DNA from: Macrostomum lignano
Taxonomy: Eukaryota
Direction of reading: 5' to 3'
Assembly (NCBI GenBank): GCA_002269645.1
Contig: NIVC01001975.1
Span: forward strand, 1 to 64,000
DNA length: 64,000 bases
Under the pieces are notes generated by a model. It had not been told where the DNA came from and did no database searches. It worked only from the letters and a program-made list of their open reading frames with translations. How positions within the stretch are numbered: the first letter of the stretch is position 1; each line of letters begins with the position of its first letter. Below are positions 1 to 64,000 of this stretch, in pieces. A program made the translations under genes and the position numbers.

Positions 1-251
1 TCAACGTCTAATTCAAAATCTACGGTGTCTATCATCTGAATTACTGTGCCACTCTAACGACCACTCTGCTACGATTATGACTACCCTCCCTTGGAATTGA
101 GGAACCTGCAGTCGGAGTAACAAAGGAGAAAATTCGTTGTGATTTGTTTGTGCGATTTTCTGGATTTAATTTGTGCAAACTCAACGCCGTTTGGTTTCAA
201 CCCAACTTTTCAAACTTACTAACTTTCAAATATTAAATCTTTCCCCCCACA
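1..251 (+). mobile_element. 3' part of the 5' LTR
   Basis: Direct repeat of 10814-11069. Ends ...CCCCCCACA, followed within 4 nt by the PBS. Confidence 0.85.
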
Positions 252-255
252 TCAT

Positions 256-275
256 TGGTGTCAGCTAAGTAGGAT
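256..275 (+). promoter_or_regulatory. Primer binding site, tRNA-Leu-like
   Basis: TGGTGTCAGctAAGTaGGAT just after the LTR end resembles the TGGTGTCAGAAGTGGGAT tRNA-Leu PBS common in gypsy elements. Confidence 0.7.
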
Positions 276-383
276 ACAAAACACCAAAACCCATTCGATG
301 AGTCATTCATAATCAATGGCCGTGGATGCGATAGCGACGCCACAGGCCCCGACAATTCAGCGACGAGACCGACATACGACAAG

Positions 384-1625
384 ATGATCTGTGCAGTGAC
401 CAAAGAGGTGCGACGGCGTCTGGAGCAGGCCAACTTGGGACAGCCGCAACACCATCACCACGTGTATCAGCCGCCCCAACAGCCTGACCAAGCTCCAGCG
501 CCAAAACCGGTCAAGATTCAGCAGTACACCCCAAACCAGGACTATGACGTCTGGATCCAAGCTCTCAAGGAGTGTTGCGAGCTCAACGGGATCGTGGATG
601 ACAGACAAAAGAAGGCAGAAGTCCTAGTAAACTTGGACATCACCACAACCTATCCCGCAGTTGTCAAGATGGAGCTGCCAGACAATCTGACGTTCAACGA
701 GTTCAAACAGCAATTGTCTAAGCGCTTCACGCACGTGGCCAACACACTGGAGTATTGCGAGCAATTCCGGTCCTGCCAGCAAGGCAAGAATGAGAGCGTT
801 GACGACTACGGAGATCAACTAATTGCTCTGGCTGATAGAGCATTCCCGCACTTCACCCCGGTTCAGAAGCAGGCCGAACTAGTGGACTAGTTCACCGTGG
901 GGGTGCAAATTGTCTAGTCAGCTAAAGAGCAGCTGACTGCCATGTCTGACCGCCGCGAGAAGGGCTGTGCTATGCCTAGAGACAGCAGCTAGCCTGGCTC
1001 AGCGAGTAGCACCGCCACCAGCTGTGAGACACATTCGGGTTCTTGAGGATGACAACAGTCAGATGCCCACTGGGGTGCAACACAACGCCAAGTCATCTTG
1101 GCCCAAAGAGAATTGGTTGCGTGAAGTGATGGAACAACAAGCCGAGACCCTGCAAGAGCAGCGACGAATTTTGGAGACTCTGAGTAACGAGATGCGAGAG
1201 TTCTACTCGCGGGGGTTGCGCGACAATGACACCCCGGAGCCATGGGAACCAGCTCACCACCAGCCGCGGGACTTGTGGGCCAACACTCCAGATGTTTGGT
1301 ACCTTAGACTCCTTGCCGCAGCGCTGACGGAAGCGCCCAATTTATGACACCCGGCACACAAATTGTGCAACATGACCAGTTCCATTGACTTCAGCAACCG
1401 CGAGATGGCAGCAATCTGCTGCCAAGGACGCTGCCAGCAGGAGGTCAATGTCAACAACAACAGCAGCCGCATCAGCAGCAGCAGCAACAGCAGCAGCGGC
1501 AGCCGCAGTTGAGTTTGCGCCCGCCACCTTATCAACAGCGGCAGAGTGCCATGTGTTACAGATGCAATCGCAAGCACCGCACCAATGAGTGCCCGCACCG
1601 ACAGTCAGCTAGCACCGCATCCTAG
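384..1625 (+). pseudogene. gag: gag (capsid-like region, polyQ tract, zinc knuckle), interrupted by stops
   Basis: ORF 384-890 has retrotransposon-gag-like ...FRSCQQGKNESVDDYGDQLIALADRAFP. A later frame reads QQQQQPHQQQQQQQQ...CYRCNRKHRTNEC (C-x2-C-x3-H-x4-C at about 1554-1592). Confidence 0.75.
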
Positions 1626-1799
1626 CGCAATGGCAGCTTGGGAAATGGGACGGCTCGATGCGCCATTGGGGCAGCGCCATCTAGCAGCTGAGCCAGCAAT
1701 TAAGTCCCTGCCGAGGACTTTAGTCGCTTAGCAGGCCACTGCTGAGACTGCCTCCGCACCTGTACAGACATCTGCACCCAAGTGCCCGCAAAGGGATCC

Positions 1800-4700
1800 A
1801 TTTCTAACTGGTGAGATTCAAGGGCATTATTTTGCTTTTCTGCTTGACACCGGGTCCAAGTGCGAAGTCCTCAGATTCAGCACCTGGCACCAACTAAGTA
1901 CCAATGACCCAACCCTGCGTGGCCAAATTGAGCCCTGCCTGTAGCGCATTGTGACCTACAATGGCAAACCTATTCAGATGGCAGGCCAGCTTTCTATCAA
2001 GGTGAAGATTGGTAATTTCGAGCCAACAGTCAAGTTTCTGCTAGCGAAGGGATCTCATGACAACATCCTGGGTTTCGAGTTCTTGGAAAAGTATAGCAAG
2101 TCTCTAGATCTCGCAGCCGGGATGCTGTTCTTCAAGGATGGCACTACCATACCACTCTGCTACACGCGAGCCAAAGCAACAACGTGCAGAATTTAAACGG
2201 CTAAGAGCACAATTGTGCCGCCATTATCATCAGCCCAAATCAAGATTAAACTAGCAAAAGAGCGAGAAGAAAACCAGGGTACACCCGCTGTGATCGAGCT
2301 GCTGAAACTGGCTCGGCACGAGGAAGATGTGCAGCACCTGGATGCTGTGCCTGCCCTAATATCTATGGCCAATGGAGAAGGCGCAATCAAAATGATTAAT
2401 CGAGGAACAACATCAATCAAAGTGCAAGCAAATGCCCTAGTTGGGATTGCGAGGCCAATCAGACTGCCCGAGTTATATTTCTTCCCACTGCCAAAGCCAG
2501 AAGCCTGTGTCAATCAAGTGCAGGATGAGAATCCCAACGCGTGGATCAAGGAGATCGACATCAGCAAGGAGCTGTCCAGTGACCAGCGCACTCAGGTCAT
2601 CGAGCTATTGAAGAAGTACAAGAAAATCCTCTCCCAGGGGCCACACAATCTCGGCCAAACTCACCTGGTCACCCACAGTATTGTGCTAAAGGACACTAAT
2701 CCAGTGCATCTTCCGACACAAAGGATCCCGCCGCATCTGCTGCCCAAGGTGGACCAGCTTCTTGATGATCTACTTGCAAAAGGCGTGATTAGACCGAGCT
2801 TCTCCAGCTACAACACCCTGCTGGTGATCATCCCGAAGAAGGATGGCAGCCTAAGAATTGTATGAGATTTCCGCAGTCTGAATCAAAAGTGTGAGTACTT
2901 TCCGTACCCGATTCCTAACATCCAAGAAGCATTCGCCAGCCTCGAAGGGAGCCAGCTATTTAGCACGTTCGATCTCAATAGCGGCTACTACCAAATCCCT
3001 CTGCCTCCAGAGGATCAAGACTGACTGCCTTCGCTACGCTGCACCGCGGACAATTTGCCTATAACATCATGCCAATGGGACTAAGTTCAGCATGAGCCAG
3101 CTTCATGCGGCTTATGAATGATGTGCTCAATGGGATTGCCTACAAAAGTGCAATTGCATATTTGGATGACGTCATCGTTTATTCTAAGAAGTTCAACGAC
3201 CACCTGCAGCATATGGAAGAAGTATTTAGGCAAGTCCAAGAAGCTAACTTAAAGTTCAAAGGCAAGAAGTGCCATCTATTTCCAGAAAGTCTAAACTACC
3301 TAGGACATGTGGTGACAAAGGACAGCATCAAGACCAACCTAGCTAAGATTTAGGCAATTCAGACCTGGCCAAGACCAAGAATGGCTCGGCAACTGAAGAG
3401 TTTTATCTGCACATGCACTTATTATGCAAAATTCGTACCTGGCTATGCAGAACTTGCAGCTCCGCTCCATGACCTAATCAAGGAGAAGAAGATCCAAAAC
3501 TTCAACTGTCTATAGGGAAAAGCCCAGCAAGATGCGTTTGATCAGCTCAAGGCAGCCATGACTACAACATCAGTGCTCGCGTATCCACAGTTCAGCGAGA
3601 ATCCAGAAGTAATGTTTGTCCTGGACATGGATGCTTCTGCGACCAGAATCGGAGCCTGCCTGAGCTAACGCCAAGCTGATGGGGTTGAGCACCCAATTGG
3701 TTATTTCTCTTGGCGACTAAAACTGGCCGAAGGCTGCTATCCAATTACAAAGCAGGAACTTTTGGTAGTTCTAGATGGAATGCGACATTTCTGCTTCTAC
3801 CTGCTGGCCAAGAAATTCATTTGCCGAATGGACCATGCCGCATTAACCTGGATCTTAAGGCGAATTCAACAAATAGGAATCTTTGGAAGATGGCTACAGC
3901 GCCTTAGCGAGTTCGAGATCCAGCACCGGAAGTCAAGTCAGCATCAAAATGCCGACAGCCTCTCAAGACGGCCCTAGGACAAAGCCGAATGCATGGAGGA
4001 AGCCCAGTATGAGGCCGCAGTTGAGGACCAAAGTAAGCAGCCAGCTGCGATAACTGGTGCGGTGGCGCCGAAGGTCCACGACAGCAGCCACCCTAGTCCT
4101 CCACCGAGCAAGAAGCGACCAACCCGCCGTCACCAACGAAAGCCGCCGACAAAATCAACTGAGTCCAACGGCGAGACTATGCCACCCGCAACATCGACAG
4201 CCGACAGCAAGACGCTGACAGAGCTGCATCTGCTGGCGACGAAGCTGAGGCCATCTGCCAGTCATTACGAGGACTCCCAGAGGTCACCTACCAGCTTTAG
4301 CAGCACGACATGTTGCCCGTCAAGGAGCCGCCGTCTACTAGCTGAAGGCAATGAGGACAGTGACCACAGTGCAGCCCAAGATGACTGCTGCCAACCCGCT
4401 TGCTGCCCTAAGTTCAAGAAGAGGGTGAGATTCAGCAGCGACGCCGACAGCTTTGCTGACTCATCAACATCTGCTGACGACTCCAAATCTGACAACAGTG
4501 ACGCCGAAACTACTGACGAAGATTGGCCTTCAAATTCATCAACAGCCCAGCAATTGGTCAGAGTAGCAATCATGTGGAGGGAGCTCCAGACCCCGAACCA
4601 TGCCGCCACAGCCGAAGCCACGCCAACAAATTCTACCAACAAACGCCAAACATTAAACTTAACTGATCACATCCCCAGGCCAGTCACTCGCCTTTGGGCT

Positions 4701-5800
4701 GACTCTGCCATTGCAATGATGATCAACTTAATCGAAAGTCGACAACCAAAGCCGCCGTTAAATCAGCGATTGAATTTGACACAAGATGAGCAAAATCTCT
4801 TAGCGTTTTATGAACAGCTCGAAGTCCAAGACGATGGACTATTGGTTATTCATCTTGATGATATTGGTGAGGAGGAGAAAGCGCGGATCGTTCCGCGGCT
4901 TGCCGTACTGCGGACACATGGGCCAAGACCTCACCATTGCGAAGGTGCGCGAAAGGTTCTGGCGACCTGCCCTGGCCAAGGCAGTGTCCGACTATGTCGC
5001 TTCCTGCCAGACCTGCACACGTACAATCATTCCCAGTCTGCGAAATCTATGGGCGATGCCCAATCGACATCCTGGGCCCCACTAGAGGCCCGACAGACCA
5101 AGGCAACAAGTATATCCTGACCTACGTTGACACTACATTGAAATACCCCTTTGCCTTCGCCATGAAGAATCAGCGGGCCAAGATGATTATAACTCTCCTG
5201 CAGGAACAAGTGTTTCCAATCACTGGAATTCCGGCATGGATTCACTCCAATCAAGGAAAAAAGTTCACATGGCATGAGTTCTGGCATTTCTGCGAAGTAT
5301 ATGGCATTCGACAAGAAAGTGCTCACTTGTCTTCTAGAGGACCATCAGCAATGGGACAAGATGCTGCTAGCCACTTTGACTGCACTGCGATCAGCAGTCA
5401 ACCATACAACCGGGTTCTCGCCGCATTACATTATATATGGAGTGCCCTATCAAAACCCAATTGATAATACCCTAGACTGCCTGGAAGTATAGGCTGATCT
5501 CCCGGAGTACATCGCGAAGCATCCCGGAGACTGGCTGAGACAGAGAGAATTGTACAATGCCTGCGAGCCGAGATCCAGCGCCGAGAGGAATACTACGAGA
5601 ATCGACCGAAGCCAGTGGAATTGTAGCCTGGCAACCTTGTCTGCCTGGCTAACCCGAAGCTTGAGCTAGGAGAGCTGCCCAAATTCCACCAGCTGTACAA
5701 GAGTATGTATAAGGTTGTCAAGAAGGTTGGGGAAGTCGCGTACTGGATCAGGCCTGCAACAGCTCGATGAGGATGCCCAGTGGAAGTGTTGGTGCATCGA
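1800..5800 (+). pseudogene. pol: pol (PR, RT, RNase H, integrase), multiply disrupted
   Basis: FLLDTGS protease at about 1835. RT YLDDVIVYS in ORF 3105-3353. RNase H motifs VLDMDAS..IGACL and DHAAL. Integrase HHCC region GHMG...CQTC at 4810-5085, DILGP and IHSNQGKKF core, and a C-terminal YKVVKKVGEVAYWI motif. Confidence 0.92.
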
Positions 5801-6224
5801 AACAACATCATCAGGGTGCCGCAGATGATGGCAGATCAACTGCAGGAGCTGCCGCGCCAGACCAAGTGGCCAATGCTGCCCTACGAGTCGAGCAAAGACA
5901 GCGAAGCCAAATCCGCCATTCAGCCCACTCTGGAAAAGCAGCCCGCAGCAGAGCCTGGCATGCTAGGCAGCCAGTTGTTTGAACTGAGCTTGCGCCACCC
6001 AGAGGTGCTCACCGAAGGCGACCCGGACTTGCTGGAGATCGGCATGGAAATTGAGCTCTAAGGTAATTAACTGCGAATTTTAACTGCGCAAATCTTGCTA
6101 AATTTTGTCTGCACATTACTAACAGTAGTCAACCCTGTGAACGCATTCCAAATTTAACTGCCACTGTAAGCTGTCTCTACACCTGTCATGTGCTAAAAGT
6201 CTTTTAATCTCTGTTAATTTTCTA

Positions 6225-6405
6225 ATTTTCAATTTTCCTTATGCTTTAGGGATAAAAGCAACATTAATTTTCTAATTTTTCAATTTTCCTTATGCTTGAG
6301 GGCAAAAGCAACTATTAATGTACTTTCCTTATGCTCGAGGGATAAAAGCAACATTAATTTTCTAATTTTTCAATTTTTCCTTATGCTTGAGGGATAAAAG
6401 CAAGT
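6225..6405. repeat. About 3-4 copies of a 50-60 bp unit in the element's 3' noncoding region
   Basis: Repeated TTTTCTAATTTTCAATTTTCCTTATGCTTGAGGGATAAAAGCAACATTAA. Confidence 0.8.
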
Positions 6406-7404
6406 GTACATCTGATGCTCATGTATAGTTAAGCCAGTATTTATCCAATGTGATACTATAAGCCCGCACCTCTACGTGCATATTTATCCTTAGGCTTTTT
6501 GGTAAAAGCCCGCACTATCTGCGACCATACTCATTAATATGCGATATGTTCTACTCGAATGTTTCTGCGTTGCAATAGTTCCCTATAATGTGTACGCTTG
6601 AAAGCACTTGCCTAAATGTGCTGAAAGCCCCTTTTTCATTGTTTAACAATTTAATTTGTAAACCTTTTAGCTCCCAAATTATTGAGCTGAAGGTAAATTT
6701 TCTCTCAATTTGGTAATTTTGTCTGCTTTACTCTTGTCCGGCTGGTTGAGGTCAAGCCATAGCTGTCTAGGCCTTGTCCTCAAGTCCAGTGGCATTTGAG
6801 GTGAATCTTTGCCTCGAATCTTTGTTCTGTGCAGTTGAGCCTGGGAAAATTTGTAGGGGCCATGAATCCCAACCCAGTTCCCAGAGCCTCTGCTTACCTT
6901 TTGTAACTCCTTGTTGAGAATCTACACTAAGCATTTCTTTGCTAACCTATCTATTCTGTTACTAAACCTTTAGTAAGGAGGAGCCTGCGAAACTGCCTCT
7001 TACTATTATTTTTTAAACCTGTGTTTATACTGAAGGCTCCTTTTTTCGCTAACCCATTTAATGTGAGCCATTTGGACACCCCCCATTTCAATCAATTCAG
7101 CCTGGCCCGGGCAAGGTGATTCTAAACCCCATGCCATGCGGTTATCATTTTATTGCTCCTTGATTTCACTCTCCACCCCTTTCCAAGCGTGCCCTCAGTT
7201 AGAGTACATGCGGGATGACTAATTTTCTATTTTTGGCCCATTTTGACCATTGAATGGCCCAAAACTTTGTATTTAAGTGATGGCCCCGCGCTTGGCTCAG
7301 CTTTGCGAATTTTATTCATCAGCCTCTGTGCAAACTGCATTTTCTCCGAGCAACTGTTATTCTTGCAATTTGATTTTCTCAATTGTCAACTGAGACGCTA
7401 CGAC

Positions 7405-8049
7405 ATGGCCAAATTACTGATTAATGCCATTGAAGACGTGCCCATGGTTGATTTGCCTCTAGCCGGTGCCAACTATCCTAGAGCCGTTCCGCCACCACCC
7501 GGACCCGAGGCGCCGCCAACCCGGGTCCCCTGGCTTAGCGTGGTGGAGGCAGCCGCTGTTACTGCAGGCACCAAAGCCGAGGCCGGCATGGCCGGCGCCC
7601 ACGCCCAACTGCCAGAAGCACTTGAAGAAGCTTATCATCAGGCCATCCGCCGCAGTTGAATGCAGATCAATGGGCCATGGCGGGCACACTGCCGCAGACT
7701 CGGGCCCAGCGCTTCCCAGGACATCCTCGACCGATTCCTGCAGCGAGCGGAGGTCTCTGTCCAGCAAGGAGGACGCTCCCGGCCTGCCCTAGCCATTCTG
7801 CTCGCGCTGGCATTCTGGGAGGCGGGTCACCTAGCGAATGGGTGGACACTGCACCTCCGCGCCTTTTGGGATATGGCGCTGGAAAAGCGCCCCAAGCGTC
7901 TGCACGTGAGCGCTGATTGTTCTCTCGTCGAGCTGTTAGGCTGGCCTGGCACCCAAGCTCCGAGGGCAAATGAGAACGTCCTGCCTGCTCGTGATCTGGC
8001 AGCCGGAGCTCAGCGAGGCCGACCAGCTTGTCGAGGAGGCTGTGCTTAA
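7405..8049 (+). pseudogene. Extra ORF of about 214 codons between pol and the 3' LTR; one internal TGA; unknown function
   Basis: ORFs 7243-7659 and 7660-8049 are in the same frame, separated by one TGA. It forms a GC-rich island in AT-rich flanks, with ATG at 7405 (MAKLLINAIEDVPM...). Confidence 0.55.
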
Positions 8050-8470
8050 GGACGCAACTGAATTTTAAGTGAGCCTACACAGGCAACTTAACTTATTTTG
8101 TTTCATTATTAAGCAAGCCTAATAGGCAAAATTTAAGTTTTACTAATGTTCTAATAGTTTATAAGTACAACTGTGAAGAAAACCTTTAATTTTAGTAATC
8201 TTTGTGCATAGGAGCCTGTTTACGTTTAACCATTTTAATTATTTGTCTGTTTATTTTGTGACTGCCCTGTGCCGCTGTTTGTTTTTGTGTAAATATTTAA
8301 TAAGTTTATTTTGCCTGGCAGTTCTTTAATATTGGTCGTATTATTGTTATTATTATTATTATTAATTTTTCTTTCTTTCATTGTAAGCCTGGCCAGCGCC
8401 GCTGTACGCCTGGTTAAGCTCTCTTTATTTTTCTTGTGACTGCCCCATGCATGTGGTAGGTGAGGCTACC

Positions 8471-10003
8471 GGTGTAAGACCAAGATGGTCACACACCAAG
8501 ATGGCCACAGCTGGGGTGGGGGTCACGGAAAATGACAGCTGGTTTACTATTGGATAGCTTCGGGTGGGGAGATGTGGGGTTGCAATGGGGGGAGGTTTAG
8601 ACAGGCAGTCAAAATTTTATTAGCTGCATATTGCAGGGCTAAAGACAAAAATGGTTATGAGTCTTAATTTCCTACTTATAGTAGGGCCCTAAGAGGTGTA
8701 AACGTATTTCGCATTAAACAAATCTCTTCTTCATATAAAATCTGGTGTAGCTTTTTTCCATTTCTCTTATTGGTCGAGACTAATTTACTTGTTTAAAGGG
8801 ATAAAAACTGGGTAAATTTCATGCCCTGTTCAAAATTCATCTGTCTCATTCACTGACAGCAGTCTAAGCACTTAGATATAAAATGGCTGGCGCATATCCA
8901 TGTGTGGTCTGTCTGCAGCCAGTTTACAATGGACAAGATGCAATTGAGTGTTCTCAATGCTTGAATTGGCAGCACCATGCATGTGATAGTCGCGTCACAA
9001 TCGATCAATATTCTGCAATGAGAAATGTTGGTGAGTTTTTCTGGCTTTGCAATCAATGCAACAGACGGGCTCCTGCAGGTAACTTAGCAGTGTCTCAAGC
9101 TGCAGATGCTGCAGTGGTACATGTACAAGCCCCGAATTCTGGACCAGCGGCTGTTCCTCTGCCTGCTGAAAATCCAGGACCAGTTCATTTGATTCTGGCA
9201 CAAGCTGAAAACTTTCTTTACCAGTATCTAGATTTCAATGACCCTGATCCAGCTCTGGAAGAATCCATTCAAATTCCTCCAGCAGAGCTTGCACCGCCCC
9301 GCAGCCCAACTCCCCAGCCCTTTGAGATTCTTACAGGTGCAGGATGCAGTCATGGAAAAGACCTTCTAGTGCAGTATGCCCAATGAGACCTTGGCCATCT
9401 GATGGATGAAAAAACGCGGCGAAATGGCAACATGTAATATCGCTGCACCGTTGGTATCAAGAAATAATATGAAATATCGTGAATGGGTGGCAACTGATAC
9501 AGTTTTTTTATTTTTGATTTCCACTTCTATTGAGTTCACATACGAGCCGTATTCTGTTGTTTGAGTTGAATACAAAAGGTAGGCGGGGTTGCTGTCAATT
9601 CAAGCTTGAATGAGCAAAGAGTTAATTTATGGTCAAACAGTCCTCACACTGCTCCCCTAGTGGTGGTGATGCCTCACGGATTGTTACACTCAAGCACACC
9701 CGTCAGTTTTAGTATATTGAGATAGGTTTGAAACTATTATCTATGATACAAAAATCAAATGTCTTGTGCTAGTAGTGCTACTAGCTTTAGTAGGTAGTAA
9801 TACCTGCTGTAAAGGGAAGTGTTCTTTGTTTTACTTAGTCTAATTTCACTAACGAAATCTGTTTTCTCCGAGACTTGAAGCTACGTCATACCCCACCCCA
9901 ATCACAGCCAATAGGAAATGAGGAAATATATAGACCTACTCCTATCCAAGCAGCCATTCAGAGCTGTGGCCATCTTGGTGTGTGGCCATCTTGGTCATGC
10001 GCC
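8471..10003 (+). mobile_element. Non-autonomous Mutator/MULE-like DNA transposon (1533 bp)
   Basis: About 42-bp TIRs: GGTGTAAGACCAAGATGGTCACACACCAAGATGGCCACAGCT at 8471 and its near reverse complement at 9962-10003. Exact 8-bp TSD AGGCTACC at 8463-8470 and 10004-10011. Confidence 0.85.
8883..9386 (+). CDS. PHD-finger protein (N-terminus of a truncated MULE-type transposase)
   Basis: CVVC-x12-CSQC-x4-H-x2-C...W-L-CNQC is a canonical C4HC3 PHD. The tail (FEILTGAGCSHGKDLLV, then YRCTV after stops) resembles a decayed FLYWCH-type domain. Confidence 0.75.
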   Translation: MAGAYPCVVCLQPVYNGQDAIECSQCLNWQHHACDSRVTIDQYSAMRNVGEFFWLCNQCNRRAPAGNLAVSQAADAAVVHVQAPNSGPAAVPLPAENPGPVHLILAQAENFLYQYLDFNDPDPALEESIQIPPAELAPPRSPTPQPFEILTGAGCSHGKDLLVQYAQ

Positions 10004-13000
10004 AGGCTACCATGGTGTTTTTTTTGTGTTTGTCCCTGGGTTTGGCCCACTTTGTCCACCATGAGGTGCAAATGAAGTAGTCCAGCCATTTCCTGTTCCC
10101 AGGTTTGCCCCTTTGGTTGGTCCCACTGTTGCACCCTTGTGTGGTCTGTTCTTTCCCGTCTGGGGTCCCCCTTTGTGGCCCGACCCCCATGCTCTCATTT
10201 ACTTGTGTCTAATTTTTGTCTATTATTTTGTTGTGCCAATCAATGTACCACTGTTGAATTCCGGTTATGGCCCCAGTGTTGGCCTTTGCTTATCCCAATT
10301 GATGCCCATACAATTTGGCTCAATATTTAATGTATGCAAAATTTTAGTGTTCAACCATGCTTTCTCTCTTTCTCTTTTGCTCTTGCTTTTCCACTTTCCC
10401 TTTTAACTTTTCCTTTCTCAATCTATTGCTTCTACCTTTCTATACTTTGGAAACTTTGTTTATCCATTCATTAATAAGCTTTGGATTTTGTGGTAATAAT
10501 TTAGCACCCTGGCATGCTGGTTCAGTCTCGCTGTTCCAAATTTAGCTCTCTGTCGCATTAATAATTACTAGATACCATCCTATGCCAACCATTAAAATTT
10601 ACTTGCCATTAAACTTAATAAACCTTAATAAGTGCTGTTTAATTTTCTTATCAATTAACTGAAGCCTTGTTAGTCTATATTAAGTCATTTGCCCATGGGG
10701 CGTAACACAACCAAGTTCTCAACTCAAAGAAAGTCTGAGACTTCAACGTTCCGTAATACGTAAATTATGGTGGTGGCAGCTCTACCCTACTGAAAGTAAG
10801 CAATTCAGCGAATTCAACATCTAATTCAAAATCTACGGTGTCTATCATCTGAATGACTGTTCCGCTCTTATGACCACTCTGCTACAATTACGACTACCCT
10901 CCCCTTGGATTTGAGGAACCTGGCAGTCGGAGTAACAAAAGAGAAAATTTGTTGTGATTTGTCTACACGATTTTCTGGATTTAATTTGTGCGAACTCAAC
11001 GCCGTTCAGTTTTGAAGAAACCCAAGTTTTAAAACTTACCAACTTTCAAATATTAAATCTTCCCCCCACCTAATTATTAATGTTAAAAATTGAAAAGAAT
11101 ATTAGAAACAGGTAGAGTAAAACAAAGATACTTTTAGTAAACTGTATTATTAACCTGGTACATGGACCCTCTTAACGGCGGAACACTATTATGAAAATAT
11201 ATGTATTATATTTTATAATAAATGTGTTTTCCTAGATTTGGCACACATTCAAAATGAGTTATACAGTTATCAATTTTATAATAAAAGAATTGGGAAGGGC
11301 CCTGCACATATATAAATAGCCATTATAGGAGGGCCTAGGCCCTACTTTATTTCTATAGGAAGTGAGAAGCTGTTTAACAATGAGCAAGCAATCACCTATC
11401 AGGGCTGAGGGCTGTCACTATAAATTTGGACTCTGAGCCTAAGGACAATAAGAAAACCTTGTTTGTTTATATTGTAGCAAGCTATAAAATTTTGTTTTGA
11501 TTAAGTATTTATATATTCCAATAGATAGGGCCTATCCAATAGATAAATATATTATCCAATGGACTAGGCCTATTTGATAAATTGAGTCACACTTATAGGA
11601 GTATCTCTGCCTATGTCTCTTCCCAAACAAGGCCTTAGGGAACTTCCTCTACACTGTACTGGGTGTCAAATTATTAGGCCCTATTAACTGTAGACTAGGC
11701 CTAGGCATAACAAAACTAGATAGTTCATAGTTGCTTCCCTGTTATCCCTTTATTATGTCACTAAGGCCTACAAATCACAAAGTTACTTAACAGTTATTAT
11801 TTTCAACATAAATAGGCCCTAATTTTAATTTAACATGCGAAACTACAGGACAGCTAGATATGTAGATGTGTCAATAATCCTAGTTTTTAAGTAGGCCTAA
11901 AAGAGATTGCACTATGAGCCTTATAAAATCGCACCCTGAAATTTGGTACAAGGCGCGATTTCGCACCTTTTCTCTGGCGAAATAAACCCAGGTCATAATC
12001 ATAATCATAAATATAGCACATTTGACATTTAAAATACAATCGCATGAGTGCGACTAGGCCTTTAGTCCTAGATAGGCCTAGGCGGCTAGGCCTACAAATA
12101 AGATAGCGTTTGGCACCTAGTCCTAAACAAAGGGCCTAAGGGCTCTAAGGCGTACTTCAAGCTTCATTTCTAATCATTTAAAAACCTATAATCAAACTTA
12201 TACAACAGTGATAGTCATGGTTGGTTATTTATGACAGAGTACAAGGCGAGGTGCGTGGGCATGATGAAAAAACTTTAGTTGAGCACCAATTTTATAGCGA
12301 GTACTACTAGCTCCGGAGACCGGCGTTCATTCATTTTAAGATTTGAATCACTCAACATAGTATAACTAATGAATGATTCGAAAGCATATAATCGGCATAA
12401 TACTAAAAGTATGACCACTCCAATGGTCCTCAAGTTTTTATCAATCTAATATATATTTTTAAACACTCGTAATCCTGCCATCAAAAGCACTATCACCGCT
12501 GCGACACCCCAGCTTCGTTCCTGTCCTCACAGTGACCCCATGCAATCATCAGTTAGAAAGCAAGGGCAACTCTAAAGAGCTAATTTTCATCGATGAATGC
12601 ACGCACGAATTTAACATGCAGTGTTGATCATACTTATCAGTCCTTGAGCAGCGTCTTTCCGTGATTTTCTGACAAGCGGTGTACATGTGTCAGTATTTAG
12701 CCACTATTAAAACTGAAATACCACAGATGACAGAAATTACTATTATCAAAAGCCGTAGGATCGATAGACTGAGTTCATAAGCCCTGCTCTCTAACTGTGA
12801 CTTTACGCGTATTTTGTTTTGTTGTTGTTTTTATGAGTTACAGAAAGCTACTAGGTACATATAACATTAGAAATCATACTCGTAGAAAGTACGTATTGAG
12901 CGCATGAAATTTACATCATTGTAAAAAAAAACTATTGATTGAGGTTCTTTACTTTTTGCTTTATCATCTTATAAAATGTTGATCATGGCAAATCTGCATG

Positions 13001-13302
13001 CAACCCTATATAAGGAATAACGATCATTGAATTTTAGAATTCTTCCAAGATTGTTGGATCTTAGATTTTGATTATCTTTCAAGATCCTACCAGATCTTGC
13101 AAGATTTTTTCAAGATTGTCAAAGATTCTTACAAGCTTAAATGTAAGAGCTGGCCATATTTAGAAACATTGAAATCTTGTTAATTAATCATGCACACGTG
13201 AATTGTATTCTCGAAACTTATAGTTTTATTTTCTTTTTTTTCTCACAGAATTATGACACATCAATCTATCAACTCTATGGCTAAAATTTACATGTATAGG
13301 AG

Positions 13303-13610
13303 GTTGTAGCCAAGTTTTTAGAGCGTCTGATTCACGACAGCTTGAACGTCAAGGGTTCGATTTCCGATCCCACTGGAACAATTTGTGTCCTTGAACAATA
13401 CACTTAACTCTGCATTGCTTCAGTTCAGCAGCTGTATGGGTATATCAGCATTAGCTGGGGTGATTTAGGCGACCCCCCAGTCCTTTGACTGACAGCCGTA
13501 CGTGCGTGCAGTCTTCAGGTGCACCACGTAAATATAGCTGCGGCTGAGCTGTCGGTTGCATATCTGGCCAACTGTTAGTTGAGCAATTGGCACCATTGCT
13601 ATAAAATATG
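13303..13610 (+). mobile_element. tRNA-derived SINE
   Basis: A-box-like TAGCCAAGT and B-box GGTTCGATTTCC at 13354, then GGAACAATTTGTGTCCTTGAACAATACACTTAAC. A related head lies at 35285-35375 on the minus strand. The 3' end is approximate. Confidence 0.7.
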
Positions 13611-13659
13611 GGATAATTCAGGGATGACGTGAAATTGTATATTTTTAGGAACTGGTCTC

Positions 13660-13790
13660 CGTGAGCTCTCGCTATGGGATCTGAGACTGTGAGATCTCGC
13701 TATGGGACCTGGGACTGTCAGCTTTCGCTATGGGATCTGGGACTGTGTGAGCTCTCGCTTTATGGGATCTGAGATTGGGCTTGGTGAGGT
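13660..13790. repeat. Degenerate tandem repeat, about 28 bp x about 4
   Basis: Repeated GAGCTCTCGCTATGGGATCTGAGACTGT variants. Confidence 0.7.
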
Positions 13791-14156
13791 CTCGATCTGG
13801 GACCAGCCAATCGAAGCATTATTCAGTTAATGAGTTTTCAAGGTGAGCAAACTATGAAATATTTTAAACAGGAATACAGTCAGCAACTTTTTTGAAGTTT
13901 TCACCTCAAAACCAGTTCATGAGGACTGAGAACTGATCGAGTAATTAAAATCCACTATAATTCTCTACTTTTTCCTTTAAGTTTGGGCATTGCCTCAAAC
14001 ATATTTGAGACAAGAACCGCCAGCTTGACGTGAACTGAGTCACACTTGAGTCTATGAGATTTGAGAAAAGTTTACCACTGGTTTCGGGGTGGAAACTTTA
14101 ACAAGTTGCTGTACAGTGTAGAATGCGAATTTTACACGTAACTTAGGTTCAATTTA

Positions 14157-14861
14157 AGCGGAGTTCAATTTAATCCTGGGGGCATCAATTTGATCATTCT
14201 AATCATATAACGTTAGATATCCAGTGCTATAACACAAGTCGTTTACTAAATCATGGAGAAAATCTAAAACAGAACAATACAATAAACAAATAAAAGCTTT
14301 AGCGTCGGATGTCGTCGAGTCAGGCTGGAATAAACCTCAGCATCTGCCGGTACCAGCCTCCGCATTTGCAACGGTCACTTCACGGGTTGCGTCCTCTGCA
14401 ACCCTCTGTAGGACAAGGATTCGCCACTCTCGCTCGTAGCGAATGACCATCAGGCGGAGTGTCCAGCTCTTCTTGCAGTTGTAGTTGAGCCAGCTGGCGT
14501 TTGATGGCTGCCTTCAGGCAGGCGTGCGCGTTCTTCACAGGATTGAGGAATGGCGAGTATGGAGGCAATGTCACCAGGCGCCAAGCGGGCTGAAATTGAT
14601 CTGGAATTGTCACTCCATGATGAAAACAGGCGTCATCCATGATCACACAGACTCCTCGCCATCAGGTACATCACCACGACTCGTCACGCTTTGCACCAGA
14701 GATCATTGATGAACGTCTGGGACCTGACTGCCGTCATAGTCTCTCCGAAGATCATATGATGTAAAAAACAAGTTAAAAACAGGTTTCGCTAACAGTAAAA
14801 ATGTGCATTGAATGCATAGAATGATCAAATTGATGCCCCCAGGATTAAATTGAACTCCGCT
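14157..14861 (-). mobile_element. Internally deleted IS630/Tc1-like (ITm) transposon
   Basis: Perfect 45-bp TIRs at 14157-14201 and 14817-14861. The minus strand encodes IMDDACFH...LPPYSPFLNPVK, the C-terminal part of a DDE catalytic domain. Confidence 0.88.
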
Positions 14862-15174
14862 ATGCCAGCGAGTGTCGACCATAGACAGAAAATTTTCAGT
14901 TTTGCAAGCCTGATTTCCGTATCCATGATTAAATTGAAAGCTTGCAGTACCAACTAGGCCGCAAAAAAGGAGATTAACATTTTTTGGACATAAGTGAAGT
15001 TTATTTAGTCTTTGGCCAGCTCAGTCCTAGAAAAGTGAGTTTGATTTAGTCCGCACTCAGGGTTTACCATAGACTATAGTAAAGAAATGAAATCAATTTA
15101 GTCAAGTTCCTCTAAATACGTCTTTAGTAACATTTATTAAGTCATGGTGCATTGTTGCTTGCCAGTCTGGGAAC

Positions 15175-15454
15175 AACACAATCAAGCGTTACCGCATGTC
15201 ATGGCGTTTCACTAACAAATTCAACAAGCCTGTCGAGCATAGCTTCAGTTAAAGCTTTTGGTTTATTTCCTCCTCGTCTCGAGGCCTGAACGCGTCCACT
15301 TTGCTCGTATTTAACGATTTCTGGCAGACTGACGTGGGATGTTTAGCTATCTCGCTAGTTACTGCCAATCGGCATTGCCAATAAAGGCGTCGATGAGTCT
15401 TCGCCGGTCCTGCTCAGAGATAGTGGCTCTGCGAATGCCTGCAGCTGCCGACAT
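15175..15454 (-). pseudogene. N-terminal HTH of an IS630/Tc1-like transposase
   Basis: Manual translation gives MSAAAGIRRATISEQDRRRLIDAF..DWQ*LAR*LNIPRQSAR, then a frameshift, then RGGNKPKALTEAMLDRLVEFVSETP. Confidence 0.6.
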
Positions 15455-16229
15455 TATGCCTAAATAAAATTCACGTTTGACTAAAATCACTCATGGAATG
15501 GTTTATGACCATAGACATAAAACCAAAGCGCCACAGTCCCAGAGCCATATAGTCTTTGGCCCAAACCAGAAGCAGGTACAGGCTGCAGCTTGAGGGGATC
15601 TCGGATATGTAGAGTCTGAGATCCTGAGCTACTGATTTCAATACAATTTGCGGGACGCTTTGTAGTTAATTATTTTGAAAACTCAGGATTCCAGCAAGGG
15701 TAAGTAATAACTGCAATAACTGCAAAATAGCAGTTATATAGAATAGAATATGCTATAATTAGTTACAAGATTATGTATTTTTATTGGAAGCATAATAACA
15801 TGGTGAATTGGAAGTTTTTCCGAACTCCCAATAAATTCCTCGATACAAATATCCTATACGTGAATTCAATCCATATTGAATATTGGACAGAAATATTCTA
15901 ATTCGCTTTAGATTAAGGCTGCCCTGCCATGCTATAAAATAGTTTCATCTTTTGAATCTGTTATAAAGATTTTGACGAGACATATCGTAGTAACTATAGG
16001 TGGCCTACGGCTACATACGAAGGTCACTCTTAGAATGAAGTTTTTAGAATGGAAAGGTTATGATGCTTATGACGAAACAAGACTCTAAACTTTTTCACAG
16101 CGACTCCCTCCAGCAGCAATGTACTTCCCCATTTGACGAAACCATTGCTCAACGACAAAAAAGCGTGTGAAAAGGCCGAGTTTGTCAGGGTGTCAACAGC
16201 TGTTGTACTGCGAAGTTGGTGAAGCACCG

Positions 16230-16398
16230 TACCTTTTCTCGCGTGAGCCACGCTTCCAGTGGCTCTGCTCTTCTGTAGCAGACGTAAAACTGTTGATGGC
16301 GACCTCCCGAAGTGGTTCGCAACTGTTCGAAGAGTACAACCTGCTTCCAACATTCCGACTGCTCGCCATCTTTCCGCGTCTGTCATCTGTTGAACCAT
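16230..16398 (-). pseudogene. Tc1/Tc3-type transposase N-terminal HTH fragment
   Basis: MTDAERWRAVGMLEAGCTLRTVANHFGRSPSTVLRLLQKSRATGSVA is a paired-like HTH. Similarity stops after about 55 aa. Confidence 0.75.
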
Positions 16399-16817
16399 TC
16401 TCTCAGCTGGATCACTCTATCTGAAAACAGTCCATAGTCATCGCCCTGTAACTTGCGAGAGGAAGCTACACGCGTTTCTGAAGCTCGATTTGAACCATAG
16501 ACTATGCGCTTTGACTCTTCTGAGTGAGTTGATTTTTCTTCTAGTTAGAGTGTTGCGTTTTAAATGTTGCTGAGTGTATAAAAATATTCGAAATAAAAAA
16601 AAACCTTATTCGATCACGACATCTAACAAAAACGATTAAAACTAACGAAGCATCGATAATAATCGTCGAACTTGAAAAACAAGATTAGGGGAATAACAAA
16701 AACAAAAATCTAAATTCTTAAATCAAAATACCTCATCTTAAGCTTTACGAGTTATTAAGCAAAAATCAATTAAACCTTTTAGTTAAATCAAAGACTGGCA
16801 TTTACATTTATACTTAT

Positions 16818-19800
16818 TTAAAAACTGTCCTGATACCTCATCGGCTTCTTGATGAGTCGCCCCTTGGCTGTGCGATATTCGATCTGATCAGATGCAGAGG
16901 CCGGCTGTGCTGAGGCCGGCTGCGCTGAGGCCGGCTGCGCTGAGGCCGGCTGCGCTGAGGCCGGCTGCGCTGAGGCCGGCTGCGCTGAGGCCGGCTGCGC
17001 TGAGGCCGGCTGCGCTGATTCGTCGAGATTTTGATGTACATCTAGTTCTTGGTGATATTCGTCAAAAGGAACTCCAATTTTCCGTAGTCTGAGAAATCGT
17101 CTGTTCCGTCTGAGAAGCTGACCTGTCTCCGTGCGGACGAAAAAAGATCTTCTGGAGTCGCCCACCTCACTGTCGACCTCAGCCGCCATCCAGTCTCGGC
17201 GACCACGCTGAAGCCACACAGGGTCGCCAACGTTCAGTTGATGAAGCGGGCGAGCACGGCGATTGTAAAGTTGTGCCGCTCGGTTGCGCTGATTCTCGAA
17301 AGCCTCAATACTAGCTTGAATGTGGGTCTCTTTAGGACGAAGATCTTGGAAAGTCGCTGGCAGATCACACCGCAGTTTTCTTCCGAATGCCATCTCAGCA
17401 GGACTCGGAAAGCCGCTTCCAATCGGTGTGTTTCGATAGTGCAACATAGCCATTTCAAAGCTTTGCCCAGTCTCGTGGCACTTCTTGATCATGTTCTTGG
17501 CTGTCTGCACGTACCGCTCGGCTTTCCCATTAGACTGCGGGTAGGTCGGACTGGAGGTCCTGAGCTTTACTTTAAAGATCGATAGCATTAGCTGGAACTC
17601 GCGAGACGTGAATTGTGGACCACCATCACTGATAAATTTCTCCGGGACTCCCAAGTTCTGAAAGTGCTCGCGGAGAATTTGTACGACAGCTGATGTCGTA
17701 GTTGACCGCAGTCGGTTAATGCTCATCCAGTGACTGTAGAAGTCTACGTAGAGCAAATAGGTTGCACCAGAGAACTCAAAAAGATCCGCTGAGCATACTT
17801 GAAACGGAAAATCCGGAATATCCACTGACATTAGTGTCTCCTTTGACTGTGTCTTCATGTTTCTTTGACACGACTCACATTGGCCTACTGTGCGCTCGAT
17901 GCAGTTGCGCATGCCAGGCCAATAAAAATAATCTTTCGCCTTTAGGTCCATTTTGACTATGCCTGGATGGCCGGCGTGTAAAATGTTGAGAACGCTTTTT
18001 CTTGAGTTTCCTATGGGTACGTAGATTCGTTCTTTAAGACAGAGCAGGCCTGCTACCTCGGTCAGATCATGCCGAACGTCCCAGAAAACCTTTAAGTCTT
18101 CAGACAGGCTCGATCGACGCTTCGGCCACCCATCTCGGATCACATCCAGCAGCCGCATGCTTGTCGCATCCGATGATGTTTCAGTGCGTATCATGTCGAG
18201 AATTTCAGCGTCACCACTGAAGCAGCGCTCCACTGAAAGGACCTGCCCATCTAGAGCTTCTTGAAGCTGCACTGCCAAGTAGTCCGTCGGCCCGTATGCT
18301 CGGCTCAGAGTGTCGGCCACGTACAACTCCTTTCCTGGTGTGTACTTGACCCGGATGTCATACGGTTGCAGCTGTAATAATAGGCGCTGAATTCTGGGAG
18401 TAGTGTCACAGAGCGCCTTTTTGAAGATTGCTTCCAGTGGCTTATGATCACTCTGTACTTGAACTGTGCGGCCCCACAGGTATCGATGAAACTTTTTGCA
18501 GCCGTATACAATGGCTAGCAGTTCTTTTTCGATTTGTGCGTATGCTTTTTGAGCGTCTGTCATGGCTGACGAGGCAAACTCTACCGGTCGGTCGTCTTGA
18601 AGTAGAACAGCTCCGATGCCACTCTTGCTTGCATCCACTGAGACAACCACCGGCTTGCTGACATCAAATGTTGCTAGAACACGCTCAGAGCAGAGTTCAG
18701 TGATGATGGAGTCGTACGCCTTGTCATGCTGGTTCAGCCAGCTCCACATAACGTCCTTTTTTAGTAGATGTCGCAGTGGCTCTGCAGTCGAAGAAAGGTG
18801 TGGGCAGAACTTAGCAAGATACGTTACACAACCCAAAAATCGTCTCAGCTGTTCTCGCTTAGCTGTTATGCTCTCAAAATCATTCGGCCGAGTCATTTCT
18901 TTTATTGCCTTAACTTTTCCTGGGTCTGCTCTTAACCCATTCGATCCAAGGATATCGCCTAAGTAGTTCAGCTCTGTTAAGCCAACTCTCATCTTCAGTG
19001 GGTTCAATGTGACATTTGCACGGCTGCACTGCTCAAGAAGGTCACGGACGGCTTGTTCATGCTCCTCGACAGTTTGACCCCACACGATAATATCGTCGAA
19101 AAAATTCTTAGCATTTTTCAAGTGATTTGTGACATTTTCCTCCATACGCTTCTGGAACACCTCGGGAATTGAGCTCAGTCCATACGGAACACGTTTCCAG
19201 CGGTAACGGCCAAACGGTGTGTGAAAAGTGGTCAGAAACGAGCTTTGTTCGTCCAGTTTGAGTTGATGAAAACTCTCATTTGCGTCAAATGAGCTGTACA
19301 TTACAGCTCCAGCTGTTGCTATTCGAACCTCCTCCGCTGTCGGTATCGGGTGGTATTCTCTAATTATGAATCGGTTCAGATAGGTTGGGTCGAGACACAG
19401 TCTCATTGATCCATCCTTTTTCCATACTATGGCGACATTCGAGACCCATTGTGTTGGCTCATCAACCCGAACGATGGTGCCATCTTTCTCTAGTCGTTCA
19501 AGCTCGCACTTTAGAGGCTGGTATGCTGCAAATGGCACCTTTCGAGGTGGCTGAACCTTTGGAACAGCGCTATCGCTTAGCCGAATCGTATAAGGTTGAC
19601 TCATACAGCCTACGCCGTTAAAAACTTTGGCGTAACTAGTTTTCAGTTGGCCTGGAGTGAGCTGTGATGGCTTAGTGACCTTAGCGAAAGTCTTTGGACT
19701 TTGTTGGATACTAAATAACTTTTTGATTAATTCTAGGTCTTTCAGTGCAGACTTGTAGCCAATTATTGGCGTCGAGTTCTCGCCTACTACCACTAGCTGA

Positions 19801-20900
19801 ATTCGGACATTCTTTTTGCAGGGTGATGACACAGTCAAGTGTGTGACACCTACAACATCCAGCTGCTGCTTATTGTACGTGATCAGTGTCCATGAGGTTG
19901 GCTCGATCTGAGCCTTTGGAGCCAGCTGAGTTAGGTGCCTCAATGGTATGACGTTGACGTCTGCCCCTGTGTCGACCTTGGACAGCAGCTTTCTGCCAGT
20001 CTCTTTAACAGTCAAACTCACCATCATTGGGGAATTGCTAGTTGGTGGATTATCCTGGCCGCAGTTTGGCTTCTCCAGCGTCATGATCGATGCCGACATA
20101 GGAACTAGAGACTCGTCTTCTTCAACCAGCTCATTAATCTTCTTGGACGAGCGGCACATTGTTGCGAAGTGATTCTTTCGACCACAGGTGCTGCATTGCT
20201 TTCCATAGGCCGGACACTTGCGTCGTTCATGTTGGTAACCACAGTAACCGCAGCTGCGTCCCGGTGGCTTGAATTGGCTGGCTGGCATCCTGTGTTGACC
20301 TTGGACCGCGTCCACTGATGAAGATGTCGCACTGAGTGGAATTCGACTTGGCTGTGCTAAGGCTCGAGCTTGTCGCTTTGATGTCTCAGAAGCTCGTCCG
20401 ATTTGAATCGCACGGTCCAGTGTGAGCTTTTCCTCCCTCAACAGTCTTTCTCGAAGTGCTGGGTCGTTGCTCCCGATGACAATTTGATCTCTAATGACGC
20501 TGTTGACAATATTCTCCCGATTTGCTGGCTCTTCGTAGTTGCATCGTTTTATTAACTGACGCAGAGAGTTAACAAACTGATCGAATTCCTCTGCATCACC
20601 TTGGACTCTAGTCCTGAACTGATAGCGCTCAAATGTCTCGTTAGAGTTTGGCTCACAATATTCTTGAAATTTTGCGACTACCTGCTCGTATGTCTTTACT
20701 TCCTCTGCTGCAAATGTTGAATAGATGTCTTGCCCTTCGGCTCCTAATGCAGTAAGAAGTGTTGCAATTTTCACTTCGTCGTCCTCGCTCGTCTTCTTGG
20801 TAGCCTTCATATAGAGATCAAACGCCTTGTTCCATCTTCGCCAATTCTCCGCACGGTTTGTATCAAAGGCGATAGGTTCTGGAGGCCTCAGACCATCCAT
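16818..20900 (-). CDS. gag-pol: Intact Gag-Pol polyprotein, 1360 aa
   Basis: Uninterrupted ORF with two Cys/His knuckles (CGYCGYQH...C; CSTCGRKNHFATMC), VDTGAD protease, FFDD RT, DAS..GIGAVL RNase H, H-x3-H...CESC and SDGGPQF / SNGKAER integrase. Confidence 0.96.
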   Translation of the reverse strand: MDGLRPPEPIAFDTNRAENWRRWNKAFDLYMKATKKTSEDDEVKIATLLTALGAEGQDIYSTFAAEEVKTYEQVVAKFQEYCEPNSNETFERYQFRTRVQGDAEEFDQFVNSLRQLIKRCNYEEPANRENIVNSVIRDQIVIGSNDPALRERLLREEKLTLDRAIQIGRASETSKRQARALAQPSRIPLSATSSSVDAVQGQHRMPASQFKPPGRSCGYCGYQHERRKCPAYGKQCSTCGRKNHFATMCRSSKKINELVEEDESLVPMSASIMTLEKPNCGQDNPPTSNSPMMVSLTVKETGRKLLSKVDTGADVNVIPLRHLTQLAPKAQIEPTSWTLITYNKQQLDVVGVTHLTVSSPCKKNVRIQLVVVGENSTPIIGYKSALKDLELIKKLFSIQQSPKTFAKVTKPSQLTPGQLKTSYAKVFNGVGCMSQPYTIRLSDSAVPKVQPPRKVPFAAYQPLKCELERLEKDGTIVRVDEPTQWVSNVAIVWKKDGSMRLCLDPTYLNRFIIREYHPIPTAEEVRIATAGAVMYSSFDANESFHQLKLDEQSSFLTTFHTPFGRYRWKRVPYGLSSIPEVFQKRMEENVTNHLKNAKNFFDDIIVWGQTVEEHEQAVRDLLEQCSRANVTLNPLKMRVGLTELNYLGDILGSNGLRADPGKVKAIKEMTRPNDFESITAKREQLRRFLGCVTYLAKFCPHLSSTAEPLRHLLKKDVMWSWLNQHDKAYDSIITELCSERVLATFDVSKPVVVSVDASKSGIGAVLLQDDRPVEFASSAMTDAQKAYAQIEKELLAIVYGCKKFHRYLWGRTVQVQSDHKPLEAIFKKALCDTTPRIQRLLLQLQPYDIRVKYTPGKELYVADTLSRAYGPTDYLAVQLQEALDGQVLSVERCFSGDAEILDMIRTETSSDATSMRLLDVIRDGWPKRRSSLSEDLKVFWDVRHDLTEVAGLLCLKERIYVPIGNSRKSVLNILHAGHPGIVKMDLKAKDYFYWPGMRNCIERTVGQCESCQRNMKTQSKETLMSVDIPDFPFQVCSADLFEFSGATYLLYVDFYSHWMSINRLRSTTTSAVVQILREHFQNLGVPEKFISDGGPQFTSREFQLMLSIFKVKLRTSSPTYPQSNGKAERYVQTAKNMIKKCHETGQSFEMAMLHYRNTPIGSGFPSPAEMAFGRKLRCDLPATFQDLRPKETHIQASIEAFENQRNRAAQLYNRRARPLHQLNVGDPVWLQRGRRDWMAAEVDSEVGDSRRSFFVRTETGQLLRRNRRFLRLRKIGVPFDEYHQELDVHQNLDESAQPASAQPASAQPASAQPASAQPASAQPASAQPASAQPASASDQIEYRTAKGRLIKKPMRYQDSF
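16899..17018. repeat. 15-bp coding tandem repeat x8 encoding (AQPAS)n
   Basis: GCTGAGGCCGGCTGC units lie in the integrase C-terminal tail. Confidence 0.92.
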
Positions 20901-20938
20901 GCTTATTTTACTAGTTGCAACTTAAGCTTGCGACGCCA

Positions 20939-21107
20939 TGTTATGTTATAAGAAACGAGACCAAATGGCTTGCTAAGTTGTGTCGACAGCTCTTGACTCA
21001 ATCGATAAGTAAGCGAGGTCTTTTATTAGTTAATTTGCAAGTACGTACATTTAGAAAGTACAGTGCATCGCGTAGATGTACATAGAGCGCTCAATGCTAA
21101 CACAACA
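20939..21107 (-). mobile_element. 169-bp LTR
   Basis: On the minus strand it begins TGTTGTGTT and ends AACATAACA (9-bp TIR, 1 mismatch), contains AATAAA, and abuts the PBS. Confidence 0.8.
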
Positions 21108-21344
21108 GAGTTGGGATTTCTTAGAGTCTGCACAAGTACTGCATTTGGAGTACGGTTAAGGTGTAATTGAACGCGCAAAAACCTGTGCACTCATCAGCAA
21201 GCAATGGCGCGAAGGAGCAAACCGAATAGCCAGAAACAGTTTCACAGTGTGTATATGGTATATTGTAGCGAGTGAATCAAAGCGCAGTGGAATTAACTTT
21301 GGCGTAAAGTGAGAAAGAAAGGTTGTAAACTCTCGGCTCGGCTC

Positions 21345-21448
21345 GGCTCGCCTCGGCTTTATTTAATTTTAGAGACAGTAAACGAGAAACAGCTTGAGAA
21401 TATATTCTATGGTCAAAATGGGGCTCGCTACTAGCTGATTAATGCTAC
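21345..21448 (+). repeat. Dispersed repeat of about 100 bp; second copy at 28359-28452
   Basis: CGGCTTTATT..TTTTAGAGACAGTAA.CGAGAA.CAGCTT...TCTATGG.CAAA..GGGGCTCGCT.CTAG.TGATTAATGCT is shared by both loci. Confidence 0.8.
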
Positions 21449-21489
21449 AATGTACATAGCTGAGCGTTTAACGTTAAGCGTGCGGGCCA

Positions 21490-22467
21490 CCGCCAGGTAA
21501 TCGTTTCCAGCTTCATGTGCATCCAAAAGTCGGGCTCAGTCTTATGATATCCTCCACGTTGCATGTCGTTGCTTGCTTGTTTCCCTGTTTTTCTCTTTTT
21601 TGGTTCAGAATTGGCAAGACTATATGTAGCAGATAACGCATGGCGTTTAGGGTTGTAGTTTGCGAATAATTGCATCCGAACTCTGTCCACGGCTCCTGTA
21701 CGTGCCGGGTGATTTGCCAGTTGGACGACTTCGCCAAACAGCTGATCAAGGTCGGTGAACTGGCGCCCGCGGTACTGATTCTTCAACTTCGGAAGCAACT
21801 CAAAGTCACAAGGACTGATGTCAGGGGATTAGGGTGGGTGAGGCAGCACCTCCCAGTCATAACTCAGCAGCAGCTGCTTCACTGCGCTGCTTGTGTGCGC
21901 ACTCGCATTGCCGTGCAGCACGAGAGGTCCGTCACTCAGCAGAGCTGGTCGCTTCTTGCGGATGGCAGGTCGGAGGTGCAGCATCAGAAATTCTCTGTAG
22001 TACTGCTGGTTCACGGTCTGATCCTGGGGAACTCGGTGCACGATCAGAATGCCAAATGCATCGTAGGCAACGATGAGCATAATCTTCTTGACGTCTTGAC
22101 TCCGACGGACGACTGTTGGCCGCGTGTCTTACGGCTGCTACCACTCGTCATGTTCACCATAAAATGATCATCATGTTCACCATAAAAGAATCGTCATGTC
22201 GATCATAAGAAATCGCCATTTCCAGTTGACTCCGCTGTGATTGGCATACAATCGTACCAGGAGTGTCCAACAAGTCTTTTACTCATAACGTCTAGAATAT
22301 TGTAGTGAATCAATACCGTGTGCATTATACAGCGGCAGTATCTGCAATTACTTTGTTGAAAATTCAGTCAAACTCCCCTACTGTATTTGCTTAAGCATAT
22401 AATTGATCGTAGACTGTGCCGCTTCGCATGTCAAAACGAGCCTAAAAAATATTGCACGGCCCTCATG
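21490..22467 (-). mobile_element. Mariner (DD34D-type) relic
   Basis: MLIVAYDAFGIL..., LHGNASAH (second D mutated), EVLPHPP*SPDISPCDF, LPKLKNQYRGRQF. A TIR-like end GCACGGCCCTCATG|TA lies at about 22467. The left limit is approximate. Confidence 0.85.
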
Positions 22468-24858
22468 TAGCAAAATCAGTTTCCTGGTGATTTTCCAGCA
22501 CCAAGACTAGCATCAAGAAAAGTCCGTCAGTCTTTAGACCTTCAGGGGGCGACCGTATTTTGTTCCCCGGCTCTTGGAGTTCAGCATGAAGGCAATCGGT
22601 TTTGAGTATTGCATTCGAGCTCGAAGCTCATCTAACTTTATTATTAACCTCTTAGCCCTCGGCTTTGGGCTCTCTTATGCATGTGCGCGTGTACACGTGG
22701 AAAATCAATGAGTAGGAGATACCATAGCTCAAATAAAATTTGAACATTAAACATTGAGCATTGAATGTCAATGTTCAAATTCATGTTTATGTTCAATGTC
22801 AAGATATTAAAATAAACCAGATACATTACAGACCATAACCTCGACCTCGACCACAGCCGATGCCAACTTTGACACCGCCGACGGTAGCGGTGCCTGTGGT
22901 GCCTCTATAGACTCTAAAGCCGGTAAGAATTCAGCCAAAAGTCGTGCTCCACTTAGGACGACAACCCTGCACTTATATTTTGCATCCAAGCATGAATTAT
23001 TACACGATCGATAAATTTGGCAACTCGAAAAAGTATTAATTGTTTGCACAACATTTACGTTGACGCCTACTTATAGTAGAGTAATAAGAAAAATACCCAT
23101 ATTAAAACTAAGCTTGTTGTTTAGTAAAATGGCCCTTTTAAGGGCTCCCTCTTCATGACACAACAGTGCCGACATAGCCGCTATCCTGGCGAGTAGCTAC
23201 CGGCCTCGAGTCCATAGACATAGCTCTGCTGAAGTCGTCCAGAGCAGCCCTGTCGTTATCGTCGACTTAGCGCTCCGCTTGACAACCAGACTCGAAAAAG
23301 TTTATTCGCTAGCACTTGCTTGATTATTCTCAAAAAATCACCAGATATTGCTTCTTCTTCAATAACTGTAGAGGCTTAAAGTATGTTTAATAGGTTGTAT
23401 AGATTCTGGTTGTCGACCAGGCTGCTACCCGCTTGCAAAAAATAATTCATTTGAAACATGAGCATAGGATTTGGTAAAGTATAGCCAAACTTATTTAAAA
23501 CACTTGCATAAATACGAGTAAAAATGACTATGAAACACAATGAAAGGTCCCAGGGCCAGTTAATGTACAGGTGATTCAGCTTGTAGGTCAACTACTGCTG
23601 CAGCTTCAAGTCTGAATTGATATTGACATCGTTGACGTCCTCAATCATGTTGTAGTGAACCGGCGTTGCGGTGCCCGGTTTTTTTACTTTTGACTTGACT
23701 GTTTCCGCAGCTACTGACATCGATATATATTTTTTAACAATCGGCCTTATTGAAGATTAAAACAGTTTCCCAAGTACAAACAATGGACCAGAAAAATCGC
23801 AACAGAAAGGATGTATCCAAGGGATCCAATATTGAAGTTTAAGTAAGCATGTTGCAAAGCTGTAAACTTGTGTCCCCCAGCTGAATTGATTTTTATGAGA
23901 ATACGAGTTAAACTGCATGTCATTAGGGCTTCTATATGGCTCTAATCTTGCATATGTATGCAGAAAACTGAAGAGAGACAAGATAGTCTAAAATAAAGGC
24001 ACGGCAATGCGTCCGAATTCTTTCCCAACCAAACATGGCAGGGAATATTATTTACTGACTGCGCCCCAATGGTGGCAATGGCAGTTGCAATACATGTATT
24101 TGGATATAGGCGCCCAGAAATGTGTATACTGGTGCCGCGACGCCAAGACAATTCGAGTCTACTTCAGAAATAAACGCTAATATAGTGGCTAAAGCAGCTG
24201 GAAGGGTTGCTAGCTATTACTCGACCTAGACAGGCGGATCCAGGAAGGTCAAGAGAATCGTGACCCACGGTAAACTAAAGTTTTCAGGTTTGAAATAAAA
24301 AGGTTCATGTGGAGCAAAGTTTTGGCAGCCAAAAGTTAATAAATCTCAAAGCTCAGATTTCAAAGCGTAGATAGGGAAAGAAAGCAAAAGATTCGGCTGG
24401 CTGTTTCGCCAAAAACAGACTATAACGCTGTTTTTTTAAGTAAGCAACGTTATTCAGGACTAACTTGAATTTTAATTTTAATTTGGGATTAGGGTTCTGT
24501 CAAATTCAAGCGACGGTACTGAAGGAATAAGAAAATTTACACTTTGAGTCATGAAGAATCGAATTTAGCTAAGGAATTTCCGGTAGCGAGTTTAAGGTGG
24601 GTGTAGAATTTGGTGTAGTTATGCAGTTTAAAAGTCACGATGTAAGTTGTTATACAGACACAGGCAGACAGGTTTCGTTTTTATATAATGTATAGATACG
24701 AATAATAAGCTATAGTTTAAAACTGATGTGTCCGAGTTACATCGAAGAGGTTCAAAATGGCAGTTGAATCGTATCGCAAACTCGAGTTCCTGGAACTTAA
24801 TAGAATGAGACGCAGCTCAAGACTTACACTGTAACATGTAATATGAATTCAAACATGG

Positions 24859-26402
24859 CCATAGACAATTCGTTAACGCCAACAATTCGTCATTTTAATT
24901 CAGACAGTTCTCTCTTTCGGATTAAACGAGCAGTTCTTGAACCCGCATTCAGAAAATTGAAATCTAGATGGCCCTGGCTTGGACGTAGCCACAAACAAAT
25001 GACTGGTAACTTGAGCTCGTGAACAATGCTCTTCCAATAGACTGATTTGGTAGATCATCTTAGCTGGTGGATCCATTTCAATGATGTTGCTAGAAGGTTC
25101 ATGGACTGACTGACAATTCTCTACACGGCTGGACTCGGACTGAATCGGCTGAACACAGTTCAACGCACTCTGCACAGCTATTGACGCACGGTATAGACTG
25201 GAATCCCTTTGCAACCTTAGATAGCCACACTCTTCTCGCACTTGTGTCCGAAGCTTCTGGCGAGGCCGGAGCCGTAGGAGCCGAAGCGACATGTATATCC
25301 TCCGTACTTGGAGTCGTCAGATCCTGGAGAAGTTAATGGTTTCGTCGATACTATGGCCCATCGAATCCAGGTTGCAAATGCCAGTAACCCTAGGCGAAAG
25401 AATTTGATGCACACGTAAATGAATATGAAAAAATTATATAAACTTTATCTTTAATTATAAAGCATGAACGGTGGTCATGGACCTACCTAATACAGCTTGT
25501 TTGTGTATTAGGCAACCCAGCCTTCGTGCTCAAGTTTTCATGAAGTTGTTCCAGTAGTTCTTGCCTCGATTTACCATTATTGAAAAGATCCTTGCCTTCT
25601 CCCTTCAGTGGCTTCGGGAATAGGAGCATCCTTGGTGGTAGCTGGTAAGCGTTCTAGGTAGCGCTTCAAGATAGCGGTGTCATACATGCGTACTTGCTTG
25701 GCATCATTAGTAGCACCTCGCTTGAGTTCCGATTGAAGGAAGTTCATTGAGGTGCTCTTGTCCCCGCTCACCAAAGACGTATAGGATTGTAAACAAAACT
25801 TAAGTATATCTGCTTCTTGGAATGCCTCGAACTGGGAGCTTCCCAACTCTTCTCCACCCACCAAGCTCACCGAACGCTTCTTGACCAGCTGAAGGATGCC
25901 TTCCCGAAGGCACACTAGACTTGCAGGTACATAAAGATCTCCTCTTTACTTCTTCAAACCGAAATCGGAATACCGTAGGCATTCGTTGAGTTTCCACGGC
26001 TCCATCATGGCACAGTCTTCAAGGTGTGTTCCTTCAAGAATTTCTCGAGAGCTTTCCCATGACGTCGCATTTGCTCCTGCGTGGTTCGCTGCAGTGATTC
26101 AATTTCAGCCGCGTCCAGCTTCCCTGTGACATCCTCGGTAGGTAGCTCTGGTGTGTCACAGAAATCCACCGCGTTCTTAAGTCAATGGATGAATTCCTCC
26201 AACTCGGCATCAGTCTGGTGTCCTTCCTATTTGTCACCACGTTTAAAGAATCAACGGGTAGATTACCCAATTAATGAGATCCATGCGCTAGTTTAGTAGC
26301 AAGCAAGAGCTATTCTATTTCTCGACTCAAGTTTTCCGCTGTATTAGCTCGTATTTGAGCCTTTTCATTTAAAGCATTTCTTCATCGCTTGTGTTTCTAT
26401 GG
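24859..26402 (-). mobile_element. Crypton-like (tyrosine recombinase / DUF3504-related) transposon relic
   Basis: Stitched frames read RTTQEQMRRHGKALEKFLKEH; KLNECLRYSDFGLKK*RGDLYVPASLVCLREGI; KQVRMYDTAILKRYLERLP; GKNYWNNFMKT..KAGL; DHRS; C-terminal FQFSECGFKNCSFN. These are collinear with remembered Crypton/DUF3504 motifs. It is bounded by inverted CCATAGA...TCTATGG. Confidence 0.6.
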
Positions 26403-26893
26403 TTCAACCCACCCCATTTATTCTGCCAAAATTATGGCCCTTAGGCAAGCCTTCTACTGTAGGCTTCTCCTCTTTCCCAAACAGAGCTCTTGCCTCTTCG
26501 CTTGTTTTTTACATGGTTTAATCCATCCTTTTTCTCTGCTGAACTAATTGCCACGTAATAATCTCGGATTGAAACAATGTCCAATGTGTGCCACATATAC
26601 GAGTACAATGAAAATCTGATTTGTGTTTCGATTAGAATCACATGAAAATATAACAACTCTAGTTAGTTATGTAATGAGAGATAATAAAAACTTATTTAAC
26701 CAGCGGGCACTGCAGCTGTGGCTATTGTTATATTTGCAGCCGAATCCAGGTAAACAGAGGGGCAAAAAGGGGCTCACTGTATTCTGTCTCGTTGAGCAGA
26801 CTGTATACTTAAGCAGACCAGGCTCTCCAAACAGCAGCTGAAATTCGACTCATAGTCCTAATAATCCTCGGGCTCCTAGCCGGTGAAGTGCAT

Positions 26894-27325
26894 CTACCAA
26901 GGTGACACGCAGGATGGCTCGCTCATAACCCGGTACGCAGAGTTGCTGGACCACGGCTGGTAGAGAACCTTGAAGTTGCAGCGGAACTCGGAGGCGCCTG
27001 GCAAGTTCACTGGGGAGCACTTGGCCAAGTTCTCCAGGTTCTGCTCCTTGTGGTTATCGCACTCGGTGGCGCGCAAAACGACGCTGAATTCGTAGAAGAC
27101 GCCGGCAACCACCTGTTTGGTGCCGCTCATGAAGTTGAGCACTGCGTAGAATCTGGAGTGGCTGCTCAGCCGGTTCATCTCCAGCGTAGCCATGTCCAAG
27201 GCGCCGCGGAACTCAGGCGATTTAACGTCTGCCTCTGTCAGAGGGCTCTTGCCGCCGATCAGGGAGCCAATGGCGACGCCGGCCAGAGAGAAGGCAACTA
27301 CAGACAGCAGAATTACGCACTTCAT
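26894..27325 (-). CDS. Secreted type-2 cystatin, intronless, 143 aa
   Basis: Signal peptide, N-terminal GG, QVVAG, PW, and 4 Cys in type-2 positions. Confidence 0.95.
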   Translation of the reverse strand: MKCVILLSVVAFSLAGVAIGSLIGGKSPLTEADVKSPEFRGALDMATLEMNRLSSHSRFYAVLNFMSGTKQVVAGVFYEFSVVLRATECDNHKEQNLENLAKCSPVNLPGASEFRCNFKVLYQPWSSNSAYRVMSEPSCVSPW

Positions 27326-28225
27326 GTTTCAGCTACTGAGTTCTGTTGGAGCAAAAAAGGCTGTTGCAATGGTCGTAACAAGTTCAACTAGGACAAGAAA
27401 TAGCAAGTTCGTCGGGATCCTACCTGAGAAATGAATTATTCATAAAGCTTCAGTTCAGAGACAGGCTTTGTCACCAACTTTTTCTAGTGCGATTCCCTCT
27501 ATATAAATGAACAGTCCTTGGTGCAGTCCAGTTGGTTCCAGATGTTTTAGATAACAGACATTTGCATGACAGCTCTGTTGTACGAGCGTATGGAAGGAGG
27601 GGCTTTTGGTTGGCACAATTGTACTCGTAAGATAAAGAGCCCTTTTGTCACGACAATGCGCCACGATGCATGCAGTTAGTCAGTGGGGTTTGGGCATTCG
27701 CGCGGGCCGTGTCGTCAGCTGTAGCCCTTTTGTGTGGCCACGAATAGCGTGCTGCAGTGCACGCAGATCAGACAGATAATGACTCGTACAAAATTTCCGT
27801 GAGTACACTTTAACCTATACTTGATTTGCCGTTTGCCATTTGGCAGAAAAAAACAGACAGCTGAAAGTCTCGGAATTTTTTATCGATTATTTTCCGTGTC
27901 TGTTTTGATCAAAGCAGCAGGGGTTTAAATATTGATTTAGGTTATTATCTGTACATTAGATCGACCAGGGTCTTGTGACGCCGCTTGCACTACCGCGTGG
28001 AATCGGATCAAATGCTAATCCTCTTGAGCTGAACTTGTAACTTCTAGAGGAAGTTCAGTTAATCCTATCAACGTTTGATTCAACTGCAGTCTGTTTCAAC
28101 ACCCATCATTCCATTTAGACAACTCGTGTTTGGCCATTATTTCACCATTTTATATACGACCCAGCACTCCAAACGTGGTCATTATCTCAGGGTGGCACAA
28201 GCAGTCAATTTCTTCTGGGGTACGG

Positions 28226-28418
28226 CCATAGAAATATTAGGAATCGGTAACTTGCAACAAACGAAACGAAAATCAACAGGGAAAGTCGAAATATGCGTTC
28301 GAAATAGTCGAAAAACGCAGTGGAAATTATTTATATGTAAACCCTTGGCGGGCTCTAACTTCGGCTTTATTCGATTTTAGAGACAGTAACGAGAACAGCT
28401 TAATAATATTGTCTATGG
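28226..28418. mobile_element. MITE-like element of about 190 bp with CCATAGA termini
   Basis: GGCCATAGA-AATATTA at 28224 versus TAATATTGTCTATGGCC at 28404-28420: a 16/17 inverted match. Confidence 0.55.
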
Positions 28419-28499
28419 CCAAACGGGGCTCGCTGCTAGGTGATTAATGCTTCTCGCTGCTACACAATCATTCGAACCTTAATAAATTTCAAGTTTTTG

Positions 28500-30240
28500 T
28501 GCAATCTGTATCAATGCACACCGTCGTGCGATCGGCCGCACCAAGTCTTGCCTGCTAGCTGATTTTTGGCAACCTTCACATGCCCGTCATTGCCTGGGTA
28601 CACGTCTAGCACCCGTGTCAGAGGTGTTCGACCTCGCGGACTGTCTGGAGCCACGTGCAGCACTATGTCGCCCACCTGCAGATCGAAATGCTCGCCCAGC
28701 CGTGGCAGCCACTTGCGGAGCTAGCTGTGCCAGAAGTTTCTCACCAGCCGTTGAACATATCGTCATCTCTTGGTCGGACTAAATGCGTCGTTTCTGCCAA
28801 TGCACCGAAAACTGATACAGACAACGCCGGACTCTAACTTAGTTCAAGCTGTGGAAATTCTCGCATCACACATAAATTCTTTTTTCCAGCTCCGGATCTG
28901 GCGTCTCATCCTAATCTTGACCGCTGCACCACAACTGTAGAAGCATGTTTGCAAGTACTGTGAAGGGCGAAACAAAACCCAGAGGGTCGAATACTGACGC
29001 GCGAGTTTTTTAAAAGACCTCGTTTTGCCGCCTGCCGGAAAGTGAAAGTAAATTCGTCATTCTCACTCTTCCAGATTACTCCCAGTGTTTTTATGATAGC
29101 GACGTCCCATCCAGACTTACTTCTCCGGCTTGATCTTCCAATGGTACTTGATTTAGTAGTTTTTTTGGAGTTTGACACCCATTTCCTTGCTGCACAGGCA
29201 ATTCATCCTTCAGTCGATAGGTGTGCTCACGAACAACAAACTGGGCTATGAAGGCGAGCTGTTGATTCCAAAGACACGTTAGGTCTATGACACATCACAT
29301 GTGACGGTGACTGATTACTTTCGGAAGCGGAGCACATCCACCAAGTCTCGAAGTAATTCTGGACCTGGAAGGATGAGACTATTAAGCGAGCAAAAGCGTC
29401 AAAAACGATTTGAAGATTCGTTGTAGCTTTTGTCAAACCGAATCACCGGAAAGTGTGACAAGAAGGACCTTTTTACTGCCGGATCCTCAGCACTAATCCG
29501 TCTGATATGTAGCCCTGCTGCTCATAGCTCGTAGCGCTCGATGCAAGCCTGGTACTGCACAGATACCTTGGTGTCCTTTAGTTTTTGTGTTCTGAAGCCG
29601 ATTCACAGCCATCTCGAAACTGCCGAACTGCGAGCAACGTCCTGGTCTCCAGGGGAAGTCGATTTTGTAGCGACCGTTGTTCATCGAAAATGTCGACTTC
29701 GCCTGCTGCACGGCGCACTGCTCGTCCACGGTAAGACTTCTGTGTAGCAATGAAGAAAATTCCTCTGAGCCAGCTGCAGGACATAGGAACGTGCTGTCAA
29801 GCTGCGTTAATGACAAAGATGGTTTTGATTGACCAGTGCAAGTCCATAGTGGCGTGAGGCGTTCTTGTGGCTCTCCGAATTACACAGAATTTCGAAGTTC
29901 AGCATGATCCACACCGATCAGCAGCTCAATGACTGGCGGATGAGTAAGCTTCGGGAATGGAATGTCTTCGAGATGCTTCCATGGTGCAGCAAAAGTGCTC
30001 CAGTCTGTAGCTTTCAGCTTTCCAGTGACAATCAGTGTATGCAGTGATATGCGTCTTCCATTTTCCGTCGGCGCTCTCCAATTTCATTATCACTGGTGAA
30101 GTCATGAATGTCCCGGTCTGAACATTCAGCACGTTCAAGTTGACCTTGCTCCTCCTTCCCTTCAAGTCCCAGTGCTGCCGAAATCTCTGTATTGATGTAG
30201 GTCCTCACCCAAAGTGCATCACCCATGCACTCACGGAACA
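28500..30240 (-). mobile_element. Heavily deleted BEL/Pao retrotransposon relic
   Basis: In order on the minus strand: protease region (VRTYINTEISAALGL), GRYKIDFPWRP, TTNLQIVFDA (RT), KTLGVIWKSENDEFTF, and the integrase C-terminal LQVGDIVL...[15 protein letters not shown]. Confidence 0.85.
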
Positions 30241-32364
30241 TTTAGCGTATTTAGAATTTACATGCACATAAATGAGCCATTTTTATTTATCGGTTTTCCA
30301 TGCGTCACTTGACATAGTTAGAGAACAATTTATTTACCTATGGTAGTCGGGTTTTAAGTCCATGGCTAGCAAATCCTAAACTTCAAAGCTAAGCTACGCA
30401 AATCCTAAGCTTCAAATTCAATTGGTCTCAGCTGTGTTGATCGAAACAAGTAAACTTTTTTGCTTCTGACGGATGCATACAGTAAGTGTTAGCAGTGTTC
30501 GTTTGTGTAAATGTTTGCTAGGAGTCTTTAGCTCAACACTATGCCTGAAGAGTCAATCTTTTTTGTTTGCTTCTTCCTTCTTCCTTAGTATTCCTCGCTA
30601 CTCCATAAGAGAATGGTGGATTCAACAGGTAAAAATCCTAAAAATAGCAGTTTGCAGAAATCTGTATGCTCTATGCCTGCATTTGTTTTAGTCAGTAACT
30701 GTTTGTTGCCGTTCGACTGTGTCGGCTTGCTTATTGCACTGTTCGATTTTAGACTCGAACGCAAAGCGATTCTGTGAGCTTGACTTAGTAAAGCATCTCT
30801 CTTTTAATACAATTAACACAATCGCGCGACTGCTGTACGGCTTAGATTTGAGTTATCTTCAAAAAATGAAAATAAAGTGCTCAACGCCAATTTCCCCAAA
30901 AGCTAGTAAATAGCTATGCTATTGTTTCAAGCATTCGAAATAGATGCATTTGAAAGACTACACTAGCTAGTTTCCGCTTGAAAGCAACTGATTGAATTGC
31001 TTAAAAGCAGCGGCCGATCTGAGGACGGGTTTTGATAGGCAACAATATTCCTTCTCAACAATAATCCATAGGTCTTCCATGACCCCAAGTATCTCTTGCT
31101 CTAGCTGTCTTGGACTCAAATTCAGCACAGTTTAATGATATGTCATTTTAAACTATTATAATCCAGATCACACAGCCAATTGAATATTTGTTTTAACCAA
31201 TTTGTCCCGGACTATCTATAGACTATCCAATTAATTTCATTTTGTTAATCTGCCGCAGTTCGCCAATAGGAGTTGACGCAAAATTTTTTTGGCGGCAATT
31301 AGCGGATTTCACCTATAAATAGCTTGGCATTAGTTGCTATCCTTGATCCGGTATGACTTCTCCGGTTTTCTCGACTAACGCCCGCCTCCCACCCCCCCCC
31401 AAAAAAAATGTCAAGCTGCATCAAAAGGCGCTGGTATCCAAAAGTATAGTTTAGGAGCCTGGAAGCAAATATTTGCTTGGGACGAAGCCCCATTAAACTC
31501 TTCCGGGCCTGCCTGCATGCAGACTTTCTCCTTTGGTAAATTTCCTGACGGGGCAATGAGAGCAATGAGAGACTAAAAAAGAAAATTGAATTGCTCCAAC
31601 AGTTCCGGGAAGAAAGTTAAACTACCTCTAAAAGAGAAATTACGCACCTTTTGTTCATTTTTTGTTTCTAGCTGCATGTAAATTCGAGTAGACAGACGGA
31701 GTCGGAGGAGGGAACTGCATGGCAACCAGCAATGCAATTGCAATTGAGAAGTGGGCCTTTAAACTTGAACAATTCTATAGATTCTCACCCATCTACCTGC
31801 GTTAAAAGCGCTTACCGAGCAGTCTTCCAGGGTGAAGCATCCTGTGCACTCAGCAGATTGAGTAGAAGAGGATTCTAAATTCGCAAATGCTCTCGAAACT
31901 ATAGGGAAGAATGCATTGCAGCCTGTCAATCAGAGATGGTTATAGAGTCAGAACAATGCTAAAATTTTCAACTAGGAATCCCAGGTTTTCTATGATCTAT
32001 TATACCTTTTCTGAATTGATGATTTCTCCCAAGCAATGCAGATTGTCTTCACCAGCCTGCACGTTATTAACGTGCATTCACAGGTAGAACGTGTACCCTA
32101 CTTGAAGGCAGAATAGTGAATTGGCCAAATTTCTTCATTAAGAAAAGGTCCAAAAGAAGTCAAAATTTTGCTGCGATTCAAACCGCAAAGATGATCGTTT
32201 TATTTGTCATAACAGGGCTGCGTAATTAAGAATTTTGGTTTGTTTTGCAAAATAGCGAAAACATTCCGCCAAGTTTTGGTGTCGTTCTTTCGTTCAGTTT
32301 AGTCGCAAATTAGGGGGTGAGACTTGCTTGGTTCTTGCGAATTCGAAATTCTCTTAAGGTCGCT

Positions 32365-34471
32365 TCATTGCCTGTGCAGCATCCACTCCCTGCTCCGCTT
32401 CAGCCCCATCAGGGCGTCGAACAGATGCTTGGAGTCGCCTCGCTTGATCTCCATCACCCCGCCGCCTGTGACGTAACGGACTGGCCAGCCGCGCTTGCTG
32501 GTGGGTGAGCGGGTTCACGAGTGAGGTTGTGAGCGGGTTCACGAGTGAGCTTGTGAGCGGGTTCACGAGTGAGGTTGTGAGCGGGTTCACGAGTGAGGTT
32601 GTGAGCGGGTTAACGAGTGAGGTTGTGAGCGGGTTCACGAGTGAGGTTGTGAGCGGGTTCACGAGTGAGGTTGTGAGCGGGTTCACGAGTGAGGTTGTGA
32701 GCGGGTTCACGAGTGAGGTTGTGAGCGGGTTCACGAGTGAGGTTGTGAGCGGGTTCACGAGTGAGGTTGTGAGCGGGTTCACGAACTGGGAGCAGAGTCG
32801 GCAGAGTAATGATGGGGCAGAGTGATGATGGGGTAGAGTGATGATGGGGCAGAGTGATGAAGGGGCAGAGTGATGAAGGGGCAGAGTAATGATGAGGCAG
32901 AGTAATGATGAGGCAGAGTGATGATGGGGTAGAGTAATGATGGGGTAGAGTAATGATGGGGCAGAGTGATGATGGGGCAGAGTGATGAAGGGGCAGAGTG
33001 ATGAAGGGGCAGAGTGATGAAGGGGCAGAGTGATGAAGGGGCAGAGTGATGAAGGGGCAGAGTGATGATGGGGCAGAGTGATTAAGGGGCAGAGTGATGA
33101 AGGGGCAGAGTGATGAAGGGGCAGAGTGATGATGGGGCAGAGTGATGAAGGGGCAGAGTGATGAAGGGGCAGAGTGATGAAGGGGCAGAGTGATGAAGGG
33201 GCAGAGTGATGATGGGGCAGAGTGATGAAGGGGCAGAGTGATGAAGGGGCAGAGTGATGAAGGGGCAGAGTGATGATGGGGCAGAGTGATGAAGGGGTAG
33301 AGTGATGAAGGGGCAGAGTGATGAAGGGGCAGAGTGATGATGGGGCAGAGTGATGATGGGGCAGAGGGATGATGAGGCAGAGTGATGATGAGACAAATAT
33401 TTAGGAAAAACTAAGATAAGACAGTTGCAAATCTGAATGCAAGGCTTTCTCCAAACACTGAAAAGTACAAAAGAAAATAGGCAGACAGAATGGCAGCGAA
33501 GCACCATTGCAGAGTGTCATGCGGAAGTCGCCCCCATAATTATATGATAACTCCTAAAAGCGGATTATGATATTTCGATGTCGCATTAAAATGTGCTATT
33601 TTTCAGCCTCCAAAGTTGCTGGCCCACAATTAGACGGAGTGTGCAGCCTCCAAGTCACAGAGAGGCTAATGGATCACACCAGATTCCCGTGGGAAATCAT
33701 AACCCGGAGCTTACTGACTCGCTTTGTGTATGGGGGGTGCTCTCTGCTCGGAGTAGCGGGTGATGTTACAAGAGGTGGAGAGAGAGTTCAACCTGTTTAG
33801 ACTGAGGCTTGCGACTCTAAACTTGTTTTGGTGGCTCACTAGATGTCTATATTTTATCTCGTTATTAAGGTGAAATTTTACGCGAGCATGCTGCTTATGC
33901 TCGGAGCTAATTGCGTGCTGAAGATATTACCTGAGCAAAGAACTCGACTCGAGCCTGTTTACTAGGATTCGTTCCTATACCTGCGAGTAATTCCCGAAAG
34001 TCAGGTTCTGTGTTGTAGAAATTTCTTATATTCAGAGTCCTCCATTAATGAAATATCCCATGTTCAAAAGACTCCCATTCTTGAAATATCCCATATTCAT
34101 AAGTCTCCCATTCTTGAGATATCCCATATTCATAAGCGTCCCATTCTTGAGATATCCCATATTCAAAGTTTCCCACTCGTGAAAAATACCTCATTTAAAA
34201 AAGTGCTTCTTCTAATGGAATCACCCCTATTTCCAGAGCAGTTCCACCATATAAAACCCCGAGTCCCACTTCTCCCCAACTGTTGCAGGACAGCTTTTAA
34301 TCGACAAAAGCAGCAGAATTGTCGGCTGCACGAGGGGGCATGGAGATTAAGTTGAGCTGACAATTCAAATTAGTTGCTAGGATAAATAATTCAGAGCCTG
34401 TACTCACTAGAGCGCGTCGTGCTCCTCGATGTCGTCGAAGTCCCGTGGCGGGGCAGCGGAGCCAAGGCCAA
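32365..34471 (-). CDS. Partial spliced gene, neuropeptide-precursor-like; exons 34408-34471, 33715-33801, 32365-32497; first exon unresolved
   Basis: Three GT-AG exons join in phase and give ..GLGSAAPPRDFDDIEEHDALYLNRLNSLSTSCNITRYSEQRAPPIHKASH-KR-GWPVRYVTGGGVMEI-KR-GDSKHLFDALMGL-KR-SREWMLHRQ*. The first and last exons are GC3-rich. Confidence 0.55.
32503..32785. repeat. 24-bp minisatellite, about 11 copies, intronic
   Basis: GTGAGCGGGTTCACGAGTGAGGTT units. Confidence 0.97.
32790..33390. repeat. 16-bp minisatellite, about 37 copies, intronic
   Basis: GGGGCAGAGTGATGA(A/T) units. Confidence 0.97.
34045..34165. repeat. About 32-bp tandem repeat, about 4 copies
   Basis: CTCCCATTCTTGAGATATCCCATATTCATAAG variants. 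Confidence 0.8.
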
Positions 34472-35086
34472 CTGAAATTGAATTTGAGCAGCGCTTTCAG
34501 CCGCCAGTCCCGTTGGAACTCAAAAGCACAGGAAAGAAATACTTTGAGAGCGTGACTTTTTTCTTGTGAATTCAATTCATTCAGGTATGGCGATGCCGCG
34601 ACCCCGCCCTCTCTTGCTTCTCATCTTGCATTCTGACACCTCATCCTGAATGCATGCATTGCAGCAAATTCCCCGAGAATTATTCAATTATTCATGGATC
34701 AAAAAATCGATGCTCCCGCGAAGGAGAGGAAGAGAAAAGGGGGGGGGCGGCGGCAGAAATTATTACCGCCTCCTGAAGCGCGCGTCTCCAATTCGCACCT
34801 AATCGCCTGCGTGTTCCGCATTTCCCTCGGCCATTATACCGGCTGCTGATGCCGCTACTAAAAGCAGAATTCCATTGAATCGGCACCCCGAGTGCTTGAT
34901 CCTACTCTGGGAGAAATTGGCTTTTATTCTATAGATTGAAATTGCTGGGGACACTTCAAATGCGAGCGGCTTGGCCTCTGCTGTTGGGCAGAAATTATGC
35001 ACAGCATCTGACACATGTTTGGTTTTTCCTGACACACTTGCTGCTGACCCCAGCTGTCTATTCTGACGGCTGTCCGGGCACCAGGC

Positions 35087-35285
35087 TCCTGACTGCTGAC
35101 TGCTGACTGCTGACTGCTGACTGCTGACTGCTGACTGCTGACTGCTGACTCCTGACTGCTGACTCCTGACTGCTGACTGCTGACTCCTGACTGCTAACTG
35201 CTGACTGCTGACTGCTGACTCCTGACTCCTGACTCTTGACTCCTGACTGCTGACTGCTGACTGCTGACTCTTGACTCCTGATTCC
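35087..35285. repeat. 7-bp microsatellite (CTGACTG/CTGACTC)n
   Basis: Direct reading. Confidence 0.95.
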
Positions 35286-35375
35286 TGCTCAAGGACACAA
35301 ATTGTTCCGATCAGATTGAGAGTCGAACCCCCGACCTTTCAGTCCGACGCACTAACCACTGGTCTACAACCCCCC
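35285..35375 (-). mobile_element. Truncated tRNA-derived SINE head
   Basis: Reverse complement reads GTTGTAGACCAGTGG (A box)...GGGTTCGACTCT (B box)...GGAACAATTTGTGTCCTTGAGC, the same family as 13303. Confidence 0.72.
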
Positions 35376-36779
35376 CCCCAGGCTACAAGCCTCTTAGAAC
35401 CTTGGTACTATATATTAATTAATTGCAAGAACACTCTGTAAGCTAAGATAAAACCTCTATCTGATCGACTCAAGCATCAGAGCAGCAGATGAGCAGGCAG
35501 TCAGTCTCTCGAAGCCGAGATAAAATTGGCACTTAAGATGAATTGAGAGACACGATAAAATCAAACCATAGCTGCAACTCGACTGATGTTGGGACGGGGG
35601 GAAATCGGAAAGCGAGGACCGCAGGCAGTCTCATTACCGCGCCTCCAATAATTCTCTTCAATGCATTTAATCCCCTCCTGTTTAGCGATTGCTGTGTGTC
35701 TCAGAGAATGAGAACGAGACGGAAACGGATACAGTGTCGCCGCGGACCCGCCTCCTTCGTGAAGCCGCTCCGCCCACGTCTCGCAGATCGTTTTCTGCAT
35801 GGCTGTCCACCCAGCCACCCACCGACCGAGAATCCGAGATCATAAAAAAACGGGTAATCGACTTGCTTCCATTTCTGTCAATGCCTGATCATGGACTCCG
35901 GAACTGTACTCATCGATCGGCTCCTAATTCTGCCTTTCCTAGATTTGTTTATTTAAGTCCCTTCGGCTGGCCGAGTGTAAAAAACACACCATGTAGAAAG
36001 ACTTGTTTTGGCTTGTTTTGAATTTAAATCTTATATACTCTTTCTTTTAATCATAGTTTCTAATCCTAATCTTATTTAATCTTATTTAAGTTAATTTTTA
36101 AAATAATTATTAGTTAGCTCTAAGTTAATTCCTAATTTTGCTAATTTCATTAATCCTAATTAAATTTTTTAGTCAATTTCTTAGTTAATTTTTGGTTAAT
36201 ACTTCACTGATTTTTATTTAATTTCTTACTTAATTAATTTTTATAGTTACTATTTGTTCATAATTTTTTATATCTTTATATTAAAATAATAATAATTTAA
36301 TTTAATAATTAGCACTACTAAGTTCCCTTACCGAGAGGGTGCTGATTTTCATATGTTATAATATTTCCCTGTACATAAAGAAAGAAGGGCAGAAGGAAAC
36401 AAAAGAAAAATGCTAATCGATAAAAAAATTTTTGACGTCACAAACGTTGAAATAAGTATCGCACACAAACAGAATATTCAAACAATTTTCCGGTATTACA
36501 TGAAGCGAGAAAATTTAGAATTTCCATTTTGTCTCTTTTCTCGTGAGTCATTACGTAAAATTCTTTGCCCTCTGCAGTAGGGTTTATAAAAAATCGAACC
36601 TTTATTCGAGATTTACTGCTAAGACAATTATCACAGGGAGCACTATTAAATTAATTTCCACTATTAAATTAATTTCCAAGAACACTTAAACAGGAAGTGA
36701 ACTTCACTTTCTACTCCCAATGGCACTTTGGGCTGGTGCTGTTCTCGTAAGGGATCTTTGGTTGTAGGCAAGTTGAATA

Positions 36780-37137
36780 GATCTGATATCTAATCGGGTC
36801 AGATCTGATATCTAATCGGGTCAGGTCTGATATCTAATCGGGTCCGATCTGATATCTAATCGGGTCAGGTCTGATATCTAATCGGGTCAGGTCAGATAAC
36901 TAATCGGGTCAGATCTGATATCCTAATCAGGTCAGATCTGATATATAATCGGGTTAGGTCTGATATCTAATCGGGTCAGGTCTGATATCTAATCGGGTCA
37001 GATCTGATATCTAATCGGGTCAGGTCTGATATCTAATCGGGTCAGATCTGATATCTAATCGGGTTAGATCTGATATCTAATCGGGTCAGATCTGATATCT
37101 AATCGGGTTAGATCTGATATCTAATCGGGTCAGATCT
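36780..37137. repeat. 22-bp minisatellite, about 16 copies
   Basis: AGATCTGATATCTAATCGGGTC units. Confidence 0.96.
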
Positions 37138-37539
37138 ACATGTAATTGGGAAAGCTACTCTGAGAAAACTCAAATAAAAGTCCTAATTAACTCAGAAATC
37201 ATTCACAGATTATATAATTTGTAAATTTGGGAACAGTATAAGTTTAAGAAAATATTTTTAAAGATGCAAAAAAGAACGCAAAACTCACCCAGAGCGATGA
37301 GGCAAAATAGAAAGCAAAACCTTGCACTTGGCGACATGTTGCAGATCGAGACTTGGGGGGTCCTGTGTGACAAGCCAACTTAACAAGCAAAAAGCGAACT
37401 GAGGTTCTTTTAAAGCGTTGAAAAAGCGCTGCTTCAAGAAGAAAGTGTATGCAGCGGTTTTCTCTCTGGCCTAGCTTGTAGCAGCTAAATGCAGTCTCCT
37501 GCTTGGTCCCCATCTCCATCCAAGCCTGCGATTGGCTGG

Positions 37540-38365
37540 CTGAATTGGAGTGAACAGATCATTGAGATTGTGCTGATTGGAGTGAACAGAGCACTGAGAT
37601 GGTGCTGATTGGAGTGAACAGATCACTGAGATGGTGCTGATTGGAGTGAGTACAGCACTGAGATGGTGCTGATTGGAGTGAACAGATCACTGAGATGGTG
37701 CTGATTGGAGTGAACAGAGCACTGAGATGGTGCTGATTGGAGTGAACAGAGCACTGAGATGGTGCTGATTGGAGTGAACAGATCACTGAGATGGTGCTGA
37801 TTGGAGTGAACAGATCACTGAGATGGTGCTGATTGGAGTGAGTACAGCACTGAGATGGTGCTGATTGGAGTGAACAGAGCACTGAGATGGTGCTGATTGG
37901 AGTGAACAGATCACTGAGATGGTGCTGATTGGAGTGAGTACAGCACTGAGATGGTGCTGATTGGAGTGAACAGAGCACTGAGATGGTGCTGATTGGAGTG
38001 AACAGAGCACTGAGATGGTGCTGATTGGAGTGAACAGATCACTGAGATGGTGCTGATTGGAGTGAACAGAGCACTGAGATGGTGCTGATTGGAGTGAACA
38101 GAGCACTGAGATGGTGCTGATTGGAGTGAACAGAGCACTGAGATGGTGCTGATTGGAGTGAACAGAGCACTGAGATGGTGCTGATTGGAGTGAACAGAGC
38201 ACTGAGATGGTGCTGATTGGAGTGAACAGAGCACTGAGATGGTGCTGATTGGAGTGAACAGAGCACTGAGATGGTGCTGATTGGAGTGAACAGAGCACTG
38301 AGATGGTGCTGATTGGAGTGAACAGAGCACTGAGATGGTGCTGATTGGAGTGAGCAGAGCACTGA
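37540..38365. repeat. 32-bp minisatellite, about 26 copies
   Basis: CTGATTGGAGTGAACAGAGCACTGAGATGGTG units. Confidence 0.97.
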
Positions 38366-38743
38366 GCAGACTTAATTGGTAGCTGAGCAGTGGATTTCAT
38401 TTCAACTATATTCAAATTTGAAGAGATTTTAAAACAAATGCGAATCAAAGTTTCTGAGACAAACAAAGCAGTAAACTTTTGAAAACCGATTTTTATTGAA
38501 CTTGAAAAGTTTCAGTTGAAAAATTTAGTAACATGCGGGAAATAGCCACTCCAAGCTATTACTCGTATATTATAACAGCTCTCTTTTCCCTTGGCATATT
38601 AAATTTTTCATATTTTTATGCTACTGATATCCGCAGCTATTAGTAGTATCGAGATATTTTTTATCACTATGTGTGAACGATCCAGTTCAATGTCTAAGCT
38701 GTATTTATGAATCAAGATGCCTAAACAAGAAAGTTTTCTTTTA

Positions 38744-41700
38744 TCACGTGGGCTTCGCTTCAACCCGTTTTCGCCTGCAAAAGCAGTTAATAATACAATT
38801 GTGCAGCAATTCGACCAGCTCAAGCAGAGTCAGCAGAGAACAGCCCAGGAAGAGTCCCAGTAGGCCGCCGGTCTCCGCAAACAAATTGTTGAAGGTGTAG
38901 GCCAGAGTGACTCGCAGCTGATCGGTTTAGAAAATGCGAGTGGTGAACTGAAGTTTTCTGTTCAAAAAAATGCTTAGAAATCAATAAACAGGATAAAAAA
39001 CGGCAAGCAGTGAGGTAGTTGTAAATAAGGCAGATGGGTGAGGGCAGGGAGTGAGGTGGTTGTAAATAAGGCAGATGGGTGGGGGCAGGGAGTGAGGTGG
39101 TTGTAAATAAGGCAGATTGGGTGGGTGCAGGGAGTGAGGTGGTTGTAAATAAGGCAGATGGGTGGGTGCAGGGAGTGAGGTGGTTGTAAATAAGGCAGAT
39201 TGGGTGGGTGCAGGGAGTGAGGTGGTTGTAAATAAGGCAGATGGGTGGGTGCAGGGAGTGAGGTGGTTGTAAATAAGGCAGGGGATGGGGCAGGGAGTGA
39301 GTGGTTGTAAATAAGGCAAGGGATGGGGCAGGGAGTGAGTGGTTGTAAATAAGGCAGGGGATGGGGCAGGGAGTGAGGTGGTTGTAAATAAGGCAGATGG
39401 GTGGGGGCAGGGAGTGAGGTGGTTGTAAATAAGGCAGATTGGGTGGGGGCAGGGAGTGAGGTGGTTGTAAATAAGGCAGATTGGGTGGGTGCAGGGAGTG
39501 AGGTGGTTGTAAATAAGGCAGATGGGTGGGTGCAGGGAGTGAGGTGGTTGTAAATAAGGCAGATTGGGTGGGTGCAGGGAGTGAGGTGGTTGTAAATAAG
39601 GCAGATTGGGTGGGTGCAGGGAGTGAGGTGGTTGTAAATAAGGCAGGGGATGGGGCAGGGAGTGAGGTGGTTGTAAATAAGGCAGATGGGTGGGGGCAGG
39701 GAGTGAGTGGTTGTAAATAAGGCAGGGGATGGGGCAGGGAGTGAGGTGGTTGTAAATAAGGCAGGGGATGGGGCAGGGAGTGAGTGGTTGTAAATAAGGC
39801 AGGGGATGGGGCAGGGAGTGAGTGGTTGTAAATAAGGCAGGGGATGGGGCAGGGAGTGAGTGGTTGTAAATAAGGCAGGGGATGGGGCAGGGAGTGAGTG
39901 GTTGTAAATAAGGCAGGGGATGGGGCAGGGAGTGAGGTGGTTGTAAATAAGGCAGATGGGTGGGGGCAGGGAGTGAGGTGGTTGTAAATAAGGCAGATGG
40001 GTGGGTGCAGGGAGTGAGGTGATTGTAAATTAGGCAGGGGATGGGGCAGGGAGTGAGGTGGTTGTAAATAAGGCAGGGGATGGGGCAGGGAGTGAGGTGT
40101 TTGGAAATAAGTCTGAGGGGTGGGGCAAGGAGTGGGTGGTTGTAAATAAGGCCGAGGGGCGCTGGCTAGTTTCGAGATCAGAGCCAGCTAGAAAGGTTGG
40201 TGCTGACCGGAACTTTAGTTAAGACTCCGTACCTGATCGCTATTAGAGTGCCGACTGCTCAGCCTGACCAGAGAAACTTGGCTGCTTATCAGGCTCGCCA
40301 ACTTTTCAAGCTGTTGCGAGCTGGCGTTGGAGCCGGCCGCGTCTTTCTCGGCGTAGTAGATCTGGAAGAACGGCTTGTCGGTCAGGCTGTCTATGCGAGA
40401 GCGAATCATCTCCATCATGATGTCGGTGAAGGCGGCGAGAGGCCAATCGGAAACGGACCAGTCGATCTGTTAGGTTAATATTGGCATGCTCGTAAATCTA
40501 ATGGTTTTAGTGTGCGATCAAAGACAATTAGTTTGATTTAGACTGTTCTTTATGACCCGCAGGAAGCTGTCAGCAGCTCTCTATGGGAGAAAGCCTCTAC
40601 CCTGTAACTATCTAGAGCTCTACTAAGCTTTTCCTGCTAAGCGCAATACAGATAACCCAAAGTCACCGTATAGCTCAGAGAAGTGCACGGAGACTGATTC
40701 GAGCACGCATCAGACACTTGAGTTGAAATGGCCTTCAAAAGGTCCCTGTTTGCCAATTTCCTGGCCGTCAGGTTGTTCAGCTGATCAACAGTCAGCCCTG
40801 TGGCGTTGTGGCAGCTTCGCAGGTGTCTGAAAGCTGCCGTACGGGGCACCGCCTTGTCTGTGCAGTTCAGCAGGCTCTGCATTCTTCGGGCAAACTCTGA
40901 AATAGTTTTTGATGAGGTGATTGATAGTACCTAACCTGCTCAGGTTTCGAGACATTACTGATATCACTCATCCGATAATCACTCACCAGATAATCACTCA
41001 TCAGATAATCACTCACCAGATAATCACTCACCAGATAATCACTCACCAGATAATCACTCATCAGATAATCACTCACCAGATAATCACTCATCCGATAATC
41101 ACTCACCAGATAATCACTCATCAGATAATCACTCACCAGATAATCACTCACCAGATAATCACTCTCCAGATAATCACTCACCAGATAATCACTCACCAGA
41201 TAATCACTCATCCGATAATCACTCACCAGATAATCACTCACCAGATAATCACTCATCAGATAATCACTCATCAGATAATCACTCATCAGATAATCACTCA
41301 TCAGATAATCACTCATCCGATAATCACTCACCAGATAATCACTCACCAGATAATCACTCATCAGATAATCACTCATCAGATAATCACTCATCAGATAATC
41401 ACTCACCAGATAATCACTCATCAGATAATCACTCACCAGATAATCACTCATCAGATAATCACTCATCAGATAATCACTCATCAGATAATCACTCATCAGA
41501 TAATCACTCATCAGATAATCACTCATCAGATAATCACTCATCAGATAATCACTCACCAGATAATCACTCATCAGATAATCACTCACCAGATAATCACTCA
41601 CCAGATAATCACTCACCAGATAATCACTCATCAGATAATCACCCATTTGGTAATCACAGGTGCACTCAGGTATTGCAGACATTGCAGATAATCACAGACA

Positions 41701-42731
41701 AGCGACTCACCTGTATAATAGCAGAAAGCATCCGAGTAATTATAATCGTACAGGGAATCATCATAAGGATTAACAAACTGCACCCGGCTCTGCCTAGAGT
41801 TCGGCATGCACTGTCCAGCGAACTGGCTCTCCAGGTAAGACACCTGTTGCATAGTGATTCGAACCTCGGCCATTGTGCCCGACCTAATCAACAGGGAAGT
41901 GGACCAAGGTGTCGGATAAGTGCCCGGCTCGACTAGGAACAGCCGCAGGCCGCTCTCAACAAAGACGTTCCAGCCGAGATCCAGGCTCCATTCGGCCGGG
42001 TAGGCTTTGTGGATTCGGCCGAGCACGCTCAATGGAATGTACACCTGGTTGGAGTCGACCGTGTAGCTGAGCAGCTGCGAGTCCACGGTCAGCGCCAAGT
42101 GCAGGTAGGCGTCGGGCTGGCGAAGCCGAGCTGCAGCGGCCGAGTCGAGGCCGAGCCGGGCGCAGCGCAGGTAGGCGGGATGGTAGAAGTTGGAGAACTG
42201 CAGCCGGCCAGTCTGGTTATCTCGAATCGTACCGCTGACGTCGCCCTCGATGGAGGCGAAGGCGATCATCTGGCTGAGGCTGTGCCCCAGCAAGTCGGCG
42301 GCCAAGTTGAAAGGCAACGAATTGACGACGTACTTCAGCAGGTCTACGGGGGTCAGGCCAGTCAGGTTGTTCAGCGTGGCTAGCGTGGGCGCCAGCTGGC
42401 GGCGCAGGGCATCGGCTTGGACGGCGGAGAGGCCGACAGAGCGGCTGCCGGACACCGGGTTGCTGCCGCAGACGTACAGGTCAGGGAATCGGAAAGGAAC
42501 CTCGAACGCGTAGATAGCCGTGTCTCGTTTAGCACTGAGCAGTTTGGTCACGGCGTCGCTAAATGTGATGCCGAACCAGACTAGCAGGCCGAGGAAGCTG
42601 GAGAGCCACATCAGTTTGAGGTAGACTGGCCGATCGGAGCTCGATATCCTTGGCAAGCCGTGGGCCGTAGTTTCGGCCAGATAGGCGTGAAGCACTGCTG
42701 TCAGTGTCTTCGTCTTGGACTGTGTCGGCAT
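38744..42731 (-). CDS. DEG/ENaC (amiloride-sensitive Na channel family) subunit, about 552 aa; exons 41711-42731, 40667-40896, 40233-40466, 38744-38917
   Basis: TTAHGLPRI (HG motif), TM1, FPDLYVCGSNP, FYHPAYLRC, GLRLFLVEPG.YP, SDWP, and TM2 LFAETGGLLGLFLGCSLLTLLELVE. All three introns are GT-AG and phase-consistent (1,0,0). Confidence 0.93.
39005..40150. repeat. 38-42-bp minisatellite, about 28 copies, in DEG/ENaC intron 3
   Basis: GGGAGTGAGGTGGTTGTAAATAAGGCAGATGGGTGGGTGCA and variants. Confidence 0.97.
40965..41645. repeat. 15-bp minisatellite, about 45 copies, in DEG/ENaC intron 1
   Basis: GATAATCACTCA(C/T)CA units. Confidence 0.97.
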
Positions 42732-43044
42732 GCCTAACTCGAATACAGCCTTTAGCAACTTTGGAAGCGGAGCTCTGCAAGTTCCTGCGCGAGTCAACCG
42801 GTATTTACTGATCGGAACAGTTGGCCCCTGCAAGGTGTTGCAGGTGGTGGGGCTTTTGTAGGCAAATAGAGATATATCCTCACGACTGCGGAAAGCAGGT
42901 GCGTGTGCATAGAAGTCTCTCGAATCAATACACCAATCTGAGGGATTAGTAGATTCATATCGCTTTGGAATTATTGCACGGAGCAGCAGAATCTGGTTTT
43001 TTGAGTCACTTCTCAAAAATTGACTATCGTTAAGCATGTACACT

Positions 43045-43175
43045 TCACTGTGCCTTGGGGGTTGGCCCTCAAGGGTGTTAATTGTACGAGCAGAGCCAAG
43101 CCGAGATTCGAATTCAGCCTCAAATAAATGTGACTGCACTTGAAATCGAGCCTGGACCGCTGGGCTACATCCTCG
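43045..43175 (+). repeat. Dispersed repeat of about 130 bp; second copy at about 60808-60935
   Basis: CTGTG.CTTGGGGGTTGG..CTCAA...GTTAATTG.ACGA.CAGAGCCAAGCCGAGATTC...GACTGCACTTG.AATCGAGCCTGG.CCGCTGG is shared by both loci. Confidence 0.8.
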
Positions 43176-43601
43176 CACAACAGAGATTCGAACAACTGAA
43201 GTTTCTCTAGAACTCTGCTTTTTGCCGAGCATTTCATGAAAAAATCAGCTCGATAAACTTGCGAGTGCAACTCAAACGAAACAAACAAGCAACAAACACG
43301 GAGTATAAGTAGTCTGGTGCGAATAAATAGCTATTAATTAAGAAATAATCAAATCACAATACACTAAATCTCTAATGTTTGTTTGTTTGTTTGTATGTTT
43401 GTCCATAACGCTCTAGAGATTTCACTATTTCTATTTGCTGTCTAAATGAGCTTTTTCTTCGATGAATTAAGAAAGGCCTAGCGTTTGTATTGAGGGTCTC
43501 AGTTGACTTGCTCATTTAAAAAAAAATTAAGTTGCACTTGCTCTCGCGATCGAGGACCGAACAACTATTTTTCGTATAATATCTGCTACTTACGGGAGAC
43601 T

Positions 43602-45151
<1,550 letters not shown>

Positions 45152-45164
45152 TACGGGAGACTGC

Positions 45165-45885
45165 TTCTACCGATCGACCGAGGACTACTAGCGTCTGCTA
45201 CCGACCGAGGACTACTAGCATCTGTTACCGATCGAGGGTTATTAGCATTTGCTACCGATCGATGGCTACTAGCCTCTGCTACCGATCGAGGGCTAATAGC
45301 ATCTGCTACCGATCGAGGGTTATTAGCATTTGCTACCGATCGATGGCTACTAGCATCTGCTACCGATCGAGGGCTAATAGCCTCTGCTACCGATCGAGGG
45401 CTAATAGCCTCTGCTACCGATCGAGGGCTAATAGCCTCTGCTACCGATCGAGGGCTAATAGCCTCTGCTACCGATCGAGGGCTAATAGCCTCTGCTACCG
45501 ATCGAGGGCTAATAGCCTCTGCTACCGATCGAGGGCTAATAGCCTCTGCTACCGATCGAGGGCTACTAGCATTCGCTACCGATCGAGGGCTAATAGCATG
45601 CGCTACCGATCGAGGGCTAATCGCATCTGTTGCCGATCGAGGACTAATAGCCTCTGCTACCGATCGAGGGCTACTAGCATTCGCTACCGATCGAGGGCTA
45701 ATGGCATGCGCTACCGATCGAGGGCTAATCGCATCTGTTGCCGATCGAGGACTAATAGCCTCTGCTACCGATCGAGGGCTACTAGCATTCGCTACCTATC
45801 GAGGGCTAATAGCATGCGCTACCGATCGAGGGCTAATAGCCTCTGCTACCGATCGAGGGCTAATAGCATTCGCTACCGATCGAAG
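45165..45885. repeat. 27-bp minisatellite, about 26 copies
   Basis: CTACCGATCGAGGGCTAATAGCCTCTG units. Confidence 0.96.
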
Positions 45886-45889
45886 ACAA

Positions 45890-46720
45890 GTTATATTTTC
45901 GAAAGTCGCTACTGTTGCACGTTCGGTTTGTTGCCAGTCCATATTTGATAGTGTCACTTTGCTGACTGTACTGCGAAGGTATAGTGCAGTAGCCACAGCC
46001 TCAGCCCAGAATTCCTTGCCAAGACCAGCATGCGCAATCATTGACCTAGCTGCATCCACCAAGGTTGTGTTAATCCTTTCTGCAACTCCATTCTGTTCTG
46101 AGGAATATGGCACAGTAGTTTCATTAATTATTCCGTTTTGGAAACAGAAGGCTTCGAATTAGCCGGATGCATACTCTCCTCCATTATCAGTTCGATTAAC
46201 CTCTATAGATTTATCTGCTCAGTTTGTGACTAGCGCTTGAAAATTCTTGAGTTTGTCTAAAACTATCGACTTGTTTTTTTCAGAAAATCGACAGAACAGT
46301 AGCGCGAGCTGTCATCAGTGATGTGACAAAGCATTTCGCATCTCCAATTGATGTGGTTTGCATTGGGCCGCACACATCGCTGTGATTCAATAGTCCAATA
46401 GTCCGTTGGACATTAAGCTCTCGGCCTTCTTAAATGATTTTCTGTGCATTTGCTTTCCACGCATGCCTTACAAATTGAGGTGCCGACAGCCTGCATATTG
46501 CTCTTATTCAACAGCAACAACTAAACTTCCTCGAATAAGTCATTTTAGAGCTTGTTCACCCGAGTTTCCATAGCGCTGATGTCATAATTCAATTCTGTTG
46601 CATCTCGCGACAGTTGCTACTCCGTTAGCTATGGGAACTCCTTTGAGTTTGTAAAGTCTTCCAATTTTCATGGCTTCTCCAGCAACATTTCCACTTTTGT
46701 CGTCACGAACGAACTTTGTC
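45890..46720 (-). mobile_element. Ty1/copia integrase fragment (pseudogene)
   Basis: GRLYKL pre-integrase region, DVCGPM, RTDNGGE and PYSSEQNGVAERINTTLVDAARSM...FWAEAVATALYLRS. Confidence 0.88.
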
Positions 46721-47760
46721 GTTTCGACCACCGTCTGCCACAGCCAAGCCCTCTGGCGGTCAAGCAGCGCTTTGGATTGGAGGGCGGCACCAGACCGCCG
46801 AGGTAGGTGAACCGCTGGCAGCGTGCGAGCCTGCCCATCTGTGCCGCGGCACGTCAGGTCCGCTGGGATGTGGGCAGGCACACTCAGCACCTAGGTCTTC
46901 AGCGTGTTGACAACCAGACCGATGCTCGATGCCACCTCGACCAGCCTGTCGATCTGGCGCCTGGCGCCTTCAACGGACGAGGACAACAAGAGGGCGAGGT
47001 CGTCGGCGTAGCCAAGCATGCTCAGGCGCTTTTCGCCTATGCGTCTGCATCTGCGCCAAGGAGAGTGCAGTCCGAAGCAACCAGTCCAGCAGCACCATGA
47101 AGAGGAACGGTGCCAGCGTGTCGCCCTGCAGAACTTCTGATAAAGTGTCGAAAAGGTCAGACAGGCCATCCGCCGTCACCACAGTAGCTCGAGTGTCGCA
47201 ATATAGCGATATGAAGCGACGGTTGGCTGCTGTGGGACCCGGTGGCTCGAAGGACGAAGGGAAGCACGGCTCTCAACTCCGAGTCAAATGCCTTTCGAAA
47301 GTCAACGAAGGCAATGATCAGCGTAAGACTGCCGGATGCGCGCCTGCTCGATGACACGGCGGAGTGCGAGGATCTGTGTCATTGCACCGCTGCTTCCGTT
47401 CTGCTCGAACCACAGGTACGGGTCCAGCATCGACTGCAGGCGATCGAACAGCAGCCGGTTGAAGAGCTTCGCGATGCAAGACATCAGCGAGTTCCCACGG
47501 TGGTCTTCTTTCCGCGATGTCCCAGCCTTCTTCGGAATCGGCACGATGTGCGCGACGGTCCACTCGGTGGGCGCAGGAGCGCCGGAGAGCACGCGGTTTC
47601 ATGACGCCTGTGACCTGGGAGGCCACACAACGCTTCGACCGGGACTTCGTCGGGGCCGAGCGTCTTGCCGCCTGGTGTTTTCCGAGCGAACAGCACAACG
47701 TCGTCAGTGGTTATTGGGCCGCTGCAGAAGTCCTGTCTCAGCTTTCAGATCAGAAAAATG
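46720..47760 (-). mobile_element. RTE-like LINE reverse-transcriptase fragment (pseudogene)
   Basis: IVPIPKK, DHRGNSLMSCIAKLFNRLL, FVDFRKAFDS, VLQGDTLAPFLF, LGYADDLAL, GLVVNTLKT across frameshifts. A tiny second copy (GKEDHRGISL) lies at about 47925-47975. Confidence 0.88.
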
Positions 47761-49040
47761 ATCGTTTGGATCAATAAAAAATAATAACAATAAAACTCTA
47801 ACTGGCTTTTTTGATGCCTACTGGACTGGATATCAGAACGACCGACGCTCTACGACTGGATATATTTTCAAACTTATCAGAGTGACCGAGTTGCTGGAGT
47901 AGCAAGAAGCAGCAAACTGTTACAAGAGAAATCAGCGAGATCCCGCGATGATCTTCTTTCCCCGTTGTCCCTGAAAGGCACCTAATTCTTGCTTGAAAGG
48001 CAAATTGCAAGCTCCAAGAAATGCTGTTCGCTCATCCAGGAGAGATTATTAACTGTTAAATGATAACTGGCTACATATTGCGAAATGATTCATGATTGAC
48101 AGATGCCAATAACTACATTTATTTATTACCGTTTATTCACTTCAAAATTGCAATGTGATTATAAGTGACATTATCGTTAGTAAAATTTACAACTATACAA
48201 TGTAACATCCTTCATTAAAATGTGCCCGTTTTTCTGAAACCTTTTGATACTGCGTTATCGGCACGGATACTAGAACAACTAGATAGGCCACTCAGCACAT
48301 TTGCGTGCCAGCTACTTTCAGTTCAGTAGTAAGTTAAACAGAAACATTCTAATGTATTTTTAAAGACAAAGCTTATTTATTGGCTCTAACCCTTCCTAAG
48401 CTATTAAACCCTCAAACTCCTCATAGAACCTCTAACCCCGGCCCGCGACCTAATTTTATTACCTTCTTTGATTGTTCCGGCCTAAATCTGCCTTGTACAT
48501 TTCAGTGGCTAATGTACATTTTGTCTGAACTAATTAGCAAGCTGTTTACGTCTGCAAGCTTGGGCTTCTAAACTTATCAAAGTCATCTCAGCTGCCTTTA
48601 TTCTTATAAAATAGCTTATATATTCTTCTTTGCTACTGAACTGAAAGTAGAAAGCTGTTTTGCCAAGTATATATGCCAGAGTGGCCCATCTAGTTATTAT
48701 AGTATCTGTGGTTACCGGTAGTATGCAAATTAAGTGGGAGCGTTGTAGCTTGTAGGTTGTAAACGCATTGCTATACATAAAATCGCCAATTACTGATATG
48801 TTTAACTTTAATAAGCGAATACTTACTCCTTATCTAGAATATTCCAGACTGCTCCTTTTTAGTTCGCACAGTACTTACATATGACTGAATGCTCCGCAGT
48901 TACATAGAGTCATTTAAAGCAAAAAATAATTTGCAATACATTTATCAACTGTCCAGTTTCGAATCACTCCAGATGAACAACTGTGCTGTGAATAATTCAG
49001 CTAGGTGGGTCGCAGAGTCCGATTGCATTGAGTTGCTGTA

Positions 49041-49337
49041 ATGCTGTAATCTTCTACACCTCTGGATGGGTGTGCTGTAATCTTCTACACCTCCGGATGG
49101 GTGTGCTGTAATCTTCTACACCTCCGGATGGGTGTGCTGTAATCTTCTACACCTCCGGATGGGTATGCTGTGATCTTCTACACCTCCGGATGGGTATGCT
49201 GTGATCTTCTACACCTCCGGATGGGTATGCTGTGATCTTCTACACTTCCGGATGGGTATGCTGTGATCTTCTACACCTCCGGATGGGTATGCTGTGATCT
49301 TCTACACCTCCGGATGGGTATGCTGTAATCTTCTACA
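49041..49337. repeat. 31-bp minisatellite, about 9 copies
   Basis: TGCTGT(A/G)ATCTTCTACACCTCCGGATGGGT(G/A) units. Confidence 0.95.
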
Positions 49338-49998
49338 GGTGTGTCCAAAAGTGAGATTCAAAGTCGTGTTAGACCAGACTCGTTTCTGATTTCTTAATCT
49401 TTGTCAGCTGGTCAAGGCCTCCCCTGTGAACATGTACGTTCAAAGTTCTATTTAAGTATCAGTGAGCAAACTTCATGAACCGCTGATCTCCCAATATTTT
49501 GTGCACCAACCGCAGATCAATGTGGCCGCGAACAGAATCGAACCAACAGTTGTAGCGCGAGAGAGCCAGATCTGCCGCTGGGCTGCCCCGCCCCACAACA
49601 GAGTACACTTTAAACTATACTTTTGATTTTTTGTCAGTAATGCATTAGTAGAAACAATTTTCTTTTCCTTCTACTCGTAGAAACAGCCTAAGCAAGGACT
49701 TAGCCAAGGACCACTAGAAGTTACTGTTGTATCTGGACGCAACACTGGCAAATATTGTCATTCTAGTGGTCCTTGAACTAAGCATGTAGGCTTTGAATAA
49801 AAGACAGACAAAATTCCAAGATTTTTGCGCTTAACAGAGCGGAGAAGGGTTTTACAACAGTTGCTGCTACACTGAATCATTTTATTCATTATTTAATCAT
49901 TCATATCTGGATAGCAAAGCAGTCAACTATTAAACTGCACAGACGAATGCCCGTCTCAGAAGACGTCTCAGAAGACCCCATCACGCTCAACAGCTCAA

Positions 49999-52864
49999 TC
50001 ACATGATCTCCTTAACCACGGCCTTGACAGCCTGGTAGATCTCCTTGCCGCTATTCGGGATCTCTCTGGCGCTGGGCGAGAAACCGCTCAGGGAGCCGTT
50101 GTAGTACGGCCGCAGCTCCGGCGTGAAGGAGTACTTGACGCCCAGGCGGTACTTCACCCAGTCGTAGCTGCCGCCAGCGGCCTCGTCTGGAAAAGACGCG
50201 GTTGAAGAGAGACTGAAGCTTAAAGTGCACGAAGCTCTGGCTTAGAAAGGCGTCTCTCTCATCTAAGTACACGAAGTCGATTTCTTGAGAGCGCAAGCCC
50301 GTTGAAAACGAGGGTTAATATACGTTAATATAATTAATTAACGAGGGGGGGTAAATAAACAATAGCCTGAAGGTTGATTAACGTCATTTTATGTAAATAA
50401 ACGTTATTTAACGTTTCACTTTGTTGTTGCTGTTTGTTGTTGACGATACTTTATAGCTTTAAGGAGGGTAAATTTACGTTAATTCACGAGCTTGTTAACC
50501 GAAATTAACCTACAAAGTGAGTGTGGTTGACTAACGTAAATTCGCCTTTTCAAAAGTTAAAATACGGTAAATTAACCAACAAAAGTTACTTTTCGTTTAT
50601 TTACTTTCAAGTTTAACTCTCGTTTTCAACGGGACAGAAATCTGCCTTAGAGTGTGTCGAACAATTCGCGTCTATTTGGGTCTTTTCCTTGGACAGAGTG
50701 CGCACGACTGACGAAGAGAAATTTGTACAGCCTGTGTGCATCTCCGTGCGAGAGCACGAGCTTGAGGGTGAGCGAAATGGGCATAACTACTGGCTGCTCC
50801 TCGCTGGCTGCGGGGTCGCCAGTTGCCTTGATTTTCGGCACACCAGGGCCTACAAACCCCTCCGCTACAAAGCCAAATTAACAACTGCTGAATTCTATAT
50901 ACTTTACGGATGTTAAACCCAAATTAACAACTGCTCTACACCCTGGATGCCATCAGCTCTGACTTCAAACTAACTATCCCTATTCTGGTTCAATTCCCAA
51001 AACTTACACAGGCCGACGTTGGCAGGCTGACCAACGCGGAAGTTTTGTCCGCTAACCGCACGGATGGCCGCTGCCGCAGCGTTTCCAACTCTCATCTGTT
51101 CGTGTAGAGTTTCAATGCGTTTTTTAGCAATTTTAATTAGGTAATGAATTTAGTCAGGTGCTCACGAATCAAGTGCTCACCATTTCGGTGTGGTCGGAAG
51201 GCAGAGATCGGGTGTAGCCAGGCGGGGTCAGCCACCACTGTCCGTAGGTGTGGAAGCTGATGTACATGCCCTGCTGCAGCTGGTTTCTAATGCCGGTCAG
51301 GTAGTCGCTCAAAGCCTTGGTCTCCGGCTCAGAGAATGCATTCGGGCCGTGGTAAATGTCGCTGGACGGGTTGTTGCTGGTTCCGGGTCCGCCGAACATG
51401 AAGTCAAAGTTGCGGTTGGGATCGGCGCCGTAGGCGAATCTGTACGGCTTGCGGGTCTTGCGCCAGTATCTGGTCTAGGAGAACATTTGAAAAAAAACTA
51501 AAGTTCAATTAGCACCTGTTGAGTACGTTTTAGATAGCTTTAACTTCGAACTAACCGAGCTGGATCGGAATGTGTAGTCATAGCCGTCGGGGTTGACCAC
51601 CGGCATGAAGTGCCAGTCAAACTTGTTCATTAGCGTCCGGACCTCGCTGTTTCCGGCCTTGTAGTCGTTGATAAGCTGCTTGACGATGTAGTTAAGAGTG
51701 GCAGGGGCCAGCCACTCCCTGGCATGGATGGCCGCGTCAATGAAGATCACAGGCTTGTTGGAGCCGCCGTTCATATTCAGCCGCAGCACGCGAAGATTAC
51801 GGCCTTCGTAAGACCTACCGATGGAAACGAGAGAAGCAACGCCGCTATTCTGACTGACCAGGCCCTCCATCCAGGTGTAGATCTGCAACCGGATGCATTC
51901 ATCAGAGTATGTAGAGAATCGATAGATTATTTCATTGAAAAACCGTTTCACAGGTTATAGAGAGAACCTTACCTCAGAGCTCTGAGCGAAGTAAGTCGAC
52001 GGGTCATTGTTGAAGGCCCTGGCGCTCAGCTTGTTTTCCAGCCTGGCCCTCAGCAGCATGCTGAAGTAGTATTCAGTTGGTTCATTTGATTTGGTTGGTA
52101 GACCAATTTGTTCATCAGTATTTCTGCAAAACAAGTTGCCTTACCCGCCGACATCTTTCTCCAGAATCTCGTACTTCACTTGCAGATTGCCGAGGAAGGC
52201 CATGAATCCGATGACCTCTTGTGGCGGCACGACTACACTCTCAGTGTAGCCCAAGTGGTTCTCGTTAGCGACGAGGAACTGTGGGACAGCAAAATCTGTT
52301 TTTTTATAGTAAAGATTATGGACCTTCCTGACTATCGGACAACAAATAGATTTAAATGACCAGATGGTGAGGGTTGCGGACTAAAAGTAGCATGTTTTTT
52401 AACTTGCGTCTTAGGCCGATTGCCAACGACTGAAAAGAGATAGTACTTGTTGTTTAAACATCGTGAATACTAAATTCCTAGTCCTTTACGGCTTTAGGTA
52501 GTACTTTGATAGAAGATCGTGAAGGTTAAGTGCATGCCTAATGCCTCTAGAGGTAGCAGTCTTCTGAATGATGGTGGAGGCTGCCATCTAAAGTGAAAAC
52601 CCATGGTGGCACCACCAGACTCGGTGTTTCAGGTCTAAGTGGAAACTACCCTCAGACTCGCTGTCCGCCAAGTTACGCGCTTCGAAAATAACGTTCATTG
52701 CTTACGTCGCGAGCGTTCACATAATGACGAACAGTGGCAGCGGCCTGCGGGTTCTCGATGGTCAGGTGGAACTCCTGCCAGTCGAAGAGCTCCTCGTCCT
52801 CCTTGACCGCGGAGGCGAGCAGGGCCAGCTGCAGGCAGCACAGGGAGAGCACAAACAGGCGCAT
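49999..52864 (-). CDS. Secreted M14A (carboxypeptidase A/B-type) preproenzyme, about 425 aa; exons 52706-52864, 52145-52278, 51973-52060, 51556-51882, 51181-51474, 51008-51095, 49999-50186
   Basis: Signal peptide and propeptide, IHAREW zinc motif, WRKTR, NRNF, FHTY (third Zn ligand), Y248 split across exons 6/7, and ELRP (catalytic Glu). All six introns are GT-AG and in phase. Confidence 0.95.
50298..50633. mobile_element. MITE (336 bp) in carboxypeptidase intron 6
   Basis: 21-bp TIR CCCGTTGAAAACGAG(G/A)GTTAA with 1 mismatch, and an AT-rich core with repeated GTTAA/TTAAC. No TSD seen. Confidence 0.8.
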
Positions 52865-53715
52865 GATTAGAGTCGGTATGCTCAATGTCTGTTGGGAATG
52901 TTTGCCGCTGAAGCTGCTACAGGATTGATTATATACAGCATTCGGACCGAATCGTCCTGATGACTGATTCTCACGGGGGAATTATTGTTCAGCTGTTCCC
53001 TGTGTCTCGCGGGAACTGGCCAGAAGTTGATTGCCATGCTCCATAATTGTCCTCAGCGTGTACCAGATTGCCGTTTGGAATGAGTGTCAAAATTTTCCGA
53101 GATAAGACAAGAAGGAATTTCGGCTTAGTCATTATCTTTCCGTTTTATGGGTTGTTAATTGTTTTCCAAACCTCAAGTGATTTGTGCGCTCGTGTGCGTG
53201 GCACTGGCAACTCTTTAACTCCAAGAAATTTCGAAAAGAACAGATTTTATTACTCTTGATAGCCGTGAATATGGTGGTGTTCTCCTGAGTGTCTTTTCGG
53301 TGACGCCACATACGGCCATATTTAGTTTCATAGCTTTTTGCTTTTTTATGTTGATTCTTAACAAATTGATCATTGTGCTTGAGTGTATTGGACACAAGCT
53401 ACCACCATTGATTGTATAGACTACTTAAGGTGAAGACATGTTAGTTGAAATTTGTAGAAATTATTTTGAAACTTTCCCATTAAATAACTGCTCAAATGTA
53501 TTTTGCCATCAAATCAGTCAGCTTTAAGTGATATATGCATATTTAGAAATAAAGTATTTTGTCAAAACAGTTTTGGTTAATTGTTGTCCGGTAGGAGCAC
53601 ATTTTCGAAAAAATGAATAATATAGGCATATGAAAAAGTATAAGCGCTTGTCTTCAGTTTTTCAACTGTTGGTGCCTCAGTTCTGCTTGGCTTCTGTGCG
53701 CCCTCCTCTGGCTGA

Positions 53716-54200
53716 TCATCCGCTGGTCTGCGTGAGCTTCATGTTGGACAGGAACAGGCCGCAGGTCTCGCAGCACGGGCCAAGGCAGCAGTCCACGATA
53801 GACTTGGAATAGTGGCGCATGCAGGCCATGTTGATCTCCCAGACCTTGAAGGATGGCGTGATGCACCAGATGTGCTGCATCGCCACCGCGGCGAACACGC
53901 AGCCCCAGTACAAGGCGATGAAGATGCCGCAGAGCAGGGTGCACACCTTGTACAGGCAGTTCTTGCCGCAGTTGAAACAGCTGTAGGAGTTGCGCCACAC
54001 GCAGTCCATGCTGTGGATGCCGTCCGGCTCTCCAAGGACATCTTCGAATGCTGTCTGGATGGCATGGGAGATCGATTTCAGCTGGCGAACTTGTGAGGGG
54101 CTCAGCCGTAGCTACTAATAATCATTGCAAGAGTTGGACTTACCGACAGATGGTTGTTAAGCGCGTTCGGGTCGCGGTTCGTGAGATCAACTTCGGCCAT
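53716..54200 (-). CDS. cav: Caveolin, about 131 aa; exons 54144-54200 and 53716-54054 (alternative acceptor at 54081)
   Basis: MAEVDLTNRDPNALNNHLS|TAFEDVLGEPDGIHSMDCVWRNSY carries the caveolin signature, followed by the hydrophobic hairpin. Confidence 0.93.
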
Positions 54201-54849
54201 GGTTGAATTACAGAGGCTAAAAATCCGACTAAGCGACTCCTTGAGCTTGCGAGCAAGAGCTTCCTGGTGGCTGACCTGCAGAGCGAAGTGTGCGGGCGCC
54301 GCCGCTTATGAAGGGAAGGGTAGGAGGGGAGGCCCGGCACCGGAGCAGCTTGGAGCGCGGTTAGAAACCGTTGCCATGGACACGACCCAAGGAGATCTGC
54401 CTTTTGAACTTGCGAGTTGGTTGGTCGGGGGAGGGTAGGGATAGATTCAAGATGGATAGGAGCTTTCGGGCTGTTCAATAGATCCCCGCAGTGTGGTATC
54501 CTAGCAACCAAGATGGCTTGAAAACAAACCGGAAGCGCCCATTGTGCCACGCAGTGACTCTTAACCCCAGCCTGCACAGGAAACTTCTGGGACCTCTACT
54601 CAACCTTTAATTTTCTGCTTTGGTTGCCTGGCCTAACTATTTTTTTATTCATTGAGACTGGGACAGAGCAGAAACATGCGGCAGGCTGCCTCTCTAACAG
54701 CCAGAACCGCAGATCGGGACAGCAGCTTTGTTGCCATGCGGATGTGAGCTGAATTAAGGAGGGCGTGCTGGCCAATACAGTTATTTTCAATAGTCTTTTT
54801 ACTTTAAAAGCTAGGCGCATTTCAATGTTTGACACATTAGCTGTATACA

Positions 54850-55375
54850 TTGCTTCCAGCTGCATTCCTCATCAATTCCAGCTGCATTCCTCATCAATTC
54901 CAGCTGCATTCCTCATCAATTCCAGCTGCATTCCACATCAATTCCAGCTGCATTCCACATCAATTCCAGCTGCATTCCTCATCAATTCCAGCTGCATTCC
55001 TCATCAATTCCGGCTGCATTCCACATCAATTCCAGCTGCATTCCACATCAATTCCAGCTGCATTCCTCATCAATTCCAGATACATTCCACATCAATTCCA
55101 GCTGCATTCCTCATCAATTCCAGCTGCATTCCTCATCAATTCCAGCTGCATTCCTCATCAATTCCAGCTGCATTCCACATCAATTCCAGCTGCATTCCAC
55201 ATCAATTCCAGCTGCATTCCTCATCAATTCCAGCTGCATTCCTCATCAATTCCGGCTGCATTCCACATCAATTCCAGCTGCATTCCACATCAATTCCAGC
55301 TGCATTCCTCTTCAATTCCAGATACATTCCACATCAATTCCAGCTGCATTCCACATCAATTCCAGCTACATTCTG
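54850..55375. repeat. 22-bp minisatellite, about 24 copies
   Basis: ATTCCAGCTGCATTCC(T/A)CATCA units. Confidence 0.96.
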
Positions 55376-55919
55376 CATCACCTCTATTCTAACCGTATTA
55401 TTTAGAAAACATGATTTTATCTTACTAACAGTAGACAACAGAGGGCATGAAAGCAAAATAGTAGTTTTGTATCATAAACGACTCCTATTGATAGCATTGT
55501 CCCCAACAAAGCATAATGGCATGATTTTTTAAGCATAACATGACGTTGAGATTGACTTTATGCCCTCTGAGCAGACACGCCAAGTGAAGTATTTCCAGTC
55601 TTCATAAAATTTCTTTTCTCAAGAACTGCACGGGTAGGATTGTATAGGGCAACAAAAAAATTAAGAACATCACGTGCGGCCCTTCGTTGCGGTGAAAAAA
55701 TGATGAATTGAAACGCGTTTTGCATGGCCGTTTGAGTTCATAACTCAACGTGAGCGCGCCGTGAGCATTCTCCTGCATTCTCCTGATGTAGTGGCAAGTG
55801 TTTGCTCGGCAAAGTGTGAGCAGCTGGGCTTTGGGATTGATCAGCAACTGGGATGCGGCACAGACAGGGACGGCCAGCATGGCAACTGAAATAGGACGCT
55901 ACTCTGGCTGAATAACGAA

Positions 55920-56440
<521 letters not shown>

Positions 56441-56839
56441 TTTAATAACATTCAGTTTACAGAAGGCCGGCTGCTCACAATGAGTTAATAAAAAGGCTTT
56501 TGTCGCTTCCGGCAGGCAAACCAATTTGTTTCCATCTGCTCTTGAAAGACGCTAATGGTGCAACGTCTCCTCGATCGAGGGGCATGTCGAGTGAAAAATG
56601 CCACCCAGTTTGAGAGAAACGGCGGCAGAACAAATTGAGGCTAAAAGATAATTTCGACTTAAACAACGGACAGTAAGACAAACTGAATTTCGACCAAGAC
56701 TAATCCCCGGGGAAACTGCAGACTTGACGTGAGTCTAAAATACAAAAAAATCAACAATTCACTTTGAAATGATTTATAGATCTTTGATCTATCCGACTTT
56801 TTTGCAGCTGAAGGTTACTTTATGTAAATAAAGCACCAT

Positions 56840-57148
56840 ATATGACCTATCTTGGCCCTCTGCTGACACACATCTTGGCCCTCTGCTGACACACATCTTG
56901 GCCCTCTGCTGACACACATCTTGGCCCTCTGCTGACACACATCTTGGCCCTCTGCTGACACACATCTTGGCCCTCTGCTGACACACATCTTGGCCCTCTG
57001 CTGACACACATCTTGGCCCTCTGCTGACACACATCTTGGCCCTCTGCTGACACACATCTTGGCCCTCTGCTGACGCACATCTTGGCCCTCTGCTGACACA
57101 CATCTTGGCCCTCTGCTGACACACATCTTGGCCCTCTGCTGACACACA
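56840..57148. repeat. 23-bp minisatellite, about 13 copies
   Basis: GACACACATCTTGGCCCTCTGCT units. Confidence 0.97.
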
Positions 57149-57519
57149 TGTTGAAGTGCTTCTAACACACACCTTTAAACCTTTTTGAGGCATTTTTTAT
57201 TGGAACAGCTTAGCTTTTGCAGGTCATGAAATTTTCCTACATGGTTGCCAAATGAAAGTGGCTGCTGACTGCAGTAACTATAGGCTATCGCTATTGCTGA
57301 GTGAGTTGCTTTCCTGTAATTTCACAATGCTGTCTGCCTGAAACAAAAAGCAAAATTATTTAAAATAAAGCACTCAGCCCTCGTGCTGCTTTTTTTGCTT
57401 TTCTCTTCCAGTTTTCTCTCGTCTTCCATTATACTCGCTGCAATGCAAATTGCATTAGCTTAGCGCAGTGAAAGCAGAAATTCAGCCAGCCTCTCAGAAT
57501 TAATGCGCTTTCAGGCTGT

Positions 57520-57655
<136 letters not shown>

Positions 57656-58317
57656 AATTGTTGATGGCAGCGGGAGACAGGGGAAAACTGGGAACGCAAA
57701 CTGCATAGCGGGCTCTGCGACACACCATTTTATCGTAGTGCAGCTGCTAGTGAATGTCTCCTTCTAAAAGAGAGTTGCTTTATTTTTTGTTCTAGCCCGC
57801 TCAGCTATATTGGATATCAGAGGTGATCTGGAAACAGTGTAGGATGAAGCCCAGATGCTGCAAACTGCACTGCAAACAACACCACCCCCACCCCCCCCCC
57901 CCAGAAACCTGTCACCTCCCCCCATCCAGTCTGCGGTTATAGAGGTGGCGCGCGACTCCGGACGGACGCAGTGAGTCAGTCATATTGCTCGCTTTATCCC
58001 GCGGTCTTGTCGCGTAGGGTGGCGGGGGGGGGTGCGTGAAGCTGGCCCAGGCCAACCGAGAAGACCGGGGGAACGGAGGAAAAGCTGCATCATCGGCTAT
58101 GGCCGCCGCAGTCCCCCCCCCATCTCTCTGCAGAGGCTTTCAGGCCGACGTCCTCACGGTGTCTCACCTGCAGCCCGTTTTCTACAGCGCGCGAGTGTTC
58201 TCAAGCGACTGCTGCTGGATGTTGAAACCTAGATTGGCGGACAGACAAACAAACAATAAACGGACAAACAAAATAAGGACTTGTTCACACATATAAGAAC
58301 GACGAGTGACGACATCG

Positions 58318-58470
58318 AAGGACAAGCGGACACATCATAGACGGACAAGCGGACAAATCATAGACGGACAAGCGGACAAATCATAGACGGACAAGCGGAC
58401 ACATCATAGACGGACAAGCGGACACATCATAGACGGACAAGCGGACAAATCATAGACGGACAAGCGGACA
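58318..58470. repeat. 23-bp minisatellite, about 6 copies, ending just before an ATG
   Basis: GACGGACAAGCGGACA(C/A)ATCATA units. Confidence 0.93.
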
Positions 58471-58474
58471 CAAG

Positions 58475-59170
58475 ATGCCGGGTGGATTCTCTTTCGGCGG
58501 TGATGGAGGCGGCGGCGGCGGCGGTGGTGGCGGTCACCGTCGGCACCATCGCCATCATCAGCACCTGACGCACCAGAGCAGCAGCAGCAGCAGCTTCGGC
58601 GGAGGCAGCCAGCAGGCGCAGTCGCAGCATCAACAGCAGCACCAACCGGGTCCAACATTCGTTTGGGATCTTCTACCAACTTCTCGATCCGCCGTGGTGA
58701 CGGAAAATTCCACAGCCGAAGGCACTGCTGTGCAGCCACAGCCGCAACAGCAGCAGCAGCAACAACAGCAGCAGCAAACGCAGCAGCCAAGGCTGATGAC
58801 ACCAGCCGAGTCCAGTCGAATGCAGGAGTTGTACCAGCGCAAAGTGAAAGACGGCGAGGACAAGTACGAGCTGGTGGCCAGCTTCGCCCTGTCGCACGGC
58901 AAAATCGAGGCCTATTATCCGCACAGGACGCGGCTGCCGTTTCAGCTCACCGAGAGGCGGCGCCGGCTGCTGGCCCAGTACTACAGCCAGGGCGAGCAGT
59001 GGGTGGTTCTGTACGTAAACCAGTCCGACTTCGAGCACTACATGCCGCTGAACTGTCGGCGGCCGATCGCTAAGACGGCTGCGTCGACTGGCAAAAACGG
59101 CGGCCGGAGCGGCGATATGAGCGGATCGCGGAGCGCCAACGGGCTGCGGTCGCTGCTGGGGATACGCTAG
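58475..59170 (+). CDS. Intronless hypothetical protein, 231 aa: Gly/His/Ser/Gln low-complexity N-terminus plus an aromatic-rich globular region of about 70 aa
   Basis: Strong GC3 bias across the ORF and clean ATG and TAG. No family recognised. Confidence 0.7.
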   Translation: MPGGFSFGGDGGGGGGGGGGHRRHHRHHQHLTHQSSSSSSFGGGSQQAQSQHQQQHQPGPTFVWDLLPTSRSAVVTENSTAEGTAVQPQPQQQQQQQQQQQTQQPRLMTPAESSRMQELYQRKVKDGEDKYELVASFALSHGKIEAYYPHRTRLPFQLTERRRRLLAQYYSQGEQWVVLYVNQSDFEHYMPLNCRRPIAKTAASTGKNGGRSGDMSGSRSANGLRSLLGIR

Positions 59171-59249
59171 GAGGCTGAGCCTCCTTGCAGCCTGATGACC
59201 CAAACTCTGATGACTGGCAGTGATTTGTCCTGGCTTCTGCAGTATTTAA

Positions 59250-59640
59250 CTAGGTGTGTAAGTAGGTAGATAGGCGGGTAGGTAGATAAATAGGTTGGTA
59301 GGTAGATACATAAGTAGTTAGATCGGTAAGTAGATAGATAGGTAGGTAAGGCAGGTAGATAAGTAGGTAGCTAGGTACGTAGGTAGACAGGTAGGTAGGA
59401 AGATAGGTAGATAGGTAGGTATGTAGGTAGATAGGTACGTGGTTTGACAGGTTTGGTAGGCAAGTAGGTAGATAGGTAGGTAAGTAGATAGGTAAGTTGG
59501 TAGATAGGTAGGTAAGTAGGTAGATAGTTAGGTAAGTAGGTAGATAGGTAGGTAAGTACATAGGTAGGTAAGTAGGTAGATAGGTAGGTAAGTAGGTAGA
59601 TGGGTAGGTAAGTAGATAGCTAAGGTAGGTAGATAGGCAG
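59250..59640. repeat. Degenerate (AGGT/AGAT/AAGT)n microsatellite
   Basis: Direct reading. Confidence 0.95.
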
Positions 59641-61454
59641 ATAGATCGTTGGATTAGTTCGCAAAGCTGCATTTTCCGCGTACCCTCCCTCACCACTCTG
59701 GCCAAGCGATGTGGATCTGCACTTTGAGCCAACGCAGAGCAGCTATTCTTTAAAGCATAAAGTTACCGAGCTTTAATGCTTGATGAAAATGAAGACAAAT
59801 TGGCTTGGCGATAAAAACTACTTATCTGATAGGATTAGTGGGAAACGGCTGGCGCTTTACCTATGCCTCAGCCTAATGAACTACCTACCGTTAAAACTCG
59901 GAGTCAGATGGGAGTAACGCGATGTTATAAATATTTTTTCTCCCATCATTTTGATCAAAAGTCCACAGAGTTTGCCTGAACTGCGTTCTTAGCTATCAGC
60001 TATCAAAGAGCACATTTAATAATACCGAGTTTAAACAGTATAACTAACTTTAATAACCTGAACTTTCTCTCTCTGATTTGGCCTTTCTTAATTAATTTTT
60101 TTCTGACCGAATTGGTGGGTTTCTCAGGATTTCCCTGAGGATTTTAATAATTTTCACGCGTATGAAAGTTTCAAAATGGTCATAATAGAGTTTGCAGGAT
60201 CGCTGCGGTCCCGTACGGAGGTAATCAGAATTAGACAACTCATTTTTAGTATATAGGACTAGCAATCAGCGCCCCCGTTGGGGAGCCGACAAAGAATGTA
60301 ATAAAAATGTTTGAATAAACTACATGTAGCTTCTCACCTCAGTCTTGATATCTCAGCGATTCTCCCCCTCCAAGCCTTGCCATCTCAGCTCTTGTCCCCG
60401 TAAGCCTTCTCAGAATACCCACCCCAGACTTGACATCTCAGCGATTCCCCCCGTAAGCCTTGAAATCTTAGTAATTCTCCCAAGTTCCAAGTTCTATTTT
60501 AAAGAAAAAATCCTATTCAAAGTTTTTACCTGCTACTAGCAAGTAGGTAGATGATTTACTAAATATGTACACATTCGAATTGGAATTTTGTAGAAGAGTT
60601 TAAACTCCCTTAAATTTTAGTTTGGTTTAGTTAGAGACAAGGGGGTGTGCATCCATGGTGGCGCACTCTAAGCGAGAGGCATTACTGCCCATTCCGCCGA
60701 CTCCCCTGAGCAGGCACACAAGCGCGCGGATACGTACGCAGTCATAAGCACAGGCACACACTCACACAGGAGTGTACAGCGGTCCTAACTTTGTTTATCG
60801 TTAGCTTCCCTGTGTCTTGGGGGTTGGTTCTCAATGACGTTAATTGCACGAACAGAGCCAAGCCGAGATTCCAATTTAGCCCCAAATTATTGCGACTGCA
60901 CTTGGAATCGAGCCTGGGCCGCTGGCACATCGAGCGCCCTGTTAGACCACTGCTTGGGCTACGGACCACCCGACATTCTTTACAATTAAAGTGACTTAAA
61001 ATTTCAGCTCAGCAGTATACGGCTAACGTGTTTCCTCTAAAGCTGGTATAAAACAAATTTAATTTAGGCTTTACTAATTTGTGTGTTGCTCACTGATGAG
61101 CATCGTTTGTTAATAAAAAAATAAATATCACTAAAAATTCCGGTATTTTTACAAGCGTACTACAAATTTAAACAAATTTTGCTAACTACTAATTTCTTTG
61201 CTAAGAGAAATATTTTGTCACTAAGATTGAAATGAAGATTAGAAATTCGTTGAAATAATTCAAACACTTGATTAAAAAACTTCGTCAGAGTGGACTTCTT
61301 CAACTCTTCTTTCTCTCTAATGTTCCTTCGCCGGAATTATTTCAGGCTCCTGATGTTAAAAACGAAGTTCAGCTTTTTTGAATATAATATTTCAACGCCC
61401 CTACAGTTCGATGTTCCACTGTACTGTAGGTCTATTTTCGTTTAGTTGAACCAT

Positions 61455-62016
61455 CAGGGGCGTCGCCATGGATTTTATGGTGGGGGGGACGAAGCCAAGA
61501 ATTTAACATGATGTACATGACTAAATTTCTAAAATTCCATTATTTTGAGAATCGTGTTGTCAGCGCTCATTTTGCCGCCGCGGGCACTCATTTTGGCGCG
61601 GCAGGCACTCATTTTGGCGCCACAGGCGCTCATTTTGGCGCGGCAGGCACTCATTTTAGCGCCAGAGGCACTCATTTTAGCGCCAGAGGCACTCATTTTA
61701 GCATCGCAGGCACTCATTTTAGCTCCACAGGCACTCATTTTAGCACCGCAGGCACTCATTTTAGCTCCACAGGCACTCATTTTAGCACCGCAGGCACTCA
61801 TTTTAGCGCCGCAGGCACTCATTTTAGCGCCGCAGGCACTCATTTTAGCGCCGCAGACAGTCATTTGGGCGCCGAAGACGCTATAATTTGGCGCACTGTA
61901 GAAAAATTACTGATTGCCACAAGGTGGGGTGGGGGGGACAAAGCATTGGCATGTCCCCCCAGAGCTTTTACTGGGGGGGACATGTCCCCCCTGGCCTCCC
62001 GGTGGCGACGCGCCTG
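61455..62016. mobile_element. Non-autonomous hAT-like element (562 bp) carrying an internal 21-bp array
   Basis: TIRs CAGGGGCGTCGCCA / TGGCGACGCGCCTG. Exact 8-bp TSD TGAACCAT at 61447-61454 and 62017-62024. Confidence 0.88.
61560..61870. repeat. 21-bp minisatellite, about 15 copies, inside the hAT element
   Basis: GCAGGCACTCATTTTAGCGCC variants. Confidence 0.95.
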
Positions 62017-63048
62017 TGAACCATTAAAATACGGGCCTGTGCTGGCACAGACAGCCCCCCAGCCTGGTACGAAATAATCGCGGCCCATTTGACAGGTGAG
62101 GTCACCCTGCCTAGCTGAGCGCACAGGACACGCAGGGACAGATAGATAAGAATTACCTTAGCTGTTCTTTGAGCTGGCCTCGATCGATCGCTATGGCGTC
62201 TGTTGCGGTGGTACCACTGTTTCTTTATCGGGGTTGAAATTCAACTTTAGAGACGGCAATTCTGTGCTCCAGATCGTTTTTAAACGTTCACTCCAAGCAA
62301 TTAAAAGTGTAATAAAAATCTACAAGAACTTCGTAGACATAGACGTGACTTTGATCACTAAGACTTTCACTTCACCTGGTAAGTTTCTTTCCATTGAATG
62401 TTTTGTTAACCAGCAACAACCCAAAAGTAATGGTTTCATGAAATATGCTTTCAGCTATACGCCCTGAAATCAAATCACAGTGCCTTCTCTGGAAGGATTT
62501 TTTTGCAGAATGTATTGCATCAAGTGGAGCATAAAATAAACATATCTACGAGTCAGACTAGTTAAACAGGCGAGGTTCTACCACAGAAAATCTTGGAACG
62601 AGGCGAATCCTTACAGAAAACAATACATTAAAAAGACAGGAATAATGGTGCAATTTTGCTTCAATCTTGCGCGGCTGCCAGCCTCCAGTGGAGATTTTTA
62701 GTTGATAAAAATAAACTGATGAAGCCACCTCAGACCCGCAAACGCAAGCAAGCTACATATAGACGTCGTAACAGCAGAAAGAGAGAAATCGAAATCGTCC
62801 ATTAAGTGTTTAAAAATTTCGATTTTCGATAGACTATAGATTATAGAAATATAGCGGTAGAAAGCAATTGCCATCTCGCTTGATACATCGGTACTTTCTA
62901 ATGATCATTGCCTGAAATGACCAAAAGCATTCTCTTCTCTCCCTCATCTCTTCTTTCGCGTCGCAATCATGAATCCTGCACTTCCCAGTTTATTCTAAAT
63001 AAGTTGCAATCCCATGCATCGCCACCTTCACGCAATTGCAGCTGAACA

Positions 63049-64000
63049 ATGTCAGTCGTACTGTACATCGGCTCAGGAGCTGTCGTTGCCATTGCAACAC
63101 TGATACTGGCGCTCCGCCGTCACAGCGCTGGCAAGTACCTCAGCGTGTACAGCCAGCCTGGCCCGTTCTACCCCATCAAGTTCGCCGCTTTCTACGTCCT
63201 ACTGCGGCTGCGGAAGCTTCGCGGCGACAGCGGCGGCGACGGTGGCGACGCTGGTGGTGGACACGGAGGCGGCAGCGGCTACGGCAGAAAAAGCCACGCT
63301 AGCGAGGCAGACATGGAGCGAGTCCAGCCACTGAGCGCGCATCCGCAGGCCATCGACGCCGCCTATTTCAACGGCTACAGCCGCGACGGCTGGTACTTCG
63401 GCGCCGGCATCCAGCGGCGGCATCATCTCAAGGCCGAATGCATCATGGTGATCCGGCCACCCGAGACTATTCTGGACGGCGACGTACTGGAGTGGCCTTG
63501 GGGTCCCGCCACCGACGTTGACGCGGTGGACGACAGCAGCTGGAACGCTGGCGGGCTCACCTACCAGACTGTTACACCAATGAAAGAGTGGCGCGTCACG
63601 TTCAACGGAGAGCTGCGCCAGCGCCGCGGTCGCCAGGTGCGGCAGGTCAGCTTCGACCTCACCTGGCGGGCGGAGACGCCCTGCTTCGACTTCGACACCG
63701 ATATGGACGCCGGCCCGACCTGCGAGGCCATCGCGCGGGAGCCATGGAGCGGCGACTTCTTCCAGCGGCTGCGGGAGGCGCACCAGACGCACTATGAGCA
63801 GTTCGGCCGGCTCACCGGCGAGATCAAAGTGCAAGACGTCGGTCAGTGGCAGCTGAACTTGGACAGCATGCGCGACAGAAGCTACGGGCTGTACAGAAAA
63901 TGGAACGACTTTCATCGATACATCTTGCAATACTTCGTACTGGAAGACTCGACTTGCATCGCCTTCCACCTTGTCTGCCTGCCAGTGCTGATGACCCACC
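63049..64000 (+). CDS. N-terminally membrane-anchored protein running off the window; resembles the N-terminal domain of invertebrate PEP-synthase-like proteins
   Basis: Open frame of at least 317 codons from ATG 63049, absent from the ORF track because no stop is reached. Hydrophobic N-terminus, then AIDAAYFNG, PMKEWRVTFNG, FDFDTD, AREPWS..FF, HQTHYEQFG, MRDRSYG..W. The family link is from memory. Confidence 0.8.
   Translation, partial: MSVVLYIGSGAVVAIATLILALRRHSAGKYLSVYSQPGPFYPIKFAAFYVLLRLRKLRGDSGGDGGDAGGGHGGGSGYGRKSHASEADMERVQPLSAHPQAIDAAYFNGYSRDGWYFGAGIQRRHHLKAECIMVIRPPETILDGDVLEWPWGPATDVDAVDDSSWNAGGLTYQTVTPMKEWRVTFNGELRQRRGRQVRQVSFDLTWRAETPCFDFDTDMDAGPTCEAIAREPWSGDFFQRLREAHQTHYEQFGRLTGEIKVQDVGQWQLNLDSMRDRSYGLYRKWNDFHRYILQYFVLEDSTCIAFHLVCLPVLMTH

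Follow-up and report, generated by a model that had tools for sequence, protein, structure and literature searches.

In planarians, 1020HH, EYE53 and some SPP peptides have been confirmed by mass spectrometry (MS) as non-amidated products, and in the case of 1020HH, whose peptides were sequenced by MS, the cephalic ganglia and nerve cords show expression of the genes (Collins et al. 2010, PMC2953531). Together with schistosome NPP-27, the 1020HH precursors are proteins of about 80 residues with a [FY]D[DSL][LI]E-type spacer and non-amidated peptides flanked by dibasic sites. More generic non-amidated precursors (planarian SPP, EYE53 and pedal-peptide-like) are small and secreted, with several dibasic sites, an acidic spacer and peptides of 9–16 residues. 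The sequence features of these precursors recur in the predicted product of Mlig028524, a gene of the flatworm Macrostomum lignano, and its architecture fits that of planarian prohormones of the same size that have been validated by MS (Collins et al. 2010, PMC2953531). Judged from its sequence, Mlig028524 is a real, already annotated and uncharacterised prohormone-like gene.

We analysed a 64,000-nucleotide stretch of M. lignano DNA (the window), positions 24365–45337 of which are identical to NIVC01001975.1. Mlig028524 occupies window positions 37457–32199 on the minus strand and has three small coding exons, split by introns of 2.8 kb and 1.9 kb that are both full of minisatellites. A preliminary description of this DNA had taken the gene to be unannotated. 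In fact GenBank and UniProt already list it, as a hypothetical protein or a ‘Secreted’ one: the three-exon splice gives exactly PAA62076.1/PAA79739.1 (BOX15_Mlig028524g1/g2), labelled ‘hypothetical protein’ in GenBank, and the same CDS was called by two independent annotations, those of the ML2 and Mlig_3_7 assemblies. For this assembly, the GenBank gene models were built from a genome-guided transcriptome based on RNA-seq (Wudarski et al. 2017, PMC5730564).

The 5′ UTR (37338–37457, upstream end approximate) is known from N-terminal extensions of a GenBank partial protein (P0006) and a UniRef protein (P0002); because these translate 37338–37457, we place the start of transcripts near 37455–37460. 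Directly upstream there is no AG acceptor, which makes a transcription start the probable reading, in preference to a trans-splice site. Coding exon 1 (37289–37337) carries the ATG and the hydrophobic core of the signal peptide, encodes MSPSARFCFLFCLIAL and ends with the first base of a Val codon at the donor G/GTGAGT (phase 1); by tblastn it is 100% identical to residues 1–16 of the annotated protein P0001. Intron 1 (34472–37288) includes minisatellites of 22 bp x16 at 36779–37137 and of 7 bp x28 at 35089–35281. Coding exon 2 (34408–34471; acceptor tttcag/TT, donor TA/GTGAGT, phase 2) encodes the end of the signal peptide, (V)GLGSA, followed by the acidic spacer as APPRDFDDIEEHDAL and the split codon of a Tyr. 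Within intron 2 (32498–34407) lie minisatellites of 33 bp at 34028–34184, of 16 bp x37 at 32800–33388 and of 24 bp x11.7 at 32505–32784, the last ending 8 nt from the acceptor. Coding exon 3 (32365–32497) is 100% identical to P0001 residues 39–81 by tblastn and encodes (Y)KR-GWPVRYVTGGGVMEI-KR-GDSKHLFDALMGL-KR-SREWMLHRQ before a TGA at 32367–32365; the codons of the 15-mer GWPVRYVTGGGVMEI span 32446–32490, with the flanking dibasic codons at 32496–32491 and 32445–32440. The 3′ UTR (32199–32364) has an AATAAA polyadenylation signal at 32204–32199 and is 99% identical across two other copies of the gene. The transcript would be about 550 nt long. All four splice sites are canonical, with GTGAGT donors and CAG acceptors, and match the M. 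lignano consensus of GT[G/A]AG and CAG (PMC8629364). Downstream of Mlig028524, at a distance of 5 kb, is a gene for a secreted cystatin.

The preliminary description had chained three minus-strand stretches into a splice reading ...VGLGSAAPPRDFDDIEEHDALY[LNRLNSLSTSCNITRYSEQRAPPIHKASH]KRGWPVRYVTGGGVMEIKRGDSKHLFDALMGLKRSREWMLHRQ followed by a stop. The stretches have AG/GT borders and splice in phase, as it reported for the splicing, and its first and last stretches are genuine exons (true bounds 34471–34408 for the first, 32497–32365 for the last), coding for residues that match public M. lignano proteins at 95–100%. The stretch between them, an 87-nt exon at 33801–33715, is missing from all five public protein models: exon 2 is joined directly to exon 3, with TA/C forming the Tyr codon and giving ALY-KR, and neither of the junctions 34408/33801 and 33715/32497 is used in any public transcript-derived model. 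A hydrophobic stretch at 34835–34880 had also been put forward as the signal peptide, with the proviso that it had no in-frame ATG nearby and a weak GTATAA donor. Both provisos were apt, and the stretch lies inside intron 1; a signal peptide is indeed predicted for the product, in a different exon from that proposed, the real ATG exon being 2.4 kb upstream (37337–37289) and outside the coordinates considered in that description. The exon at 33801–33715 and the stretch at 34835–34880 are thus intronic chance candidates. Chaining exons by phase alone had yielded one false cassette and one false first exon in repeat-rich introns.

We considered whether the 87-nt cassette, the hydrophobic exon or both could belong to an alternative isoform, possibly with an AUG taken from the spliced leader, and judge this very improbable. 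The cassette is in phase, free of stops and bordered by CAG and GTAAG; however, intron 2 holds 19 equivalent chance AG..GT in-phase, stop-free cassettes, this one among them, a purine-rich tract lies upstream of its acceptor, and its residues are found in no public protein, though they were included in the query. The M. lignano spliced leader ends in ATG (PMC8629364), and trans-splicing at cccag/AGTAGG near 34908 would place the hydrophobic stretch in frame. Against this, that acceptor is at odds with the [T/C]TNCAG trans-splice motif (PMC8629364) and the GTATAA donor departs from the GT[G/A]AG consensus; a spliced-leader AUG for this stretch, possible in frame, was set aside as unsupported. 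A deep paralog of the gene has no counterpart of either element. The three copies of Mlig028524 are 98–99.5% identical throughout, introns included, and perfect conservation of the cassette and the hydrophobic stretch is therefore uninformative; a comparison of the cassette with the surrounding intron in copies L001 and L006 had no discriminating power.

The product of the three-exon gene has 81 residues and, beyond its signal sequence, no Cys. Its predicted signal peptide has the n-region MSPSAR, a Kyte-Doolittle maximum of 3.3 at residues 9–17 and G-S-A at positions −3 to −1, and the protein has no second hydrophobic segment. UniRef names its S18 variant ‘Secreted protein’. No known domain was recognised, a Pfam scan of the 81-residue product giving no match at E<=10. 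After the signal peptide come the acidic spacer APPRDFDDIEEHDALY, KR, GWPVRYVTGGGVMEI, KR, GDSKHLFDALMGL, KR and SREWMLHRQ; the last three peptides are exactly those that the preliminary description had predicted. Three KR sites in the 59-residue proprotein exceed the expectation from composition (shuffle P = 0.004). As also reported earlier, no G-KR amidation signal is present, the residues before the KR sites being Y, I and L. An amidation Gly before basic sites is found in most, though not all, invertebrate neuropeptides. Possible resemblances to PDF/PDH (L-x-x-x-L-x-G-L), DH31 (KHLMGL) and bombesin/tachykinin C-termini were dropped and we do not claim them; they would require an amidation Gly, which the peptides lack.

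These features suggest a secreted precursor that is cut into peptides, with the 15-mer as the likely bioactive product (a neuropeptide or peptide hormone), a reading to which we assign a probability of roughly 0.6. The prohormone idea of the preliminary description, in which a small precursor is secreted and carries an acidic spacer and peptides between KR sites, thus stands as the best reading, although two of the four pieces that it proposed were misplaced. Under this model, the preproprotein would enter the ER, where cleavage after ..LGSA would remove the signal peptide. A subtilisin-like prohormone convertase (PC2/PC1-3 type) would then cut after KR40, KR57 and perhaps KR72, and a carboxypeptidase E-like enzyme would trim the basic residues. 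The predicted products are the acidic spacer APPRDFDDIEEHDALY (computed monoisotopic mass 1901.84 Da), the conserved, non-amidated GWPVRYVTGGGVMEI (1619.81 Da) and two less conserved C-terminal peptides, GDSKHLFDALMGL (1402.69 Da) and SREWMLHRQ (1241.61 Da). Monobasic cleavage at R45, which has an Arg at P6, might shorten the 15-mer to YVTGGGVMEI (1024.49 Da). Once secreted, the 15-mer would probably act on a receptor as a signalling peptide.

Further evidence for this model comes from M. lignano paralogs, Mlig025753g1/g2 and Mlig002456g1 (PAA94507.1, PAA73231.1 and PAA58213.1; UniRef A0A1I8H4U9). Like Mlig028524, the paralog has three coding exons, a predicted signal peptide laid out in the same way and an acidic spacer; intron 1 is identically placed in both, in phase 1 inside a G/TT Val codon of the signal-peptide core, and intron 2 is in phase 2 in both. 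The two share the core [KR]R-GWPVRY[VM][TA]GGG[VL]MEI-KR, in which 15 of 19 residues (79%) are identical, whereas the flanks are identical at 13/50 (26%) and 5/38 (13%) positions. In the paralog the core reads RR-GWPVRYMAGGGLMEI-KR (computed mass of GWPVRYMAGGGLMEI, 1635.79 Da), with four codon changes that are synonymous only. Elsewhere the paralog differs: it has 103 residues, an extra DKR site, an extra SAVS-RR segment before the core and a C-terminal tail, ERLQRRLQELYEEKLRRLGQE, that is unrelated to that of Mlig028524, Arg/Glu-rich and probably helical. KR or RR before the 15-mer and KR after it are found in six of six family proteins. The expectation that KR sites would be conserved thus held for those flanking the first peptide; the third KR is changed (K to E) in two of the three paralog copies, leaving a dibasic site in the tail of one copy only. 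Conservation confined to a core with dibasic flanks usually marks a processed bioactive peptide, and the pattern here fits.

The same comparison bears on whether the reading frame is spurious, carried by a non-coding or repeat-derived transcript that makes no functional protein. The exons are tiny and sit amid minisatellites that themselves create long spurious ORFs. Yet the three copies of Mlig028524 keep the frame intact, with differences that are synonymous or a single conservative change (three of three substitutions between L001 and L002 are synonymous), the ML2 and Mlig_3_7 calls agree independently, and the diverged paralog keeps the exon plan and the core peptide. Because of this paralog conservation we consider a spurious ORF effectively refuted and hardly credible.

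Outside M. lignano, no relatives were found by phmmer among 1.84 billion cluster representatives, by two word-indexed searches of 5.8 billion proteins, one with the single sequence and one with a family profile, or by a metagenome scan with the family profile. With no ortholog in the databases searched, conservation therefore rests on within-species paralogs only. Two names given to family members in UniRef were rejected. For ‘Promotilin’ (A0A1I8H4U9), the paralog proteins P0009 and P0010 had no motilin/ghrelin or motilin-associated Pfam match at E<=10, their sole match being a chance one to TMEM132_C (E 0.13–0.22), and the conserved peptide does not follow directly on the signal peptide, unlike the hormone in motilin/ghrelin. 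‘FGE-sulfatase domain-containing protein’ had no Pfam support and belongs to the frame-shifted model P0002.

Dibasic processing also happens in non-neural secretory cells. Mlig028524 could encode a small secreted product of non-neural gland, gut or reproductive tissue (a prostate or seminal-fluid, cement, adhesive or intestinal secretion, for example), unprocessed or cut by furin-like enzymes, and not a neuropeptide or hormone. Such a role would suit the lack of an amidation signal, the confinement of the family to M. lignano in the databases searched and the secreted cystatin gene downstream, and many small, lineage-restricted, fast-evolving secreted proteins are reported to be expressed in M. 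lignano reproductive glands (PMC5977470, PMC7336406). However, conservation is centred on the 15-mer and both of its dibasic flanks, a pattern typical for signalling peptides that undergo processing, but not for structural or seminal proteins, and the likeness to neuronal 1020HH/NPP-27 precursors points elsewhere. A cationic antimicrobial role is unlikely given the neutral or acidic character of the predicted fragments. On balance we regard a glandular, non-hormonal product as rather unlikely, and favour a processed signalling peptide.

Within the signalling-peptide reading, and without excluding other forms of it, Mlig028524 might be the Macrostomum member of the 1020HH/NPP-27 family, a proposal that we advance only tentatively. 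The comparison set comprised Smed-1020HH-1 and -2, Dugesia japonica 1020HH and Schistosoma npp-27, taken from Tables S5 and S7 of Collins et al. 2010. The architectures are collinear and of a common size (77–83 residues), with a signal peptide and then an acidic spacer that ends in Y/M-KR; the spacer has RDFDDIEE in M. lignano against ENFDDLES and RTFDLEDD, and is followed by a peptide with Y-[VLI]-[TK]-G-G. Pairwise BLASTP gave E = 5e-4 and 1e-3, in single comparisons picked post hoc. Smith-Waterman shuffle p values were 0.003–0.01 against the planarian members and 0.08–0.14 against Schistosoma npp-27; for three unrelated planarian prohormones (cpp-1, eye53-1 and eye53-2), to which Mlig028524 has no sequence similarity, they were 0.2–0.55. 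A canonical GGIR[YW] gene was not found in M. lignano. In S. rodhaini and S. mekongi, npp-27 also has a phase-1 intron that interrupts a Val codon of the signal-peptide core. Introns in phase 1 are, in general, frequent in signal peptides.

Other comparisons argue against this kinship. The match was noticed post hoc among about 25 flatworm peptide families, the M. lignano paralog by itself has no significant similarity, and with a family HMM the M. lignano proteins reach p of about 0.03–0.06 against shuffles; hhalign gave a probability of 6%, a test with no usable power on so few short sequences. In Schistosoma, intron 2 lies immediately behind the signal peptide in phase 0; in M. lignano it lies before the KR in phase 2. 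Of the family motif Y-[LI]-[TK]-G-G-[IVL]-R-[YWF], which runs up to a basic site or the C-terminus, only the first half is present, as Y-V-T-G-G in Mlig028524 and Y-M-A-G-G in the paralog, and G-G-G-[VL]-M-E-I stands where the family has its defining C-terminus, G-G-[IVL]-R-[YWF]. The Mlig028524 peptide also differs in its N-terminal GWPVR extension and its single copy of the motif, which planarian precursors carry up to three times, and the precursor has two additional C-terminal peptides with no 1020HH/NPP-27 counterpart. None of the 4–5-mers of the Mlig028524 peptide occurs in the supplements of Collins et al. 2010. We conclude that the statistical link to 1020HH/NPP-27 is only suggestive. 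The combined proposition, that GWPVRY[VM][TA]GGG[VL]MEI is a genuine undescribed Macrostomum neuropeptide and that its precursor is a divergent macrostomorph 1020HH/NPP-27, seems doubtful on these comparisons.

A full-text literature search found no paper on Mlig028524, Mlig025753 or Mlig002456 or on the peptide strings, and the three gene IDs are absent from the text and supplements of the M. lignano genomics papers searched, which hold no expression, in situ or peptidomic record for them. To our knowledge, stable transgenesis is routine in no flatworm other than M. lignano, whose neuropeptide complement is, as far as we know, poorly catalogued. Once validated, a peptide gene whose promoter region is compact and defined would provide a marker of a neuron subtype or secretory cell, and its product a tractable ligand for deorphanising receptors. 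If the kinship with 1020HH/NPP-27 were true, a planarian and schistosome family that is abundant but functionally obscure would gain a tie to an early-branching flatworm. The origin of that family would then lie at or before the base of Rhabditophora, with replacement of the C-terminal pharmacophore in one lineage, and the case would show how far a peptide family can drift.

The preliminary description had joined three AG/GT-bordered stretches on the minus strand into a short precursor, and these stretches are indeed present and splice in phase to give ...VGLGSAAPPRDFDDIEEHDALY-LNRLNSLSTSCNITRYSEQRAPPIHKASH-KRGWPVRYVTGGGVMEIKRGDSKHLFDALMGLKRSREWMLHRQ*. Its exons escape the ORF track, as had been stated: all are too short, the last lying in a 49-codon stop-to-stop frame. 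With this spliced product as query against 5.8 billion proteins, we found P0001, an 81 aa database model named "Secreted protein" (MSPSARFCFLFCLIALVSLGSAAPPRDFDDIEEHDALYKRGWPVRY...HRQ), in which the 87-nt middle exon (33801-33715) is skipped and the terminal TA of the preceding exon joins the first C of the following one to encode Tyr, giving ALY-KR. The P0001 N-terminus, a methionine and hydrophobic leader, lies outside the coordinates first proposed; in a tblastn search against the window, residues 1-16 mapped to 37337-37290 with 100% identity, and exon 1 there reads ATG...CTG G|GTGAGT. The resulting minus-strand gene has a 5′ UTR at about 37457-37338 (upstream end approximate), exon 1 at 37337-37289 (ATG and signal-peptide core), a 2.8 kb intron 1 (37288-34472), exon 2 at 34471-34408 (signal-peptide end and acidic spacer), a 1.9 kb intron 2 (34407-32498), exon 3 at 32497-32365 (predicted processed peptides and stop) and, from reading of the sequence, an AATAAA polyA signal at 32204-32199. 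By cluster look-up, the three-exon product, with G at residue 18, is exactly GenBank PAA62076.1/PAA79739.1, "hypothetical protein BOX15_Mlig028524g1/g2"; GenBank and UniProt thus already list the gene, thought to be unannotated, with its protein uncharacterised. Positions 24365-45337 of the window are identical at every base to NIVC01001975.1 of assembly GCA_002269645.1. RNA-seq underlies the annotation of that assembly: a genome-guided transcriptome made with StringTie/TACO, supplemented by de novo assembly, with ORFs from TransDecoder (PMC5730564). Junctions 37289/34471 and 34408/32497 are therefore transcript-backed. We conclude that the gene is real. Among related database models, P0006, the "partial" protein of one gene copy, includes translated 5′ UTR, and P0002 (UniRef A0A1I8FFZ6) begins with translated 5′ UTR plus out-of-frame exon 1 and ends, beyond an indel, in a +1-frame reading of exon 3. 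The name of P0002, 'FGE-sulfatase domain-containing protein', was rejected as lacking Pfam support and attached to a mis-framed model, and 'Promotilin' for P0009 (UniRef A0A1I8H4U9) was rejected for want of Pfam support.

Two of the four structural elements originally proposed proved wrong. The first, the 87-nt middle exon, is absent from every public protein though its residues were in the query, and has no counterpart in the deep paralog; by chance alone, 19 stop-free AG..GT cassettes in phase occur within intron 2, 4 of them with YAG/GTRA sites, this exon among those 4. The second, a hydrophobic stretch at 34835-34880 proposed as a plausible signal peptide, lies inside intron 1; its donor, GTATAA, is poor, and it lacks an in-frame ATG. 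A start codon could in principle come from the spliced leader, whose last three bases in M. lignano are ATG (PMC8629364): joined to the upstream cccag|AGTAGG acceptor, it would read in frame via the hydrophobic stretch (34908-34838, minus strand) as M-SRIKHSGCRFNGILLLVAASAA-V-GLGSA. Such a start is unsupported; the acceptor misfits the trans-splice motif, and the donor motif is poor too. Conservation among the three M. lignano copies of the gene is uninformative on both elements because their introns are also 98–99.5% identical. These copies differ chiefly in minisatellite copy number and hence in size, their CDS spanning 4,973, 7,007 (the window) and 5,081 bp.

Minisatellite arrays (7–83 bp units, 94–98% identical) are dense across the window, and both of the gene's introns are full of them. 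Arrays lie at 32505-32784, 32800-33388, 34028-34184, 35089-35281, 36779-37137, 37539-38366 and 39002-40000 and, further among many, at 40867-41691, 45262-46162, 54765-55532, 55955-56524, 56789-57193, 59250-59732 and 61508-62077. They create long spurious ORFs, such as 32354-32782 and 33082-33507. The array of 24-bp units comes to within 8 nt of the acceptor of exon 3, and its last unit thus forms the sequence that directly precedes this 3′ splice site. A DEG/ENaC-type ORF of 533 uninterrupted codons shares the gene's strand and lies some 4.3 kb upstream of it (41631-43232, minus; Pfam ASC, amiloride-sensitive/DEG-ENaC channel, E = 6.5e-13). Some DEG/ENaC channels are peptide-gated; in a eukaryote this adjacency is probably a coincidence. 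An intronless secreted cystatin of 143 aa, annotated in GenBank, lies 5 kb downstream (26894-27325, minus; QVVAG motif, Pfam PF00031). Elsewhere are an apparently intact Ty3/gypsy-type LTR retrotransposon gag-pol ORF of 1,360 aa (16818-20900, minus; RT, RNase H and integrase domains, C-terminal QPASA repeat), retroelement-type ORFs recognised by eye (384-5464, plus), of which 3993-5120 gave no match in a Pfam scan, an ORF with a Pfam RNase H match and a second overlapping ORF (43753-45058, plus), an exon-sized ORF with a zinc carboxypeptidase M14 match (51505-51951, minus; E = 2.5e-37), an ORF whose weak PHD-finger match falls short of the Pfam gathering score (8883-9386, plus) and a transposase-like helix-turn-helix (HTH_38) ORF (16030-16398, minus).

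The product of the gene reads MSPSARFCFLFCLIALVGLGSA | APPRDFDDIEEHDALY-KR-GWPVRYVTGGGVMEI-KR-GDSKHLFDALMGL-KR-SREWMLHRQ, and the three peptides predicted initially match it. Its signal peptide has a hydrophobic core at residues 9-17 and G-S-A at −3 to −1; no hydrophobic segment follows, no cysteines occur outside it, and the product has no Pfam match. The 59-residue proprotein carries three KR pairs, more than composition-matched shuffles (P = 0.004). When 1.84 billion representatives were searched exhaustively with phmmer, a single additional family came up, in M. lignano only (Mlig025753g1/g2 and Mlig002456g1), with the sequence MSKYALLPVFCSLVIVLAVMDLVTA|LPASQEELDKRSGHEEADGRRSAVS-RR-GWPVRYMAGGGLMEI-KR-AAADAILSAES(K/E)RERLQRRLQELYEEKLRRLGQE. 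The paralog locus shares the plan of the window gene, with intron 1 in phase 1, splitting a valine codon (G|TT) in the signal-peptide core at exactly the corresponding place, and intron 2 in phase 2. Identity between the two products is 15/19 over [KR]R-15mer-KR, against 13/50 before and 5/38 after; within the core, four codons differ synonymously only, and the four amino-acid changes are all conservative (K/R, V/M, T/A, V/L). Processed bioactive peptides classically leave such a footprint, with core and dibasic pairs conserved while the flanks diverge, and mainly for this reason we keep the prohormone reading. That idea was right in kind. The third KR site and the last two peptides are weakly supported as functional units, since the tail dibasic site is K→E in two of three paralog copies. 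We infer the processing of the product, its enzymes and its cell type.

The closest comparison is with 1020HH/NPP-27, a flatworm neuropeptide precursor family (Collins et al. 2010, PMC2953531). Its peptides are non-amidated; those of planarians were sequenced by mass spectrometry, and the planarian genes are expressed in cephalic ganglia and nerve cords. Its members include Smed-1020HH-1 (...ENFDDLESNSDYM-KR-YSYLKGGIRW-KK-...), Smed-1020HH-2 (...YDSLLEELNDYDPIY-KR-QSYLTGGIRY-KK-QVPG-KR-YLTGGIRY) and Schistosoma npp-27 (...PPNFRTFDLEDDYPEI...KR-VPPYITGGIRY-R). The window protein has the same size, spacer motif (RDFDDIEE), Y-KR junction and Y-V-T-G-G core; however, it lacks the family's C-terminal G-G-[IVL]-R-[YWF], and for this reason we do not assert membership. 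Single BLASTP comparisons gave E = 5e-4 and 1e-3, and Smith-Waterman shuffles gave p = 0.003–0.01 against planarian members, 0.08–0.14 against Schistosoma members and 0.2–0.55 against three unrelated planarian prohormones. An HMM of eight family members scored M. lignano proteins against shuffles at p of about 0.03–0.06, hhalign profile-profile comparison of the two families returned a probability of 6%, and the M. lignano paralog alone showed no significant similarity to 1020HH/NPP-27. Evidence from gene structure is mixed. In S. rodhaini (OX103917.1) and S. mekongi (CM068312.1), npp-27 has a three-exon CDS of 82–85 aa across 18–23 kb, and, as in both M. lignano genes, a phase-1 first intron splits a Val codon, here after residue 14 of the Schistosoma signal peptide, whereas the second intron is at another position. 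Phase-1 introns in signal peptides are common in general. The window gene may work like 1020HH/NPP-27 and may be distantly related to it, membership not being established. Its architecture and pattern of conservation are those of a small prohormone; it is a putative new member of a known gene kind, and it is lineage-restricted as far as accessible databases show.
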